Origin: Thermoanaerobaculia bacterium
GTDB taxonomy: Bacteria > Acidobacteriota > Thermoanaerobaculia > Gp7-AA8
NCBI GenBank assembly: GCA_036009605.1
Contig: DASYLL010000251.1
Span: forward strand, 1-59,364
Direction of reading: 5' to 3'
Length of the DNA stretch: 59,364 nucleotides
In this document: piece by piece, positions 1 through 59,364 of the stretch
Layout of the letters: every line of letters starts with the position of its first letter
How positions within the stretch are numbered: the stretch's first letter is position 1
Translations under genes and position numbers: made by a program
Notes under the pieces: model-generated
Seen by the model: only the letters and a program-made list of their open reading frames with translations
Database searches by the model: none
What the model was told of the DNA's origin: nothing

Positions 1-105
1 GGCACGCTTCCAGCTCAGTGACGTTTCTGACGACGCGCAGGAAATTGGACCTCGCGGACGTCTAAAGAGACAGCAGTCATTGAGATAGCCGCCGGATGCG
101 GCGGC

Positions 106-741
106 TTGGGGGCGACCGTGAAACCGTCGAAATTCTTCTCCTCTCTCCTCACCGCCAACGTCCTGACTCTCGCCCTCCCAGCCCTTGCCGGAAGCATCGA
201 CATGGATGATCCGCGCCGCACCGTTGGCCGCGAAGAAAACGTCCGTATCGATGCTCAGCTCGTCCGCGACACCGTCTCGCCGGGCAGTCCGATCGGCATC
301 ACCTACCAGATCGAAAATCTCAGCGCGGAGCCTGTGGCCATTGCCGACAAAGTTGCCGAGGCGACGTATGACGCGGATACGCTGACGATCACGCTTGCGG
401 TTGGATCGGAAGTGCCGCGCGATGGAAAGATGCCGCGCCTGGCCACGATCGCGCCGGGAGAAAAGAAAGTGTTCCACACCGGCGCGACGCCGGCACTCGC
501 GGGTGCGGCCTCGCACTCATCGCTCGCGCCTCCGCGCTACGTGCAGGTCAAAGTATCGATCCTGCGCGATCTCGTGCCGTTCGCGAAGCTTCGCCCCGAG
601 CAGGTGTTGCCGGATGAGCTCTTCGACAAATGGTTCGAATCGAATGATTCGATCTTCCTGAACGCCGTACCGGTGCGCTTCTCCGGGCGACGCTCGACCG
701 GGTTCATGAGCGCGGATCAAAGCGGATCGGGCGGCTTCTGA
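106..741 (+). CDS. secreted hypothetical protein (paralogue A of a tandem pair)
   Basis: 211-aa ORF with a signal-like N-terminus (FFSSLLTANVLTLALPALAGS). The start may instead be GTG 118. Collinear similarity to the next ORF (DMDDPRRTVGREENVRIDA vs DMTEPRRIVGTENAVRVDA; both contain VGSEVP). Confidence 0.6.
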   Translation: MGATVKPSKFFSSLLTANVLTLALPALAGSIDMDDPRRTVGREENVRIDAQLVRDTVSPGSPIGITYQIENLSAEPVAIADKVAEATYDADTLTITLAVGSEVPRDGKMPRLATIAPGEKKVFHTGATPALAGAASHSSLAPPRYVQVKVSILRDLVPFAKLRPEQVLPDELFDKWFESNDSIFLNAVPVRFSGRRSTGFMSADQSGSGGF

Positions 742-801
742 TGCGCGCGGCATAATCGCGGCGACGGGCGACGTTGCTCCCGCATATGAGGAGGCGTCCC
801 C

Positions 802-1458
802 GTGGTGAAATTCAGTAGCACGTGTCTGCTCCTGCTCCTCCTGGTCGGTTGTGCGTCATCGACGGCGAACATCGACATGACCGAGCCGCGACGCATCGTC
901 GGCACCGAGAACGCGGTCCGTGTCGACGCACGCATCTCCGGCGATCACGTCTCGCCCGGCGCGCACATCCCGATCACGTACGACATCACGAATCAGCGCG
1001 CGACGCCGATCGCGGTCGCCGAGCTCAATCCCGAAACGTCGTACGACGCCGAATCGCACATGTTCACAGTGAGCATTGGCTCCGAAGTGCCGGGCAACAC
1101 GCTTCTGCCGCGACTGATTGCGATCGGTCCGGGAGAGACGAAGTCCTTCACGACGAGCGCACGCGTCATCTACGTCATGCCCCCGCGCCAGGCCGATCCG
1201 CAGTTCGCATCGGCTCCCGCGGAGTTCCGCCTCAAATTGAACTTCCTCGGCGACACGGAACCGTTCCGCGAGCTGATCGGGATCAAGGAAAACGCCGTGG
1301 CGAACGCGAAGCTCGCCGATCAGCTCTTCCCGTTGTGGCTGGAGCGGAACGAAGTCGTGTACACGAACACGATTCCGATGCGCTGGGGCGCGCGTCGCAA
1401 TGACGCGGGCGATGCACAGGACCGCTCCAGGGCTCCGCGCCGACGCGGCAGCCCGTAG
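802..1458 (+). CDS. lipoprotein, paralogue B of the tandem pair
   Basis: GTG start 7 nt after a GGAGG. Lipobox-like signal MVKFSSTCLLLLLLVGCASS. Collinear with 106..741. Confidence 0.65.
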   Translation: MVKFSSTCLLLLLLVGCASSTANIDMTEPRRIVGTENAVRVDARISGDHVSPGAHIPITYDITNQRATPIAVAELNPETSYDAESHMFTVSIGSEVPGNTLLPRLIAIGPGETKSFTTSARVIYVMPPRQADPQFASAPAEFRLKLNFLGDTEPFRELIGIKENAVANAKLADQLFPLWLERNEVVYTNTIPMRWGARRNDAGDAQDRSRAPRRRGSP

Positions 1459-1460
1459 TT

Positions 1461-1610
1461 AGTTGCTGGTTTTGCTGGGGATTTTGTTGCTGGTTGCTGG
1501 TTGCTGGTTCAATGTACGGCTTCGCGAGTAGCACCCGGCTCGCGCTGAAGCACCTTGAACCAGTAACCAGCAACCAGCAACAGGTTGAAACCAGTAACCA
1601 GCAACCTGGA
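1461..1610. repeat. long intergenic hairpin built from GTTGCTG / CCAGCAA heptamer repeats
   Basis: Arm 1486-1512 (gttgctggttgctggttgctggttcaa) is the reverse complement of 1555-1581 (ttgaaccagtaaccagcaaccagcaac) with 1 mismatch. It lies between convergent genes and starts 3 nt after a stop codon. Confidence 0.85.
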
Positions 1611-1613
1611 AAA

Positions 1614-1949
1614 TCAGAAGCTGGCGATGGCCTCGGTTTCGTTCTCGTAAACCTCGAACACCGTGATGAGCTGCGTGACGTGCAGCAGCTCATTGAGCTT
1701 GGCGGGCAGGTGCAGAAGCTTGAGCTTGCCGCCGCGGTTGGTGGCCGTCGTGTACGAGCCGACGAGCTCGCCGATGCCGGATGAGTCGATGGTGGTGACG
1801 CCGGACAGGTCGAGCAGGATCCGGTTCTTGCCCGCGTTGACGGCGTCCGTGATCACGTCGCGCAGCTGGCGGTCGCCCGAGCCGATCGTGATCTTTCCCT
1901 GCAGGCTGATGATCTCGACGCCGTCTACGTTCCGGGAAGTGGCTTTCAT
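1614..1949 (-). CDS. STAS-domain anti-sigma-factor antagonist (SpoIIAA/RsbV-like)
   Basis: 111 aa with the typical STAS pattern (LDLSGVTTIDSSGIGELV). AAGGAG RBS upstream of the ATG at 1949. Confidence 0.85.
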   Translation of the reverse strand: MKATSRNVDGVEIISLQGKITIGSGDRQLRDVITDAVNAGKNRILLDLSGVTTIDSSGIGELVGSYTTATNRGGKLKLLHLPAKLNELLHVTQLITVFEVYENETEAIASF

Positions 1950-1972
1950 CGTTTGTTTCTCCTTTAGCGAAA

Positions 1973-2479
1973 TCAGGCTTTCGTGCTTGCGATGCCGCTG
2001 CTTTTGGCCAGGTTTTTCGTCATGACCAGCGACGTTCCGCCGTCGGGCCGGAACGAATAGCTGACCTGGTCCATGAAGGTCTTCATGTAAAAAATGCCGC
2101 GGCCGCTCGTTTTCATGAGGTTCTGCGGGTTGAGCGGGTCGCTCACTTTCTCGGGGTCGAAACCCTGTCCCTCATCCGAGATCGTGATCTCCAGCTCGTA
2201 TCCCTGAAGCTCGAAGGTGGCGTTCACCTTCTTGTGTACATCCAGTTTATTACCGTGTTTGATGGCATTTGCAACCGCTTCGCGGACTGCCATGCCGATC
2301 CAGTGAGACCCATCCTCGTCGACACCCGCGTTCTCGCAGAGGTGCTCAGCGATCACTTGAACCAGTTCGATATTCTCGAATCGGCTGCTGATCGTGATCT
2401 CGACTCGCTCGGTGTCGCCGCGCTCCATGGGCTGAATTGCCGCGCATTCTAAGTGAACGGAATGGGTCACGCAAACCAT
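1973..2479 (-). CDS. anti-sigma regulatory serine kinase (RsbW/SpoIIAB-like, HATPase_c)
   Basis: N-box-like EAVANAIKHGN and G-box-like DEGQGFD..GRGIF. Sits directly upstream of the STAS gene. The start could be the internal ATG at 2428. Confidence 0.8.
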   Translation of the reverse strand: MVCVTHSVHLECAAIQPMERGDTERVEITISSRFENIELVQVIAEHLCENAGVDEDGSHWIGMAVREAVANAIKHGNKLDVHKKVNATFELQGYELEITISDEGQGFDPEKVSDPLNPQNLMKTSGRGIFYMKTFMDQVSYSFRPDGGTSLVMTKNLAKSSGIASTKA

Positions 2480-2493
2480 AGGTTGGTCAGCGC

Positions 2494-3615
2494 ATGACCA
2501 CGGCCCGCTCCGCGCGTCTCCTTCTCGTTTTTCTGCTCACCTCCTGCACGCAGGCTTCACCCCTCCAGCCGGGCATGGATGCCGTGTCTGCAATTCGCGG
2601 AAAAGCCTTCCTGCACGACGTCAAAACGATTTCCATCGATCGTGCCGATCTCTCGAAGCACCTGCACGAGCAGATGGTGAACTCGACGCCGTACCCGCTC
2701 GACGACTGGGCCACGATGCTCCGGGCCCTCCAGCTCGTCGACACGAAGAGCGAGGACCTCGTCCCCCAATTGCTCGCCCTCTACGAGTCGCAGGTGCTCG
2801 CGTTTTACGACCCGCACTCGCACACGTACTACTCGATCAAGCAGCTGCCGAAGCTCCCCGAGTCGGCGACGAAGCTCGCGGATCCGAAGACGCTCGAAGA
2901 GATGGTCATGGTCCACGAGCTCACGCACGCGCTGCAGGATCAGCACTTCAAGCTCGGCGAGAAAGAGAAGAAGCTGCTCCTCGATACCGATGCGAATCTC
3001 GCGTATCACGCCGTCCTCGAAGGCGAGGCCGTGCTGGTCATGGTCGCCCACATCCTCGGCAAGAGCGGTCTCGATTTCGACGAGGTCGTGAAGAACGACG
3101 CCATGCTCAACATGATCACCTCGGCCACACAGGCCGATCAGATGATCGATCCGTCGACGCCGAAGTACTTTGGCGACATGCTGAAGTTTCCGTACCTCGA
3201 AGGATTGAACTTCGTCGTCCAGGCGTATCGCCGCGGCGGATGGAAAGAGCTCGATCGCATCCACGCCGATCCTCCGCGGACGACGCGCGAGATCTTTCAT
3301 CCCGAGGAGTACTTCGGACGGACGTTCAAACCGCAGGCGTTTGATGCGACGAAGCCCGCCAACGCCATTTCCGCCGAACATCTCGGTGAATTTCACTGGC
3401 GCTTCCTCGTCGGCGAGGACAACGCTCGCGGATGGGTGAACGACCGCGCCGTCGTCACGCGCGACGGCAAGGTGCAGATCGACACGACGTGGGAGTCGCC
3501 CGAGCGCGCGGCTGCATTCGCGACGGCGTACGGAGCGTTCCTCAAGAAGCGCGGCATCGAAGCGACGATCCAGCAGAAGGGCAGCAACGCCACCGCCAGC
3601 TACACCGCAAAATGA
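2494..3615 (+). CDS. putative secreted/lipoprotein zinc metallopeptidase
   Basis: Signal plus Cys (LLLVFLLTSC). HExxH motif in VHELTHALQDQH. Family not identified. Confidence 0.6.
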   Translation: MTTARSARLLLVFLLTSCTQASPLQPGMDAVSAIRGKAFLHDVKTISIDRADLSKHLHEQMVNSTPYPLDDWATMLRALQLVDTKSEDLVPQLLALYESQVLAFYDPHSHTYYSIKQLPKLPESATKLADPKTLEEMVMVHELTHALQDQHFKLGEKEKKLLLDTDANLAYHAVLEGEAVLVMVAHILGKSGLDFDEVVKNDAMLNMITSATQADQMIDPSTPKYFGDMLKFPYLEGLNFVVQAYRRGGWKELDRIHADPPRTTREIFHPEEYFGRTFKPQAFDATKPANAISAEHLGEFHWRFLVGEDNARGWVNDRAVVTRDGKVQIDTTWESPERAAAFATAYGAFLKKRGIEATIQQKGSNATASYTAK

Positions 3616-3884
3616 ACATCGATTACGAAACTCTCGAGAACGACCTCGCCAGCGGTTCGCTTCGACAGACACTCGAAGAAGAACTGACCGTCGGCTTTCG
3701 CCAGATCCAGCAGGCCGGCGAGCGGTTGCCCGTCGCATCGCACTACGCCGCGCAGATTGCGGAGATCATCAATCGCGACGCCGAGCTTTCGGATGCAGTG
3801 CAGTACGAGTTGTATCAGGAAGTGCTGGATGCTGTGACGAACGCGCGGGCAGCTGTTCTTGGGGATGAGCCGGTCGAGAATTAG
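3612..3884 (+). CDS. hypothetical protein (90 aa)
   Basis: ATG 3612 overlaps the upstream stop (ATGA). The acidic helical sequence reads as coding. The longer ORF from 3432 is an out-of-gene extension. Confidence 0.45.
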   Translation: MNIDYETLENDLASGSLRQTLEEELTVGFRQIQQAGERLPVASHYAAQIAEIINRDAELSDAVQYELYQEVLDAVTNARAAVLGDEPVEN

Positions 3885-3985
3885 TCTCAGAGTCGCATAG
3901 TCTCAGAGTCTCAGAGACCCGTCCGCCCAGCCAGCACGTGGCAGAACCTCTCTGAGACTCTGCGACTGTGAGACTCTGAGACTCC
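3883..3985. repeat. intergenic hairpin element, TCTCAGAG family, copy 1
   Basis: Left arm agtctcagagtcgcatagtctcagagtctcagaga pairs with right arm tctctgagactctgcgactgtgagactctgagact. It starts on the stop codon of the upstream gene. Confidence 0.85.
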
Positions 3986-4009
3986 ATCCCTCGCGGTAAC
4001 ATCCCACCC

Positions 4010-5065
4010 ATGGAAACCCACCCGCCCCACCCGCCGCTGTCGTCGTTCGCGACGACCGGTGGTTGTGCCTGCAAGCTGGGTCAGGATGACCTGCGCTCGA
4101 TCCTTTCCCGTCTTCCTTCCAGTGAAGGGATCGAGGCAGACCTGCTCGTCGGAAACTCGACGTGCGACGACGCGGCGGTGTTCCGCATCGTGGGCGACAC
4201 GGCCATCGCGCAGACGGTCGATTTCTTCACGCCCATCGTGGACGATCCGTACGTCTTCGGACAGATCGCCGCGGCGAATGCGATCTCGGACATCTACGCA
4301 ATGGGCGCCACGCCGATTCTCGGATTGGCGATCGCCGGATTCCCGACCGACAAACTTCCGCTCGATGTGCTCGAGTCGATTCTGCGTGGCGGTGCGGACA
4401 AAGCGGCAGAGGCCGGCTTCAGCGTCGCGGGCGGGCACACGATCATCGATGACGTACCGAAGTACGGTCTCGTCGTCACCGGAATCGTGTCGGTCGAAAA
4501 GATCGTGCGCAACTCGACGGCGCGTGCGGGCGACCTGCTCTATCTGACGAAGCCGATCGGCACCGGTATTCTCGTGACTTCGAATCGGTCGACGAAACCG
4601 AATCATGTTCCGCACCCGCTCGATGAAGCGATCCGCTGGATGACGACATTGAATCGCGATGTCGCGAAAGCGATGGTCGATGCAGGTGCGAGCGCGGCGA
4701 CCGACGTTACGGGCTACGGTCTCATCGGGCATCTGCTCGAAATGTGCGAAGGATCAGGAACCGGTGCGGAGCTGCACGCATACGCCGTTCCCGTGCTCGC
4801 CGGCGCGCGTGAAGAGCTCGTGCGCGGCTTCCGCTCCGGAGGCACGATGCGGAATGTGAAAGCCTTTCGCAATCGCGTTCGCTTGTCCGCATCCGAATCC
4901 GAGCTCACATTGATGTGTGACGCACAGACTTCAGGCGGCCTGCTGATCGCCATCGCACCCGAGCGCGCCAGGGCGCTCGAAGCCGGATTGAATGAAGGCG
5001 GTCTGTTCTATGCAAAGGTGGGAGCCATGACCGCGGATAGCGGCCACATCACTCTCGTTGCGTGA
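4010..5065 (+). CDS. selD: selenide, water dikinase (selenophosphate synthetase), Cys form
   Basis: N-terminal TTGGCACKLG motif and AIR-synthase-like body (DDAAV.., DPYVFGQIAAANAISDIYAMGA). Confidence 0.9.
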   Translation: METHPPHPPLSSFATTGGCACKLGQDDLRSILSRLPSSEGIEADLLVGNSTCDDAAVFRIVGDTAIAQTVDFFTPIVDDPYVFGQIAAANAISDIYAMGATPILGLAIAGFPTDKLPLDVLESILRGGADKAAEAGFSVAGGHTIIDDVPKYGLVVTGIVSVEKIVRNSTARAGDLLYLTKPIGTGILVTSNRSTKPNHVPHPLDEAIRWMTTLNRDVAKAMVDAGASAATDVTGYGLIGHLLEMCEGSGTGAELHAYAVPVLAGAREELVRGFRSGGTMRNVKAFRNRVRLSASESELTLMCDAQTSGGLLIAIAPERARALEAGLNEGGLFYAKVGAMTADSGHITLVA

Positions 5066-5075
5066 GGAGCTTTGA

Positions 5076-5453
5076 ATGAACGATGCGAAGCAGGAGATCC
5101 CCGAGGACGTGCACACCATCACTGCCGACGACGGCACGGTCTGGGTCGAGATCGCCAGCACGGGCACCCACGACGAAGCGGCGCTGCTGACGGGATTTCT
5201 CGACAACGAAGGGATTCCGGCGCAGATCGAAGACCTGAAGTTCGAGATGGAGCCGGTGAACTTCGGCGGGCTCGGCGAGCTCCGCGTCTACGTTCCGCAC
5301 GAGCACCAGCAGCGCGCGAAAGAGCTGCTTGCTGAGCGCGAGCAGGAGTACGAGAAGCTGGACGACGATGACGAGACGCTGATCACTGACGATGGGCCGG
5401 CCGAGGTGGATGAGACGGTGCAGGTCGAAGACGATGACGGACCCAACACCTGA
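5076..5453 (+). CDS. acidic hypothetical protein (DUF2007-like putative signal-transducing fold)
   Basis: 125 aa containing AALLTGFLDNEGIPAQIED and an acidic tail. The family name is recalled from memory and was not searched. Confidence 0.5.
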   Translation: MNDAKQEIPEDVHTITADDGTVWVEIASTGTHDEAALLTGFLDNEGIPAQIEDLKFEMEPVNFGGLGELRVYVPHEHQQRAKELLAEREQEYEKLDDDDETLITDDGPAEVDETVQVEDDDGPNT

Positions 5454-6000
5454 TCCCGAGCCGGCAACGATGCCGCGCTGGATTCCGGTCCTCATCGGCG
5501 TGATTCTCGTGCTGATGGGCGCACTCGCCGTCTACACCGGCATGAGCGATCGCGAGGATGGTCTCTTCACGACGAGCGTGAAACCGCGCCGTGAAAACGG
5601 CGCGCGATCCGTTCCTCCCGGCGAGCCCGGTGCGGGTGCATCACTCGTGACGCACGGCAGCGCAGGCGACGACAGCACGCCGGCCGCGAAACCAGCGGTC
5701 GAAGGCGAAGCGCGCGCAGTGATCACCGGCGGTCCCGAAGGCGTGCAATCGACGGTGCGCATCTGGGCGCGTCGCGGAATGCAACTCGATGTGACGCCGT
5801 CGGAGTCGATGATCTACGTCAACGACCTCCCCATCGGCCACGCGAGACAGTTCGATAGCGCGGAAGAGATCTACGATTTTCCCGCGCCCGGCAGTTACAC
5901 GATCCGTGTCGTCGCGCCGAACAATGCGCAGAGGACGTACGTGGTTACTGCGGCGGATGACGCGAAGGATGCGGTGGCGCTCATTCGGGCGAAGCTTTGA
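5434..6000 (+). CDS. membrane-anchored protein with C-terminal PEGA-like domain
   Basis: ATG 5434 precedes a TM segment (WIPVLIGVILVLMGALAVY). The C-terminus YVNDLPIGH..GSYTIRVVAPN is PEGA-like. Confidence 0.5.
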   Translation: MTDPTPDPEPATMPRWIPVLIGVILVLMGALAVYTGMSDREDGLFTTSVKPRRENGARSVPPGEPGAGASLVTHGSAGDDSTPAAKPAVEGEARAVITGGPEGVQSTVRIWARRGMQLDVTPSESMIYVNDLPIGHARQFDSAEEIYDFPAPGSYTIRVVAPNNAQRTYVVTAADDAKDAVALIRAKL

Positions 6001-6076
6001 GTCTCAGAGTCGCATAGTCTCAGAGAGTGTGATCGCAACATCTCTGAGACTCTGCGACTGTGAGACTCTGAGACTA
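6001..6076. repeat. intergenic hairpin element, TCTCAGAG family, copy 2
   Basis: Shares a 26-nt left core and an identical 35-nt right arm with the element at 3883-3985. Lies between convergent genes. Confidence 0.85.
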
Positions 6077-6079
6077 GCC

Positions 6080-8182
6080 TCAATGGTGCGCCGCCGCTGC
6101 GTGCGCCTCTTTGGCCTTCCTCGCCTCCGCCACGATCTTCTCCTGCTGCTGCTTCGGCACCTCTTCGTAGTGCGAGTACTCCATGTGGAAGCTGCCGCGG
6201 CCCTGCGTCAGCGAACGCAGCGTCGATCCATACGTGAGCATCTCGGAGAACGGCGCGCGTGCGTGAACGACTTGCGCGTCGTCTTCCGCATCGACACCTT
6301 CGACGCGGCCGCGGCGTGAGTTGAGGTCGCCCATGATGTCGCCGATGTACTCCGACGGTGCGGAGATGTCGACGTGCATGATCGGCTCGAGCAGCGTCGG
6401 CCGCGCGAGCGCCATTCCTTCCTGGAATGCGAGCGAGCCCGCGATCTTGAACGCCATTTCGGACGAATCGACGTCGTGGTACTGGCCATCCTTCAAACGC
6501 ACGCGGAAGTCCACGACGGGGAAGCCCGCCAGGTAGCCTTTCACGCGCGCGTCCTGAATGCCTTTCTCCACCGCGGGGATGTACTGCCGCGGAATCGAGC
6601 CGCCGAAAATCTCATCGACGAACTCGAAGTCGGAGCCGCGCGGCAACGGTTCCATCGTGATCTTGCAATCCGCAAACTGGCCGTGGCCGCCGGACTGTTT
6701 TTTGTGGCGTCCGTGCGCATCCGCGGTTCTCGTGATCGTCTCGCGATATGGAACCTTCGGCGGATGCAGCACGACGTCGACGTTGTACTTCTTCTTCAAC
6801 TTCGCAACGACGATCTCGACGTGCAGCTGACCCTGACCGCTGATCAGAAACTCCTTCGTCTGTTCGTCGCGCGAGAACTTGATGGTCGGATCCTCTTCGA
6901 TGATGCGATGGATCGCTGCGCCGAGCTTGTCCTCATCGCCGCGCGCCTTCGGCTCGACAGCGAACGCGATCGCCGCTTCCGGATAGTGAATGTGCTGCAG
7001 CACGATCTGATGATCTTTCGCCGCGATCGTGTCGCCGGTGAACGTGTCCTTCAGTTTGGCAACGGCGCCGATGTCGCCCGCGCGCAGCTCCGAGACCGGA
7101 ACCTGCTGTTTGCCCTGCAGCACCTGCAGCTTGCCGATGCGCTCTTCGTGCTCGCGCGCCGTGTTCCAGTACGCGTGATCGGAAGTGAACGTGCCCGAGT
7201 AGACGCGGAACAGCGACACGCGGCCGGAGAACGGATCGGAGAACGTCTTGAACACGAGCGCCGCGGGGAAGGCCTGCGGACGACGATCGAACTCGATCAC
7301 CTCGCCCTTCAGATTCTTTCCTTCGATCTTCTCCGAATCATCCGCGGACGGCAGCAGCGCTACGAACGCATCGAGGATCGAATGGCCGCCGATGTTGTGC
7401 GACGCCGACGTGCACAACACCGGATAGATCTCGTGATGTCCGACTTCGCGGCGCAGGCCGTCCATCAGCTCTTCCTGCGAAAGCCCGCCCTGTTCGAAGA
7501 AGCGCTCCATCAACGTGTCGTCGCCTTCCGCGACTTTCTCGATGAGCTTCTCGCGCCATGAATCCGCTTCCTCTTTCAGATCGGCGGGGATGTCGATGAC
7601 GTCGTATTTGCCGGAGCCGTCGGTCGCGTACTTCCACGCTTTCATCGACACGAGATCGATGACGCCGCTGAAGTCTTTCTCTTCGCCGATCGGCATCTGG
7701 ATCGGGACGACGTTCTTCCCGAACTTCTTCTGCAGCGCGTCGAGCGTGCGCGCGAACGACGATCGCTCGCGATCCAGCTTGTTCACGATGATGAGTCGCG
7801 GCAGCGCGTACTCCTCCGCGAACTTCCAGACCTTTTCCGTCGTCACTTCGACCCCGGTCACGCCGCTGACGACCACCACCGCGGAGTCCGCGATGCGGAG
7901 CGCGCCGCGCGCCTCCATGATGAAGATGCCGAAGCCCGGCGTGTCGATCAGGTTGATCTTCGTGTTCTTCCACTCGGCGAACGCGATGGCCGCGGAGATC
8001 GAATGCTTGCGGTCGATCTCATCCGGGTCGAAGTCGGTGACGGTGGTCCCGTCGTCGACGCTGCCCATGCGGGTCATCGCACCGGCGTTGAACAGCAGTT
8101 GCGAGACGAGCGTTGTTTTGCCCGTGTCGTTGTGCCCGACAATTGCCACGTTGCGGATCTCAGAACCCGGATAAACCTTCAT
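6080..8182 (-). CDS. elongation factor G family GTPase (EF-G2-like, stand-alone)
   Basis: AIVGHNDTGKTTL, DTPGF and NKLD G-motifs plus full-length EF-G domains. The start is taken at ATG 8182 (MKVYPG..), because the ORF extension to 8305 runs into the palindrome. Confidence 0.9.
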   Translation of the reverse strand: MKVYPGSEIRNVAIVGHNDTGKTTLVSQLLFNAGAMTRMGSVDDGTTVTDFDPDEIDRKHSISAAIAFAEWKNTKINLIDTPGFGIFIMEARGALRIADSAVVVVSGVTGVEVTTEKVWKFAEEYALPRLIIVNKLDRERSSFARTLDALQKKFGKNVVPIQMPIGEEKDFSGVIDLVSMKAWKYATDGSGKYDVIDIPADLKEEADSWREKLIEKVAEGDDTLMERFFEQGGLSQEELMDGLRREVGHHEIYPVLCTSASHNIGGHSILDAFVALLPSADDSEKIEGKNLKGEVIEFDRRPQAFPAALVFKTFSDPFSGRVSLFRVYSGTFTSDHAYWNTAREHEERIGKLQVLQGKQQVPVSELRAGDIGAVAKLKDTFTGDTIAAKDHQIVLQHIHYPEAAIAFAVEPKARGDEDKLGAAIHRIIEEDPTIKFSRDEQTKEFLISGQGQLHVEIVVAKLKKKYNVDVVLHPPKVPYRETITRTADAHGRHKKQSGGHGQFADCKITMEPLPRGSDFEFVDEIFGGSIPRQYIPAVEKGIQDARVKGYLAGFPVVDFRVRLKDGQYHDVDSSEMAFKIAGSLAFQEGMALARPTLLEPIMHVDISAPSEYIGDIMGDLNSRRGRVEGVDAEDDAQVVHARAPFSEMLTYGSTLRSLTQGRGSFHMEYSHYEEVPKQQQEKIVAEARKAKEAHAAAAHH

Positions 8183-8221
8183 GAGCTCGACTCCGTAAGT
8201 GATTTCACAAATTGGCGTGCC

Positions 8222-8358
8222 ATCATAATCCGTCTTGCTGTCATCCCGAGCGTCGAGCGAGGACCTGTGCGGGCGGGGCGAACAAACAGAAGCTTCGTGC
8301 CCCACACGCCCAGGTCCCTCGCTCGACGCTCGGGATGACAGCCAAGACGGTTATGATT
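8222..8358. repeat. ~137-bp near-perfect palindrome in a divergent intergenic region
   Basis: 8222-8267 (atcataatccgtcttgctgtcatcccgagcgtcgagcgaggacctg) is the reverse complement of 8311-8358 apart from a few indels. Confidence 0.85.
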
Positions 8359-8369
8359 GTTGGCTCAAT

Positions 8370-10481
8370 GTGGAAACGCGTAGCCGTGCTGCCTCCGGAG
8401 ACAAACCGCTCTTGAAACTGGGGCGCTACGAAGTCGTGCGCGAGCTTGGCAAGGGGGCGATGGGCATCGTCTACCTGGCCAAGGATCCGTTGATCGGACG
8501 CCTCGTCGCCCTCAAAACCATCCGCCTCGGCATTCACGCCGACGACGACGAAACGAAAGAGTTTCAGCAGCGCTTCATCCGCGAAGCCCAGGCGGCCGGC
8601 ATCCTCAACCATCCCGCGATCGTCACCGTTCACGACATCGGCCGCGATGAAGAGACCGACACGTCGTTCATCGCGATGGAGTTCGTCGAAGGACAGAACC
8701 TCAAAGAAGTGCTGACGCAGGGACGCGCGATCTCGTTCGAACAGATCGCGGACATCGTTGCCCAGGTCGCCGAAGCGCTCGACTTCGCGCACCAGAAGGG
8801 CATCGTCCATCGCGACGTGAAGCCCGCGAACATCATCCTCATCGAAGGCAACCGCGCGAAGATCACCGACTTCGGCATCGCCAAGATCGCATCGAGCGTC
8901 GGCAACCTCACCAGCACCGGCCAGTTTCTCGGCACGCCGAACTACATGGCGCCCGAGCAGATCAAAGGCGCCCCCGTCGACGGCCGCACCGACATCTTCG
9001 CCCTCGGCATCTGCCTCTATGAATGCCTGACGCGCCGCAAGCCGTTCGGCGGCGACTCGCTGACGTCGATCTCGTACAAGATCGTCCACGAGCCGTTCCC
9101 TCCGCTCTACGAGATCAATCCGCAGATCCCCGACGGCTATGAAGAAGTCGTCGCCACCTGCCTCGCGAAAGATCCGGCGAAGCGCTATCAACGTGCGCGC
9201 GATCTCGCTGCTGCGCTGCGTGCGGTGCTGCGCGGCGAACGGCCGACGCGTCCGATCGATCCGATGCTCGCCGAAGAAACGATGGTGACGCGCGCATCCT
9301 CCACCGACCATGGGCATGGGACGCGGATGAACGCGCCGATGCCGACGATCGAAGTGCCGTTCCCCGAAGCGGTCGAGCCGCCTCCGGACATCGGCGGCCG
9401 GACGTTTCCACACGCATCGACGCATTCCGGCACGAAAGCGCCGCACTCCTCCTCGACGACGTCGAAGAAACCAGCGCCGCCACCAGTGCGGATACCCGTG
9501 TCGAAGCAGTTGCGCACCACGCTCACGAACGTGCGCACGCTTCCGCTGTGGCGTCGCCGCATCGCGCCGCCGTTGTTCATCGGCGTGGTCGTGCTGCTCG
9601 TCGCGGCGGTATTCGGAATCGTGCTGATGACGCGCAGCGTCGACGCGCAACCGTGGCCGGAGACGAAGCTCGATCCGCGTCTCGTGCACGAAAAACAGCT
9701 GCGCCGCGATGCGAACGCGTTCCTCGTCGCGCAGCGCCTGCAGGACGCATATGCAAAGTTCGACGAGCTGCGTCGCGTCGCGCCGAAGTCGCCGTACGCG
9801 CGCAGGATGACGACGCATCTCAATGCGATCCGTCAGCAGAACGAGGCCAGCAAGCAACAGCTCGCGCAGGCGGAGACGAAGTTCCTCGAAGGGATGAAGC
9901 TCTACGACGAGAAAAGATTCGTCGACGCGCTGAAGCTCTTCAACGAGGCGCTCGCGATCAATCCCAACGACACGAATACCGCCGAGTACATCAGGCTCGC
10001 GCAGCAGCAGGAAGAGCAGCGTCAGGCTTCGCGCGCAGCGCGTCGCGCGCAGCAGCAACAGACGACCACGATCGCGACGACGGCAACCGCGCGCGATACG
10101 AGTGGCACGCCCGGCACTTCGACGCAGACCAGCATTGCTCCGTCGTCGAAAACGACGGAGCTCACGACCGTGTTCACGCATCCATTCCTCGACGGACGCA
10201 TCGTGGTTCGCGCCGGCGGGGACGTCGTCGCGAACGAGAACCTGTTCGTCGAGAAGCCGGCGCGTCTGTTCCGGCGTGCATCGAGAACGCCGCGCCCGAT
10301 CAGCGTGACGAATCAGTTCCCGGCGAAGAACGCCGACTTGAACATCTCGGTGTCGGTGCCTACGCTGAAGATTCAGGAGCAGCACGTCATCCCGGCCGTG
10401 CGCTTCGAGGCCGGCGAACATCACCGGCTCACCGTGCGCTACGACGCCGCCACGAAGAAATTCACCTACGAGATCCATTGA
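8370..10481 (+). CDS. Ser/Thr protein kinase with TM segment and TPR-like C-terminal region
   Basis: [26 protein letters not shown] and GTPNYMAPE motifs. TM segment [21 protein letters not shown]. The GTG 8370 start was chosen because it lies after the palindrome, so it is uncertain. Confidence 0.85.
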
Positions 10482-11314
10482 GATTCTCCGTAGCCACGCG
10501 CGACGAGCTCTGGATCAACGGCCGCGTCTTCGAGCGTCGTCTCGCGCACGGCGAAGCCGTTCACGATGAGCGCGGCATTCACGCAAACGACGCGGCGGAT
10601 CCCGCACTCATCGCTGCATGCGATGCAGCGATCGATGAGTTGCGCGCTTTCATCGCACCCGACGCGCGCACGCGTCTCGTTGCGGAAGCGAACAGCGCGG
10701 AAGGCGTGACGAAGACGATCGTCGTTGCGATCGGCAATCGCTCCGTCGTCACGACGCCCGATCACTTTGCGGATGACGTCGCGTTGCTGCGCAGCGTTGT
10801 CGAAGGCGATGCGAAGCCTCGCAATCTTCCGTTTCTCTGGAAGCACGGAACCGCCGCGGTGCTGCTGCACGAAGCGGTCGGACATCCGCTCGAGCACGAG
10901 CAACCGCCGGTCGAATTGCCGCCGTGGCTCACCATTGATGTGCCGCTCACATTGCGTCGCGCATCATTCAAAGACGTTCCGCTGCTGCGCATGACGAATG
11001 TGATTGCACGACAACACGACGCACCGTTCACGATGCCGACGGAGCGCATCGAGATCGTGCTCGTCGACGGCGGTGCGTACGATCCGTTGACGGAGCTGGT
11101 CACGTTGCGCATCGCTGCTGCGCATCTCGTGGAAGGCGAGAACGTGCGCGCGCTCGCACCATTCGCGATTCGACAAACGCGACAGGCGATCGTGCGAGCG
11201 ATCGTCGGTGCGAGCGGAGAACCGCTGCGCTATCCCGGCGTGATCTGCTCGCGCGAAGGACAGGAGCTCGTCGTCGGCTCGCACGCGCCGTTGATGCTCA
11301 TGGAGCTTCGATGA
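10478..11314 (+). CDS. short TldD-like metallopeptidase-family protein
   Basis: LLHEAVGHPLEHE matches the TldD HExxxH signature. Putative TTG start overlaps the kinase stop. At ~278 aa it is much shorter than canonical TldD. Confidence 0.5.
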   Translation: MRFSVATRDELWINGRVFERRLAHGEAVHDERGIHANDAADPALIAACDAAIDELRAFIAPDARTRLVAEANSAEGVTKTIVVAIGNRSVVTTPDHFADDVALLRSVVEGDAKPRNLPFLWKHGTAAVLLHEAVGHPLEHEQPPVELPPWLTIDVPLTLRRASFKDVPLLRMTNVIARQHDAPFTMPTERIEIVLVDGGAYDPLTELVTLRIAAAHLVEGENVRALAPFAIRQTRQAIVRAIVGASGEPLRYPGVICSREGQELVVGSHAPLMLMELR

Positions 11315-12135
11315 TCTACCGCAAGCGAGGCAGCGTCGCGCGATGGGAGAACGGAACACTCGTGCGCGTCTCCGAAAGCGGCGTTGCACTCGAGCGCGGT
11401 GAGCTCTTCGAATGTCATCCCGAAACGATCGGCGACGTTCCGCACGTCGATGAATCACGCGTGCTCGAAGCCGCGCGTGTAGTGCAGGAAGCCGCGGGTG
11501 ACGTTGCGATTGAGCGATTGATTCTCATCGATGGGATTGCTCTTCATGAGTATCGCGATGAAGGGTTCTCGTCCTGGACCGAGCACACACAACGCATGCA
11601 TCTCTCCCTGACGCGCGGCCACACGCGCGCGCTTCTCGATCTCGCCTCCTTCGATCCTGCCGAGGTCTCTCGCATCGCCGCGATTCTCGCGCGCGCTGAA
11701 GATCGCGAACGCGAAGCGCCGCCGCGATTGCGACTCGCACCGAATGTCACCGCCGCACTTTTGCCATCGCTCGTGGGCATCGCGCCGCCGAACGTGCGTC
11801 TCGTGCAGACCGCGGGCGGCGTCGATGGCTACGGCGCACCCATCATCGAAGCAACCGGCCCATGGCCGAACGCCTATCGCCCGAGCTACCGCATGCGTCC
11901 GATTCGCATGCCGCTGAACCTGCGCATCGAATGCGACGTCACGGAGATCGAGCGCGATCGCCCCGTTGCGGTCGCGTTGCTCGCGCCTGCCTCGACCGTG
12001 TTGCGCGTCCTCATTGATGATGGCGAACGCGCCTATCCCTCCACCGTTCGCGTGACGCGCATCGACGCCGTCTCCGCGCCCACGACCTGGTATCCGTATG
12101 CAGGCGGTTCCTTCGGCGCTGAGATGATGCTTTAA
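11311..12135 (+). CDS. hypothetical protein, possible PmbA/TldE-like partner
   Basis: ATGA overlap with the upstream TldD-like gene. No metal motif. The call rests on context only. Confidence 0.35.
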   Translation: MIYRKRGSVARWENGTLVRVSESGVALERGELFECHPETIGDVPHVDESRVLEAARVVQEAAGDVAIERLILIDGIALHEYRDEGFSSWTEHTQRMHLSLTRGHTRALLDLASFDPAEVSRIAAILARAEDREREAPPRLRLAPNVTAALLPSLVGIAPPNVRLVQTAGGVDGYGAPIIEATGPWPNAYRPSYRMRPIRMPLNLRIECDVTEIERDRPVAVALLAPASTVLRVLIDDGERAYPSTVRVTRIDAVSAPTTWYPYAGGSFGAEMML

Positions 12136-12145
12136 TGCCGCGCCT

Positions 12146-12397
12146 GTGAGTGCCACCGGCAGACGAGTCGAATTTCTTGCGCGCGCAATCGTGAATCGCC
12201 TCGAAGACCGCGGTCTCGTCGAGTTCGTCGACGCAGAAGCGGGCATCCTCGTCGTCACGAAAGCGATCGAAGAAAACTTCGGCGCGATCGACTTGCTCGA
12301 GCGCGAAGCCCGTCAAAGACTCGGCGACCGCGCCACCGAAGCGCAGGTCGACGCCGAGATGGCGCGTCTGGCGTTGGAGAGGAACATCATTTTGTAA
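12146..12397 (+). CDS. small hypothetical protein (possibly DUF507-like)
   Basis: 83-aa helical ORF with a GTG start. The family name is tentative. Confidence 0.4.
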   Translation: MSATGRRVEFLARAIVNRLEDRGLVEFVDAEAGILVVTKAIEENFGAIDLLEREARQRLGDRATEAQVDAEMARLALERNIIL

Positions 12398-12401
12398 GGA
12401 C

Positions 12402-12480
12402 GTTGTCGGTTGTTGGTTTTCGGTTGTCTGCACCTTTCGGCAATGCACCGCAGACAACCGACAACTGACAACCGACAACG
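12402..12480. repeat. intergenic hairpin built from GTTGTCG / CGACAAC heptamers
   Basis: cgttgtcggttgttggttttcggttgtctgc pairs with gcagacaaccgacaactgacaaccgacaacg (31 bp, 3 mismatches). Starts 5 nt after a stop codon. Confidence 0.85.
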
Positions 12481-12492
12481 ATCGCAGATCCT

Positions 12493-14019
12493 ATGTCCTA
12501 CGAGAAAAACGTCGAAGAGCTGGAGCGCCGCAAACAACAGAGCGAGCTCGGTGGCGGACAAGCCCGCATCGATCGCCAGCACAACGACGGCAAGCTGACC
12601 GCGCGCGAACGTGTTGCGCTCCTCTTCGATCCGGGCTCGTTCCAGGAGCTCGATCAACTGGTCATGCATCGCTCCACCGACTTCGGGATGGAGAAGCAGC
12701 GCGTGCCGGGCGACGGTGTCGTCACCGGCTACGGCACCGTGCAGGGCCGCCTCGTCTATTCATTCGCGCAGGACTTCACCGTCTTTGGCGGATCGCTCTC
12801 CGAAACGCACGCCGCGAAGATCGTGAAGATCATGGATCTGGCGATGAAGAACGGCGCGCCGGTCGTCGGCCTCAACGACTCCGGGGGCGCCCGCATTCAG
12901 GAAGGCGTCGTCTCCCTCGGCGGCTACGCGGACATCTTTCTGCGCAACACGCTCGCATCGGGCGTCGTGCCGCAGATCTCCGCGATCATGGGACCGTGCG
13001 CGGGTGGCGCTGTGTATTCGCCGGCGATCACCGACTTCATTCTCATGGTGAAGAAGACGAGCTACATGTTCGTCACCGGTCCCGATGTCATCAAGACCGT
13101 CACGCATGAAGAAGTGACGAAAGAAGCACTCGGCGGCGCCGAAACGCACAATCAGGTTTCCGGTGTCGCGCACTTCGCGACCGAATCGGATGAAGACTGC
13201 ATCGCGCTGATTCGCGAGCTGCTGTCGTTCATGCCGTCGAACAATCTCGAAGAGCCGCCGCGCGTCGCAACGACCGATGACGTCAATCGCGTCGACGTCG
13301 ATCTCGATACGTTCGTTCCCGCGAATCCGAATCAGCCGTACGAAATGCGCGAGCTGATCAAGACCATCGCGGACGAAGGTCACTTTCTCGAAGTGCATCA
13401 GCACTACGCGCGCAATCTCGTCGTCGGCTTCGTTCGTCTCAACGGACAGTCGATCGGCGTCGTCGCCAATCAGCCCGCGTTTCTCGCGGGCGTGCTCGAC
13501 ATCGATGCATCGCGCAAAGGCGCGCGCTTCGTGCGCTTCTGCGATGCGTTCAACATCCCGCTGCTTGTGCTCGAAGACGTTCCCGGATTCCTGCCGGGGA
13601 CGGGACAGGAGTACGGCGGCATCATCATTCATGGTGCGAAGCTGCTGTATGCGCTTGCCGAAGCAACCGTACCGAAAGTCACGGTGATCACGCGCAAGGC
13701 TTACGGCGGTGCGTACTGCGTGATGAACTCGAAGCACATTCGCGCGGACATGAACTTCGCGTATCCCACCGCGGAGATCGCGGTGATGGGTGCGGAAGGC
13801 GCGGTCAATATTCTTTATCGCGGCTCGGATGACCGCGAAGCGCGCGTTGCCGAGTACAAAGAAAAGTTCGCCAACCCCTACATCGCCGCCGAGCGTGGCT
13901 ACATCGACGAGATCATCGAGCCACGCTTCACGCGCCGGAAGCTGATCACGACGTTCGCCATGCTCCGGAACAAGCGCGACCGCAATCCACCCAAGAAACA
14001 CGGGAACATTCCGCTGTAA
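12493..14019 (+). CDS. pccB: acyl-CoA carboxylase carboxyltransferase subunit (propionyl-CoA carboxylase beta / methylmalonyl-CoA carboxyltransferase type)
   Basis: Typical N-terminus ([29 protein letters not shown]), [10 protein letters not shown], and full two-domain length of 508 aa. Confidence 0.9.
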
Positions 14020-14111
14020 ATTGCGCGTGCTTTAAATGTAACAACGACTGTAACAACAGGCGTTCACTCCACAAATCCGAAACCAATCATTCAACGCACC
14101 GGATTGCTTCG

Positions 14112-14129
14112 GTGTTCGATATCGAACAC
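14112..14129. promoter_or_regulatory. perfect 18-bp palindrome (operator or terminator stem)
   Basis: gtgttcgatatcgaacac is its own reverse complement. It is followed by tgcttttgtttt and lies between pccB and the TonB receptor. Confidence 0.4.
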
Positions 14130-14327
14130 TGCTTTTGTTTTCAACGACTTACGAGCTGAGTTGGCTTGGCAGACGCGTTGCGGATAATGGCGGAAACAGA
14201 CTAGTCGGGAACGAAGGAGTGAGTTCGTCAGGAGTTTTCCAAAAGTTGATTTTCTGAAACGTTGTGTTACGGTTCCGCCCACTCGGTCTCAGTGGACGCG
14301 GTCGTCCACCCCACGAAAGGAGCAGGC

Positions 14328-17300
14328 ATGAAGAGGCTTTTGGTAGTACTTTTTTGCGTCCTCATCGCGTCCACGGGCGCATTGATGGCTGCGGTAACTA
14401 CAGGAACGATCCAGGTGATCGTGACTGATCCCTCCGGCACCGCGCTGCCGGGCGTCACGGTCACGGCAGCAGCCGCTGACAGCACCACGCGTCGTACAGA
14501 GGTCACGAACGAGCAGGGCATGGCCTCTCTCGTGGCACTCGATCCGTCGCGCCAGTACGTCGTCGACGCGTCGCTCGAAGGCTTCGGCAAGACGCAGACC
14601 AAGAACGTCGGCGTCAGTTCGTCGCAGACCGCCACGGTCCGCATCAACCTGTCGATGGCTTCGGTGAGCGAGTCCATCACGGTCACCGCGGATGCGCCGA
14701 TCGTCGATACGACCAGCGCCGCGACCGGCCAGGAGATCACGCTCGAGCTGACGGAGTCGCTGCCGACCGGCCGCTCCTACCAGAGCTATCTGCAGCTCGT
14801 CCCGGGCGTCATGCCGACCAACCCCGGCGCTGCCCTCGGCGATAACCCCGCCGTCCGCTCCGGCGTGAACTACTCGGACATCGGCGGCGACCTCGGTACG
14901 TCGACCGACAACTTCTACTACGTGGAAGGCATCAACGTCACCGACCCGGTCGACGGCACCTTCGGCGCGAACCTCAACACTGAGATCATCCAGGAGCAGA
15001 AGGTTCTCACCGGCGGTATCCCCGCGGAGTTCGCGGGCGCGCCCGGCCTGCTGTCCTCGGTCGTCACCAAAGCCGGCAGCAACAACTTCTCCGGCTCGGT
15101 GAACTACTACACGCAGAACGACTCGCTCGTTGCCGACAACCAGAACACCCCGAACGCCGGCTTCTCCACGTATGACACCGCCTTCACCTTCGGCGGCCCG
15201 ATCATCCGCGACAAGGCCTGGTTCTTCGGCAGCTACCGCATCATCTATCGCGAAGACGACGTCGTTCCGGTCGGTTCTTCGACGATCCTCCGCAACGTCA
15301 CCAACGAGAGCGAGCAGGCGTTCGCCAAGGTGTCGTGGCAGTTCACCAGCAAGGATCGTATCTCCGGTACGTACACCGACGATCCGACCGAAATCTCCGG
15401 TCAGCGCGACAACTCGCTCTTCAACTCGCGCGACTTCTCGCAGGAGACGGGCGGCAGCCGCTTCACCGTCGACTACAACCGCGTGTTCAACCAGAACCTG
15501 CTGCTCGATGGCTCCATCGGCAAGCACAATGGTGAGACCTCGCGCATCGCCGCCATCCAGGAGATCCGCAACGACATCGTTTTCGTCGGCTCGGATACGC
15601 ACCCGCTCTCCGCTGAGCAGCTCGGCGGCGAAGGCAACATCAACCTCAACGAGCGCGACACCGACTTCTGGCGCGGTTCCGTCGAAGGCATCTTCGACAC
15701 GAACTTCGGCAGCCACACCACCAAGTTCGGTATCGAGTCCGAGAAGCACATCAACTTCCGCAACAGCAACTTCGTGGGCGGCACGCAGTACACCTCCCTC
15801 GACTCGCGCTATGCCGGCAACAACTTCAATGCGGGCGACCTCGTCCGTACGAACAACCCCTTCACGGCCATCCGTTTCGACGTCAGCAATGGCAGCGACA
15901 CCGACGGCCTGCTGAACACGATCAACGCCAGTGCGAGCAAGGCCGCGTTCTACGCGCTGCTCGACCTCGATCACAACGGCACGATCACGACCGAAGAGCT
16001 CCAGACTGCGCTGGTCTTCAACAAGACCGTCGGCAATCCGAACGGCTCGGTGAACTACTACCGCCAGATCCAGACTGCCGAAGGTCCGCAGGAAACGCAG
16101 ACCGAAGGCCTGACCTGGTACCTGCAGGACACCATCCAGTACGGCAAGTTCGCCCTCAATCTCGGCGTTCGCGCCGAGCGCTGGGAGCACCTGGCCACCA
16201 CCGGCGAGAACATCTATACGTTCGACTGGACGTATGCGCCGCGCCTCAGCCTCGTGTATGACATCCTCGGCAACGGCCGCCAGAAGGTCTCGGCCTACTA
16301 CGGCAAGTACTACGATCCGATCCGTCTGAACATGACCAACTTCGCCGGTACCCTCACCGGCCGTGTTCTCGACGAGCAGGTATGGGTCGGCGACCAGTGG
16401 GTGACGTACCGTACCCGCGGCGGCGCCGTCGTTCAGGACGCCTTCTTCTCGCCCACCACCAAGACCCCGTACACCGATGAAATGCAGCTCGGCTACCAGA
16501 TCGACCTCGGCAACAACATGAGCTTCGAGGCGATCGGCGTTCGCCGTCAGACCCGCGACATCCTCGAGGACTATGACCTCGGCGTCTTCGCGGACGACGC
16601 GCACTGCCTCTCCACCGATCCGGCAGTCTTCGCGGATTGCGGCTTCAAGGAAGGCTTCGAGCCCGGCAACCCGAACGCGGCCGGCTCGCTCTACCTCGGC
16701 CTCGACTACTTCGGCTACACCACGAACCCGGGCTCGAACTTCGTCATCGGCACCCTCGCCGGCGGCAAGCGCGACTACCAGGGTCTCGACCTGATCTTCC
16801 GCAAACGCTTCGCCGACAACTGGCAGGCGCTCGCTTCCTACACGTGGGGCGATTCCAAGGGCAACACGAACTCCGACTCGAACGCTGACTTCCAGGGTGA
16901 CGTTCTCTGGCTCGACCCGCGCGCGCCGAATCAGTACGGCCGCCAGCCGGGCAGCATCGAGCACCTCTTCAAGGTTGCGACGTCCTACCGCCTGTTCAGC
17001 CGTCTCGAGCTCGGTGGCGTCTTCAACTGGAACTCCGGCACGTACGCGAGCCGCACGTTCCGCTCCTCGCGTCGTAACCTTCCGCTCCGCGTTTCGACCG
17101 GTGATGCCTATGTGTTCAACGGCGTGAAAGCGCGCTGGATCCCGGACGACACCGTCGGCTCGCTCAAGAACCCGGCGTACGGTACGGTCGACCTCCGCGC
17201 TCAGTGGAACCAGCCGCTGCCGCGCAACACCTCGCTCGAGCTGTTCCTCGACATCTTCAACGCCCTCGACGATCAGGCCGCGATTCGCGAGCAGGATCTC

Positions 17301-17393
17301 GTCGCCGGTGAAGGTACGGGTCGTCAGTTCGGCGATGCCCTCATCTGGGCTGCGCCGCGCCGCTTCTACCTGGGCGCACGCTTCCTGTTCTAG
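14328..17393 (+). CDS. TonB-dependent outer-membrane receptor with N-terminal carboxypeptidase-regulatory-like domain
   Basis: AAAGGAG RBS then MKRLLVVLFCVLIAS signal. IQVIVTDPSGTALPGVTVT matches a CarbopepD_reg fold. Beta-barrel-like body ending in ..GARFLF. Confidence 0.85.
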   Translation: MKRLLVVLFCVLIASTGALMAAVTTGTIQVIVTDPSGTALPGVTVTAAAADSTTRRTEVTNEQGMASLVALDPSRQYVVDASLEGFGKTQTKNVGVSSSQTATVRINLSMASVSESITVTADAPIVDTTSAATGQEITLELTESLPTGRSYQSYLQLVPGVMPTNPGAALGDNPAVRSGVNYSDIGGDLGTSTDNFYYVEGINVTDPVDGTFGANLNTEIIQEQKVLTGGIPAEFAGAPGLLSSVVTKAGSNNFSGSVNYYTQNDSLVADNQNTPNAGFSTYDTAFTFGGPIIRDKAWFFGSYRIIYREDDVVPVGSSTILRNVTNESEQAFAKVSWQFTSKDRISGTYTDDPTEISGQRDNSLFNSRDFSQETGGSRFTVDYNRVFNQNLLLDGSIGKHNGETSRIAAIQEIRNDIVFVGSDTHPLSAEQLGGEGNINLNERDTDFWRGSVEGIFDTNFGSHTTKFGIESEKHINFRNSNFVGGTQYTSLDSRYAGNNFNAGDLVRTNNPFTAIRFDVSNGSDTDGLLNTINASASKAAFYALLDLDHNGTITTEELQTALVFNKTVGNPNGSVNYYRQIQTAEGPQETQTEGLTWYLQDTIQYGKFALNLGVRAERWEHLATTGENIYTFDWTYAPRLSLVYDILGNGRQKVSAYYGKYYDPIRLNMTNFAGTLTGRVLDEQVWVGDQWVTYRTRGGAVVQDAFFSPTTKTPYTDEMQLGYQIDLGNNMSFEAIGVRRQTRDILEDYDLGVFADDAHCLSTDPAVFADCGFKEGFEPGNPNAAGSLYLGLDYFGYTTNPGSNFVIGTLAGGKRDYQGLDLIFRKRFADNWQALASYTWGDSKGNTNSDSNADFQGDVLWLDPRAPNQYGRQPGSIEHLFKVATSYRLFSRLELGGVFNWNSGTYASRTFRSSRRNLPLRVSTGDAYVFNGVKARWIPDDTVGSLKNPAYGTVDLRAQWNQPLPRNTSLELFLDIFNALDDQAAIREQDLVAGEGTGRQFGDALIWAAPRRFYLGARFLF

Positions 17394-17416
17394 TTCTCAG
17401 TCTCATCGGTTGTAAT

Positions 17417-17449
17417 GACGAGGGCGCCGTTTCGGCGCCCTCGTTTTTT
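17417..17449 (+). terminator. rho-independent terminator
   Basis: acgagggcgcc-gtttc-ggcgccctcgt followed by ttttttt. Confidence 0.8.
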
Positions 17450-17462
17450 TATGCGAAACGTC

Positions 17463-18023
17463 TCAGCAGGTGTGGAAGTGCACTTCCTTGATGCGGAAGA
17501 TCGTTCCGAACGGATACTGCGCGGGGCGATAGCGGATGCGCAGCGTGACCGTCTGTCCGCCATAGCCGCTCGTGTTCCAGATGTAGTAGTCGGAGCCTGA
17601 GACCGGACTGACGACGCCGAGCGTCTCGGTACCCGAGCTCGACAGGATCTCGGCCCGAAGTCTCTCGGTCCCGTATTGAGGGTCGATCACATCGACGTCG
17701 ATATGGAAGGCAATCGTGGTCTTGTTCGACGGGACGGTCAGCGTTTGCTGGATATACGCGGACATTTCCGGATCAGGATCGGGGTCCGTGGCGTAGAGCT
17801 CCCAGTAGTAGTCGCTGCCGCTGTTCAGGAGAGCTGCCTCTCCGCCCGCGTCCCAATCGGAGCACAGATCATCGAACGTGGCGTCCGAGATCTGATCGAG
17901 GCAACTGCAGGTGGGTTGCTGAACACAAGTTCCCTGCGTACAGGAGGCGTAGGCGGGCGACGACCCCGGCAGGACTGCGATGAGAACGATGGCGAGGAAC
18001 TTCGCGGTCATTGAATTTTTCAT
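17463..18023 (-). CDS. secreted Cys-containing hypothetical protein
   Basis: ATG 18023 gives MKNSMTAKFLAIVLIAVLPGSSPAYA signal, then CTQGTCVQQPTCSC. The ORF extension to 18530 overlaps rplU and was discarded. Confidence 0.5.
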   Translation of the reverse strand: MKNSMTAKFLAIVLIAVLPGSSPAYASCTQGTCVQQPTCSCLDQISDATFDDLCSDWDAGGEAALLNSGSDYYWELYATDPDPDPEMSAYIQQTLTVPSNKTTIAFHIDVDVIDPQYGTERLRAEILSSSGTETLGVVSPVSGSDYYIWNTSGYGGQTVTLRIRYRPAQYPFGTIFRIKEVHFHTC

Positions 18024-18257
18024 ATACGTCCATCCTTTAACTGGCAGCGTATGGGGTGGGTTGCCCCCGGCGATAGACATTCCTTGATTCGACATACGGA
18101 GCCGCTCCAGCGGAATAGGTCCCGCCGGGTCCGCGTTGTCTGCCGAGCGCCCTGAGGAGTATTTCTGCTCGGGGACTCTGCGCGCTGCGATCTCAGGTGT
18201 TTGACTGCCGATCGTCCTGTGTGCTAAATCGTGCGGTTCCAATTTGTTGGAGGCTTT

Positions 18258-18575
18258 GTGTACGCCATCATTCAGTCGGGTGGAAAGCAGTATCGCGTGG
18301 CCGCGGGCGATCGCCTGAAGGTCGAGCGTGACGTTCTCGGCGGCGCCGAGGATTCGAAAGTCACGTTCAATAAGGTTCTGATGATCGGCGGAGACCAGCC
18401 GCAAGTCGGACTTCCTACGGTTCAGGGTGCTTCGGTCGCAGCCACGATCATCAGCGAGCTGCGTGGCGAGAAGATCATCGTCTTCAAGAAGAAGCGCCGG
18501 AAGAATCACACCAAGCGGATGCACGGACATCGTCAGGACGTTGTCGAGCTCCGTATCGACAGCATCAACATCTAG
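18258..18575 (+). CDS. rplU: 50S ribosomal protein L21
   Basis: GGAGG plus a GTG start. YAIIQSGGKQYRV is the canonical L21 N-terminus. Confidence 0.9.
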   Translation: MYAIIQSGGKQYRVAAGDRLKVERDVLGGAEDSKVTFNKVLMIGGDQPQVGLPTVQGASVAATIISELRGEKIIVFKKKRRKNHTKRMHGHRQDVVELRIDSINI

Positions 18576-18584
18576 AGGTCAACC

Positions 18585-18842
18585 ATGGCTCATAAAAAAG
18601 GACAGGGCTCCTCACGCAACGGTCGCGACTCACAGCCGAAAATGCTCGGCGTGAAGCGCTTCGCCGGCCAGTTCGTCAGCGGTGGAACGATTCTCGTTCG
18701 TCAGCGCGGCACGAAGTTCCAGCCCGGCATCAACGTCGGCCTCGGCCGCGATCACACGCTCTTCGCCAAGATCGAAGGCATCGTGCAGTTCCATGACAAG
18801 GGCGAGCGCGGACGCTTCATCAGCGTAACGCCGGCCGAGTAA
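18585..18842 (+). CDS. rpmA: 50S ribosomal protein L27
   Basis: [16 protein letters not shown].. is the canonical L27 sequence. Confidence 0.95.
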
Positions 18843-18867
18843 ACCATCCGCGGTCGGTTGTTCCCGA

Positions 18868-18899
18868 AAGCACCGCTGATGCGGTGCTTTTCGTTTTTT
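18868..18899 (+). terminator. rho-independent terminator-like hairpin
   Basis: aaagcaccgc-tgat-gcggtgcttt followed by tcgtttttt. Confidence 0.65.
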
Positions 18900-18934
18900 G
18901 GCACTGAACCCGTATTGAGAGAAGAAGACAAACC

Positions 18935-19966
18935 ATGATGTTCAAGGATGAGGCGACGATCCGTGTGAAAGCCGGCGACGGCGGGCACGGCTGCATCGCC
19001 TTCCGGCGCGAGAAGTTCGTTCCCAAAGGCGGCCCGTCCGGCGGCGACGGCGGCAAGGGGGGATCCGTGTGGATTGTCGCGTCACAGCGGCTCAACACGC
19101 TCTACCACCTGCAGTTTCAACGCGAGTGGAAAGCAGGACGCGGCGAGCACGGCATGGGCTCCAACTGCTCGGGTCAGGATGGCAGCGACGTCACGATCGA
19201 GCTGCCGGTCGGTTCCGTGATCCGCGACAAAGCGACCGATGACATCATCGCCGACCTCTCCGAGGATGGGGAGCGCGTACTCGTTGCACGGGGTGGGCGC
19301 GGTGGATGGGGCAATCAGCATTTCGCCACGGCCACGCGACAGGCGCCGCGTTTTGCGCAGGACGGAAATCTCGGAGACGAGCTCGAGCTCTTCATCGAGC
19401 TGAAGCTCATCGCGGACGTTGGTCTCATCGGGCTGCCGAACGCCGGCAAGTCGACGCTCATCTCCGTGATCAGCGCCGCGAAGCCGAAGATCGCCGACTA
19501 TCCCTTCACCACGCTCATCCCGAACCTCGGCGTCGTCAGCGCGGACAACTCACAGACGTTCGTCGTCGCCGACATCCCCGGTTTGATTGAAGGCGCGCAC
19601 GAAGGACACGGTCTCGGCGATCAGTTCCTTCGTCACGTCGAGCGTTGCTCGGTGCTCGTGCATCTCGTCGATCTCTCCGCGAATGAAGATCCCGCGGCCG
19701 ATGCGGAAGTCATCGCACGCGAGCTCGCGCTCTATTCGCAGTTGCTGGCGAGCAAGCCGCGCATCATCGTCGGCTCGAAGATCGATTCGATCGTGCCGGA
19801 GAACAGCGAGAAGCTGCGCGCGTATGCGGAGAAGGGCGGGTACCAGTATCACGAGATTTCCGCGGTCGTCGGCGACGGAGTGAAAGAGCTCGTGCGACTG
19901 CTCGCGCGACTGATTCGCGAGAATCAGGAACAACTCATCCGCGAGCACGCTGACAGTCGGTCATGA
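18935..19966 (+). CDS. obg: GTPase Obg/CgtA
   Basis: FKDEATIRVKAGDGGHGCIAFRREKF..GGDGGKGG, GLPNAGKST and DIPGLIEGA. Confidence 0.95.
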   Translation: MMFKDEATIRVKAGDGGHGCIAFRREKFVPKGGPSGGDGGKGGSVWIVASQRLNTLYHLQFQREWKAGRGEHGMGSNCSGQDGSDVTIELPVGSVIRDKATDDIIADLSEDGERVLVARGGRGGWGNQHFATATRQAPRFAQDGNLGDELELFIELKLIADVGLIGLPNAGKSTLISVISAAKPKIADYPFTTLIPNLGVVSADNSQTFVVADIPGLIEGAHEGHGLGDQFLRHVERCSVLVHLVDLSANEDPAADAEVIARELALYSQLLASKPRIIVGSKIDSIVPENSEKLRAYAEKGGYQYHEISAVVGDGVKELVRLLARLIRENQEQLIREHADSRS

Positions 19967-20580
19967 ACATCGGCATCTGCGGCGGCACCTTCGATCCGTT
20001 TCATCGCGGACATCTCGACCCGATTCTCGCGGTGCGGGAGACGATGCAATGGGATCGCGTGCTGTACGTCGTCGCGTTCGTGCAGCCATTCAAGCAGGAT
20101 CGTGCAACCGCGTCGCCGTATCACCGTTTCACCATGGTGAGTGCCGCGATGCTCGAGCACGAGTTTCTCTATGCGTCCTCAATGGAACTGGAGCGCGGCC
20201 GCGTTTCTTATACGGTCGACACGCTCGAAGAATTACGCACTCAATATCCCGATGACACGCTGGACTGGATCATCGGCGACGACAATCTCGAACAGCTCAC
20301 ACAATGGAAATCGATCGACCGCATTTTCGAGCTCGCTAATTTCACCGTGCTTTCACGCGGCAACTATGAACTGCCGGAGACGCTCGCCTCTCGAGTATGC
20401 GAGCCTGATTCACGTTCTGCGCATGGCGCCATCGCCTTCGCTCACAATCGCACGGTTCCGGTCTCGTCGACCGAGATCCGCAGGCGCGTGCGCGAGGACG
20501 AAGCCATTGACGAGCTGGTTCCGCCGCCCGTCTCGCGTTACATTCACCACTACGGACTCTATCGGAAAGGCCAATCGTGA
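19963..20580 (+). CDS. nadD: nicotinate-nucleotide adenylyltransferase
   Basis: GICGGTFDPFHRGH and a C-terminal SSTEIR motif. ATGA overlap with obg. Confidence 0.9.
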   Translation: MNIGICGGTFDPFHRGHLDPILAVRETMQWDRVLYVVAFVQPFKQDRATASPYHRFTMVSAAMLEHEFLYASSMELERGRVSYTVDTLEELRTQYPDDTLDWIIGDDNLEQLTQWKSIDRIFELANFTVLSRGNYELPETLASRVCEPDSRSAHGAIAFAHNRTVPVSSTEIRRRVREDEAIDELVPPPVSRYIHHYGLYRKGQS

Positions 20581-20969
20581 AAAATTCGATTGAATCGCGC
20601 GTCCGCCTCGCGGCAGCCGCGGTGCTCGACAAGAAAGCAACCCATCTCGACATCCTCGCCGTCGCCGAGCTCACCTCGATCGCCGACTACTTCGTGATCT
20701 GTTCGGCGGGGAACGAGCGACAGGCGCAGGCCATCGCAGACAACGTCGTCGACCAGCTTCGCGACGAGATGGGCGTGAAACCGCTGCTCATCGAAGGAAC
20801 GGTGCCGGGTCGCTGGATCCTGCTCGACTTCGGCGACTTCATCGTCCACATCTTCACCGAGGAGGTGCGCCGGTTCTATGGGCTCGAGCGACTCTGGGGC
20901 GATGCGCCGAATGTCACGGCCGAGATGACCGGAGAAGCCGAGCAGCGTGCCTTCAAAAAGACTTCGTGA
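20577..20969 (+). CDS. rsfS: ribosome silencing factor RsfS (iojap-like)
   Basis: DILAVAELTSIADYFVICSAGNERQ..WILLDFGDFIVHIF is the typical RsfS pattern. Confidence 0.85.
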   Translation: MKNSIESRVRLAAAAVLDKKATHLDILAVAELTSIADYFVICSAGNERQAQAIADNVVDQLRDEMGVKPLLIEGTVPGRWILLDFGDFIVHIFTEEVRRFYGLERLWGDAPNVTAEMTGEAEQRAFKKTS

Positions 20970-21900
20970 GCCGCGGCTCGAGGACCTCTTCCGCACGCGC
21001 AATGCCGCGATGCGGAACGTCCTCGACACGGTCGAGAAAGTTCTCGATCACGACGTCAGCATCCTGATCCTCGGCGAATCCGGAGTCGGCAAAGACTATC
21101 TCGCACAATCGATCCACGCCTGTTCCGCGCGACGCGCGGAGCCGTTCGTACACATCGAATGCGCGTCGATTCCGGCGGAACTGTTCGAAAGTGAACTGTT
21201 CGGACACGAGCGCGGCACGTTCACCGATGCGCAGACGCGCAAGGTCGGCAAACTGGAAGCAGCAGGTCGCGGGACCGTGTACTTCGATGAAGTCGCTTCG
21301 CTCACTCCGCAACTGCAGGCGAAGCTTCTTCGCGTGATGCAGGAGCGTCGCTTCTCGCGACTCGGCGGCGCGGCAACGTTGCCATTCGAAGCGCGCGTGA
21401 TCACATCGTCGAATGCTGACGCCGCGGCACTGCTCGCATCCGGTGCATTGCGACAGGATTTCTACTATCGCATCAATGTCGTCACGCTGACGTTGCCGCC
21501 ATTGCGCGAGCGTCCCGAGGATGTTTCGGCACTCGCGAAACTGTTCGTGAAACGGACGAAGTTTCGCCGCTTCGATGCAGAAGCGGAACGGATGATGCGC
21601 GGCTATGCCTGGCCCGGAAACGTGCGCGAGCTGCGCAATGCCATCGAGCGCGCCGGACTCGTCGAAGAGAGCGATCGCATTACTGCGGCGTCGCTTCCGA
21701 TCCACGCGGAATCCGATCTCATCACCACCGCTGCGCGCGGCAGATGGACCCTCGACGAGCTCGAATCGCACTACATCCGTGAAGTGCTCCGCATGACGCG
21801 CGAGAACTACTCGCGCGCGGCGCAGATCCTGGGGATCAATCGCAAGACGCTGCTGGAGAAGAGGAAGAAGTACGGGCTGGATCAGGCGCGGACGCCATGA
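20947..21900 (+). CDS. AAA+ sigma-54-type transcriptional activator with no N-terminal sensory domain; C-terminal Fis-type HTH
   Basis: Walker A GESGVGKD, ESELFGHERGTFTDA (a variant of the GAFTGA loop), YFDE Walker B, GNVRELRN, and C-terminal SRAAQILGINRKTL. Confidence 0.8.
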   Translation: MPSKRLREPRLEDLFRTRNAAMRNVLDTVEKVLDHDVSILILGESGVGKDYLAQSIHACSARRAEPFVHIECASIPAELFESELFGHERGTFTDAQTRKVGKLEAAGRGTVYFDEVASLTPQLQAKLLRVMQERRFSRLGGAATLPFEARVITSSNADAAALLASGALRQDFYYRINVVTLTLPPLRERPEDVSALAKLFVKRTKFRRFDAEAERMMRGYAWPGNVRELRNAIERAGLVEESDRITAASLPIHAESDLITTAARGRWTLDELESHYIREVLRMTRENYSRAAQILGINRKTLLEKRKKYGLDQARTP

Positions 21901-22367
21901 AATTTAGGTTCATCTGGGCCGGTTCCCATGCCGACGCCGAGCTGGCTCAGGCCGCGGAGCGTTACCTCAATCGGGTGAAGCATTTCTTCCCGATCGAGGT
22001 AATCGAAGTGCCGCCCGAGCGCGGTAGACAAGGTTCTCAGGATGTGGCTATCATGCGCGCTCAATCCGCGCGCCTGCTGGCCGCGATCCCTGATCGCGGG
22101 CATGTCGTGGTCCTCGATGAACGGGGACAGTTGTTGGATTCTTTGAAGTTTTCGAGGTGGGTGGAGAGGCTGACGATCGACAGTCCGCACGGCGTGAACT
22201 TCGTCGTGGGCGGCGACGTCGGATTCGATGATTCGGTTCGCGCGCGCGCCGACAAACTGCTCGCGCTCTCGCCGATGACTCTCCCGCACCAGTTTGCCCG
22301 CGTCATCCTGCTGGAGCAGATCTATCGCGCCTGCACGTTGATGCGGAACATTTCCTATCACAAGTGA
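21897..22367 (+). CDS. rlmH: 23S rRNA (pseudouridine1915-N3)-methyltransferase RlmH
   Basis: 156-aa SPOUT-type protein. It holds the conserved position after rsfS, and its C-terminus (LPHQFARVILLEQIYRA) is typical. Confidence 0.8.
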   Translation: MKFRFIWAGSHADAELAQAAERYLNRVKHFFPIEVIEVPPERGRQGSQDVAIMRAQSARLLAAIPDRGHVVVLDERGQLLDSLKFSRWVERLTIDSPHGVNFVVGGDVGFDDSVRARADKLLALSPMTLPHQFARVILLEQIYRACTLMRNISYHK

Positions 22368-22750
22368 CAGGGGCTCGAATGGCTGCCAAGACGAAAGCGA
22401 AACCGAATCCATTTCAGGCGTACGAAGACGCGCTCCGCGAGAAACAGCGCGAGCTGCTCGCGTCCTTCGAGCGCGACAAAGCTGCCGGCAATCATCAGAA
22501 CGACGACGGCATTCAGGACCTGGCCGACAAAGCCGCCAGCGCCTACTCCAAAGAGCTCAACTTCTCCCTCTCCGACACGGAGCGCAACCTCCTCATGCAG
22601 ATCGAGGAAGCGTTCGTGCGCATGAAGAACGACGCCTACGCCGTGTGCACCAACTGCAGCACCGTCATCGGCGAAAAGCGCCTGCAGGCCGTGCCCTGGA
22701 CCCCCTTCTGCATCGACTGCCAGGAGCTGCAGGAAAAGGGTTTGCTGTAA
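22364..22750 (+). CDS. DksA/TraR-family C4 zinc-finger protein
   Basis: CTNCSTVIGEKRLQAVPWTPFCIDCQ four-Cys finger preceded by a coiled-coil region. The start may be ATG 22379. Confidence 0.8.
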   Translation: MTGARMAAKTKAKPNPFQAYEDALREKQRELLASFERDKAAGNHQNDDGIQDLADKAASAYSKELNFSLSDTERNLLMQIEEAFVRMKNDAYAVCTNCSTVIGEKRLQAVPWTPFCIDCQELQEKGLL

Positions 22751-22762
22751 TCTCGGCCTCGC

Positions 22763-24142
22763 GTGCCGAAAACCCTCTCCACCGTCCTCGCTGACATCGC
22801 ACAGAGCAAGCCGCCGCGAGTGTTCCTCGTCGGCGGCAACAGCGAGTTCCTTTCTGAACAGGCTTTCCACGAGCTCCGCGACGCTCTTGTCGCGAACAAC
22901 CCGAAGCTCGCGGTAGAAACCTACGAGCCCGGCACCGAGCTCGCCTCGATTCTCGATTCTTTCCGCACGGGATCGCTCTTCGGCGGCGCGCGTCTTCTCA
23001 TCGTGCCCGAGGTGAACGCGTTCGTTTCAGCAAAAGAGATTGCGTCGCTGTATGACAAAGCGACGGCCGATTGGAAGAGCGCGAAGACCGATCGCAAACG
23101 CGCGTCATCGGCCGCGAAGCTGCTGCACGTCCTCGGCGTCGCCGGCTGCGATCTGGAGATGAAAGATCGCGCGATCGCAGACGCCCTCGGCATCGCGCTC
23201 GATCAGACGCTCACGGACATGCTCGCGTTCTGTCGCGCGAGCGGCAAGAAAGCGGGACGCGGAGAAGACGACGCCGCGATGCTGATGGAAGCGATCGCGC
23301 GCGGCGGCGCCACGGGAACGATTCTGCTGATGCGCACCGGCGAGGTGCCGCGCGATTCCGCGACGATCGATCTCATCGACAAAGTCGGCGCCGTCATCGT
23401 GGCCGATCTCACGCGCGAAGGCTTCACTGCCGCGCTCGATCAAGCCATCGCGTCAATTGCGTCTGATGCAAACGTGAAATTCGAATCGCAAGCCGTCGCG
23501 CGCTTGAAGCAACGCCTCGGCATCGAGCGCGTGCTCGCCGACAAGTTCTCGAAAGACGTGCCGGAGATTCGCGGTGCGATGTCGGAAGTCGAACGGCTCG
23601 TGACGCTGGCCGGCGACGGCGGACGCGTCACTGCCGCGATGGTGGAGCGCGAGATCGCCGCGATCGAGGGCGGCGCACGCTACGAGCTCGGCTCGCTCTT
23701 CACCGAAGGCAAGATCCTCGAAGCCGTCTCGAAGCTGCGCGATCTCGTCGCGCAGGGCCGCCGCGAAGATCCGAAGATGCCGGTCGACATGCACTACGGC
23801 CGCTTTCTCTTCCCGCTCGCCGACGAGTTGCGACAGATGATCGGTATCCACTCCTGGGCGCGCGTGAACAACATGAACCTGCGCCAGTCGATGCAATACA
23901 ACCGGTTCAAAGACACCATCGCCGACCGCCTCGGCGACTATCTCAAGTCGCACGGCCTCGTGCGCCAGCGCCCGCATCCGTTCCCGCTGCACAAGAAGTT
24001 CGAAGCCGCGCGCACGTACAGCGAAGCCGATCTCTTTCGCGCGCTCGCGTACATCGCGGATCTCGAGATCAAACGCAAGTCGGGCGGCCTGCCGGTGGAT
24101 GTGGGAATCGAGACGTTTCTGCTTTCGCGGTTGCGAGCATGA
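22763..24142 (+). CDS. hypothetical protein (possibly DNA polymerase III delta-like)
   Basis: 459-aa ORF. Its N-terminus PPRVFLVGGNSEFLSEQAF resembles the HolA start, but this is weak and unverified. Confidence 0.4.
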   Translation: MPKTLSTVLADIAQSKPPRVFLVGGNSEFLSEQAFHELRDALVANNPKLAVETYEPGTELASILDSFRTGSLFGGARLLIVPEVNAFVSAKEIASLYDKATADWKSAKTDRKRASSAAKLLHVLGVAGCDLEMKDRAIADALGIALDQTLTDMLAFCRASGKKAGRGEDDAAMLMEAIARGGATGTILLMRTGEVPRDSATIDLIDKVGAVIVADLTREGFTAALDQAIASIASDANVKFESQAVARLKQRLGIERVLADKFSKDVPEIRGAMSEVERLVTLAGDGGRVTAAMVEREIAAIEGGARYELGSLFTEGKILEAVSKLRDLVAQGRREDPKMPVDMHYGRFLFPLADELRQMIGIHSWARVNNMNLRQSMQYNRFKDTIADRLGDYLKSHGLVRQRPHPFPLHKKFEAARTYSEADLFRALAYIADLEIKRKSGGLPVDVGIETFLLSRLRA

Positions 24143-24843
24143 TCAGCGTCGGCTTTTTGCTCATCAAGCCTGTGGTGCGCCCGCCGTACGTATCGGCAGA
24201 GCTCATTCCTGAGCTGGTGATCAGCGCGAGCAATTGTATCTGTCCGCAGTTTCCGGGGCCGTACGCGATCTCATGGTGCAGCGAATCCGACGAGGATCGT
24301 GTAGCACGCTTGACCGAGGTGGGCGTTCCTGCCGAGCTCCACGCCATCGCAATTCAGTGGGCAACCGCGGCGTTCGGCGAGACCTACGGATGGCCTGGAG
24401 TGTTTTACTCGGTGGAGGCGGCGAGAGAGGCGCGCGATCGATTCATCGCATCACCCGAATTCGTGAAGGTGATTGCTCTCGGGCTGCCCGAGCAGTTTGC
24501 AGAGGACTTCATGAAAAGAGCCGCGCCGACGGCTTCTCCTCCCGGCTATGCACCGAGCGGCGAGTCGGGATATCTCGAATGCATCAAGCGACGCGATGCG
24601 CTGCCGGACGGCGGCCGTCACCTCGGCTTCGAGCTTCTGAATCTGCAGGTCGGCATGCTGGAAGACTCGTGGCTCTGCAATGGGCTGGAGCAACACTGCG
24701 CCACGACATTGCAGATTCGCCCAACGCATAACGGACTTCTGGCAACATTGGAAGACGCGACGCGCAGTTGCGCCGAGATCGATCGAGAGGAAGTCGGTGC
24801 CGAGCCCGGGCCCTGGTATCCGTTCCAACTCGTCGAGTACTGA
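24139..24843 (+). CDS. hypothetical protein
   Basis: 234-aa ORF with an ATGA overlap to the upstream gene. No motif recognised. Confidence 0.45.
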   Translation: MISVGFLLIKPVVRPPYVSAELIPELVISASNCICPQFPGPYAISWCSESDEDRVARLTEVGVPAELHAIAIQWATAAFGETYGWPGVFYSVEAAREARDRFIASPEFVKVIALGLPEQFAEDFMKRAAPTASPPGYAPSGESGYLECIKRRDALPDGGRHLGFELLNLQVGMLEDSWLCNGLEQHCATTLQIRPTHNGLLATLEDATRSCAEIDREEVGAEPGPWYPFQLVEY

Positions 24844-24862
24844 AGCTAAACTGCGTGCCTTC

Positions 24863-26059
24863 ATGGACGTCGATCGCAAAGCGTGGCGCGCCCTCTTCGC
24901 AGCGCAACTCGGCTGGATGCTCGACGCGATGGACTTTCTCCTCTTCACGTTCGCGCTCGTCTCCATCAAGAAAGATCTCAACCTCACCAACACGGAGGCC
25001 AGCCTTCCCATCGTCATCGCGCTGATCGCGAGCGCCATTGGTGGGATCGCATTCGGCCGCATTGCCGATCGCATCGGTCGCGTGCGTGCGATGACGATCA
25101 GCATCCTTCTCTACTCCGGCGCGACCGCCGGGATGGCCACCGCGCAGAACCTCTGGCAACTCGTCGCGTGGCGCGTGCTCGTTGGACTGGGCATGGGCGG
25201 GGAGTGGTCGTGCGGCTCCGTGCTCGTCGCAGAAACGTGGCCACCGAAGCATCGCGCGAAGGCGATGGGCATCATGCAATCCGGATGGGCGATCGGCGCG
25301 CTGTTCGCCGCCGGCCTCTCCGCACTCGTGCTCGAGCGCTACGGCTGGCGGGTGCTGTTTCTGATCGGCGCGCTCCCCGCGGTTGCCGCGTTCTACATCC
25401 GTCGCACGGTCGAAGAGCCGGCGATCTGGCGCGAACGCGATCGCACGCCGTCACGCTGGAGCGAGATCTTCTCGCCGGAGTTTCGGCGTCGCACGATCCT
25501 CGCGACGCTCGTCGCGGCGAGTGTGCTCGTCGCCTTCTGGGGCGTCACGTCATGGCTGCCCGCGTTTCTCGCGACTCCGATCGCGGAAGGCGGTGCGGGC
25601 CTCACCGTGACGAAGTCCGCGGCCTGGTTGATCGTGCTGCAGATCGGCGCGTTCTTCGGCTATATCAGTTTCGGCTGGATCGCCGATCGCATCGGCCGTC
25701 GTCCCGCGTTCACGTTGTTCATGATTGCGGCAGCGATCGTCGTGCCGCTGTTTGCGTTCTACGCGCGCTCGGTGCTCACGCTGCTGATCATCGGACCGCT
25801 CGTCGGCTACTTCGCGCACGGCTACTTCTCGCTCTTCGGAGCGATGCTCGCCGAGCTTTTCCCGACGCGCATCCGCGCGTCCGCGCAAGGGTTCTGCTAC
25901 AACGCCGGCCGCCTCGTCTCCGCCGCCGCGCCGTACGCCATTGGCGTCGCCGCGACAAAACACGGCCTCGGTTTCGCCATCTCCGCCGACGCCATCTTCT
26001 TCGCCCTCGGCGCAATCCTGATCTGGCTCCTCCCCGAAACCAAAGGCACGGAGTTGTGA
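24863..26059 (+). CDS. MFS transporter
   Basis: ATG 24863. About 12 hydrophobic segments and the MFS loop motif GRIADRIGR, repeated as ADRIGRRPA in the second half. Confidence 0.85.
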   Translation: MDVDRKAWRALFAAQLGWMLDAMDFLLFTFALVSIKKDLNLTNTEASLPIVIALIASAIGGIAFGRIADRIGRVRAMTISILLYSGATAGMATAQNLWQLVAWRVLVGLGMGGEWSCGSVLVAETWPPKHRAKAMGIMQSGWAIGALFAAGLSALVLERYGWRVLFLIGALPAVAAFYIRRTVEEPAIWRERDRTPSRWSEIFSPEFRRRTILATLVAASVLVAFWGVTSWLPAFLATPIAEGGAGLTVTKSAAWLIVLQIGAFFGYISFGWIADRIGRRPAFTLFMIAAAIVVPLFAFYARSVLTLLIIGPLVGYFAHGYFSLFGAMLAELFPTRIRASAQGFCYNAGRLVSAAAPYAIGVAATKHGLGFAISADAIFFALGAILIWLLPETKGTEL

Positions 26060-26748
26060 TCGACCTCAGCGCCGACCTCGGCGAAGGTTCGCCCCGCGAA
26101 GAAGAAATCTGGCCGCTGATCACCAGCGCGAACGTCGCATGCGGTGGTCACACTGGCGATGAGCATTCAATGCGCGCGGCAGCGGAGCTCGCGCGCAAAC
26201 ACGGCGTTCGCTTTGGTGCGCATCCGTCGTATCCCGACCGCGAACATTTCGGACGCCGCTCGCTCGACATCGCACCCGATGCGTTGCGCGAATCGTTGAT
26301 TGCTCAGCTCACCGCGCTCCACGCGATCTCGCCCCTTCATCACGTGAAACCCCACGGCGCGCTCTACAACGACGCGCACAAAAATCGCGCCCTCGCTGAT
26401 GTGATCATCGAAGCGATGCGTGCGGTCCATCCCGCGCTGGCCATCGTCGCGCCCGATCACTCGCAAATGGTCGCCGCCGCCCGCGCCGCCGGCATGAACG
26501 GGATTCGCGAAGCGTTCGCCGATCGCCGCTACGAGCCCGATGGCGCACTCACTCCCCGCAGCATGGTCAGCTCGACACTGACTATCTCCGAGGCTTCTGT
26601 TCAAGCCGCGCTTCTCATCACCGACGGTGTGGTCATCGCACGCGATGGTTCCCGAGTCCCCATCGCGTTCGACACGATCTGCGTTCACGCCGATATGGAA
26701 CACGCCGTCGAGCGGCTCCACGCAATCACGGCCCGCATTGACAAATAA
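26056..26748 (+). CDS. pxpA: 5-oxoprolinase subunit A (LamB/YcsF family)
   Basis: DLSADLGEG..ITSANVACGGHTGD..FGAHPSYPDREHFGRR. The GTG start overlaps the MFS stop. Confidence 0.85.
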   Translation: MIDLSADLGEGSPREEEIWPLITSANVACGGHTGDEHSMRAAAELARKHGVRFGAHPSYPDREHFGRRSLDIAPDALRESLIAQLTALHAISPLHHVKPHGALYNDAHKNRALADVIIEAMRAVHPALAIVAPDHSQMVAAARAAGMNGIREAFADRRYEPDGALTPRSMVSSTLTISEASVQAALLITDGVVIARDGSRVPIAFDTICVHADMEHAVERLHAITARIDK

Positions 26749-26783
26749 CCGCTCGATCAGCGACCATCCCGGTCCCTCCGACT

Positions 26784-26860
26784 GCTGTGGTGTAGCTCAG
26801 TTGGTAGAGCGCCGGATTGTTAATCCGGTGGTCGTAGGTTCGAGCCCTACCGCCACAGCC
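26784..26860 (+). tRNA. tRNA-Asn (anticodon GTT)
   Basis: Acceptor stem gctgtgg/ccacagc, D-arm tagctcagttggtagagc, anticodon stem-loop ccgga-ttGTTaa-tccgg, T-arm gtaggttcgagccctac. No CCA is encoded. Confidence 0.9.
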
Positions 26861-27032
26861 AATTCGAAACAACTCCGTAGAAAGCATTTAGCAGCACCCC
26901 CTCTTCTCACCGATTTTGGCGTTTCGGCCCAAGTGTCTAATCGCGCGTCTAATCGGCGCCGTGACGACGTCGTTTCGCTCCATTTCGAACGAGACGATCT
27001 GCGGGAAGGGGTCCTTGCATTCACTCCGATGC

Positions 27033-27254
27033 ATGGACCTCAAGAACCTCATCTCGCGCATCGAGCTGGCAGCCTCGCTCCGCGTCCACCCACAGACGAT
27101 AGCGAAATGGACGCGGCTCGGCCTCTTCCCGGAGCCGAAGGAATGCCTCTCGGACCGCGTCATCCTCTACGACCGCGACGAGGTGCGCCTCGCGCTCGAT
27201 CGGAGGAAGGCAGCGCGACGCCAGCGCGTCACGCCAAGACGTCGAAGCGTGTGA
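27033..27254 (+). CDS. excisionase/AlpA-like helix-turn-helix DNA-binding protein
   Basis: 73 aa containing ELAASLRVHPQTIAKWTRLGLFPEP. GTGA overlap with the integrase start. Confidence 0.65.
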   Translation: MDLKNLISRIELAASLRVHPQTIAKWTRLGLFPEPKECLSDRVILYDRDEVRLALDRRKAARRQRVTPRRRSV

Positions 27255-28465
27255 GACACGGTCAACGCGGTGACCGGCTTGTGGGCTTCGCCTACGACGA
27301 AGCGGCCGGCATCGCCCACTTCTCGATGTATGTGCCCGGCACAGCCGGCCGTGTCCGGAAACGCGCAACGGTGCGTGCCGTCTCGTATGAGCAGGCGGTA
27401 GGGCTCTGGTCCGCGTTCCGGAGCCGAGCCGCCCAAGGACTTCACCGCCCCTCGCCCGAAGCCCCGACGTTCTTGGAGTTCATCACCGACTACTTCCCAT
27501 CGATCGAGGCGAACGTCACGAGGAAGACCGCGACCGACTACCGCTACGGCATCCATCGGCACCTGCTGCCGCAACTCGGAGCGCTGCGCCTCACTGAGAT
27601 CACCTCGGGCGTCGTGAACCGCCTCGGCGCATCGATGAAAGCCCAAGGCTACGCCGGCGCGACGGTCAACAAGCACATGACTCTTGCGGCCCTTCTCCTC
27701 GGCTACGCCGTTGAGTTCGACGTGATCGCTGAATTGCCGCTCAAGAAAAAGCTCAAGAAGCAGAAGGTGAACAAGCCGTGTCTCGAGCTCAACGCGGAAG
27801 AGCGGGCGGCGTTCCTCGCAGCGTTCAACGACGAGCCAGGCTTCCGTCGCTATCTCGCCGAAACCATGCCCAAGGGGAAACCCCGGCAGACGAAGGATGG
27901 GCGCTTCGGATCGCGACGAGCCCACGGGGCCGGGATGCGCGACGACAGCGACGCGGCGCACGCGTACTTCCTCCGCTTCCAGACTTCGAGGGATCTCTTC
28001 GTCACGGCTCTTGAAACGGGCATCCGCTCGGGAGACCTCCGGGCGCTCACGCGCCATCACATCGACTTCGAGGAGGGCTGGATACGTTTCAGTCAACAGA
28101 AGACGAGCAAGGAGGTCGTTATACCCATCTCGCATGAGTGTCGCCTCGCTCTTCAGAGTGCGCTTTCGTCTCGTGAAGTCTGTGCTGACGATCCGGTCTT
28201 TGTCACCGAAACGGGCCTCCCGTATGGACAATCAACGATGCGGCGCTACTTCAAAATCGCCAAGCGTCTTGCCGGACTCATCAGGAAGTGCAGATTCCAC
28301 GATCTTCGTCACACCTTCGGGTGCGACCTGGCCACTGCTGGTCTGCCGTTGCGATTCATCGGGAAGGTCATGGGCCACACGAATGCGACGACCACCGAGC
28401 GATACGCCCGGCCAGATCAGATTGTGCTGGAGCGGGTGCGCGAGGCACTCAACCGCGAGCGGTAG
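27251..28465 (+). CDS. tyrosine-type site-specific integrase
   Basis: C-terminal catalytic region ETGIRSGDLRAL..HDLRHTFGCDLATAG..VMGHTNATTTERYARP (R..HxxR..Y). The 612-aa ORF from 26627 reads through the tRNA and was trimmed. Confidence 0.9.
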   Translation: MRHGQRGDRLVGFAYDEAAGIAHFSMYVPGTAGRVRKRATVRAVSYEQAVGLWSAFRSRAAQGLHRPSPEAPTFLEFITDYFPSIEANVTRKTATDYRYGIHRHLLPQLGALRLTEITSGVVNRLGASMKAQGYAGATVNKHMTLAALLLGYAVEFDVIAELPLKKKLKKQKVNKPCLELNAEERAAFLAAFNDEPGFRRYLAETMPKGKPRQTKDGRFGSRRAHGAGMRDDSDAAHAYFLRFQTSRDLFVTALETGIRSGDLRALTRHHIDFEEGWIRFSQQKTSKEVVIPISHECRLALQSALSSREVCADDPVFVTETGLPYGQSTMRRYFKIAKRLAGLIRKCRFHDLRHTFGCDLATAGLPLRFIGKVMGHTNATTTERYARPDQIVLERVREALNRER

Positions 28466-28488
28466 GAACAGCACTGCATGGAGAATGC

Positions 28489-28518
28489 GGTTGGCCGCCA
28501 GATCGTTGGCGGCCAACC
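28489..28518. terminator. hairpin between convergent genes (no U-tract)
   Basis: ggttggccgcc-agatcgtt-ggcggccaacc, an 11-bp perfect stem. Confidence 0.45.
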
Positions 28519-28525
28519 GGGCTAC

Positions 28526-29131
28526 TTACCTCTTGCGGTGCAGATTTCTGATAATGACGAACCACCCCGTGGCCTCCATTGTGTCGAATCGGAGATCCAT
28601 TGTGTTGGAGCGCCCGCCCTTATCCTCTCGCCAGATGCGTCCCGGCACAGCGTCCTTGTCCTTCCTCCAGGTCAAGCGATAGAGCGTGCCTGCCTTCATC
28701 GCCGCGAGCGCCCGCAGTTCATCGAACGTCAGCTCGTCCTTCGCCGGTCGCCATCTTCCGCGCTCGATACGCCCGGCGATTACGATCGCCTCGAGCTCAT
28801 CTTTCAGAAAATAGGGGCGCGGTTCCGGTCCGAATCTAGTCGGGTACGTCGGCGGGTCGAAGTACGGCCTTCCTCGTTCCGAGCCTTCGGTCTCGCGGAG
28901 GATGCCGCGCCGGCGTCGTTTTCGAAGTCGCTTCGAACCGGGCAACTCATCAGCAAGCCGATCGCTTTCCACGAGCCACTCCCGGAGCCGTGGCAACCCG
29001 TCCGTGATGCGATAGGCTTCCATCCGAAGATCCGCGCCGGCTCGTCGGTTCTTGCGATCAAGGTCGGCCAGTGCCTCCATTGCCTTCTCCTCGGCTCGTG
29101 AAAAACGCGCTTCTCCTTTGCCGCCGCTCAC
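28526..29131 (-). CDS. hypothetical protein (201 aa, basic)
   Basis: ORF overlapped by 4 nt with the upstream small ORF. No motif recognised. Confidence 0.45.
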   Translation of the reverse strand: MSGGKGEARFSRAEEKAMEALADLDRKNRRAGADLRMEAYRITDGLPRLREWLVESDRLADELPGSKRLRKRRRRGILRETEGSERGRPYFDPPTYPTRFGPEPRPYFLKDELEAIVIAGRIERGRWRPAKDELTFDELRALAAMKAGTLYRLTWRKDKDAVPGRIWREDKGGRSNTMDLRFDTMEATGWFVIIRNLHRKR

Positions 29132-29349
29132 AGGGCACTTCCGTCGCTCGCCAAGCCGCAGCGGAGTTTGAAGGTTTGTGGTTTGTCCGGGTAAATCGAG
29201 ATATCGACATAGACGACCTCGCCGCCCGGCTCGGTGCCGAACGAGTCAATCGCGGATAGGCCCGCCGAAGCGAGCTCTTGCATGGAAATGTTATTTGTGT
29301 TAGGTTTCTTCCGATCGACGGCTTCGCCGTCTGTGCGTGAACGCTTCAT
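29128..29349 (-). CDS. small hypothetical protein
   Basis: ATG 29349 (MKRSRTDGE..) with an AAAGGA upstream. Coupled to 28526..29131. Confidence 0.4.
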   Translation of the reverse strand: MKRSRTDGEAVDRKKPNTNNISMQELASAGLSAIDSFGTEPGGEVVYVDISIYPDKPQTFKLRCGLASDGSAL

Positions 29350-29687
29350 GACAATGTTCCTTTCACGCGCGGACGCCCGGAGCCCTTCGGGTGGGGGTTC
29401 AGCCACTGACATGGCTGGCCCCAATATGGGCACCTAAGCGGTGCCCTTTCCTTTTCCGCTCCTGCCATGGTCAGGAAACGAGAACGGTGGCTACCGCGCG
29501 GGTATCGGAACGGCCCCTTTTCGCAGGCACCCGATGTGGACCCCAAGCACTGCCGAAACGGAGCGGAACTCGCCCGAAATGGCTACTCACGGCTTACTTT
29601 CGAGATGGTTGAATCATGCTTGGAATACTCACGCTGTGAGGCGGCGAATCACTTAGCCTAAAATCTGACGGCATACCTGCCTCACGC

Positions 29688-31853
29688 TTGGCGATGGACT
29701 CCAAAGAACTCGCAGCAGCGCTGAGACTTCAGCTGAAGCTCGATCCGCCGGTCACGGGAGGAGTGCCTAAGCTTCTCTTGGATCTGTTCATCCGATTTAC
29801 CGCCGCATGGCTCGCCCAGGAAGATCCACCGCTCAAGGAGCTTCCGCTCCGATCGCACAAAAGCCTTCGTGCCGCCATCGCAGAACACGAGAGTAAGGGC
29901 CGGCTACGCCCGAATCGGCGTTCGAAGAAAAGCAATCCAACCGACAATCAAGGCAGCGAAACAGCGAGGCAAGAGATCGCACGACAACGCGCTGAGCAGA
30001 TCAGCGAGACGCTCACCGCGGCTTTGACAAGCCTCTCTCAGCGTTTGCGCAGGCATCCGTCCGCTCAGCCGAAAGGCGATGACACCGTGTTTCTTGCCTT
30101 CGAAGTCGCCCTCGGGCAGGAGCGCTTCACCGTTGAACTAACCGGGCTACTTCCGAAAAACAGAGCGGGTCTTGGATTCCCCGAGGACGAAAGAGTGGGA
30201 TTTCTCGGTCGGCTGGTGAAGCTACACGCACCGCCAACCTCAAGTCGGTCTCGTGACGGGAGCGCTCGCTCCGAAGACGCGTCGCCGCAGCGAGATCCCA
30301 CCACGAAGAATGTCGAGCCTGTCTCGACCGTTCCGCTCGTTCGGAAGAAATTCACGCGATCCGCAATCTTGCGAGGCATGGTTTGGATCGCCGTCGTTGT
30401 CGCGGGCTGGCTGGTCGCTCGGCCGGACATCTCTACCGCCCCGCCCCTCAGCCTACCTCCAATTACCACCCACCTTCAGAGCTTCTCCGACGTGCGGTTT
30501 TCCTATGCCACTGAGCAATCAACCGCGATCAGCCCTGTTTGCGGATGTCAGAACGAGCTCGATGCGCGCTTGTGGCGCGGCATCTCTTACTTCGGCCGCC
30601 GGGCGGTGATCGAGCGTCTGTCAGGAAGCGCAGCGACCAAGTTCCTCATCACTGCCGCGTCCCCGGTACGCATTCGCTCAACTCCGTATGCCTACAACAT
30701 CGAAGGGGTGGTTTACCACTTGACAGTACCGTTCGGCGAGGCCTTCGACTCCTCAACATTGCTCAACGACGCAGTACCGAAATCTTACCGGGTTCAAGCA
30801 CGCGAGACATTTCAAGGTCCACAGATCATTTTGACTGCCGTGGGTCCGGTCCGAATCGACGCATATGGCCCGGTACCATTTGGCGCTTGGTTACCAGTCG
30901 AGGGCTCTGAGGTCTCCGCGTCGACCAGTCGCGGAATGGCGTTGACAAGCCGAACCAATGTCGTAATTACCGAACGCTACAAGCGATGGCACGCCGGCAG
31001 CGGCCACTATCCGATCGCTGATTTCGTCGGCGCTGACACCGTGATCTGGACTGAGCCGACACGCCACGTAGCTAGTTCGCCCCAACGCCGAGATATCGTG
31101 GCAGTTCGCGTCACGAATCCAGGCTTCGCAACGCGCCTCGCGATTACGCCTCACGCTGCCACCGACGATGACGGCAACGTAACGTTGCATCCACCGCCGA
31201 CGGGGGGCGTTGCCGCCGTAGATCGCGATGGACTCCTTCGGTTCACAATCGAGGATGTCGACGAGAACCTTAGCGAATTCGGCGAAGTAATTGATCGACT
31301 CAAACAGAACGATCTCGTCTGGATCCCCCGAATCCGTCAGCTAGCGGGTTCACTCTTTTATCAAGACAAGAGCGGTATGTTTCATTTGGCAGATCCTGAT
31401 CCGCCATTCCCACCGCGCCGCATGAGACTTGAGGAAGATGTGGACGCCACAGTCAAATTCCGCTATCCGCCTGTGCCACCCCGGAATGGCATCAACATAT
31501 TTGGTCAGTTACGATCACTGGTGTTTAGTAATGCCATCGGTTCGATTGCGCGCGGTACGCGCGAATACTCATTTGTGGTGCCGGCATCATTCTCTTTTCA
31601 CGACATCGCACAGTTTGCGGCCGCGGGTGGCGTGATCACGCTGCCGTTGGTCTCGGATGGCTCCTCGACCACGATTCGACTGGACGGCAGCGCGACCGTG
31701 GAGGTAAACGGGCAGCCACTTTTCGTGGAACGGCACCGATGGGCATCGCTACGTCAGATCGCTACAGGTGTTGCGCTGTGTGCATTTGCGACGTTACTTG
31801 TCTCAGGAGAAGTAATGCTTGGCGCTCTACGTCGACGCCGCAAGGATCGATAG
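29688..31853 (+). CDS. ORFan 721-aa protein with a central TM helix and a C-terminal TM helix
   Basis: Charged N-terminal ~235 aa, TM AILRGMVWIAVVVAGWLVA, ~440-aa middle domain, then terminal TM IATGVALCAFATLLVSGEVMLGAL followed by RRRRKDR. Confidence 0.6.
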   Translation: MAMDSKELAAALRLQLKLDPPVTGGVPKLLLDLFIRFTAAWLAQEDPPLKELPLRSHKSLRAAIAEHESKGRLRPNRRSKKSNPTDNQGSETARQEIARQRAEQISETLTAALTSLSQRLRRHPSAQPKGDDTVFLAFEVALGQERFTVELTGLLPKNRAGLGFPEDERVGFLGRLVKLHAPPTSSRSRDGSARSEDASPQRDPTTKNVEPVSTVPLVRKKFTRSAILRGMVWIAVVVAGWLVARPDISTAPPLSLPPITTHLQSFSDVRFSYATEQSTAISPVCGCQNELDARLWRGISYFGRRAVIERLSGSAATKFLITAASPVRIRSTPYAYNIEGVVYHLTVPFGEAFDSSTLLNDAVPKSYRVQARETFQGPQIILTAVGPVRIDAYGPVPFGAWLPVEGSEVSASTSRGMALTSRTNVVITERYKRWHAGSGHYPIADFVGADTVIWTEPTRHVASSPQRRDIVAVRVTNPGFATRLAITPHAATDDDGNVTLHPPPTGGVAAVDRDGLLRFTIEDVDENLSEFGEVIDRLKQNDLVWIPRIRQLAGSLFYQDKSGMFHLADPDPPFPPRRMRLEEDVDATVKFRYPPVPPRNGINIFGQLRSLVFSNAIGSIARGTREYSFVVPASFSFHDIAQFAAAGGVITLPLVSDGSSTTIRLDGSATVEVNGQPLFVERHRWASLRQIATGVALCAFATLLVSGEVMLGALRRRRKDR

Positions 31854-31946
31854 GTGGGCGAGTATCCGCGCCTATGCGAAAGCTGTTGTTCACGACGCGT
31901 ACATCTCGCCACAAAGAGATCCAGGGGCGCGCGACGCATGTTACAG

Positions 31947-33260
31947 CTAGTCGTGCTCGCCCTTCATGAACTGAAAGACCAGCTCGAAAGTGCCGACGTT
32001 GTTTTGGGTCGCTTTGCCGCGCACCTTGCCGCCGTACACAGCGCGAAGCCCGGAATACATCTCGATCTTTTTGAGCCAGATATTGCAGATGTTGTAGCTC
32101 AAGGCCCCGTAGATGGCCTCCTCGCAGGAATACCAATCCCTCGCTGATAGCTGCGGGTCGTTCGGACCGGAAGAAGAGCTCTCCGGGTTGTGGTCGCCGC
32201 CGCTCAGATGGCCAAGCTCATGCAGGGCCTCGACGATGTCACCATCATCCCAGGAAGCGAAAATCTTGCCCGCAATCGCGACCTCGATCCGTGGAATCAG
32301 AGGGGCCGGGGAAGTGATGAGCGCGAGTGGGCTGTATGAGTTCTGGAAGAGGACCAGGGTACCAGCCGCCTTACTTAGCGCGCGGGCCTTGTTGATCGGG
32401 CCTTCCGCATCTACCGCCCAGTCGAAGATGTCGGCTTGGGCAAGTCCTGCGGGCCTCTCGAAGAAAAAGATCTCGCGGATGGCCATTCGGCCGTTGAAAC
32501 CGCTTGAGCGATAGGCGGTGTTCTGCCTGTCCATCAGGTGGATGACGCGCTTCGTGACCTTGTCAGCACCGCCTACTGCGTCGCGGTACTCAGTGCTGAT
32601 CGCGATGTTGATCCAAACTGTTGGGGGCAACGAGCCAGAACGGACAGCCCTTCGCTTTCCGTTAGGTTTCACGGCTGTAGCGACGAGGTCCTGCATCGGA
32701 GTTACGAGGTTGGGGTAATACACCACTTCAGGAGCCTCGACATACAGGCTCGAGGTTACGAGGTGCTCATCCACTTCGGTGGAGACGAAATAGCACTTCC
32801 GACCGGCTTGGATGTGCCCAAGTACGTCGCCGTCGTAGAACTTGGTGAAGACCGAAAAAATGTCTTCGCCTTCTACTCGGTAGGTGAACACCTCAGAAGT
32901 GTCCCGACGCTCCGACGCGACCAACTGCGCAGGGAAATCATGTCCCTCGGCGCTCAGAATGACGACGGAGAATCCGAGAATCTCTGAGTCGAGTTTGACG
33001 CGCTCCATGCTGAGGATCCGCTCGGAGACTGGGGTTCCTTTGCCCATGGCTTGCGGCAAAGGGGTAAAGAGACGTCGCGGGGCTGACCCGGCATGCAAAG
33101 AGTCTCGAAAAGTCCTGCCCGGCTGCGCCGTCGTGGAGGTTGCAAACACGAGAAGGAGAGCGAGGCCAAGCGGGCCACTGGACACCTTCAGTACGCGCGT
33201 TAGAGTGAAAGTACTTACCAGTTCACGAATATGGGTAAAAGCGTCAAGATCGCATCTCAT
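31947..33260 (-). CDS. secreted metzincin-type zinc metalloprotease (reprolysin-like)
   Basis: HELGHLSGGDH equals HExxHxxGxxH. Signal-like SSGPLGLALLLVFATSTTAQP. The start is uncertain (ATG 33260 or GTG 33185); the ORF extension to 33452 overlaps the recombinase gene. Confidence 0.7.
   Translation of the reverse strand: MRCDLDAFTHIRELVSTFTLTRVLKVSSGPLGLALLLVFATSTTAQPGRTFRDSLHAGSAPRRLFTPLPQAMGKGTPVSERILSMERVKLDSEILGFSVVILSAEGHDFPAQLVASERRDTSEVFTYRVEGEDIFSVFTKFYDGDVLGHIQAGRKCYFVSTEVDEHLVTSSLYVEAPEVVYYPNLVTPMQDLVATAVKPNGKRRAVRSGSLPPTVWINIAISTEYRDAVGGADKVTKRVIHLMDRQNTAYRSSGFNGRMAIREIFFFERPAGLAQADIFDWAVDAEGPINKARALSKAAGTLVLFQNSYSPLALITSPAPLIPRIEVAIAGKIFASWDDGDIVEALHELGHLSGGDHNPESSSSGPNDPQLSARDWYSCEEAIYGALSYNICNIWLKKIEMYSGLRAVYGGKVRGKATQNNVGTFELVFQFMKGEHD
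33230..33247. repeat. left copy of an 18-bp perfect inverted repeat
   Basis: tatgggtaaaagcgtcaa is the exact reverse complement of 33878-33895. It overlaps the recombinase ORF's first ATG. Confidence 0.9.
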
Positions 33261-33881
33261 AAACGGAAAAGACACGCAATGCATGTCGTCGTGGATCAAG
33301 CCGCGCATCAACTCGCCTACCTCACGAAAGTGGAAGTGGAACGTCTTTTCACCGCCATCCCACGTTTGGACGGACGCGACAGGCTTCTTTTTGACGTCAT
33401 CTACCGTTACGGTCTGCGTCGGCAGGAAGCGGCGCTTCTCCGCCGCGAGCACGTCGCAGAACGGATATGGATCACACGCCTAAAAGGCGGTGTTTCAGGT
33501 GAATATCCGATCCACCCGACCACTCGGCGACTCCTCTGGGACTATTTCGAGCAGCAGGAAGGCAGGCCGGGGCCGTATCTTTTTGCGACTCGGCAGAGCG
33601 GCTTGCGGCCGATGTCCCCCTCGACGATCTATCAGATCTTCCGTCGCTACGCGGACGCCGCTGATCTGCCGGCCGACCGGAGGCATCCGCATGTCCTGCG
33701 GCACTCCATAGCCGTGCACCTCATGAACGCGGGATGGGACGCTGCCGACGTCCAGGACTGGCTGGGACACCGTGACATCGCCTCGACGATGGTCTACGCC
33801 GCGGTCACGAACAAACGCCGGGAGGCAAAGTATGAAGAGGCACTTCTCTCCGATGAGATTGCTGCAAATAACGCGAGTTGA
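33231..33881 (+). CDS. small tyrosine recombinase (XerC/D-like, catalytic domain only)
   Basis: YGLRRQEAALLRREHV..HPHVLRHSIAVHLMNAG..WLGHRDIASTMVYAAV (R..HxxR..H..Y). The start may be ATG 33279. Confidence 0.85.
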   Translation: MGKSVKIASHKRKRHAMHVVVDQAAHQLAYLTKVEVERLFTAIPRLDGRDRLLFDVIYRYGLRRQEAALLRREHVAERIWITRLKGGVSGEYPIHPTTRRLLWDYFEQQEGRPGPYLFATRQSGLRPMSPSTIYQIFRRYADAADLPADRRHPHVLRHSIAVHLMNAGWDAADVQDWLGHRDIASTMVYAAVTNKRREAKYEEALLSDEIAANNAS

Positions 33882-33895
33882 CGCTTTTACCCATA
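33878..33895. repeat. right copy of the 18-bp perfect inverted repeat (inside the local hairpin 33873-33908)
   Basis: ttgacgcttttacccata overlaps the recombinase stop codon. It is embedded in gcgagttgacg-(14 nt)-cgtcaactcgc. Confidence 0.9.
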
Positions 33896-34662
33896 AACGT
33901 CAACTCGCATTTTGCTCTGTCCAAGTGAACGAAGCTAACCGACTTCCAGTTACCTCGGCGGTGGTCGAAAACCTCCTTCTCGCGGGTTGGAGTACCAAGG
34001 TAGCCGGAGCCGTGACGCAGGCGAGCGGTCGCGAGGAAGGTTCTCCGATCGGCGCCGAATCAAGCATCCGCGGCTACAGATAACGATTTGCACTGCCGCA
34101 GAATCTAGTTGCGACCGCGTTCGTCTAGACGCAGCGATTTCGCGGAGCAGAGCGCACTCGTTGATCTTGCCGAACTGGGGAGTGAGGTAGTCCGTTTTAG
34201 GCGAGATACAACCTTGCGACCTCGTGCGATGAAGAAGCTTGTTTCAACCGGATCAAGACATCTGGCAACGTCCGTAGCTTCAGAAGTGTTTCGATTTTGA
34301 ACACTGATCAGTTTTCGCCTGAATTCGATAGGTCTTGACGGCGTTCTCATCAGTGCTAAACTGAAGTGTAGAAGGAGGTTAGCGCCCTCCTTGAAAATTT
34401 GATGAGTTCGCACGCGTTTTGCGTCGGAAAAATCTGCTAGCGACCTACGCTCGATCTGTGTACAGTGCCTGACTTAATTCGAAATGGCGACATTGATCAA
34501 CAGTGGACTGCAAGCGAGGTCCGCTTTGTTGTTAACTCACGTCCAAGTGCGGCTGAAAAGGCGCGCAAAATGCAATTACTGTCTGAATGGAGCTTGTATG
34601 AAAGACCTTGGCTTTGTAGGCATGCGTCTCGGCAATCAGTTGTCTGACGGAGGCAGAGCTAA

Positions 34663-34863
34663 GTGAGCGACGAAGGTCGCCGTGGTCCCGGAGCGCTGGA
34701 CCCCCCGATTCTATCGTCCTGGGGTTCGATTTTTCCACCGATTCCCTCGCGACGAGTCGACTATTCCTCAACGCCGCCACCGCGCAGAGACGAAGTTCAA
34801 CTTGCTTCGTTACTCGACGACGAGGCAGCTGCTGATCTCGACGATCTAATACCTCTTCCGTAG
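34663..34863 (+). CDS. possible small protein with an acidic C-terminal tail
   Basis: GGAGG 9 nt before GTG 34663. Ends 24 nt before a strong terminator. C-terminus ..LLDDEAAADLDDLIPLP. The composition is otherwise unconvincing. Confidence 0.3.
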   Translation: MSDEGRRGPGALDPPILSSWGSIFPPIPSRRVDYSSTPPPRRDEVQLASLLDDEAAADLDDLIPLP

Positions 34864-34886
34864 AAACATTAGGCTATTTGACTCCT

Positions 34887-34924
34887 TGACCCGACCTTCC
34901 GTAGTTGAAGGCCGGGTCATTTTT
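34887..34924 (+). terminator. strong rho-independent terminator
   Basis: tgacccgaccttc-cgtagtt-gaaggccgggtca (13-bp stem, 1 mismatch) followed by ttttt. Confidence 0.75.
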
Positions 34925-34942
34925 GTATATTTAGAACCTTTA

Positions 34943-37423
34943 ATGTTGCCACCAATGAGATTTCTCAATGAAGGCGTTGCATATGCGCACCTCGCCCTTC
35001 AATCTGACAATGCTGCGGCCGAGGCCGCAGCACTTTCCATAGCTTTAGAAAAGCTGAATATCCCGAAGGAGAAGTACAGAATCACATTCTTAACCGGCCA
35101 AGCCGATCTGCTGCTGGAGGTCCGTCTCGGAGACCTTCGGGTCGCGTTCGAGCTCGAGTACGCCACATCGGCTACTGCGGTCAACTGGCTATTCGCCGTG
35201 CCCGTGGCGACGGCACCTATTGTTGGTGTGAACGGGGGCGAGTTCGCGCTCACCTACGTTATCCACCTGCGAGTACATCGAGACATATACCGCTCGGTCG
35301 GGGGCCTCGCGGATCAAGAGATTCTCAAGGCCATCCTTGCGGCGCCACAGGGGCGCATTGACTGCGAGGTGCTGGCAGGGTTCGGGTGGTCGGATCTACT
35401 TCTTCGAGGCCGGTTTGCATCGATAGAAGATTTCGCAAGCTTCGTTTCGTACCTCAGAAACCTGCGACTTCCCAGTGCAGGTGACCGCTACGTCTTTCGT
35501 CGCATGCTGACTTTGATCGGGTATGACTCCAGCTTCGATCTAGCTGCGAGCTCCGACATGGTCTTGCATCCTGTCATCTTTGCGCGCTGTCTGCCCACGC
35601 ACCTTCAACAAGCGGCCGATTTTCTGAAATACAATGATGGGCAATGGCGCACTTTGTTTGTCGACGGAAAATGGGACGTGCTCTCGTTGCTAGAGGCACC
35701 GAAGGGCGTATCGGCACCTGTCTTCATTCGCGAGCATTTCGAGAAGGCCATCAGTGGTGGCAACATGCGGCTCGCCGGTGTTGAGCGCCTGGAAACTCAC
35801 TTAATCACGTTCTCGAACGCCTCGGAGCCGCCAACAGACAAGGATGAACCACGTTCGTGTTCGTGCGCTTCTGCCGTGCGTTCTGGTCGGGAGCTGTTGG
35901 GCGATCCGGAAGATCCGAGAAGTTCCGCACGAGCGCTGCCCCAGGCGCTAGTCGTCGCGGTTCGAAACGTGTTGAATCTCCTCAAAACCACCTCACGCGA
36001 AACCACAAACTGTTGCGATATCGTCCCGAGTCTGGTTCGCTGCGAAATCGGTCTCGATCGCCTACTCGCTCATCATCGGGAGCTTCGACGCAGATTGGCT
36101 GCTGCGTGCGAATCCGACCTAGTTTCGCTCCCAGAACGAGCACGTTTGAACGAGAGGGTAGTCAAGGCAAGGAGCGACATCGAGGAATGGTGCACCTACG
36201 CGGAACGGATCGTCAGCCAACGCACCGCGGGCCGATTCGACGAGTTTCTTACGCAAAACGAGCGCGTGGTTTCCTATCGCGGCGGCGTCCAGCAGCTGCT
36301 TTACCTCACCGATGCTCTGTTAAACGGCTTCGCGCAGCGCGTGCTTCCAAGCAATGAAACCGCGTTTATGTCGTTGTTCGATCCCGTCGATATCGTCTTG
36401 GGGCACCACATCGTTGGGTTCGTTCGGGTCCCGGTTAGATACCTGTTTACGTTGCCCTTGGCGATCGCGCACCTCTGGCACGAAGTCGGCGTACACCGTT
36501 TCTACACACAATACCGCCACCCTTTTGATGAACGAACGCGAAGCCGCCTCTCGGATTTCCGTGATGCCACTGGCGAGCGCGAAGACGTTTTGGCAGAGGC
36601 AGTTCTTTACGATCTGGCGGATACCTATGGCGATGCAGTGACCTTCGCGAAGGGCTTCGGCGGCAACTATGGCGCATTTGCAATCTCTTTAAGCAGTACG
36701 CTTTTCGAGACTGACGCGTTTAGGGCCGCGCCACCGAGTGTACAGGACGAGTATCTGGTAGCCCTGCTGTCACGACTGTACATGGTTGCCGAGTTTCAGC
36801 AGCGATATTTATTTGTGCGTCGCAAAATGCAAAAAAGCGCACTTTCCATCGACCGGGCAGAGATTGACAACTGGATTCCCGATCCAAAACGGTTTGTTTG
36901 GCCACGGCTTCAGCGAATCGTGGAACTTCTGCGCGGCCGGTTGCTCGATCAGGCTCGCTACAGAGCGCGGGAGATTCAACTTCGAGATTCGATCGTTGAC
37001 ACTGCCTGGCGCGAAATCGGATCGCCAGCGAGGGTACTGCAGCGACAATATCTGAAAGACCTAGCGTGGCAGGAAGATGCGGCGTATGCGGCGCCGCCAT
37101 CGGCGTGCGCTCAAGAGTTGTTCGAACACATTAACGCGGGAACGGTTGTCGTTATCCCCGAAGACGTGGACATCAACGATCTCTTTCTGCTACTTCAGCA
37201 AAAAATGGTTACTGAACTCGCCAACACACCCGACAATGCGACCTCTCCGGTGGACTCGGCCGGCTTTTTCTTGCCGGTCGCCGCATTAGTACGCAGTAGT
37301 GTTCTTGCCTACTATCAACGCGAGATGACGCCCCGACCGAGAGGTGAAGGTATTGCTAACGTGTGGCGAGGCCGCCTCGCGGCGAGGCCAAAACAAAGCC
37401 AAGACATATTCGGCAGGAAATGA
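34943..37423 (+). CDS. ORFan ~826-aa protein (N-terminal Lrp/AsnC-ligand-domain-like repeats are a tentative reading)
   Basis: Long uninterrupted ORF. The TTG 34886 start lies inside the terminator, so ATG 34943 or 34955 is preferred. No catalytic or NTPase motif recognised. Confidence 0.65.
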   Translation: MLPPMRFLNEGVAYAHLALQSDNAAAEAAALSIALEKLNIPKEKYRITFLTGQADLLLEVRLGDLRVAFELEYATSATAVNWLFAVPVATAPIVGVNGGEFALTYVIHLRVHRDIYRSVGGLADQEILKAILAAPQGRIDCEVLAGFGWSDLLLRGRFASIEDFASFVSYLRNLRLPSAGDRYVFRRMLTLIGYDSSFDLAASSDMVLHPVIFARCLPTHLQQAADFLKYNDGQWRTLFVDGKWDVLSLLEAPKGVSAPVFIREHFEKAISGGNMRLAGVERLETHLITFSNASEPPTDKDEPRSCSCASAVRSGRELLGDPEDPRSSARALPQALVVAVRNVLNLLKTTSRETTNCCDIVPSLVRCEIGLDRLLAHHRELRRRLAAACESDLVSLPERARLNERVVKARSDIEEWCTYAERIVSQRTAGRFDEFLTQNERVVSYRGGVQQLLYLTDALLNGFAQRVLPSNETAFMSLFDPVDIVLGHHIVGFVRVPVRYLFTLPLAIAHLWHEVGVHRFYTQYRHPFDERTRSRLSDFRDATGEREDVLAEAVLYDLADTYGDAVTFAKGFGGNYGAFAISLSSTLFETDAFRAAPPSVQDEYLVALLSRLYMVAEFQQRYLFVRRKMQKSALSIDRAEIDNWIPDPKRFVWPRLQRIVELLRGRLLDQARYRAREIQLRDSIVDTAWREIGSPARVLQRQYLKDLAWQEDAAYAAPPSACAQELFEHINAGTVVVIPEDVDINDLFLLLQQKMVTELANTPDNATSPVDSAGFFLPVAALVRSSVLAYYQREMTPRPRGEGIANVWRGRLAARPKQSQDIFGRK

Positions 37424-37429
37424 GAGACG

Positions 37430-37864
37430 ATGCCTAAAGTTCTGCTCGACACTTGGACATTTCAGCAATACTTGGAGGATGAGTCTCAACTCAGTGAAGA
37501 TGCGCAAAGTATCATACGAGCCGCAGTAGCGGCCAATGATCACCTTTATGTGTCCGCAATTTCGTATCTTGAGGCGCGTCTGACGGCACGAGCCAGCGGT
37601 CTATCCCGCCACGACCTTGACTCGCTGGACGAGAGTCTGGAACGTTCGAGAATACAGATATTGCCCGTGACCCAGTGGGTAGTTGTATCTATTGATATGA
37701 TTCCTGATTCAGCGACGCTGGCAGATCGAATCGCCGCCGCGCAAGCCCTATCGGGCAACTATACTCTGCTGACAGGTGTTGAGGACATAATCTGTACGGA
37801 GTTAGATTGCGTTCGAAGTAACCCTGCGCACATGGGCACCACGGAGGTCATCGGAAGTGCCTAG
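37430..37864 (+). CDS. PIN-domain ribonuclease (VapC-like toxin)
   Basis: VLLDTW.., LYVSAISYLEA, LADRIAAAQAL and LLTGVED match the four acidic PIN positions and the VapC pattern. Starts 6 nt after the upstream stop. Confidence 0.8.
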   Translation: MPKVLLDTWTFQQYLEDESQLSEDAQSIIRAAVAANDHLYVSAISYLEARLTARASGLSRHDLDSLDESLERSRIQILPVTQWVVVSIDMIPDSATLADRIAAAQALSGNYTLLTGVEDIICTELDCVRSNPAHMGTTEVIGSA

Positions 37865-37888
37865 CGCGTGTCGGCTTGCTTGCGGGCC

Positions 37889-40800
37889 TCAATGAGACGT
37901 GTTCGCAGGCGCCGCGTCCCGTAGGCTTTTCCCAGCCATAAAGCCCTCAAGGAAGACGCCAAAAAAGAGCCCGAAGGCAGTCCATGTGAGTATCAGTGTA
38001 GGATAAAAACGGAACGCTAAATAGGGGGCTAGATTGCTCGAGACGGTGTTCCCCGTAGTTAATCCCCAAATGTGGCCCAGATCCAACGTGGTCTCTCGGG
38101 GTAGAACCCTCAAGAAATACGGATAGCGATGCTGATGCAGTGGATGCGGACCCGCCTCGGCTTCATACGCGACCTTGGCGTGGTTTGCGCCGTGAGGCAT
38201 AGGATGCGTCGCCAGCGGAGTGTCATGAAGAGCGTGACTCGTTCCGAATATTGCGGACATGAGTATCGCGATTCCGAATGCATGAGATAGCGCTAGCGCA
38301 ACGACCCGTCGTGCTGCAGCCGCCTTCTCCCGTGTGTTCAGGGCATCGCTACCGGATTTTTCTGCGCGCTTTGCAACTTCGCGGGACACAAAGAAGCCGG
38401 TCGACAAGTATGACAACCCGATAAGAAGAAGAAGCGCTAGTGACGTTCCGGTCAGAGCAAAGTCGTAGCTATGATCAACCTCAACGATGAGAGCCATTGG
38501 GACCGCAGTAAGTCGCGCGAGGCGAGGCAGTAGGCATTCGAACCAATACCCCTTCTCAGGCGACAGGCGTTCTCTGCTCGCGGACTTGCGCATACCACGA
38601 ACGAACGTAACGACCGCCCCAATGATAACGGCCGCGGACAGTGCGAAGAAGCCTGCGCCCTCGAGCCAATGGAAGTTGAGGAGATCCATGGCGACTGCCC
38701 AGGCGTATGCTAGAAGCAACACCAACAGCGGCAGCCACGGATTGGTCGCGAACCTGTAGAACGTGCGAAATGATGGCGGCCACCGCTCACTCAATACGGT
38801 GTTGAGCCCTTTAATGTCTAGGCTTGCTGCCCGCCATCTAACAAAGAAATCCTGAAATAGTAGATCCTGGTGGTCGAACGCGGGCGGTCGCGGGCCCAAG
38901 ATTGCCCCGATATTGTCCAGCTCCGCCGCCCTGTAAGCCCCGGAGTTGCGTGCTGCGGGCGAGGCACCGTCTTTGATTAGAATGCTGCTGCCGGGTAATG
39001 GGCCGCGTGGTGGGGGTGGTGACAGGCAGAGTGACTCCCAGAACAGCGTTGTCGCGTTCTGACCGGCGGCGGTCGCTCCTCGAGGCTGGTGTGGCAGCTC
39101 GCCTTCCGCCTGCTGAATTAGCAAGACCGGCCATTCACAATACCAACGGATTGAATCGCGGAAGAGCATCGCGAGATGCGTCATCAGAGTAACGAATAGT
39201 GTCTGCTCGGAGTGGTGGAGGCCCCTGTGAGCCTGTAGCGATTTGGCCACCGCGAGAGCAGTCCGGGTGCAGCCGCGGAGTGCTGTCGATCGCGCGGTGA
39301 AGCTCTCTATGGGCGTCGCGAGATAGTTTTTGACCTGCTGCTGCAAGTCCTGCAAGTTGTGGCCATAGCTGTCCGCGAGCGTGGTGCGGGATGCATTGTC
39401 CAAGCCGTGCGAGATTAGATCGTGCTGATTGAAGAAGGTCGACAGACCACCATGCGCCAAGCATTTCCATGAGTCGGGCGAGCGGGACGTGAGTTCACGA
39501 TAAGTGCTAAGCGCCTCTAGCATAAGAGAGAGAGTCGGAGTGCTGTGCGACGAAAGCTCCTTCGGTAGTTGATCGATGTGGACTTTGATTGTGTCCGTGG
39601 TCGCGTTAGCGTCGCGCAGCGCAGCGGCGTGGTCGCGGAAGAAGAGCACAATTGCGTGATCGGTGGAGTTGCTGACTCGTGGAAGAAGGTGATCGAAGAT
39701 AGTTTCGCTTCCTCCATGGAACACAACTTCATAGAGGGGTTTGGCGATGTCAGATCTGGCCCGGCGCTTCGAACGCCTAATGATGAGATCGAACTCTCGC
39801 GCAATCGCGCGCGCGATCCGCGCACTCACCGTGGGCGTAATCATTGAGGCGACGTGTGGCGGAAGACGTTCGGGGCTGATCGGCTCTGTCGTATCGCTTC
39901 GCCCAACGATTTCCGCGAAACGGTGCAATTCGAGATCAGCGGCCTCCGCCGCACCAGAGGGAAGGGTGGCAAGGATGTGCGATGCAATCCGCCGCGCGTC
40001 TGAGCTCGCAAGCGAGATACCGGGTACCTGAAAGAGGTGTTCCCGAGTGAGTGCCGGAATGTCCCGCGAGACCGTGTGTAGCTGTGTTGCAAGTATTCGT
40101 ATCAGTGTGGTCTGATCGAGAGACGATTGCTCGCGCCAAGCGGCGAGCATTGACTGCGTTCGTTTCAGGATATCGGTCTCGAACGCGACGCCGCCGATCA
40201 GCCGGTCGGCGAGCTGCGAGCTGAGTCGCGACGTCTGTTCCCGCGCGATGCAATCATGGCAGAAGATGTTTCGAAGTACTTGGGGATTGGGGTTGCTGAG
40301 TATCTCGGCGATTTGTTGCTCGGTCAAGTATACCCGGCGATGCGATCCACCGGCCAGCAGTTGATCCTCGTGGCTTCTGTTCGCTAGGTGTATGAGCAGT
40401 CGCCGCAGAGAAGCGTTGGCGACCAAACGTTGATGGGTATGACTCAGATCGTTAATGCTTGGGGGACATGTGATCTGTTGAAACAGAATATCGAGCGCGG
40501 AGCGGGTCAAGCGGTCGTGCGCTGGGCTGACAATGAGCTCGCTAAGGCCGATGTAACAAGCTTCGGGGATGCCAGTGTTGGACCACGGCGAACTATACTC
40601 ACGCAACGAGTTGAATAGGGCCGTTACCGCTGCCGTGCTATGCGCCGCGCCGCGCTTGGCGAGGTGGATGGCTGTTCTGATGGTTGCGATCGTAGCGCGG
40701 ATTCTTGCATTGGCCACTCTAGCACCGTCTGCCACAGTGCGGGGTAGCGCCGCGACAGCGCGAGCGACTGATAGATCAAAATCGCTTGCATCCCAGCCAT

Positions 40801-41776
40801 CATGCAGAGCTGCATCGATTGTGCGCAGCACGCTCTCCTGAAAGTTGGCAGCGGCAACGAGAGCTTCGTCGGATTCGCGCTCGATGCGTAGTTGGGACGC
40901 GGCGCAGAGCAATTCAGTAGCTCTACCTTTCAGATCATCGTCTGAACTGTTACGGATGATGGCCGGCAGAAAGCGAAGGAGATCCTGCTGTTCATACAGA
41001 AGCTGAGCAAGATTCGACTCGTGTACCCGAACCATGTTAGAGCTTAGCGCTGCTTGGGCTTCCGCCGTGAGCATGCGATTCAACTGCTCACGCGCATCGG
41101 TGTCGCCGGCGATGACTAACGCAAACATACATCTGCGACGAAGTCGATTTAAGTACTCGTCTCTAATCGCGGTGCGCTCTGCGTACTCGAGCGCAGGATT
41201 TGTGTCTGGTTCACGCTGCAGCGTCGGAGGTAGCGCAAGAGTCCCCGTGTGGTCTTTGCTCGTCCGAAGTAACCGGCCCAGGCCTTCGACGGCGGCCTCC
41301 CTCGTCGCTGGAGCTCCTATTTGCAAGACAGTAGCTAGAGCGTCAAGCAGCCCAGGAAATAAAAGGCTCAGTATATTCTTAGGAAGGCCTGTCTGGGAGC
41401 CAAGTCGCTTGGCGAGATCGCAGTAAAAGCTTTGGTGGAGCGTACCCTCGAGAACGAGAAGTGGTAGAGCGTCAGCGAGCGCCGTTAGCAGGTGAGGCGT
41501 GTTTGCGGCCATTAGCAATGACTCTACAGACGTGGTGAGTATGCGAATCCGATCTTCTGTACGTGCGTTCGCATAGATGGTCGGCAGGTCATTCCGTTCA
41601 GGTGCATGAATCCAATCCCGGGCGCCTTCTATCATGACCATCGTGTCGCCGAAACGCGCCGCGAGGTCGGTTGCGTCGGACTCGGCGCTGAGACCCTGTT
41701 GATAGATGTCCAGCGCCGCCAACGGGTTGTTTTCCCGAAAGGCCTCGCTTACCCGATGCGCCCAGCTCTCTGTCAT
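37889..41776 (-). CDS. ORFan 1295-aa protein: ~950-aa helical cytoplasmic region plus a C-terminal 5-6 TM domain
   Basis: GGAGG RBS before ATG 41776. Hydrophobic segments near the C-terminus include WLPLLVLLLAYAWAVAM, FFALSAAVIIGAVVTFV, LALLLLIGLSYLSTGFFV, VVALALSHAFGIAILMSAIFG and LILTWTAFGLFFGVFLEGF. Confidence 0.7.
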   Translation of the reverse strand: MTESWAHRVSEAFRENNPLAALDIYQQGLSAESDATDLAARFGDTMVMIEGARDWIHAPERNDLPTIYANARTEDRIRILTTSVESLLMAANTPHLLTALADALPLLVLEGTLHQSFYCDLAKRLGSQTGLPKNILSLLFPGLLDALATVLQIGAPATREAAVEGLGRLLRTSKDHTGTLALPPTLQREPDTNPALEYAERTAIRDEYLNRLRRRCMFALVIAGDTDAREQLNRMLTAEAQAALSSNMVRVHESNLAQLLYEQQDLLRFLPAIIRNSSDDDLKGRATELLCAASQLRIERESDEALVAAANFQESVLRTIDAALHDGWDASDFDLSVARAVAALPRTVADGARVANARIRATIATIRTAIHLAKRGAAHSTAAVTALFNSLREYSSPWSNTGIPEACYIGLSELIVSPAHDRLTRSALDILFQQITCPPSINDLSHTHQRLVANASLRRLLIHLANRSHEDQLLAGGSHRRVYLTEQQIAEILSNPNPQVLRNIFCHDCIAREQTSRLSSQLADRLIGGVAFETDILKRTQSMLAAWREQSSLDQTTLIRILATQLHTVSRDIPALTREHLFQVPGISLASSDARRIASHILATLPSGAAEAADLELHRFAEIVGRSDTTEPISPERLPPHVASMITPTVSARIARAIAREFDLIIRRSKRRARSDIAKPLYEVVFHGGSETIFDHLLPRVSNSTDHAIVLFFRDHAAALRDANATTDTIKVHIDQLPKELSSHSTPTLSLMLEALSTYRELTSRSPDSWKCLAHGGLSTFFNQHDLISHGLDNASRTTLADSYGHNLQDLQQQVKNYLATPIESFTARSTALRGCTRTALAVAKSLQAHRGLHHSEQTLFVTLMTHLAMLFRDSIRWYCEWPVLLIQQAEGELPHQPRGATAAGQNATTLFWESLCLSPPPPRGPLPGSSILIKDGASPAARNSGAYRAAELDNIGAILGPRPPAFDHQDLLFQDFFVRWRAASLDIKGLNTVLSERWPPSFRTFYRFATNPWLPLLVLLLAYAWAVAMDLLNFHWLEGAGFFALSAAVIIGAVVTFVRGMRKSASRERLSPEKGYWFECLLPRLARLTAVPMALIVEVDHSYDFALTGTSLALLLLIGLSYLSTGFFVSREVAKRAEKSGSDALNTREKAAAARRVVALALSHAFGIAILMSAIFGTSHALHDTPLATHPMPHGANHAKVAYEAEAGPHPLHQHRYPYFLRVLPRETTLDLGHIWGLTTGNTVSSNLAPYLAFRFYPTLILTWTAFGLFFGVFLEGFMAGKSLRDAAPANTSH

Positions 41777-41904
41777 TCATGCCTCCGGATGGGGAAAGAA
41801 GGAATGCTAGCAGGCAACGTCGTCCAGCGTCCACATTTCCGACGCGGATGATTCGGCGCTGACCGGTAGCTGTCGGCGTTATCCTGGCCGCGACAAATCC
41901 TGCT

Positions 41905-42429
41905 ATGTCACAATTCGGAAGCTCGCGCGCCGCGAGTAAGCCGGCCGGCTGTTTGTTAGTCCCGATTCAGCGCGGCAACCGGCCGTATGTCATCGCCGCT
42001 GCGCTTCCAAAAGCGTTCACGCGACAAGCCGCACTCGCGATCGGACTAATTCTTCCGGCGTTCGTCTCGCCCGCAGGCGAAGAACCTGCAGGCGACGTCC
42101 TCGATGGCATTCGAAGTGCGGGAGTTCTTAGGTGGAGGAACAGTCGGAATGGCTACCAACGACTTTCCCTCTCGGCGATCAAGCTGCAGTCGTCCCAGTA
42201 AAGCGAGCTCGGAAGCGCTGTCGATGACCGCAAGGAGGCCCGGAACTATCTCCGAACGTATCCGGCGATTCTCGAAGCCGCGGACCGTTACCGGGACGCG
42301 AGTGAGGCGCTCGCACTCCACCGCGAGCAACCCGAGCCTGACGAAGCCGAAGACCGCTTTCTCGAGATCGAACGGATCAAAGCGCGTAACGAATTCGTCA
42401 GCATGGTCAACAACACGAGACGCGGATAG
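41905..42429 (+). pseudogene. possible disrupted gene (in-frame TAA at 42199-42201)
   Basis: The same frame reads on after the stop as ..AVDDRKEARNYLRTYPAILEAADRYRDASEALALHREQPEPDEAEDRFLEIERIKARNEFVSMV with G-rich first and GC-rich third codon positions but no start codon. The antisense ORF 42046..42471 looks like a shadow. Confidence 0.25.
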
Positions 42430-42541
42430 GTGACCTACTTCTACCCCTAGCCTCAATGTTACTCCGCGCACCTATCCAAGAGGAACGCCGAATCGGGAGA
42501 TACTTGACGCCGCAGATCCAGCGGCGTGATGAAGGAGTGCT

Positions 42542-42931
42542 ATGGCATTGAAGGCGGAAGGTTTTGCGGTGACACCGGGACAGGCAAAGTGGATCGTGGC
42601 GCGGATGCTCGCGGAGAGGCGGATTTCCGCCAGTGAGGTGCGAGCCTTGGTTTCCGACATGGGCCAAGAGATCGCGACGATCGAGAGCCGGCTCGCTGCT
42701 TTGCGTGGCGATGTCGCGGCGGCTCCCGCGCCCCGGAAGAGCGAGGACGTACCGAAACCGCAGCGGCCTCTCAAGCCGAAAGGTCATCCACGCGGTATCG
42801 CAGGGACGCTCGCTGTATTGCTTCGTTCCGTTCCTCTTGCTGAACACGCAGCTATCCAGGCCATCCGGTCGCAGAGCGGTATCCCCGCAGCTATCGAGGC
42901 AGCCCGCAGCGCTCCGAAGCGCCAGCGTTGA
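42542..42931 (+). CDS. hypothetical protein (129 aa)
   Basis: AAGGAG 6 nt before the ATG. Helical N-terminus, then a Pro/Lys-rich linker. Confidence 0.55.
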   Translation: MALKAEGFAVTPGQAKWIVARMLAERRISASEVRALVSDMGQEIATIESRLAALRGDVAAAPAPRKSEDVPKPQRPLKPKGHPRGIAGTLAVLLRSVPLAEHAAIQAIRSQSGIPAAIEAARSAPKRQR

Positions 42932-43015
42932 AGCAGGGGCATCTGCGAATTACGAGCGCGTGTCACGCTGAAAGCCGGCGTTGTACAGACCTCTTCCTCT
43001 TGCGAAAATGAGTGG

Positions 43016-43231
43016 ATGCAAGACAGGACACAGCGGCTCGAGCACAAACTCCGGCTAGCACTCCTTGCCGTGAGCTCCGATCTCGGCGAGGTACGCAAGC
43101 TGGCAGCGTCACAGAACATTTTGGAGGCCGATCGCGAGTTCTATCTGCAGATGCTCGATCGCGCTCAGCACGCCGTGCACTCCATCCAAGAGCAATTGGA
43201 TGCTCGACCGCCACGACCTAACGACCATTAG
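43016..43231 (+). CDS. small coiled-coil hypothetical protein
   Basis: 71-aa ORF with a weak RBS. Confidence 0.3.
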   Translation: MQDRTQRLEHKLRLALLAVSSDLGEVRKLAASQNILEADREFYLQMLDRAQHAVHSIQEQLDARPPRPNDH

Positions 43232-43439
43232 ATGTGCACTCCACCTTAATGCGATAAAGGAGTGTCGCGGTCACAGAATTCTGAACCTTTCCGAATCGTC
43301 AGTCTGCGAGAAATTCGCCGGCGCGGGATGGGCAGAGGAGCTTCGTGTCGCCTGCACTTAACCTGAGGGACCTAAAGCGCGTCTGCGAACCACTCGCCGT
43401 GCTTCTCGTGCTGAGTGCGAAATATCCAGCCTGCATCGA

Positions 43440-43806
43440 GCCGATCATCGGCCCTCGACATCAGCACTACACAACGTGACAGCAACGCATGCCGCGGCGG
43501 CCGACATCACGGAGATGGACGCGCTGCTTCACGGCCAGGAGCGGACGATCTTCGGACATCAGGCGTACTGGAAGAAGCGGACCGGCACGGTTCCGGGCCA
43601 ACGGTGTTCGTTACCGTGTGAATCGCCGCGGAACAGCGCAACGACCGCGGACGGATCATCAGAAGAACATCACCGGGGTCGGTCGCGAACCAGAGCGCGC
43701 GGCGAGCACGCGTTCAGGATCGTCAAGCAGCTGTTGGGCTTCGCGAAAGTACGTTGCAGACGGCCGGCGCTGCTCGACGGCCATCTCCACGGTGTGATTC
43801 TCAATT
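43440..43806 (+). pseudogene. IS5-family transposase remnant
   Basis: Fragments ..DALLHGQERTIFGHQAYWKK.. and ..EHAFRIVKQLLGFAKVRCRR.. resemble the IS5 DDE C-terminal region (VEHxFxxxKxxFGxxKxRYRG). They are frameshifted and truncated. Confidence 0.55.
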
Positions 43807-43808
43807 CC

Positions 43809-44060
43809 GATCAGGTCAGCATTACACCTCGATCGGTTCGGCGATCGTTGTCGAACGACCGTCGCGCGACCTTCCATGGGCTCGATCGGAGATCGTATGA
43901 CAACGCCATGTGGGAGAGCTTCTTCGCCACGCCTGAATGCGAGTTGCTCGATCGCTCGCGATCGCGGATCGCAACGAGGCCGGTGGTGAAAGTCCGATTC
44001 TTCGACAGTCTTTTGATGAGTGGCTCGAAAACACCTATACAACGCGGCGGCCCCTTTTCG
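43809..44060 (+). pseudogene. IS3-family transposase (OrfB) C-terminal remnant
   Basis: ..SYDNAMWESFFATPECELLDR.. matches the IS3 integrase-core motif DNAxxESFFxxLKxE. It is preceded by a degenerate HSDxGSQY-like LNSDQVSI. Confidence 0.55.
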
Positions 44061-44129
44061 TGCGGCCACACAGTAATGCGTCCAGAACGAGAAAGAGCAC
44101 GGTCTATGTGCACGTGAGCCAGGAAGCCG

Positions 44130-44603
44130 TTGGTCGAGGCGGAGAGAGCCAAGGAGCTCAAGGAATCGAGAAATTGGGTCGGTGCGGACAAGATTCTCGC
44201 CGAGGCGGAGGGCTTGGCCAAGGCTCTCCTTGATCGCCCCGACCGTCCGAGCGGCTTGCCGCCTACGTTCGCGCCCGAACCGTTGTATCAAGCCCTGAAG
44301 AAGGAGCGGCGCACGATCACTGCGCGCGCACAGGAACAAGTTGCGCTTCACGCGGTCTGTGGCGACTTGCCGTTCCGTAGTGAGTGGGAAGGCGAGTATG
44401 GCAAAGTCGAATCGGCCGCCGTGAAGCGGGTTGCCCATGCCCCGTCATTAATTGATGTTGAGAACTGCACCGTGGCGGTCCTGACCCGCGAGCATTGCTG
44501 GGTGACGACGTGCGAGGTGCGAGGCAAGAATGCTTTCGGGGCCAAGGTCCTCGACAGGCGCCGGTTTTCTATGAGTGCGCTCGGCGTGGAAGAGATTCCC
44601 TGA
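44130..44603 (+). CDS. hypothetical protein (157 aa)
   Basis: ORF only. No motif recognised. Confidence 0.4.
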   Translation: MVEAERAKELKESRNWVGADKILAEAEGLAKALLDRPDRPSGLPPTFAPEPLYQALKKERRTITARAQEQVALHAVCGDLPFRSEWEGEYGKVESAAVKRVAHAPSLIDVENCTVAVLTREHCWVTTCEVRGKNAFGAKVLDRRRFSMSALGVEEIP

Positions 44604-44642
44604 GGTGCATCCCGACGTCGGATGGCGCGGAACTGTTTCACG

Positions 44643-44675
44643 AGAGAAAAGCCCTGCACACCGAAGTGCAGGGCT
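44643..44675 (-). terminator. rho-independent terminator for the minus-strand module
   Basis: agccctgcac-accgaa-gtgcagggct. On the minus strand it is followed by ttttctct. Confidence 0.7.
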
Positions 44676-44681
44676 GATTTG

Positions 44682-45041
44682 CTAATGTTCCGAGGGTAGG
44701 AGCACGACGCCGTCTTCTACATACAGTCGAACGTAGTCGAGCGGGAAGTCCGTGTGTTCGATCTCCTGCCGGAACGCTTCATCTTCTGAATCGCGCGAGC
44801 AGACGATCGTCGCTGTATGGTCAGGTCTGACGAACAGTTCCCAGAGTTGGAACTCCTGGAGCGCTGAGTCTCGGAGGGCTTCTCTCTGCCATGACGTGAT
44901 GACGTCGATGAGCCAGTGCGCGCGTGCATTTTCCGCAAGAAAGTGCACCCCATCCGTGAATCGCATGCCCGTCCAGTGCTGGTAGTACGTGGTCGTACCC
45001 GTGAAGTGCGGGAGAGCTGCCCGGATCGCAGTTGCTTCCAT
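44682..45041 (-). CDS. conserved plasmid/ICE-associated hypothetical protein (DUF6876-like, from memory)
   Basis: GGAGG RBS. FTGTTTYYQHWTGMRFTDGVHFLAENARAHWLIDVI resembles a family seen next to DUF932 genes on mobile elements. Confidence 0.5.
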   Translation of the reverse strand: MEATAIRAALPHFTGTTTYYQHWTGMRFTDGVHFLAENARAHWLIDVITSWQREALRDSALQEFQLWELFVRPDHTATIVCSRDSEDEAFRQEIEHTDFPLDYVRLYVEDGVVLLPSEH

Positions 45042-45052
45042 GGCTCCCTCCC

Positions 45053-45814
45053 CTACGACGCGAGTACCGGGGCTTCAGTTGGAGCCGCGTGACCCAACGA
45101 CGGCATGCGCGAGAGGAAGGGCGCGAGGCGCCCGACACTTCTAAGCCGCGCGACAGGTTCGAGAACCTTCAGCGAGGAGGTGAACGCGTTCTCGAGGGAC
45201 CACAGTGTCCGCGGCTCGAACTCCGGATGCTGCGGATGGAAATAGTGCTCGTGCACGACGCTGCCGAGATGTTTCGGGAGATCCGCTTCGCCTCCGAGAA
45301 ACGCGTCGTAGATCACGAGCTTGGCTCGTGCGTCGGAGAGATCGCAGCCTCGGAAGAACTCGATCTGTCGGCGCATCGGGTCGAAGTTCCGTTGCATCTG
45401 GTCGACCGCGACCGCGAGGATCGCTTCGATTTCGACGTTCTTCGTGTGCTTCCGAACCACGGGCGTGTAGTCGCCGAAGAGCGCCAAGTTGTCGCAGACG
45501 AGGACTCTCCGCCCGACCGTGAGACCGAGGGAGAAACTCTTGTCGTGCGAGTTTCTGAGGCCGACGGCGATACGGACGCCTGACTCCTCCACGTTCAAGG
45601 TGAGAGCTCCGAAGAAGCGCATGCCGTCGTGGGAGACGGCGTACTCCTCCGAGATGATCTCGAGACGCCGGAAATTGAGTGTTTCGGCGAGAGCCTCGAC
45701 GAACCTCCAGTGCGGAATGGGATAGTGCGTGGCGGTGGGCTCGGGCGTCGGCAAGTCTTTGAGGTCCTGCCGGCCGACGAGCACACTTCGGCTGTGGGAA
45801 AGCATCGCTTCCAT
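45053..45814 (-). CDS. DUF932/DUF945-like phage/plasmid protein
   Basis: AAGGAG RBS. GLRNSHDKSFSLGLTVGRRVLVCDNLALFG matches the conserved DUF932 core as I recall it. Confidence 0.65.
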   Translation of the reverse strand: MEAMLSHSRSVLVGRQDLKDLPTPEPTATHYPIPHWRFVEALAETLNFRRLEIISEEYAVSHDGMRFFGALTLNVEESGVRIAVGLRNSHDKSFSLGLTVGRRVLVCDNLALFGDYTPVVRKHTKNVEIEAILAVAVDQMQRNFDPMRRQIEFFRGCDLSDARAKLVIYDAFLGGEADLPKHLGSVVHEHYFHPQHPEFEPRTLWSLENAFTSSLKVLEPVARLRSVGRLAPFLSRMPSLGHAAPTEAPVLAS

Positions 45815-45844
45815 GAGTGAATCTCCTTTGTGTGGGGAAGGGCG

Positions 45845-46219
45845 TTAGCGGACGGCGCGCAGACGGGAGCCGGTGGCGGTAGCGGCGCCGTCAATCATGA
45901 GGAGAAAGCGTTCGGCGAGCGGCTCCTGCGTGTGCTCGGGGAGAGCGCGCCACGCGGTCAAGAGCTTCATTTCTGAGGCATCGAGATCAGCAAATTCGCC
46001 GAAGAGCTTCCGCTCGACGCCATCGCCGAAGAACTCGGCGGGAGTCATGCTGTAGGCGGAGAGGAGTTGGAAAAGCTGCGAGACCTTCAATGATCGAGTA
46101 CGTTGGCCGCTCTCGAAGGAGCTGATTGTCTTCTCTCCGACTCCGGACGACTCAGCGGCTTCTTTTTGCGTCAAGCCTCGAAGCCGTCGCAGTTCGCGGA
46201 GCTTGAGGACGATATCCAT
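45845..46219 (-). CDS. XRE-family helix-turn-helix transcriptional regulator
   Basis: AAGGAGG RBS. LRELRRLRGLTQKEAAESSGVGEKTISSFESG. Confidence 0.85.
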   Translation of the reverse strand: MDIVLKLRELRRLRGLTQKEAAESSGVGEKTISSFESGQRTRSLKVSQLFQLLSAYSMTPAEFFGDGVERKLFGEFADLDASEMKLLTAWRALPEHTQEPLAERFLLMIDGAATATGSRLRAVR

Positions 46220-46410
46220 TCTGATTCACCTCCTTTCTTTTCCGGTTCGGATTCAGGCGGAAGTTCTCGCTCGCCTTGAATCGTGACCGCTTCCTCGTGG
46301 GTGTGGGCGGTGTCGACGACGGCCGGTTGTTGTTTGTCCGGCGCCTCGGCATCCACGATGTAGAAGAGACTTCGGCCCTCGCCGTGGAAGATCACGATCG
46401 GGTAGCGCAT
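46171..46410 (-). CDS. possible small hypothetical protein
   Basis: 79-aa ORF that overlaps the well-supported XRE start by 49 nt. Doubtful. Confidence 0.3.
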   Translation of the reverse strand: MRYPIVIFHGEGRSLFYIVDAEAPDKQQPAVVDTAHTHEEAVTIQGERELPPESEPEKKGGESEWISSSSSANCDGFEA

Positions 46411-46420
46411 GTCATCTGGA

Positions 46421-48046
46421 CTACGTCGTCTTAGATTGCTTCGGCAATCTCACGGTCTTTGCTGCGATCGGCGGTTTCTGTGTCTGCTTCGACTCGGTCG
46501 CTTTGCGTTTCGCCGCGTCGATCGCGCTGTTCGCCACCTTGGCGTACTCGACGCCCGCGAGCTTCAGGACATAGCGGTAGAGCTCCTGCTGCGCCTTGTC
46601 CGCGCTCGTGATCAGGCCGCCGATGGTGAGGTCGACGAGGAAGGCGCGCTTCTCGGCGTCTGTCATCGTTTCAAGGCGCTCTGCGACGATTCGCTCGCGG
46701 TTCTTCGCGAACTCTTCGGAGGAGCCGTCGAAGCCGTGACGGCGGAGCACACCTTCGAGCTTCCAGGCTTCGACCACGATGAAGCAGCGAATTACGAGAT
46801 CGATCCAGCCGGCGGGTGTGAGCTTCACCGCTCGCAACTTCGCCGCGAGCTCGCGACTCACTGCGTCCTGCCCGATGCGCTCGAGATTCGCCGCCGACTG
46901 CGCGGCTTGCTTGTCGGTCGTTCGCTTCTGTTTGTCTTTCGCGAAGGCGTGGCCGGAGGCGACGAGTGCGTTCTTCAGTTCCTTCGCGGGATAGAGCATT
47001 CGCACGCGACCGGTCTTGAACGCGAAAACGGTCTTGAGCTTCTCGGCGCGGGCGAGGAGTTCCTCGTAGCGGCGATGTTTCGGGTCTTCGGGCGCGACGC
47101 GTTCCAGGTCCACGAACTCTTTGCCTACTTGGTCACTTTCTCCGAACGGGAACGCGCGCTTCAGCTCTTTTGGCGACAGAAGGACGGTGTAGCCCGTCTC
47201 CCGGAGGCGCTTCAGGTGGTTTTCGGTCTTGAGCCTGAAGTCCTTCGGGTTCGTGCACACCGCTTTGCCTTTGACGTCGCCGAAGAGATCCGGATTGTTG
47301 CCGGCGAGTTGGGGACATTTGGAACAGGCACCGAGCGGCGAGAGATCGGCGTCGTCGGGATCGAAGACGGCGAGCGAGAGCGCCGTCATGAACTCCTGCT
47401 CGATGAGACGCTTCGCGACGGCATAAGGCACCGCCTGAACGAGTGGCTTGTCGGCATCCGTGAAGTACTCTTCGAGAACACGTTTGAGAGCCTCTTCCTG
47501 AAGCTTCGCGTCCGGAATGCGGGCGATGAGTTGCGCGTGCTCGACCGGGAGCACCCCCGTGGAGAGCGCACTTTTTACGCGCTTTGGCAGGTTCGCGAGC
47601 GGCAGCCGCCGCGCAACGTCGCGCGACTCGCGGCCGACTCGCTTCGCGATCGCCGAGACCGCGAGTCCTTTTTCGGCAAGCCCGGCATACGTCTCGGCTT
47701 CCTCGAGCGGGGAGATATCGGCACGCTGGCCGTTCTCGACGAGTTGGATGATGACTATCTCCTCCTCGGTGAATTCGCGAACGATGACCGGCACTTCGGC
47801 TAGCCCGGCCAATTTCGCGGCGCGATACCTTCGCGCGCCGCAGATGATCTCCGTTTCCAAGGATTCGCCATTGGCGCGCACGATGAGCGGTTCGAGGACG
47901 CCGTGCTCTTTGACGCTCTCGGCGAGTTGCGCGAGCGCCTTCGCATCGAAGTACTTTCGCGGGTTGGTCGGAGACTCATAAAGCGAAGCAACGGGAAGGA
48001 TGGTGGAACCGGGGGACTGTCGATGAACAGAGCTATCGCTGGGCAT
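46421..48046 (-). CDS. ParB/Sulfiredoxin-domain protein (ParB-like nuclease/partition protein with a long C-terminal extension)
   Basis: NPRKYFDAKALAQLAESVKEHGVLEPLIVR..IICGARRYRAAKLAGLAEVPVIV. Confidence 0.85.
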   Translation of the reverse strand: MPSDSSVHRQSPGSTILPVASLYESPTNPRKYFDAKALAQLAESVKEHGVLEPLIVRANGESLETEIICGARRYRAAKLAGLAEVPVIVREFTEEEIVIIQLVENGQRADISPLEEAETYAGLAEKGLAVSAIAKRVGRESRDVARRLPLANLPKRVKSALSTGVLPVEHAQLIARIPDAKLQEEALKRVLEEYFTDADKPLVQAVPYAVAKRLIEQEFMTALSLAVFDPDDADLSPLGACSKCPQLAGNNPDLFGDVKGKAVCTNPKDFRLKTENHLKRLRETGYTVLLSPKELKRAFPFGESDQVGKEFVDLERVAPEDPKHRRYEELLARAEKLKTVFAFKTGRVRMLYPAKELKNALVASGHAFAKDKQKRTTDKQAAQSAANLERIGQDAVSRELAAKLRAVKLTPAGWIDLVIRCFIVVEAWKLEGVLRRHGFDGSSEEFAKNRERIVAERLETMTDAEKRAFLVDLTIGGLITSADKAQQELYRYVLKLAGVEYAKVANSAIDAAKRKATESKQTQKPPIAAKTVRLPKQSKTT

Positions 48047-48147
48047 TCGGGTGTTTCTCCTTTTTGTGTTAGTTGGGAAGGATCCGCACCCAGGTTACCC
48101 GGGCAAAGAAAGCCTTGCGAGACGGCATTTGTACAGTGCGCCTGTAC

Positions 48148-48636
48148 TTACCCCGGCACGACGCCGAACGCGTGAAGGACGAGGGAAGCGGCATCGAAGA
48201 TCTCTGTCCTCGCCTCTTCGCTCCGAAAGACCTTGCGCTTACGCGGAACCAGCGGCTCGATCTCCGGAAACATCGCACCGATGCTCTCAGCGACCGCGTG
48301 CTTTCTGGTCAACCCGCGCTCAGCCCACTCGCGACGGACGGCAAATCGGCTGACCGCGACGACACGGACGCCCTGATGTCTCGCTGTTTGAGCCAAGAGA
48401 CCGAGGAGTTGCCGAACGCGGGGTCGCCGCTCCGCACGCGGCACCTCCGGGTCTTCCAGAACCAGGACATCGGCCTTGTAGCGCTCAAGCAGGCGCTGAA
48501 GTAAGGCGCATTCGTCGCCATCGCCCCGCCGGGTGCCCCAGTCCAGCAACATACCGTTTTCGAAGAAGACGAAGGCAAGCCCTCGCGGATTGGGGTCGAT
48601 CGCGATGATGGAACGATCGTCAGCGAGTTTCGTCAT
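48148..48636 (-). CDS. RuvC/RNase H-fold-like hypothetical protein
   Basis: IIAIDPNPRGLAFVFF.., ..VLVLEDPE.. and ..DAASLVLHAF are spaced like the RuvC acidic residues (D..E..D). This is an inference. Confidence 0.45.
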   Translation of the reverse strand: MTKLADDRSIIAIDPNPRGLAFVFFENGMLLDWGTRRGDGDECALLQRLLERYKADVLVLEDPEVPRAERRPRVRQLLGLLAQTARHQGVRVVAVSRFAVRREWAERGLTRKHAVAESIGAMFPEIEPLVPRKRKVFRSEEARTEIFDAASLVLHAFGVVPG

Positions 48637-48953
48637 GCAGCAATCCGCTCGAGCGTTCTCCGGCGGCGTTGACGACGCGGCGAATTCGGCATGAGATCGT
48701 TCGCGAGCAACTCGCGGGCGCGGCGACGGACGTCGAGGACCGCTTGTTCATACGCTCCTCCAAGCAGTTCCGAAACGGGGATGCCGAGGATCGCCTGGCA
48801 GGCGAGTGCGACCATGCTCGGTGGAATTGCGCCTCGTTCATACCAGGAGACCTGTCCCTTCCACCGCCCGCCGAGGAGCGCCGCAAAGTCCGCCTGGGTG
48901 AGGGCGACGCGTCTGCGCTCATTCCGGAGATAGTGGACGAGTTTCCGAGGCAT
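48633..48953 (-). CDS. helix-turn-helix DNA-binding protein
   Basis: ATG 48953. RRRVALTQADFAALLGG..VSWYERG. ATGA overlap with the downstream gene. Confidence 0.6.
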   Translation of the reverse strand: MPRKLVHYLRNERRRVALTQADFAALLGGRWKGQVSWYERGAIPPSMVALACQAILGIPVSELLGGAYEQAVLDVRRRARELLANDLMPNSPRRQRRRRTLERIAA

Positions 48954-49231
48954 GGAATACAGGGTAGGGCGGGCTTGCGCCGCTGCCGAGACGGCATAAG
49001 TACAGCGGTATCGCACTTTTTTGAGGTGCGGGGTACTCCGCCGCGTGGCCGGTGGCCAAGCAGCAAAGCGAGCGCATTAGCGCAGATACACGTCGACACA
49101 ACCGAGCGGCTGTGTCAAAGGGCACTATTGTCGCACGGCAACGTTAAAGAAAGTTTAAGAAATGCTCAAGAGAATATAAGGAGTGCGTGAGTGCGTCGCC
49201 ACCAAGTGTCGCCTCGTTTTGCAACCACCTT

Positions 49232-50470
49232 CTAGCCGACAGCGTCGGTGGCTCTCCCTTCTACGCTGGGTTGAGGCTTCTCTGCCGACCTGCCCACCGT
49301 GTCTTGCTTGAGCGTAATTGTCTCGCCGGTGAATGCTTCGATAGACTCGCCATTGACCAGTGGCCGGATCCAAAACGTCCGATTCGGCAGGAGCGTCAGT
49401 TCATAGGGATCGAGGTCTGGGAGCAACTCCTTCACCAGCTTCGCGGCATCCACCGCTCCCACGCGAAAAACAACCAGCGTGCCGACGTTCCCCATGATTG
49501 CATCGCGGAGTTCCGTGTCAATCTGGTCCATGAACTGATGCCCTGCCACAATCCCGACCCTGTATTTGCGGAGCTCCGCGAGCATGTTTACAAGGGACAG
49601 TGTCGTGAACGTCTGGAACTCGTCGAGATACATGAAAAAGTCGCGGCGCTCCTTTTCCGGAGTGTCTGCCCGGGAGAGCCCTGCGAGGCCGAGCATGGTC
49701 ACGAGCAGGCCCCCGAAGAGCATCGCCGGCGCTTCGCCGATTCTGCCCTTGGCGACATTCACGAGAAGGATCTTGCCGCTGTCTATCGCTTCGCGCGGAT
49801 TGAAGGTGCTCTTCGGAATCGTAAGGATGCGCGATACGAACGGGTCGACCAGGAGGCTTCCGAGCTTGTTTTCGATCGGGGTCACGGCCTCCGAGCGTCT
49901 CTTGCCATAGGCTTCGAACTCTGTCGTCCAGAAGCGTTTTACGTGCTCGTTCGTTACGCGCGCGGCCGCCGCCTTCCGGAAGTCTTTCTCATGGAACAAC
50001 CGCACGATGTCGGCAAGCGTCGCCTCCTCCTGTTCGAGAAGGAGTAGGAGCGCGTTTCTGAGGATGTATTCGAGTCGTACGCCCCAGGCGTCGTCGAAGA
50101 GTTTCTTCAGCGCTTCGACGATGCCGTTCGCTGCGAGCGAACGCCGGAGCGGCGGGACGCCTTCGAGCGGATTGAACCCGAACGGCTGCTCGGGATCAGG
50201 AACGTTCAGATAGATGACGTCCTCGCGGCGGGCATCCGGCGTCCACGCATACAGGCGCTCCGCGAGGTCGCCGTGCGGGTCGAAGAGCGCGAGGCCGTTT
50301 CCGAGAAGGATGTCCTGGCGGATCATGCCTTCGAGGAGCGACGACTTGCCCGTACCAGTTTTCCCGATCACGTACATGTGGGCGCGGCGATCGCTGTTCC
50401 GAAGTCCGAAGGGCCGGTTCATGTCGCGCCACTTCGTCCGGCCGATGAAGATGCGAGGCTCTGCGCTCAT
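49232..50470 (-). CDS. coupling-protein-like P-loop ATPase (TraD/VirD4 or HerA/FtsK superfamily, no TM region)
   Basis: Walker A GKTGTGKSS, FDPHGDL, Walker B YLDEFQTF. ATGA overlap with the upstream gene. Confidence 0.7.
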   Translation of the reverse strand: MSAEPRIFIGRTKWRDMNRPFGLRNSDRRAHMYVIGKTGTGKSSLLEGMIRQDILLGNGLALFDPHGDLAERLYAWTPDARREDVIYLNVPDPEQPFGFNPLEGVPPLRRSLAANGIVEALKKLFDDAWGVRLEYILRNALLLLLEQEEATLADIVRLFHEKDFRKAAAARVTNEHVKRFWTTEFEAYGKRRSEAVTPIENKLGSLLVDPFVSRILTIPKSTFNPREAIDSGKILLVNVAKGRIGEAPAMLFGGLLVTMLGLAGLSRADTPEKERRDFFMYLDEFQTFTTLSLVNMLAELRKYRVGIVAGHQFMDQIDTELRDAIMGNVGTLVVFRVGAVDAAKLVKELLPDLDPYELTLLPNRTFWIRPLVNGESIEAFTGETITLKQDTVGRSAEKPQPSVEGRATDAVG

Positions 50471-51837
50471 GGTACGGCAGTGGGTGTTGCGTCCCTTTCG
50501 ACATCGGGAGTTTGATTGCCGGGAGGCACCTCGACTCCATAGCGGGCGTAGAGCGATGCGAGACGCGCTACATCCTCGGGACCGAGCGTGAAGATGCCGC
50601 TCGAGCGCGAGGGCCGGAGTCCCAAACGGTGGCGTACCAGGGAGCCTATCCAACGGGGCGTAATGCGCCGCTCGTAGGCTTCTCCGTGACGTGCCATGAA
50701 TTCCCGCGTGATGTCCTGAATCGCGACCCGTTCTCCCGGACCTTTGGCGACGAGATCGTGGATCACCGTGAGGATCTGCGCTTCAGTAGTGTCACTGCGC
50801 TCGTCGACCATTGCTTCGTGGTACTTCGCGATGAGCGCAACGACCTTCTCCTTGTCCGAGGCATCCTGGATCACGGAGACGAGCGGCCCGAAGATCTGCT
50901 GCAGCCGCGGCTCAAGATTCTCAGTATTCGTGCGAATGTTCCCTGGCGCGTCCTTGAAACGCCTCAGCCGGTAGAGGAGGAGCTGGTTCCGTATCTCCCG
51001 CGCCTCCTCGTGAAAATGCTCATCGAGATTCAAAGGGATATCCCTCCGCAGGGAGCCGGCGTGCATGTCTTCGGTAATACAGCGACTTTCGAGCGCTTGG
51101 TCCTCGAAGACGCCGCGGGATGCGATTACCTTGGGGCCGAACACGTGATAGGCGCGCGGGTTGTACTCCCGGCTGGATGAAACCTCCGTCCGGAGAATGG
51201 GAAAGCCCTTGGTGTTGCCGTTGTTGAGGATCTTCACAATCTCCGCTTTCTCGTCGGACTGCCGAAAATCGCTCTCATCCAGGATCAGCGTGCCGCGGAA
51301 ACTGTCGAGCAACCGGAAGATCGGGGAGACCGTGCTCGCGGCTGAGGCGAAGAGTGGAAATCGGCAGAGCGAACCCATGGTGAGGAGATAGCGGGTCTTC
51401 CCACTGCCATAGCCTCCGCGAACGCGGAGATAAGGGGTCTCGTGGAACGCGTCATAGACCCACGAGAAGAGGATGTAATAGATCGAGAGCAACTCGAAAT
51501 CTTCCGAAACATCGACGTACCGTCGGAGGAACGCCTTGATAGAGGACACAAGCGCTGCTTCGTCTCCATACTCAGCCGGTTCGGACGGGAAAAGCACGAC
51601 GTTGTGCTTCACGAGATTATTGGTCGCGGAGTATGGCACCAGCCGTTCGGTTGGCGTGGCAAGAATGCTCTCCTCATAGCCCCATGCGTCTCCTGTGCCG
51701 GAGACAAACCGCGTGGTGCCCGCGACCGGGTCGTAGATCATCTCCGCGAGCTCTCCGGACGGCAGAACGGCGGAAGCTGTCGGTCTGTTGTTTGGTTTCC
51801 TGTCCGGGACAGGTCTTGTCGGATCAAGAGGTGCCAT
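50467..51837 (-). CDS. P-loop NTPase, putative primase-associated helicase
   Basis: Walker A GGYGSGKT, Walker B TLILDESD. Overlaps the primase gene's end. Confidence 0.55.
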   Translation of the reverse strand: MAPLDPTRPVPDRKPNNRPTASAVLPSGELAEMIYDPVAGTTRFVSGTGDAWGYEESILATPTERLVPYSATNNLVKHNVVLFPSEPAEYGDEAALVSSIKAFLRRYVDVSEDFELLSIYYILFSWVYDAFHETPYLRVRGGYGSGKTRYLLTMGSLCRFPLFASAASTVSPIFRLLDSFRGTLILDESDFRQSDEKAEIVKILNNGNTKGFPILRTEVSSSREYNPRAYHVFGPKVIASRGVFEDQALESRCITEDMHAGSLRRDIPLNLDEHFHEEAREIRNQLLLYRLRRFKDAPGNIRTNTENLEPRLQQIFGPLVSVIQDASDKEKVVALIAKYHEAMVDERSDTTEAQILTVIHDLVAKGPGERVAIQDITREFMARHGEAYERRITPRWIGSLVRHRLGLRPSRSSGIFTLGPEDVARLASLYARYGVEVPPGNQTPDVERDATPTAVP

Positions 51838-52807
51838 AGAGCTCGTGGGTGAACTCAAAGCGCTCCAACGCCTCAAGCGCCTTGCCGAAAGTCATCGACT
51901 CCTTGTTCATGAGGAATGTCACGACATCGCCCGTCGCTTCGCAGCCACTGCACCGATAGGTGTTTGCAGCCGGATAGACGGTTAACGAGGAGGCGAAATC
52001 ATCGTGGAGAGGACAGTGGCCGACCAAGCGGCCTCCCTCGGCATGAAGGCTTGTGAACTGAGATACGACATTATCGAGTCGAACGGCCTTTCTCAGGCGT
52101 TCCGCCCGTTGCCGCAGGGACCTGTTGACAGGGCGGAATACAGCGATTGGCGGGGGCAGATCGGCAGGATCATCCACGGCCGCAGTACCAGTCGCGAGTA
52201 CACGCTCGAACTCTTCGGGTTTTCGTCCGAGCCGCACGAAGAAGTCGGCGATGGTGCCGTTCTCACCGACGTCGGCCGGAAGCCGAGCAATGCGCGCCTT
52301 CGGCAGGATGCGCTGCACCGCTTTTGCGGCAGCGTCGGACGCGATGCTGCGGTTGAAGCAGACGAAGACATGCTCCACCGCCTCGAAGTGCTGCTTCCAC
52401 TCGTCGAGGAAGGCGGCGGCGCCCGCGGTTGAATTCACCGCCGCAATACCGCGAGCTTCGAGCGCGAGCCGGTCGAACTCGCCCTCGCAGATCACGACGC
52501 GGTAGGGGACTCTGGCGAGGGTCTCCAAACCGTAGATCTCCGGTTTAGTATCAGGTTCCTTGATCATTTCCGGGTTCTCGGATGCGTCGTTCGGCATTTT
52601 TGCGTAGCGAAACCCAAGCACTTCTGAAGGGCGCATTCCGAAGACCGGAATAGTGATGTGCTTTCGCGAACCGTCCCAACCGAGGAGTTTCTGTTCGATG
52701 AGCGTGGCCGGTATGCCTCGACCTTTCAGGTAGCGCCCGATCTCCTCCGGCAGGAAGCGGTTGTACCGCTCCGCGATATCTCGCGGTGTTAGTAATGGTT
52801 TGAACAT
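51824..52807 (-). CDS. primase-like protein with N-terminal Toprim and C-terminal CHC2 zinc finger
   Basis: VVICEGEFDRLAL (Toprim Glu). C-terminal HCPLHDDFASSLTVYPAANTYRCSGCEATGDVVTF is a CHC2 finger. Confidence 0.75.
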   Translation of the reverse strand: MFKPLLTPRDIAERYNRFLPEEIGRYLKGRGIPATLIEQKLLGWDGSRKHITIPVFGMRPSEVLGFRYAKMPNDASENPEMIKEPDTKPEIYGLETLARVPYRVVICEGEFDRLALEARGIAAVNSTAGAAAFLDEWKQHFEAVEHVFVCFNRSIASDAAAKAVQRILPKARIARLPADVGENGTIADFFVRLGRKPEEFERVLATGTAAVDDPADLPPPIAVFRPVNRSLRQRAERLRKAVRLDNVVSQFTSLHAEGGRLVGHCPLHDDFASSLTVYPAANTYRCSGCEATGDVVTFLMNKESMTFGKALEALERFEFTHELYGTS

Positions 52808-53118
52808 CCCACTACAGTAGACGCCGGTGCATCGCGCTACGAGACGGCATAAGTACAGCACCTTCGGATTTTTGCCGTCTCCCAGAGGCAGCAAGCGACC
52901 GGTACTATGATCCGATGAGTGAGAATAGTCTCCATACCGCTTTTCGCGCGACAGTCGACGAACGGCTTCGCCAGTATGCGAGCGTAGTTGTGGCGATTGT
53001 GTCGCGACAGGACAACATGGCGCTGCCCGACATGGCTTTGACAGCTCCCGAATCGCGAGCTACGGTATCTCCGGGGTCGGAGTCGAGCCCCGGCACCTCA
53101 AAAACTCAATACGAATAA

Positions 53119-54693
53119 ATGAAACGCCTTTTCGGATACATTCGTGTATCCACCACCAAACAGGCGGAGATAGGCGTGTCGCTCACTGAACAGCGCGACG
53201 CGATCCAGGCGTTCGCGGACAAGCAGGGCTATGAGATCGTCGCGTGGTACGAGGAGCGCATCACGGCCGCGAAACGCGGGAGGCCTGTCTTCTCCGCGAT
53301 GCTGAAGGCTCTGAAGAGCGGCAAGGCCGAAGGCATCGCCATCCATAAGATCGACCGCAGCGCGCGAAATCTCGGCGACTGGGCAGATCTCGGCGAACTG
53401 ATCGACTCCGGACTCGATATCTACTTTGCTCACGAGCCCCTCGATCTCCACTCCCGCGGCGGGCGACTCTCGGCCGACATACTCGCGGTGGTCGCTGCGG
53501 ATTTTATCCGCAACAATCGCCAGGAAGCTCGAAAGGGCTTCTATGGGCGGCTGAAGCAGGGAATCTACCCGATGGGCGCGCCTCTCGGTTACTGTGACAA
53601 CGGGAAGGGCGGCAAGCTGAAAACTCTCGATACTTTGCGCGCGCCGCTCGTCCGGTATGCTTTCGAACAGTATGCGACCGGCGAGGTGAGCCTGCTCGCA
53701 CTTCTCGATGACCTTGCGAGAAAGGGTCTCCGCAACCGGAGGCAAAAGCCGTTGACGTTCACCGGCTTGGTCTCGATTCTGCGGAATCCGTTCTACGCCG
53801 GTATTATCCGTCTCAAAAAGACTGGAGAAACCTTTCCTGCCAAGCATGAGCCGCTGATCCGGATGGCCACGTTCGAAAGTGTTCAAGATGTGATGGATGG
53901 CAGGAAGCCGCGCCGCGTCCAGGTTCACGACTACCTCTATCGGCGGCTCTTCAGTTGCGCCACCTGCGGCCGTTCTCTTATTGGCTCGCGCGCAAAGGGT
54001 CGCGTCTACTATCGTTGTTCGGTCCGAACCTGTCCTACGACGTCCATTCGAGAAGACGTGCTAGATGCCGCTGTCTCAGCTGTCATGCAGAACGTGACGC
54101 TGCCGGACGAGGAAATTGCCGCTTGCAAAACGGCGATCGAAGAAGCTGTAACTGCCGACGTCGAAACACGGGAGGCATCGCGCGCGCAGCTTACGGGACG
54201 ACTCGGCGATCTCACGGCCCGTCTGAACCGGCTTACCGACGTCTATCTAGATGGGGGCATTGATAAGGTCGTCCACGACGACCGCCGGGCGCAACTCATT
54301 CTGGAACGCGCGCAGGTGAATGACCTGCTTGCCCATCAGGACGACGACGCCCTACGTCGGAAAGACATCTTGCTCCGCTGCGTAGAGCTTGCCCGCAGTC
54401 CGGAAACGCTTTACCAGTCGGCGACTAAGGAGGGCAAACGTACTCTTCTTGGATTGATAACGTCGAACCGCAAAGTTGCTGGGAAAAACATCGAAATAGC
54501 AACGGCGGAACCGTTTTGCTTCCTTCCGAGCGCGCAAGCTAATGATTCATGTGCCCACAATAGGGTCAGACATCGAACAATAGCCGAACGTCGAACCGCC
54601 TTGTGTGCCACGCTTCTCGACTGGGCAAAGCAGAATCCCGTTCGTTGGCAGACGCTCTTGAGCATTCTTCCGGAACTGCCAGAGGCTGCCTGA
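53119..54693 (+). CDS. large serine recombinase
   Basis: YIRVSTTKQ catalytic Ser region, IHKIDRSARN, recombinase domain, zinc ribbon CATCGRSL..YYRCSVRTC and a coiled-coil tail. Confidence 0.9.
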   Translation: MKRLFGYIRVSTTKQAEIGVSLTEQRDAIQAFADKQGYEIVAWYEERITAAKRGRPVFSAMLKALKSGKAEGIAIHKIDRSARNLGDWADLGELIDSGLDIYFAHEPLDLHSRGGRLSADILAVVAADFIRNNRQEARKGFYGRLKQGIYPMGAPLGYCDNGKGGKLKTLDTLRAPLVRYAFEQYATGEVSLLALLDDLARKGLRNRRQKPLTFTGLVSILRNPFYAGIIRLKKTGETFPAKHEPLIRMATFESVQDVMDGRKPRRVQVHDYLYRRLFSCATCGRSLIGSRAKGRVYYRCSVRTCPTTSIREDVLDAAVSAVMQNVTLPDEEIAACKTAIEEAVTADVETREASRAQLTGRLGDLTARLNRLTDVYLDGGIDKVVHDDRRAQLILERAQVNDLLAHQDDDALRRKDILLRCVELARSPETLYQSATKEGKRTLLGLITSNRKVAGKNIEIATAEPFCFLPSAQANDSCAHNRVRHRTIAERRTALCATLLDWAKQNPVRWQTLLSILPELPEAA

Positions 54694-54701
54694 GCAGAAG
54701 A

Positions 54702-54727
54702 CCCGCCGCACGGCGGGCTTTTGCTTT
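54702..54727 (+). terminator. rho-independent terminator
   Basis: cccgcc-gcac-ggcggg followed by cttttgcttt. Confidence 0.65.
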
Positions 54728-54995
54728 CTGGGAACATCCGGATGTCCCTTTTTAGACAAAAGGGGAGTCACGTAACCGGACATCAGGGACATCAGGTGAC
54801 GTCTGGGGATGCGGAGAGCTCCATTCGCAGGCTGCCAAGGCGCCTGCGGAGCCTCCGCACCCCGACGTCATCCTCTCCTTCTCTTATCTCTCTAGTAAAT
54901 ACATTCATCATCACGAGCAATGCACTTGTGTAGAACACCTCCCGCAACGTCCCCAACATCACCAATGTCCCGATCTGCCTTCTTACGCTTTAGGC

Positions 54996-56021
54996 ATGAC
55001 CAACACACACCAACATCAACTACAGAAAGGTCGGTACCTCGCTTATCTCCGGGTCTCAACCCCAAAGCAGGGCGAGGGAGTCTCCCTGATAACGCAGCGC
55101 GAAGCCATCGCCAAGTTTGCGGCCAATAATCGGCTCGAAGTGGTTGATTGGCTGGAAGAGAAGGAATCAGCCGCCAAACGTGGACGGCCGGTCTTTGGCA
55201 CCATCCTCAAGAAACTGCGGGAAGGGAAGGCCGATGGCCTCATCGTCTACAAGGTCGATAGGTCCGCAAGAAACCTCAAGGACTGGGCGGATCTCGGCGA
55301 CCTCATCGACAAAGGTATCCCGGTCCACTTTGCCGGCGAGGGGCTGGACCTCGCGACGAGAAGCGGCCGGCTGGCCGCCGACATCCAGGCGATCATAGCC
55401 GCAGATTTCGTACGGAACCTGAGAGAAGAAACGAACCGCGGCATGCAGAAGCGTCTCGAGCAGGGCTTCTTTCCCTTGGGTGCCCCGATCGGCTACCTAG
55501 ACCGGGGCGGCGGCAAGGCAAAGGTCATCGATCCGGAGCGCGGCTGGCTCGTGAAGCTTGCCTTCGTCTCCTATGCCTCAGGCGACTACACGCTCCGGAA
55601 ACTGGCCGAGTTCCTCGCGGGCCTGGGTCTCCGCAACAGGAGAGGCAACCCGGTCACTCTCTCGGGCCTCTCGCACTTCCTCAGGAACCCGTTCTACATG
55701 GGCTACATCAAGTTCGGCGACAAGCGCGAGCTCTACCAAGGGCTCCATGAGCCGCTGATCACGAAGGAGCTTTTCTTCAGGGTCCAGGAACGCCTGCGTG
55801 TCCGGATCGCGCCGCGGAAGCTGCATCACCGCTTCAAGTACAGCCGAATGCTCAAGTGTCTCACCTGCAACCGGTGCCTGATCGGATCCGAGAGAAAGGG
55901 GTGGGTCTACTACCGGTGCGCGACGATGATTTGTCCGACGGTTTCTGTGCGGAAGGATCGGGTGGAGAATAGCAACAAGAAGCAAATCGAATGGCAGTTC
56001 GTCTACGGCGATCCGAGATAA
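54996..56021 (+). CDS. serine recombinase paralogue, truncated just after the zinc ribbon
   Basis: Collinear with 53119..54693 (YLRVSTPKQ, VYKVDRSARN, CLTCNRCL..YYRCATMIC) but ends at 341 aa without the coiled-coil region. Confidence 0.8.
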   Translation: MTNTHQHQLQKGRYLAYLRVSTPKQGEGVSLITQREAIAKFAANNRLEVVDWLEEKESAAKRGRPVFGTILKKLREGKADGLIVYKVDRSARNLKDWADLGDLIDKGIPVHFAGEGLDLATRSGRLAADIQAIIAADFVRNLREETNRGMQKRLEQGFFPLGAPIGYLDRGGGKAKVIDPERGWLVKLAFVSYASGDYTLRKLAEFLAGLGLRNRRGNPVTLSGLSHFLRNPFYMGYIKFGDKRELYQGLHEPLITKELFFRVQERLRVRIAPRKLHHRFKYSRMLKCLTCNRCLIGSERKGWVYYRCATMICPTVSVRKDRVENSNKKQIEWQFVYGDPR

Positions 56022-56219
56022 TCGGGCCGATCGACGCCGCAGCCCTTTCCCCTCTATCCACGCGCGTCCAGGCGCAGCCGGGTAAGCGAGACGACGGCCC
56101 TTTACGCCAACCCGCTCTCCAGCGGTACAGGTACGAACGGATCCTGCATTAGCTGTGGGGCATAGCTGTCGTGCTAGAGTTCCGGCGTTCGTCCTTTCTG
56201 GTTTTCGCGTGGAGGTTCG

Positions 56220-57416
56220 ATGGACCAATCCTGGCTGGAGATCGCACGCCGTTATAGGAATCTAAGCGAAATCGAGAGATCCGAGTATTGGACTGGCCTG
56301 ACTACCGATCAGCGGTCAGCGCTAGAGCAAGCGTTGCGCCAGCTTCAGCCGATGCCTCCGAGCTCGCCAAACACCATGCAGCCGTCTGCGTCGCGTGGTT
56401 GCGGCTGCGGCTGTGGAAGATTCTTCGGGAAGGGATGCTTAATTTTTCTCATCACTATTGTCGTTCTGGCACTGCTGAACAATCTGCCTTGGTTCGCAAC
56501 ACCTGCGACCGATCGCTTCGCGCTCTGGCCTGATAGCACACGCGACGCGTTGTCGTTCTATCCGCCGATCGAACCAATCGTCTCAGACCTTGAGAACTCA
56601 CAGGACTACGAGGTGACGTTCTTTCCCGCCCAGGTACTAAGCCGCTGGCTCAAGATATCAAACATCGATCTATCGGCCGTGTCTGAGGTTGCCCTTCTCA
56701 ACGTCGTTCAGGACGGTGGCGGCTGGTGGTACAAAGATCTGGAGTTCGGCTATGACGAGATCACCTCAGCGATAGCTATCGTTAAATTGTCGAATAACGA
56801 GCCCGACATCCTCCAGCGACTGCCCACCTCGACCGGTACGCGTACCACGATAGGGGGAAAGCCCGCGATCGCGTTTGACAATCCGTTTCCGTGGTTAGAA
56901 GAGGAGCGACGTCGTATGAAGCGCCCAGCGATCGAACCATGGTTCATGACGACGCTCGACCAACAAACAGTTATCATTGGCGGTCGCACTGCGGTGGAGT
57001 ACGTCCTGAATACGGCGTCTGGCTCTCGCGATGCCATAACGTCCCGACGCGTTATGCGTCCGCTTCTGAAAGACATGGAATCGTTCAGAACGGTACGGGC
57101 GTATTTCGTATCTCCCACCAAGGAGAAGGCGATCCCTGTTGTGCACGAAGTCGTGCAAATCCTCACTGCTATTCCGGGGCTCGATCTTGTGTATAAATAT
57201 CGCGCGCGGGCGTTTGGGTTTTCGTCACTGCCGGACGGCCGGTGCACACGCACGGTCGGGTATCAGTATAAAACCCGTGGTGCCGGTTTCATTCATACCG
57301 CGTTCTTACGGACAGGCACCGCTGAGGGTTATGTTGTTCATGGCGGCAGCGGTCTCGCGGTGTTTACGGAGCCGGTTGCTTGTGCTGACATTCTCGGCGG
57401 TTCGAACCACAACTGA
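56220..57416 (+). CDS. membrane-anchored hypothetical protein
   Basis: 398-aa ORF with one TM helix (CLIFLITIVVLALLNNL) after a Cys/Gly-rich stretch. Confidence 0.5.
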   Translation: MDQSWLEIARRYRNLSEIERSEYWTGLTTDQRSALEQALRQLQPMPPSSPNTMQPSASRGCGCGCGRFFGKGCLIFLITIVVLALLNNLPWFATPATDRFALWPDSTRDALSFYPPIEPIVSDLENSQDYEVTFFPAQVLSRWLKISNIDLSAVSEVALLNVVQDGGGWWYKDLEFGYDEITSAIAIVKLSNNEPDILQRLPTSTGTRTTIGGKPAIAFDNPFPWLEEERRRMKRPAIEPWFMTTLDQQTVIIGGRTAVEYVLNTASGSRDAITSRRVMRPLLKDMESFRTVRAYFVSPTKEKAIPVVHEVVQILTAIPGLDLVYKYRARAFGFSSLPDGRCTRTVGYQYKTRGAGFIHTAFLRTGTAEGYVVHGGSGLAVFTEPVACADILGGSNHN

Positions 57417-58104
57417 CGCTTATGCCTTGGCGACTACAACGTTCTCGATCAGCTCACATCACCGCGATGAAGTAGCAACCGGCGGCGGCTCTAACGTCAT
57501 CCTTTCGTGGTGTGAGCGGCGGTGAGCCCCTCGCCCTGCTTGACGAGCGATTCACTCATGAACGGATCGCCGAGATCACCGACAACGACCCAGAGACGTG
57601 ATTGCGCTTGTGATGGATGGCATGCCGCGATAGCAGCGCACCAGCGCGACCCAGATGGCACGGAGCGTCTAATGAGTCAGCGAATAGGGATTCCGCTATC
57701 AGATTTTAAACAGAATCTGAGCACGCTCGTTTTGACCGACGCGGCTTACAACCAACGCTTCTTTGATCGCGCCCTGCAGTCTGCGATTGAGTCCCATCGG
57801 GTTCGGCAGTCCCAATGATTGCAGACGTTCAACCTCAGACGAACGTCGCAGCGAGCCGACGCCTTTCCACCCCAAGCCAGTCGCGCAAATCGCATGTACC
57901 TCAAGATGTGCGAAACGAGGAGACTGTCGTTCGCGGCGATGTCGCGCGGAGATCGCCTTAGTGTCACAGCGTGGAGTTCCGCAGAAAACTGCTCCTCGCT
58001 CATCCCTGCGCGGAGATAGCTTCACAGTACGGAGCGTCCGCAAGCAGCGATTTAAGAGCAATGGCCTTCAGTTAAGCGATCATTGCTAGGACTGAAGGGA
58101 GGGC

Positions 58105-59286
58105 GTGATGGGGGTGCCGGCCGGGAGGTTCGAGAGCGCGAAGGCACGAGTAGGAGTTCTCGCGGAAGCATTTCCGCTGGAGACGGTGCAGGCGATTCTT
58201 GCGGCGACAGGATGGGTGGGAAAGCGGAAGCGACTGCTGCCTGCATCGATGATGGTGTACTACGTCATCGCGCTGGGCCTGTTTGTTGGAGTGGGTTGTC
58301 GAGAGGTGCTTCGTCGGTTGTTGGACGGAGCGATGTGGATCTGGCCGAACGAGGTTCGGGTGGCGACCGAATCGGCGATCACGCAGGCCCGGCAGCGACT
58401 GGGATCGATTCCGATCGAGAAGCTCTACGAAGAGGTGGTCGTTCCGATCGCGAAAAAGATCACGCGAGGTGCGTGGTACCGAGCGTGGCGAGTGGTGAGT
58501 ATCGACGGGTTCATTCTCGATGTAGCCGAATCGGAAGAGAACGTGAAGGCATTCGGCCGGCCCGGGGCATCCCGAGGCAAGAGCGCGTACCCGCAGGTGC
58601 GGGTGGTCGCCTTTCTCGAGAATGGAACGCATGTGTTTTTCGGGGCTGAGATGGATCGGTGTGACGTTGGGGAGATCACCATCGCGAAGCGGATCCTGGG
58701 GAAACTGCGGAAGAACATGCTCTGTCTGGCGGATCGCAATTTTCTCTGCTATCCGCTGTGGCAACAGGCAGTTGCGAGCGGAGCCAAGCTGGTGTGGCGA
58801 GCGAAGTTGCAGTTGGTGATTCCGAAGATCCGGAAGCTTTCAGACGGATCGTATCTGGCCAGGATTTATCCCTCACCAAAGCATCGACGCGCTGATCGCG
58901 AGGGGATCCTGGTGCGCTTGGTGGACTACCGGATCGACGGGTTTCGAGAGAAATACCGCCTGGTGACCAACATCCTTGATCCGACTCAGGCACCAGCGCT
59001 CGAACTGGCGGAACTTTACTCGGAGCGCTGGACAATCGAGACTGCGATCGACGAACTCAAGACGCATCTGCGCGGCAGCAAAGTCGTCCTTCGCAGCAAG
59101 CTGCCAGAGTTGGTTCGACAGGATGTCTTCGGGCTCCTTTTGGCGCACTATGGCGTGCGGTTTGTTATGCACGATGCCGCGCTTTCCGAAGACATCTCGG
59201 CCGACGAGCTCTCATTCGTGCACACGCTTCGAGTGGTCCATCGAAAGCTGCCCTGGTTCGTTTCTTTTTCCCCCTCGGGAGCGTAG
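58105..59286 (+). CDS. IS4-family DDE transposase (with IS4 N-terminal domain); 3' end apparently frame-disrupted
   Basis: N-terminus ..AILAATGWVGKRKRLLPASMMVYYVIALGLF.., then VSIDGF.., ..CLADRNF.., ..YSERWTIETAIDELK. After the TAG at 59284 the +1 frame continues with the transposase-like YVYDLMRAETLEERVRRRPGRHYPR. Confidence 0.8.
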   Translation: MMGVPAGRFESAKARVGVLAEAFPLETVQAILAATGWVGKRKRLLPASMMVYYVIALGLFVGVGCREVLRRLLDGAMWIWPNEVRVATESAITQARQRLGSIPIEKLYEEVVVPIAKKITRGAWYRAWRVVSIDGFILDVAESEENVKAFGRPGASRGKSAYPQVRVVAFLENGTHVFFGAEMDRCDVGEITIAKRILGKLRKNMLCLADRNFLCYPLWQQAVASGAKLVWRAKLQLVIPKIRKLSDGSYLARIYPSPKHRRADREGILVRLVDYRIDGFREKYRLVTNILDPTQAPALELAELYSERWTIETAIDELKTHLRGSKVVLRSKLPELVRQDVFGLLLAHYGVRFVMHDAALSEDISADELSFVHTLRVVHRKLPWFVSFSPSGA

Positions 59287-59364
59287 TTACGTGTACGACC
59301 TGATGCGGGCCGAGACGTTGGAAGAGCGAGTTCGCCGGCGACCCGGCCGACACTATCCACGAGG

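Follow-up and report, generated by a model that had tools for sequence, protein, structure and literature searches.

A tyrosine recombinase gene between its own inverted sites: a probable invertible cassette on integrative islands of Acidobacteriota

In the 59,364-nt stretch of Thermoanaerobaculia DNA analyzed here (the window), positions 33220-33908 probably constitute a self-contained invertible cassette, in which an Xer-like recombinase gene lies between its own inverted sites and would toggle expression by inversion. We documented the anatomy of this cassette, its conservation across a family, the co-variation between the cores of its left (L) and right (R) sites, and natural inversion in a homologous cassette. 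Its layout is that of an inverton, with a pair of inverted sites and the recombinase gene within the segment (table 1). To our knowledge, programmed inversions have been described widely from host-associated bacteria and hardly at all from soil phyla, and literature searches gave no account of this family or of a tyrosine inverton made up of the recombinase alone. One gene, two sites, and one outside promoter would be the smallest possible layout of an inversion system; such a minimal layout offers a clean natural model of a recombinase controlling its own orientation and expression, and the ~690-bp cassette is a compact part and a candidate genetic toggle. If the flip also switches neighboring secreted proteins, it would give the first hint of exoprotein phase variation in these abundant, mostly uncultured soil bacteria.

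Table 1. Features of the cassette and its surroundings in the window
Feature	Position	Strand	Description
tRNA-Asn	26786-26861	+	left end of the island carrying the cassette
394-aa integrase gene	27281-28465	+	left end of the island carrying the cassette
Secreted metzincin-like protein gene	31947-33185	-	412 aa from GTG 33185; HELGHLSGGDH
External sigma-70-like promoter	33179-33206	+	TGGACA-16-TAGAGT; conserved motif in left flanks of the family
Site L	33220-33249		outer arm AGTTCACG 33220-33227; tract AATA 33228-33231; predicted crossover core TGGGTA 33232-33237; inner arm AAAG-CGTCAAGA 33238-33249
Left 18-bp repeat copy	33230-33247		sequence match
Tyrosine recombinase gene	33231-33881	+	216 aa from ATG 33231
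Candidate -10 hexamer	33245-33250	+	CAAGAT, just inside site L
Site R	33873-33908		near-palindrome; inner arm GCGAGTTGACG-CTTT 33873-33887; core TACCCA 33888-33893; tract TAAA 33894-33897; outer arm CGTCAACTCGC 33898-33908
Right 18-bp repeat copy	33878-33895		sequence match

The recombinase gene is bracketed by a perfect inverted repeat, the 18-mer TATGGGTAAAAGCGTCAA of the forward strand in the left copy and its exact reverse complement in the right copy. The original prediction had placed these copies over the first ATG and the stop codon, and the coordinates proved correct: the left copy covers the ATG at 33231, and the right copy covers the TGA (33879-33881) that ends the 216-aa ORF. In a longer version, the repeat extends over 28 nt with an 89% match (33220-33247 and 33878-33905). 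The repeat is far beyond chance, as had been argued; copies with up to three mismatches are expected 0.02 times in the 59-kb window, and a search of the window at this tolerance returned no further copy besides the pair. A shufflon or another multi-site system was rejected, because it needs extra sites and the window holds two only. From the family comparison, we derived a model of the sites, in which the core was positioned by homology to the inversion junctions of two relatives described below. The sites look like canonical arm-core-arm sites of ~12-6-12 bp; in each, a 6-bp core is flanked by a pair of inverted half-sites, whose consensus is GTTGACG with an added 4-nt A/T tract. Site R is complete and lies directly 3' of the gene, as a near-perfect 12-6-12 palindrome of the form usual for tyrosine-recombinase core sites, and the outer arm of site L is deviant. 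The hairpin that had been proposed around the right 18-bp copy was recovered at 33873-33908, with an 11-bp stem of GCGAGTTGACG (33873-33883) and CGTCAACTCGC (33898-33908); its RNA form has a folding energy of -22.8 kcal/mol (z = -5.3) and resembles a terminator, with ATTTTG following, and the hybrid junction predicted after inversion folds at -9.3 (z = 0.1). These features could also be read at the RNA level only, with the 5' and 3' copies pairing in the mRNA and hiding the start codon, the right hairpin serving as an intrinsic terminator, and no recombination taking place. Such pairing would make use of a repeat that covers both the first ATG and the stop codon and of a stable hairpin before AUUUUG, and it likewise predicts co-variation between L and R; however, it leaves unexplained the palindromic arm-core-arm form with arms conserved in sequence beyond pairing, the constant company of an intact recombinase, and an inversion with junctions in the core, and we consider it very improbable.

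The enclosed gene encodes a tyrosine recombinase that consists of the catalytic domain only. A public gene caller placed its start at ATG 33279, which gives a protein of 200 aa. PF00589 was the sole Pfam match (108.7 bits against a cut-off of 27.1, residues 30-195), which separates the protein from serine recombinases of the Hin/Gin/Cin type. In an alignment of 25 family sequences, the catalytic residues R63, K85, H154-x-x-R157, and Y189 were invariant and H180 was nearly so; the R, H-x-x-R, H, and Y positions have aligned counterparts in XerA/XerD. Approximately 29 residues precede the catalytic domain, and Xer models were matched from model position 92-112 onward, leaving no N-terminal core-binding domain. 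The best-scoring NCBIfam models were of the Xer type (archaeal XerA, XerC, and XerD), and the best structural-sequence match was an archaeal XerA (PDB 4a8e); the scores lay below the NCBIfam equivalog cut-offs for XerA (107.5 vs 220), XerC (90.7 vs 335), XerD (85 vs 330), and XerS (47 vs 267). The FimB and FimE models (NF007370 and NF007371) were matched over nearly their whole length, also below cut-off (62.7 vs 221 and 53.6 vs 222), and the build of the system is FimB/FimE-like, with a recombinase of 200-216 aa, a catalytic domain only, and short inverted repeats flanking the segment. Integron integrase models matched the C-terminal 70 residues alone, with scores of 57.1 against 265 and 43.4 against 435.

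The cassette belongs to a family with hundreds of members in public metagenomes and MAGs, mostly from Acidobacteriota, including Thermoanaerobaculia and Aminicenantes, with a recurring anatomy and often with an integrative or conjugative island as carrier. With the inverted repeat counted as present at a score of at least 10, 78 of 95 homologous loci (at least 46% identity) had it at these two positions, compared with 1 of 40 more distant recombinases. The 6-bp core was found in 22 variants across the loci, and the L core was identical to the R core in 61 of 62 distinct site pairs, compared with 6 identical cores on average, and never more than 14, when the pairing was shuffled; this count is somewhat biased, because the loci were chosen for a detectable inverted repeat.

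We addressed the orientation of the cassette by comparing its flanks among related loci. A sister clade (~52% identity) provided the cassette in both orientations between the same flanks, on two independent metagenome contigs. These loci, L121 and L124, come from two samples and have in common a 704-bp unit at 95.5% on the same strand, and the right flank of L121 is the reverse complement of the left flank of L124 (95.8%). At the junctions, the outer arms are exchanged exactly at the 6-bp core TGCGTA, and the shared repeat spans 6-9 bp, a length at which neither homologous recombination nor misassembly would explain the swap; two further loci (L027 and L131) are oriented as L124. Both orientations were assembled in samples Ga0315275 and Ga0315281. 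These comparisons of assembled contigs indicated that inversion happens in nature in a homologous cassette. Across all loci, the search for swapped flanks gave one clear case, in the Aminicenantes-type clade, and one distant, ambiguous case (L096 versus L023). Among loci with readable flanks, no swap was found in the window's clade, and this clade and the next one each showed a single orientation relative to the external promoter and the left neighbor; inversion may there be infrequent or heavily biased, or else the sites may have taken on a different role. In an assembly search, the same protein was found on one further contig only (L079), which matches the window over the compared stretch in the same orientation. 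Short Logan contigs were checked for assembly breaks at the sites, and none were found. An attempt to explain the variation between A-tracts and T-tracts in the outer arms by inversion failed, as neither the distal arms nor the left flanks are swapped. Thus, the proposal of an invertible switch gained support from the conserved sites, the co-varying cores, and a homologous cassette present in both orientations with junctions in the core; for phase variation, as proposed for the window's own locus, no inverted state was seen in its clade.

The single orientation in the window's clade would also suit an alternative in which R, next to its dedicated Xer-like recombinase as in XerS-difSL and XerH-difH, is a dif/res-like site that resolves multimers of the excised island, L is an autoregulatory operator in the 5' leader, and inversion is unintended; the homologous cassette, however, was inverted by a crossover within the core. 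A complete palindrome at R, right after the gene, next to an L with a deviant outer arm might reflect such a division of labor, yet an operator needs no identity between the L and R cores, which nearly all site pairs display. Likewise, the closest characterized relatives are Xer catalytic domains and cassettes often reside on integrative or conjugative islands, as a resolution function would predict, but the recombinase, which has no N-terminal core-binding domain, scores far under the cut-offs of the Xer equivalogs. Taken together, we regard this alternative as unlikely and retain the invertible cassette as the preferred reading.

The external promoter lies just outside site L and is directed into the recombinase gene, and its motif was present in 51 of 99 left flanks on the promoter strand, compared with 0 of 99 on the opposite strand. 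The candidate -10 hexamer CAAGAT is now situated 17 nt from TTCACG (33222-33227), and after inversion it would be predicted to sit 17 nt from TTGACG (the reverse complement of 33898-33903). Two positions of the hexamer inside L are almost fixed, position 2 as A (98%) and position 6 as T (97%), a conservation that codon constraints could also account for if 33231 is the translation start. In the flipped state represented by L121, the recombinase gene lies behind a promoter matching at 10 of 12 positions (TTGACG-18-TAAAAT), and in L124 the same -35 element faces TAGATT, antisense. For the metzincin-like gene, a search for a sigma-70 promoter found none, and the TTGACG of the inner arm was rejected as its -35 element, with no acceptable -10 element being found. 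This search gave no support to the suggested switching of the protease, and the clear, conserved promoter outside the repeats points into the recombinase gene. Judging from the sequence, a flip could act on the recombinase's own expression, on the neighbor gene, or on both.

The fast-evolving metzincin-like gene diverges from the recombinase gene, and 35 nt separate its start from the outer edge of site L; in the public gene call, the start is at 33047 instead. The encoded protein has a signal-peptide-like N-terminus and Pfam M12 matches below threshold, and no sequence relative of it was found in the PDB. For the island that carries the cassette, we sought the right end as a repeat of the tRNA-Asn 3' end, and none was found. 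The only Rfam match was the tRNA, and PADLOC gave no defence-system match among the island genes tested.

The original prediction had also offered a tiny mobile element, in which the unit of ~690 bp would transpose or integrate with no gene but that of the recombinase, the terminal inverted repeats being its ends. Its boundaries are indeed sharp, because DNA homology between the window and ~20 related loci starts at 33217-33220 and stops at 33903-33908, that is, at the outer ends of the sites; however, the arms are not bordered by a visible direct target duplication, as would mark an insertion sequence or transposon, and the promoter is conserved outside the repeats. Some MAGs contain several copies per genome, the contexts vary, and one clade shows mosaic flanks near site L, all of which might speak for mobility, but the window holds a single copy, no relatives were found in viral contigs, and the unit always adjoins the 5' end of a divergent gene, in the window's clade often an orthologous metzincin-like gene. 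In addition, two inverted tyrosine-recombinase sites lead to inversion, not to excision. Thus, the sharp homology boundaries fit a mobile element, but the conserved outside promoter and neighbor, the lack of a visible target duplication, and the inverted site geometry weaken this alternative, which we consider quite unlikely.

We therefore return to the invertible cassette and propose how it might work, with the activity of the window's own copy and every transcriptional consequence being what we infer from the features above. The recombinase would bind the half-sites, four in all, bring L and R together in a synapse, and carry out strand exchange in the core, thereby flipping its own gene; the external promoter (33179-33206), the neighboring genes, and the outer arms would not move. 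In the present orientation, the external promoter would transcribe the gene in sense, with the R palindrome as a terminator-like hairpin behind it. In the flipped orientation, this promoter would read the gene antisense, the 5' end of the gene would be joined to the R-side outer arm TTGACG, 17 nt from the -10-like hexamer, and the gene would be aimed at the metzincin gene with no strong hairpin between them; any transcript running on from the flipped gene into the metzincin gene would then meet transcription from the external promoter head-on. The cassette, carried by integrative or conjugative islands of Acidobacteriota, may thus act as a stochastic toggle of recombinase expression and possibly of the adjacent secreted-protein gene. 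As a tentative extension, which we hold to be possible but doubtful, the cassette might work as a flip-flop that is portable and autonomous, uses a single recombinase, and has its directionality built in, so that orientation picks either the fixed external promoter or a split promoter formed only after inversion from the R outer arm TTGACG and the hexamer inside L. Each direction of switching would thereby have a rate of its own, flipped cassettes would produce a pulse of recombinase co-transcribed with adjacent cargo, here the secreted metzincin, and mobile islands of Acidobacteriota would, by carrying the module, make arbitrary neighbor genes phase-variable.

Among known systems, FimB/FimE-fimS of Escherichia coli is similar in its ~200-aa catalytic-domain recombinases without an N-terminal core-binding domain, its short inverted repeats with flanking half-sites, and an inversion that changes which way promoter and gene face, as predicted here; in orientational control of fimE, recombinase expression depends on orientation and biases the switch. 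In contrast to fimS, the recombinase gene lies inside the segment as its sole cargo, and the sites overlap its start and stop. In the Hin/hix H segment of Salmonella, hin is located inside the segment that Hin inverts, and inversion regulates a gene next to the segment on its outside; Hin belongs to the serine recombinases and depends on an enhancer and on Fis, and the H segment has its own outward promoter. The present cassette resembles it in having the recombinase gene within the inverting segment and a neighbor gene outside, whose regulation would be analogous, but it has a tyrosine recombinase and a clear promoter outside the segment. Tyrosine recombinases that flip their own genes are known from Flp/FRT of the yeast 2-micron plasmid, where the segment serves replication-fork reorientation for copy-number amplification, and from CreX (PsrA) of the pneumococcal ivr type I restriction-modification locus, where it carries hsdS specificity modules. 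Both have the recombinase gene on a segment between inverted sites of its own, as here; however, those segments have other functional cargo, whereas the present one carries the recombinase alone. XerS-difSL, XerH-difH, and archaeal XerA share with the cassette an Xer-like catalytic domain and a ~30-bp arm-core-arm site adjoining the recombinase gene. Unlike XerS-difSL and XerH-difH, the cassette has two inverted sites instead of one, lacks the core-binding domain, and is multi-copy, island-borne, and away from the replication terminus. Compared with these systems, it is most likely an inverton with its recombinase as the only cargo, located on integrative islands of Acidobacteriota.

The original prediction had located two 18-bp inverted repeats, their overlap with the ATG and stop codon of a small tyrosine recombinase gene, and a hairpin around the right copy, and all of these coordinates were correct on recheck. 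The first ATG (33231) of the 216-aa ORF lies inside the left copy, TATGGGTAAAAGCGTCAA, and the stop codon (33879-33881) lies inside the exact reverse complement. No other copy of the 18-mer was found in the window at ≤3 mismatches, where shuffles predicted 0.02 matches; the repeat is indeed beyond chance. At lower stringency it extended to 28 nt with 89% identity (33220-33247 and 33878-33905). The right copy forms the centre of a hairpin with an 11-bp stem (RNA fold of -22.8 kcal/mol, z = -5.3), followed by AUUUUG.

We fetched 159 related loci and checked whether the start of each recombinase gene forms an inverted repeat with its end. A repeat scoring ≥10 was present in the corresponding two places in 78 of the 95 homologues with at least 46% identity, and in 1 of the 40 recombinases more distant than this group. 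In register, the sites shared a layout that runs from the outer arm, (A)GTTSACG, through 4 nt of A/T and the 6-bp core, TGNNNA, to AAAG and the inner arm, CGTSAA; each site thereby appears to take the standard core-site form of tyrosine recombinases, two inverted half-sites of ~12 bp around a 6-bp centre. The right site is mostly a near-perfect palindrome, e.g., TTGACGCTTTT-GCCC-AAAAACGTCAA, which accounts for the hairpin; at the left site, the outer arm deviates (TTCACG) and an A tract creates the ATG. The core took 22 forms among the loci (e.g., TGGGTA, TGGGCA, TGCGGA, TGTGGA, TGCGAG, and CGAGGG), and of 62 distinct site pairs, 61 had equal left and right cores. Random re-pairing gave 6 on average and 14 at most; the figure of 61 is somewhat inflated, because the count covers loci with a detectable repeat. 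At the variable core positions 12 and 14, identity was 100% within loci versus 37% between loci, the pattern that would be expected of a crossover region needing matched partner sites. Co-variation would also result if the 5' and 3' ends paired only as RNA, but such pairing would produce neither the arm-core-arm palindromes nor inversion. Between outer arm and core, the 4 nt were AAAA-like or TTTT-like (loci L009-L041 and L099-L145), and close relatives in the second clade showed all four left/right combinations without a flank swap; simple inversion was rejected as the cause of this variation, the distal arms and conserved left flank staying put.

In an Aminicenantes-type sister clade, the recombinase of which is ~52% identical to that of the window, the cassette inverts in nature. 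When the flanks of the loci were compared all-against-all, one clear swap was found, between two contigs (L121 and L124) from two different samples. They have a 704-bp unit in common on the same strand (95.5%), the right flank of L121 is the reverse complement of the left flank of L124 (427 nt, 95.8%), and 38 nt of the L121 left flank match the reverse complement of the L124 right side. At the four junctions, the outer arms were kept by the flanks and the inner arms carried with the gene, with the exchange inside the 6-bp core. Only 6-9 bp were common to both sites, a length insufficient for a de Bruijn mis-join and for RecA-dependent recombination. The L124 orientation was also present in L131 and in L027, a closed Aminicenantes MAG chromosome. 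If the repeats were instead a dif/res-like resolution site plus operator, both the core co-variation and this inversion would be left without explanation. In the flipped L121, a 10-of-12 promoter (TTGACG-18-TAAAAT) lies ahead of the recombinase gene; in L124, the same TTGACG -35 faces TAGATT, antisense to the gene.

Mosaic flanks at site L were also observed in this clade, with breakpoints within ~35 nt of a site. L125 (1-430 versus L128 and L027) combined a left flank from one lineage with the unit and right flank from another, and L121 1-436 versus L124 1670-2009 was mosaic as well; these mosaics may have come from recombination between different copies. Directly outside the right site, on the minus strand, five or six Aminicenantes-type loci carried a strong promoter-like motif, TTTACA-16-TATAAT (TGTAAT in L130), aimed into the recombinase 3' end (L131, L132, L130, L117, L025, and L128); as assembled, the recombinase gene is antisense to the nearest strong promoter there.

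In comparisons of the window with ~20 related loci, DNA similarity began at 33217-33220 and stopped at 33903-33908, the outer ends of the sites, and reached left to 33178 in four loci. The left flank carried a sigma-70-like promoter directed into the recombinase gene, with CTGGACA or CTTTACA, 16-17 nt, and TAnAGT in relatives and TTTACA-17-CAGACT in the next clade. A loose form of the motif was found in 51 of 99 left flanks and, on the opposite strand, in none of the 99; in the right flank it occurred in only 5 loci, all Aminicenantes-type. The left neighbour was divergent in every case, mostly had a signal peptide, and in most loci started 22-100 nt from the recombinase ATG. It was metzincin-like (HExxHxxGxxH) in approximately half of the loci and an unrelated secreted protein in the rest, and neighbours shared only 20-37% identity where the recombinases shared 57-83%. 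The right flank was not conserved. A promoter scan found no metzincin promoter between its GTG and site L. To the right of the cassette, ~1 kb with the lowest GC of the window (0.52) held a promoter-like motif, with no convincing ORF and no Rfam match.

A recombinase-only mobile unit, the alternative originally put forward, would be consistent with the sharp homology boundaries, with the 2 or 3 copies present in each of several MAGs, and with one clade's mosaic flanks close to L; it is at odds with a promoter and neighbour that are conserved beyond the repeats, with the inverted geometry of the sites, and with the absence of a target duplication. The invertible switch gained support from the inversion of the sister-clade homologue and the match of the L and R cores, although no flipped orientation was found among those loci of the window's own clade and the next clade whose flanks were readable.

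Site anatomy, core co-variation, and inversion of a homologue in nature are demonstrated; activity of the window copy is inferred from its intact gene and from the 18 bp over which its two sites match perfectly. We favour a toggle in which the recombinase would be driven by one promoter or another according to orientation. As assembled, the external promoter would read the recombinase in sense, toward the strong hairpin of the R palindrome and AUUUUG. After a flip, this promoter would be antisense to the gene, and the 5' end of the gene would be joined to TTGACG, the outer arm of R, at a distance of 17 nt from a hexamer on the inner edge of L. The family shows almost no variation in this TTGACG, which agrees with a -35 at 5 of 6 positions; the hexamer is CAAGAT in the window and TAGAGT or CAGAAT in the next clade, with A2 (98%) and T6 (97%) conserved, and its counterpart inside R is not -10-like. 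The flipped gene would be aimed at the metzincin gene with only a weak hairpin between them (-9.3 kcal/mol, z = 0.1), and the flip possibly also sets co-transcription of the neighbour. Against the toggle, codons can account for the -10-like hexamer inside L, the external promoter would oppose read-through, and a single orientation is wholly dominant in the window's clade.

The ORF encodes a tyrosine recombinase (PF00589, 108.7 bits, residues 30-195) without the N-terminal core-binding domain. Its best matches were Xer catalytic domains (the archaeal XerA model and PDB 4a8e, then XerC and XerD), and FimB/FimE "tyrosine-type DNA invertase" models were matched over the full length; scores against the XerA/XerC/XerD and FimB/FimE models were all far under the family cut-offs. 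In an alignment of 25 family members, R63, K85, H154-x-x-R157, and Y189 were invariant and H180 nearly so, and conservation was unusually high at the protein ends that the repeat copies encode, MGKSVK at the N-terminus and EIAANNAS at the C-terminus. The public gene call starts at the second ATG (33279) and gives 200 aa, versus 216 aa from 33231. Codons 9-16 of the long form lack codon periodicity, yet contain 0 stops or indels across 22 loci; either ATG may therefore be the true start. Close homologues number in the hundreds (200-217 aa, 50-86% identity) and come from Acidobacteriota MAGs, many of which bear the label Thermoanaerobaculia or Aminicenantes, plus a few MAGs under the labels Gemmatimonadaceae or Polyangiaceae; IMG/VR viral contigs contained no relatives.

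The cassette lies within an integrated genomic island (26786 to ~42000) starting at a tRNA-Asn and a tyrosine integrase. GC falls from ~0.62 to 0.52-0.59 between ~29 and 42 kb, and an attR repeating the tRNA 3' end was not found in the window. Three loci (L002, L003, and L006) carry the integrase, 201-aa protein, metzincin, and cassette in the window's order, with the tRNA also common to L002 and L006, and other family cassettes adjoin TrwB-like, relaxase-like, DUF87, or ParB-like genes; it follows that the module moves with integrative or conjugative elements. Related islands keep the 201-aa protein beside the integrase and do not keep the 721-aa protein. In L082 (4001-8635), the secreted gene and cassette lie on the far side of the integrase/201-aa backbone and in the opposite orientation versus the window, L002, and L006, which is a larger island rearrangement. 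In the second clade (L009-L041), the cassette adjoins a conserved ~3.5-kb block of five unknown genes on the opposite strand (L013 347-5896), beyond which a ParB-like gene lies in three loci (L013, L020, and L041); three other loci (L009, L010, and L033) have a second small recombinase ~4 kb away. No small antitoxin-like partner of the PIN-domain gene was evident.

Features of the window and junctions of the two sister-clade contigs
Feature	Position	Strand	Description
tRNA-Asn	26786-26861		
Tyrosine integrase	27281-28465		394 aa
201-aa ORF	28526-29131	-	no Pfam/NCBIfam/PADLOC match
721-aa ORF	29688-31853	+	no Pfam/NCBIfam/PADLOC match
Metzincin gene	31947-33185	-	412 aa from GTG 33185
Left-flank promoter	33179-33206		TGGACA-16-TAGAGT
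Site L	33220-33249		core TGGGTA, 33232-33237
18-mer, left copy	33230-33247		
Recombinase gene	33231-33881	+	216 aa
Site R and hairpin	33873-33908		core TACCCA, 33888-33893
18-mer, right copy	33878-33895		
Right of cassette	33909-34885		
Promoter-like motif	34335-34362		TTGACG-16-TAAACT
845-aa ORF	34886-37423	+	no Pfam/NCBIfam/PADLOC match
PIN-domain gene	37430-37864	+	begins 7 nt past stop of 845-aa ORF
1295-aa ORF	37889-41776	-	no Pfam/NCBIfam/PADLOC match
34-nt direct repeat, three copies	48118-48151, 48987-49020, 52840-52873		starts CGAGACGGCAT; 68-100% identity
L124 left junction			AATTGGCGAGAA-TGCGTA-AAATAGACAACT
L124 right junction			GAGTTAGCGAATC-TACGCA-AAAACGCTAACTC
L121 left junction			GAGTTAGCGTTTT-TGCGTA-AAATAGACAACT
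L121 right junction			GAGTTAACGAATC-TACGCA-TTCCCGACAACTC

Membership of the recombinase in the Fim, Xer, integron, or serine-invertase families was ruled out by the tests run, and a literature search found no description of this recombinase-only cassette. Mechanistically, the parallel is with FimB/FimE-fimS, whose enzymes are of similar type and size. The layout, with a recombinase gene carried within its own inverting segment, is like that of Hin/hix, Flp/FRT, and the pneumococcal ivr locus. The cassette is distinctive in that the recombinase gene is the sole cargo, that the sites overlap the ends of the gene, and that the clear promoter is external.

Follow-up and report, generated by a model that had tools for sequence, protein, structure and literature searches.

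The window, by which we mean the whole stretch of 59,364 nucleotides that was analysed, carries in its central part a tight group of genes that we call S, A, B and C. Their positions, and the parts of A to which we refer below, are as follows.

Gene S, 34663..34863, forward strand: 66-aa open reading frame with a GTG start, proline-rich and acidic; first gene of the cassette.
Terminator-like hairpin, 34888..34927, forward strand: lies between S and A, read from the sequence as GACCCGACCTTC, a 7-nt loop and GAAGGCCGGGTC, followed by ATTTTTGT.
Gene A, 34955..37423, forward strand: 822 aa (826 aa from the ATG at 34943); large subunit that defines the family, proposed sensor or scaffold.
A, N-terminal module, 34943..35812, forward strand: residues ∼1–290, three predicted ferredoxin-like β-α-β units of the dimeric α+β-barrel (ABM/RAM-like) type.
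A, C-terminal core, 35840..37327, forward strand: residues ∼300–795 (∼500 aa), predicted to be mostly helical with a small β-sheet.
Gene B, 37430..37864, forward strand: 144 aa, PIN-like, starts 6 nt after A; proposed RNase effector.
Gene C, 37889..41776, reverse strand: 1295-aa ORFan, its C-terminal part with five transmembrane segments; it converges on B across a 24-nt gap.

The positions of A, B and C, the 6- and 24-nt gaps and the convergent orientation of the 1295-aa gene are all as the original prediction gave them. The S reading frame and the hairpin, here counted as 34888–34918, sit just upstream of the coordinate at which that prediction started and do not feature in it.

The genes lie in an island of the kind that had been proposed, of lower GC content and linked to a tRNA gene: tRNA-Asn is found at 26786–26861 with an integrase next to it, a second, truncated integrase lies at 33231–33881, and GC content over 34–42 kb is 0.52–0.59, against about 0.60–0.64 in the flanks. 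The composition of S, A, B and C is foreign, their GC3 being 0.51–0.63 compared with 0.78–0.87 for the core genes of the element and for housekeeping genes. The surroundings had been described as integrases and IS debris; support for the debris is weak, a single DDE-transposase fragment at 43476–44117 (E = 0.004). The window also holds maintenance-type genes (ParB, DUF932 and DUF6876), as well as a TrwB-like coupling protein and primase-region homologues with 69–84% identity to their counterparts at two related loci (L004 and L006). The combination of a tRNA-adjacent integrase with conjugation and maintenance genes indicates that the setting is an integrative conjugative element (ICE), the far att site of which was not found within the window. 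The only Hanks kinase in the window (8235–10481) is 25 kb from the cassette, in the chromosomal flank.

The open frame of A runs from 34886 to 37423, and the ATG at 34943 would give 826 aa; the ATG at 34955 is the better supported start, both by the database gene call and by where homologues begin. The protein had been presented as belonging to no known family, which holds: there is no significant match in Pfam, NCBIfam or PADLOC and no PDB sequence match, and A falls outside every described family. There are 28 close homologues with 35–55% identity. Representative clusters of the family number 138 in a set of 1.84 billion proteins, and a pattern scan found it in 1 of 185,579 species genomes; on these figures, the family is rare and patchy. 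Relatives were not found in plasmid, IMG/VR or BFVD collections.

Structure prediction followed by Foldseek, as suggested in the original prediction, gave a different answer for each half of A. The AlphaFold2 model of the whole chain has a pLDDT of 83.5 and a pTM of 0.86. Residues 1–290 are modelled with pLDDT of about 85–93, and their hits in the PDB are PenE, coproheme decarboxylase (ChdC) and ABM monooxygenases (probability 1.0, E 7e-4 to 1e-2, target TM 0.47–0.58). Each of the three units contains an invariant G-x-x-D turn (G52/D55, G148/D151 and G242/D245), and hhalign comparisons between the N-terminal thirds, weak as they are (P = 6e-4 and 1e-3), align these motifs in register. Matches to AsnC/RAM HMMs are weak and no family HMM reaches threshold; the N-terminus is predicted to have a dimeric α+β-barrel (ABM/RAM) fold, with similarity at the level of the fold only. 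The core, in contrast, found no match in BFVD, and its best match in the PDB had E = 0.84 and TM < 0.2. Modelled separately it has a pLDDT of 84.1 and a pTM of 0.85, and we regard it as a confidently predicted new fold. Conserved within it are C306-x-C308, C357-C358-D359, W416-C417, L-W-H513-E514-V-G, D560, D564 and R611. A catalytic role for the LWHEVG motif is doubtful, because E514 is replaced in the branch of the family that is fused to TIR domains.

The small gene had been put forward as a PIN nuclease. The match to Pfam PIN (PF01850) is above threshold, if narrowly (E = 1.4e-5, 26.1 bits against a cut-off of 23.6), and acidic residues stand at the expected four positions in the window copy (D7, E48, D99 and E117/D118). 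Orthologues at three loci (L004, L005 and L006) have precomputed PIN matches, and that at L007 scores 22.8 bits. What is less certain is that the catalytic role extends across the family: in an alignment of seven orthologues D7 alone is invariant, and since the second to fourth acidic residues are lost in several relatives, B may in part of the family be an adaptor rather than a nuclease.

Gene S has no Pfam match and no recognisable DNA-binding domain. Its core motif, LDPPILSSWGSIFPPIPS, precedes an amphipathic helix at the C-terminus; S contains no cysteine, and the core motif has conserved serines. An HMM built from relatives matches the window reading frame with E = 1.7e-19. The intergenic region between S and A folds in RNAfold with –26.3 kcal/mol, and equivalent GCCCGA...UCGGGC stems followed by U-tracts occur at L001, L003, L004, L006 and L010, making six loci with the window. 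The hairpin was missed by a simple terminator scan because of one mismatch in the stem, and it matches no Rfam family. The window S lacks a GYGDM-x-FDP motif, and the window A lacks the AGGAGG ribosome-binding site present at L004 and L006; the window copy may be less active.

Comparison of related loci points to S-A-B, three genes, as the conserved unit. S adjoins A in all 13 close relatives whose sequence includes upstream DNA, lying directly upstream at L001, L003, L004, L006, L007, L008, L009, L010, L013, L014 and L022; in the one inverted case, L025, it is on the other strand, beside a kinase-A-B arrangement. Upstream of the TIR-fused relatives no S was found. In 12 of the 14 close relatives whose sequence includes downstream DNA, A is followed by B (orthologues at L001, L003, L004, L006, L007, L010, L011, L017, L018, L022 and L025), and at L008 and L009 an unrelated protein of 293–295 aa replaces B. 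Translational coupling of A and B had been suggested from the 6-nt gap, and the comparison bears this out, the spacing being –8 to +28 nt across eight loci. Conservation across such distant contigs indicates that A and B are a real, tightly coupled pair.

Elsewhere in the family the A core is joined to other domains: to TIR (P0112, P0106 and P0092), to a DUF4365 PD-(D/E)xK nuclease (P0107, P0120 and P0138), to DACND/DACNH (P0129) and, in seven proteins, to an N- or C-terminal Pkinase domain (P0019, P0024, P0144, P0063, P0072, P0076 and P0108). DUF4365 is a nuclease effector in short-Argonaute defence systems (PMC10810196). Some relatives add a Hanks Ser/Thr kinase by fusion, others by a gene adjacent to A.

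As to genomic context, among about 12 independent contexts examined, five lineages carry the cassette as ICE or integrase cargo. At L003 and L010 it lies in integrase islands, the latter adjoining a bona fide Pycsar system (PycC, E = 7e-114), and at L001 it adjoins a SIR2-TIR gene; L007, L008 and L009 have a chromosomal look, and neither defence genes nor mobile-element genes stand out among the neighbours there. Three related ICEs, those of the window, L004/L016 and L006, have S-A-B in the cargo slot between the integrase and DUF932, a slot which in this ICE family appears to carry the cassette repeatedly. Searches of PADLOC-DB v2.0.0 gave no match for A, B or C at E ≤ 1 and none for S, nor did the alternative 293-aa effector or the cargo reading frames match PADLOC at E ≤ 0.001. 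No transporter, protease or immunity genes are conserved near the cassette at the related loci examined.

The same comparison removes C from the system. C has the marks of a genuine gene: its 1295 open codons are far beyond chance in DNA of 57% GC, and its GC1>GC2 pattern is typical of coding sequence. The database call is 1079 aa; the longer start is supported by a GGAGG motif 7 nt upstream of the ATG at 41776. Of the 5–6 transmembrane segments expected in its C-terminal domain, five hydrophobic segments were found (residues 1012–1280). The original prediction took A, B and the convergent C to be one system, in which C would be a membrane effector or anchor; in favour of this model are the physical adjacency of the genes (24-nt gap) and their shared low GC3 (0.52–0.62). 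Yet C matches only itself among 5.8 billion proteins, has no tblastn match in plasmids and no significant match in Pfam, NCBIfam or PADLOC; as predicted, it belongs to no known family. It is transcribed convergently, and it is missing from every related locus, including three ICEs of the same family, where B and DUF932 are about 1.2 kb apart rather than 7.2 kb, the sister elements lacking the 6 kb that contains C. Neither a C-like gene nor any other conserved membrane gene is present at related S-A-B loci. Of the co-occurrence with a PIN gene that was to be checked for both large proteins, that of A with PIN-like B was found; the 1295-aa protein has no homologues with which to compare. We consider C very improbable as a component; it appears to be separate cargo, an orphan neighbour outside the conserved cassette, and S takes its place as third component. 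With C dropped from the model, the unit to clone becomes about 3.3 kb (34.6–37.9 kb) rather than 7 kb.

What, then, might S-A-B do? What the data show directly is the linkage of the genes, the fusions of domains, the novelty of the predicted structure and the genomic surroundings. The reading of them that we prefer, although with confidence that is evenly balanced, is a defence or abortive-infection module borne by mobile elements, in which A would be the sensor, B an RNase effector and S the regulator. The original prediction of a defence or abortive-type system therefore stands as the best reading for S-A-B, given the fusions of the core to TIR, DUF4365 and kinase domains, the carriage as mobile cargo and the Pycsar and SIR2-TIR neighbours, but not for the inclusion of C. 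Also in its favour are the conserved linkage, the replacement of B at two loci, the foreign composition, the hairpin at six loci, the PIN match of the window B with its four acidic residues and the rarity of the family. On the other side stand the lack of PADLOC matches for S, A and B, the missing relatives in the plasmid, IMG/VR and BFVD collections, the loss of acidic residues in several B orthologues, the three contexts that look chromosomal, the replaced E514 and missing S in the TIR-fused branch, the generic nature of the PD-T4-6 kinase matches and the features by which the window copy may be less active. That A senses, that S inhibits and that B acts as a nuclease are functional steps that we infer, along the following lines. 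S-A-B would be a horizontally mobile conflict module, most likely serving anti-phage defence or abortive infection, which could double as an addiction module of its element. A would be a sensor or switch whose family is defined by the novel helical core with its conserved cysteine cluster, a core that in sister architectures seems to be wired directly to immune-type effector domains. In the window subfamily the effector would be supplied in trans as the translationally coupled B, a predicted Mg2+-dependent RNase that may dock on the triple α+β-barrel module of A. S, probably a disordered, proline-rich, acidic peptide, could serve as a labile negative regulator or a bait, and is expected to be made in excess because it is transcribed first and a leaky terminator precedes A. 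Infection, or loss of the element, would deplete or modify S, upon which A would switch state and release B; the released B would then cleave RNA and arrest the cell.

Two other explanations for the cassette deserve weighing. It is unlikely, in our estimation, that S-A-B is instead a tripartite toxin–antitoxin module which chiefly stabilises the ICE or island by addiction, without sensing phage, B being the toxin, S the labile antitoxin and A a chaperone or regulator. PIN is the classic VapC toxin fold, and the order of the genes, with S first, its excess expected from the terminator and the PIN-fold protein downstream, echoes operons in which antitoxin precedes toxin. In addition, three related ICEs have the cassette in one and the same place, and the divergence of A among them (42–43%) is comparable with that of the variable backbone genes DUF6876 and DUF932 (41–55%), which suggests long co-inheritance with the element. 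Nevertheless, no DNA-binding domain can be recognised in S, which is not next to B either, in many B orthologues the catalytic residues have degenerated, and the cassette is present outside mobile elements too. Atypical for toxin–antitoxin systems, moreover, is a middle component of 820 aa that in other proteins is joined to TIR, nuclease or kinase domains.

Quite unlikely is a non-immune signalling or peptide-modification module, loosely like class III/IV lanthipeptide synthetases or kinase-linked sensors, in which A is an enzyme or receptor acting on S, Hanks kinases phosphorylate S or A, and the ABM-like N-terminus is a cofactor-free oxygenase or ligand-binding module. In its favour, the conserved gene for a small peptide adjoins that of a large protein with conserved Cys, His and Asp residues, the peptide has conserved serines in its core motif, kinases are repeatedly fused or adjacent, and the N-terminus of A has an ABM/coproheme-decarboxylase-like fold. 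Set against this are the lack of cysteine in S, the absence of a detectable LanC-like or other biosynthetic fold and of conserved transporter, protease or immunity genes nearby, the TIR and DUF4365 nuclease fusions, which do not fit biosynthesis, and the foreign composition and mobile-cargo context.

If the preferred reading, defence or abortive infection, were confirmed, it would add a family without described relatives in Pfam, NCBIfam, PADLOC or the PDB, together with a new fold that is predicted with confidence; TIR, DUF4365 nuclease, kinase and PIN effectors would be tied to one common, unstudied sensor domain, and a small peptide partner would be introduced as possible trigger or antitoxin. 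A bolder proposal, which we hold only tentatively, is that the S-A pair represents a new immune-sensor superfamily: a previously unseen helical fold of ∼500 aa with a cysteine cluster, gated by a dedicated disordered peptide and controlling interchangeable PIN, TIR, PD-(D/E)xK nuclease and Hanks kinase effectors, with no NTPase, cyclic-nucleotide or nucleic-acid-guide component. This would amount to a new bacterial way of sensing infection.

Among known systems, VapBC is resembled in the PIN fold of B, in its size of ∼140 aa and in the aspartate of its N-terminal 'LLDT'; the window copy has four acidic residues as well. Also common to both is the place of the PIN gene at the end of a tightly coupled operon on mobile elements. 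Membership of the type II VapBC class was considered and set aside: directly upstream of B is the 822-aa A rather than an antitoxin of ∼80 aa with an AbrB, RHH or PHD DNA-binding domain, S lies one gene further up, separated from B, with no Pfam domain or recognisable DNA-binding fold, and catalytic residues two to four are missing from many B orthologues. Toxin–antitoxin–chaperone (TAC) systems share the three-gene operon, which includes a small, labile member and, in control of the toxin, a bigger accessory protein, if S, A and B have the roles proposed; S-A-B differs in having no SecB-like chaperone or HigBA or MqsRA homology and an accessory protein that is far larger and domain-rich.

Resemblances to single domains are more limited. 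The predicted fold of the first 290 residues of A is that of ABM monooxygenases, coproheme decarboxylase/chlorite dismutase and Lrp/AsnC RAM domains, the G-x-x-D β-turn being reminiscent of the last, but A has three units in one chain, with a 500-aa core of unknown type, and the catalytic and ligand residues of those families were not identified in it. Hanks-kinase defence genes (PD-T4-6 and Stk2-like) are resembled by the kinases fused or adjacent to A, which match PD-T4-6 models with E of about 1e-79, a match which is generic for Hanks kinases; PD-T4-6, though, is a single-gene system and the window cassette has no kinase. A RiPP of the class III/IV lanthipeptide synthetase type was rejected, as the core has no LanC or PDB match, S no cysteine and the window cassette no kinase.

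The remaining likeness is to modular defence sensors, that is short-pAgo SPARTA/SPARDA, Avs/STAND, Thoeris and CBASS/Pycsar. S-A-B differs from these in having no Argonaute/APAZ, P-loop or STAND NTPase, cyclase, SAVED or CARF component, in the A core having no detectable sequence or structural relative, and in its obligatory small peptide S, which is unusual. Like them, it is carried as mobile-element cargo, and it may, as they do, reside in defence islands. Shared, too, is a conserved sensor or non-catalytic module that is brought together, within one protein or one operon, with effectors that vary, here TIR, DUF4365 nuclease, kinase and PIN.

The DNA around the homologues of A, the 822/826-aa large protein of the window, was read and all six frames were searched with HMMs, about a dozen independent neighbourhoods being examined. 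The first point to note is that the conserved unit differs from that of the original prediction, which had joined A and the 144-aa PIN-like protein B with the convergent 1295-aa membrane protein C. It is instead S-A-B, where S is a 66-aa ORF (34663-34863 in the window, HMM E = 1.7e-19) that is frequently overlooked by gene callers. S adjoins A in all 13 of the close relatives whose upstream DNA is included; at locus L025 it is inverted to the opposite strand, yet is still adjacent to A. B lies 3' of A in 12 of the 14 relatives with downstream DNA included, at a spacing of -8 to +28 nt. C matches itself alone among 5.8 billion proteins, and no C-like gene is present in any related locus. At L021 a distant A (27% identity) is preceded by an S-like ORF (E = 0.024, the best match outside the close S set) and is without B. 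At two further loci an unrelated protein takes the place of B:

L008, 10381-11268: alternative third gene
L009, 10343-11224: alternative third gene

These proteins of 293-295 aa, with the motifs GIDIYxYSRF and TGDGGFQIL, gave no significant match in Pfam, PADLOC or PDB sequence searches and are candidate alternative effectors.

The positions of the three ORFs originally predicted, and the gaps between them, were exact:

34886/34943-37423, plus strand: A (ORF start/ATG start)
37430-37864, plus strand: B, beginning 6 nt past A
37889-41776, minus strand: C, 24 nt from B

The database gene call starts A at the ATG at 34955 (822 aa), in agreement with the N-termini of its homologues. A GGAGG motif precedes the long start of C by 7 nt, and residues 1012-1280 of C include five hydrophobic segments. 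The claim that these genes lie in a lower-GC part of a tRNA-linked island was also borne out: GC dips to 0.52-0.59 over 34-42 kb, GC3 is 0.51-0.63 for S, A, B and C, compared with 0.78-0.87 for the core genes of the integrative conjugative element (ICE) and housekeeping genes, and a tRNA-Asn gene is followed by an integrase. The relevant features of the island are:

26786-26861: tRNA-Asn, integrase next
26916-27254, plus strand: small ORF with helix-turn-helix-like sequence (…HPQTIAKWTRLGLFPEP…), between tRNA-Asn and integrase; probably an AlpA/Xis-type excisionase or regulator
29688-31853, plus strand: 721-aa cargo protein, apparent hydrophobic stretches by eye, no match in Pfam or PADLOC
31947-33452, minus strand: 501-aa cargo protein carrying a zincin motif (HELGH); its similarity to Reprolysin_5 is weak (E = 6e-5, below threshold)
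33231-33881, plus strand: truncated second integrase (tyrosine-integrase catalytic domain, 216 aa, E = 4e-31)
43476-44117, plus strand: weak DDE-transposase fragment (E = 0.004)
44.7-48 kb: ParB, DUF932 and DUF6876, further along the island

The 721- and 501-aa proteins are two more low-GC3 cargo ORFs, lying between the integrase and the cassette. The S-A-B-C block is flanked by the truncated integrase and the DDE-transposase fragment, remnants which suggest a nested or secondary insertion in the ICE cargo region. A repeat of the tRNA-Asn 3' end, which would mark the far att site, is absent from the window, and the ICE therefore probably extends beyond 59364. Rfam gave no family match over 33.8-42.4 kb.

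tblastx and blastp place the window element in one ICE family with those of L004/L016 and L006, with the following identities to L004/L006:

TrwB-like coupling protein: 83%
neighbouring 453-aa protein: 69-74%
DUF932: 55%
DUF6876: 41-46%
A: 42-43%
B: 32-34%

S-A-B occupies the same slot in these ICEs, between the integrase end and DUF932. The distance from B to DUF932 is about 1.2 kb in L004 compared with 7.2 kb in the window, where the extra DNA before DUF932 holds C and the DDE-transposase fragment. At L003 and L010 the cassette is found behind an integrase. At L010 the cassette has a complete Pycsar pair 0.4 kb away (11316-14057; PycTM and PycC, the latter at E = 7e-114), while at L001 a SIR2-TIR gene followed by one for a 1149-aa WD40 protein (12015-16848) starts about 1.1 kb downstream, with a hydrolase gene in between. 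The contexts of L007, L008 and L009 look chromosomal. On the chromosomal flank of the window, a Hanks-type Ser/Thr kinase gene (8235-10481, plus strand) shares 37% identity with the L007 kinase that is linked to the cassette; the window gene was rejected as a cassette partner, being 25 kb off in the housekeeping flank upstream of tRNA-Asn. An antisense ORF (8241-10478, minus strand) mirrors it over almost its full length, and similar antisense ORFs elsewhere in the window may merely reflect its high GC content.

Searches of A, B and C against Pfam, NCBIfam and PADLOC agreed with the original view that only the PIN protein is recognisable: B matches PIN weakly (26.1 bits, cut-off 23.6), and A and C have no match. 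Searching 60 members of the A family individually against Pfam revealed no recurring weak family, and single-sequence and profile searches of PDB sequences gave at best FADD (E = 0.28) and AsnC (E = 0.25), which we count as noise or fold hints only. Nothing was found in plasmid records by megablast or tblastn for the region, A or C, nor for A in an IMG/VR scan, and literature searches on DACND, DUF6876 and effector-name combinations brought up no account of the A family. None of the 28 close homologues of A (35-55% identity) is annotated, and every one comes from a metagenome or a read assembly. A profile search of 1.84 billion proteins returned 138 representative clusters, and 185,579 species genomes (GTDB) scanned with a pattern gave a single relative, truncated, in a Thermoanaerobaculia MAG. 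S, A and the fold of the A core are undescribed in the libraries searched; a mobile, modular defence or toxin-antitoxin-like cassette is a known general kind.

The domain-architecture network is the most informative result of this analysis. The core of A recurs in proteins with other parts exchanged:

Hanks kinase fused N-terminally: P0019, P0024, P0144
Hanks kinase fused C-terminally: P0063, P0072, P0076, P0108
kinase gene next to the cassette: L003, L007, L025
TIR fused at either end: P0112, P0106, P0092
DUF4365 (PD-(D/E)xK) in place of the N-terminal module: P0107, P0120, P0138
DACND/DACNH domains: P0129

Short-Argonaute systems employ DUF4365 as their nuclease effector (PMC10810196). A kinase-A fusion at L022 keeps the upstream S and the downstream B. 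In the TIR-fused branch S is absent and E514 is lost. At L023 a 158-aa protein with a helix-turn-helix-like segment (1776-2252) precedes a TIR-fused relative in the stead of S, so that different branches may use different small partners.

The predicted structure of A is confident (pLDDT 83.5, pTM 0.86). Residues 1-290 are modelled as ferredoxin-like units of the dimeric α+β-barrel type, with an invariant G-x-x-D turn in each third, and Foldseek relates them to PenE, coproheme decarboxylase and ABM proteins. Residues ~300-795 form a large helical domain that also contains a small sheet, and in which CxC, CCD, WC, LWHEVG, D560, D564 and R611 are conserved; modelled alone (pLDDT 84.1), this core found no Foldseek match in the PDB (best E = 0.84), nor did the full model in the viral BFVD library. 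A reading of HEVGVH as a zincin protease was rejected, since the spacing is HExxxH and the second His is not conserved; the loss of E514 in TIR-fused relatives also counters it. Among B orthologues D7 is present in all and the other catalytic positions vary, all four acidic positions being present in the window copy.

S is proline-rich and acidic; after its core motif, (E/D)PL-x-PP(V/I)LPSWGSMFP-x-VP-x-x-GYGDM-x-FDP, comes an amphipathic helix at the C-terminus. The idea of a LanC or RiPP system was rejected. Between S and A lies a GC-rich 12-bp hairpin with a T-tract after it (34888-34927 for the two together), and L001, L003, L004, L006 and L010 share the arrangement GCCCGA...UCGGGC-UUUU. 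The window S retains the first half of the motif and the helix, the GYGDM part having diverged with loss of GYGDM-x-FDP, and ahead of A (34864-34954) the window has TAGAACC where L004 and L006 have an AGGAGG ribosome-binding site. Expression of the window copy may be weak, or the copy may be drifting.

We give an even chance to S-A-B being a conflict or immune module, a reading that draws on a single core whose partners are TIR, nuclease, kinase or PIN, its carriage as mobile cargo, its foreign composition and its patchy rarity. Gene linkage, fusions, fold and context are observed, and from here we infer function: A would act as a sensor or switch and B, which in the window is probably an RNase, as an effector in trans that may be held on the N-terminal module of A. 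S would be a labile negative regulator or bait, proposed to be kept in excess by the intercistronic terminator, and the effector would be set free once S was lost or modified, whether in infection or when the element is lost.

That the cassette serves the ICE purely as an addiction or toxin-antitoxin module is a possible, if unlikely, explanation. A non-immune signalling or peptide-modifying module, with kinases among the recurrent partners of the core, seems slightly less probable again. C was rejected as a cassette component because it has no homologues and the sister ICEs lack it, and the original grouping of A, B and C as one system is very improbable, for all their close spacing.

As regards known systems, none in PADLOC matches the cassette. 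B shares the PIN fold of VapBC, but the operon is without an adjacent small DNA-binding antitoxin, and S-A-B therefore falls outside the VapBC definition. The conflict or immune reading has a modular-sensor logic similar to that of SPARTA/SPARDA, Avs and Thoeris, although the cassette has none of their defining domains, and the modelled N-terminus of A resembles ABM/RAM domains at the level of fold only.
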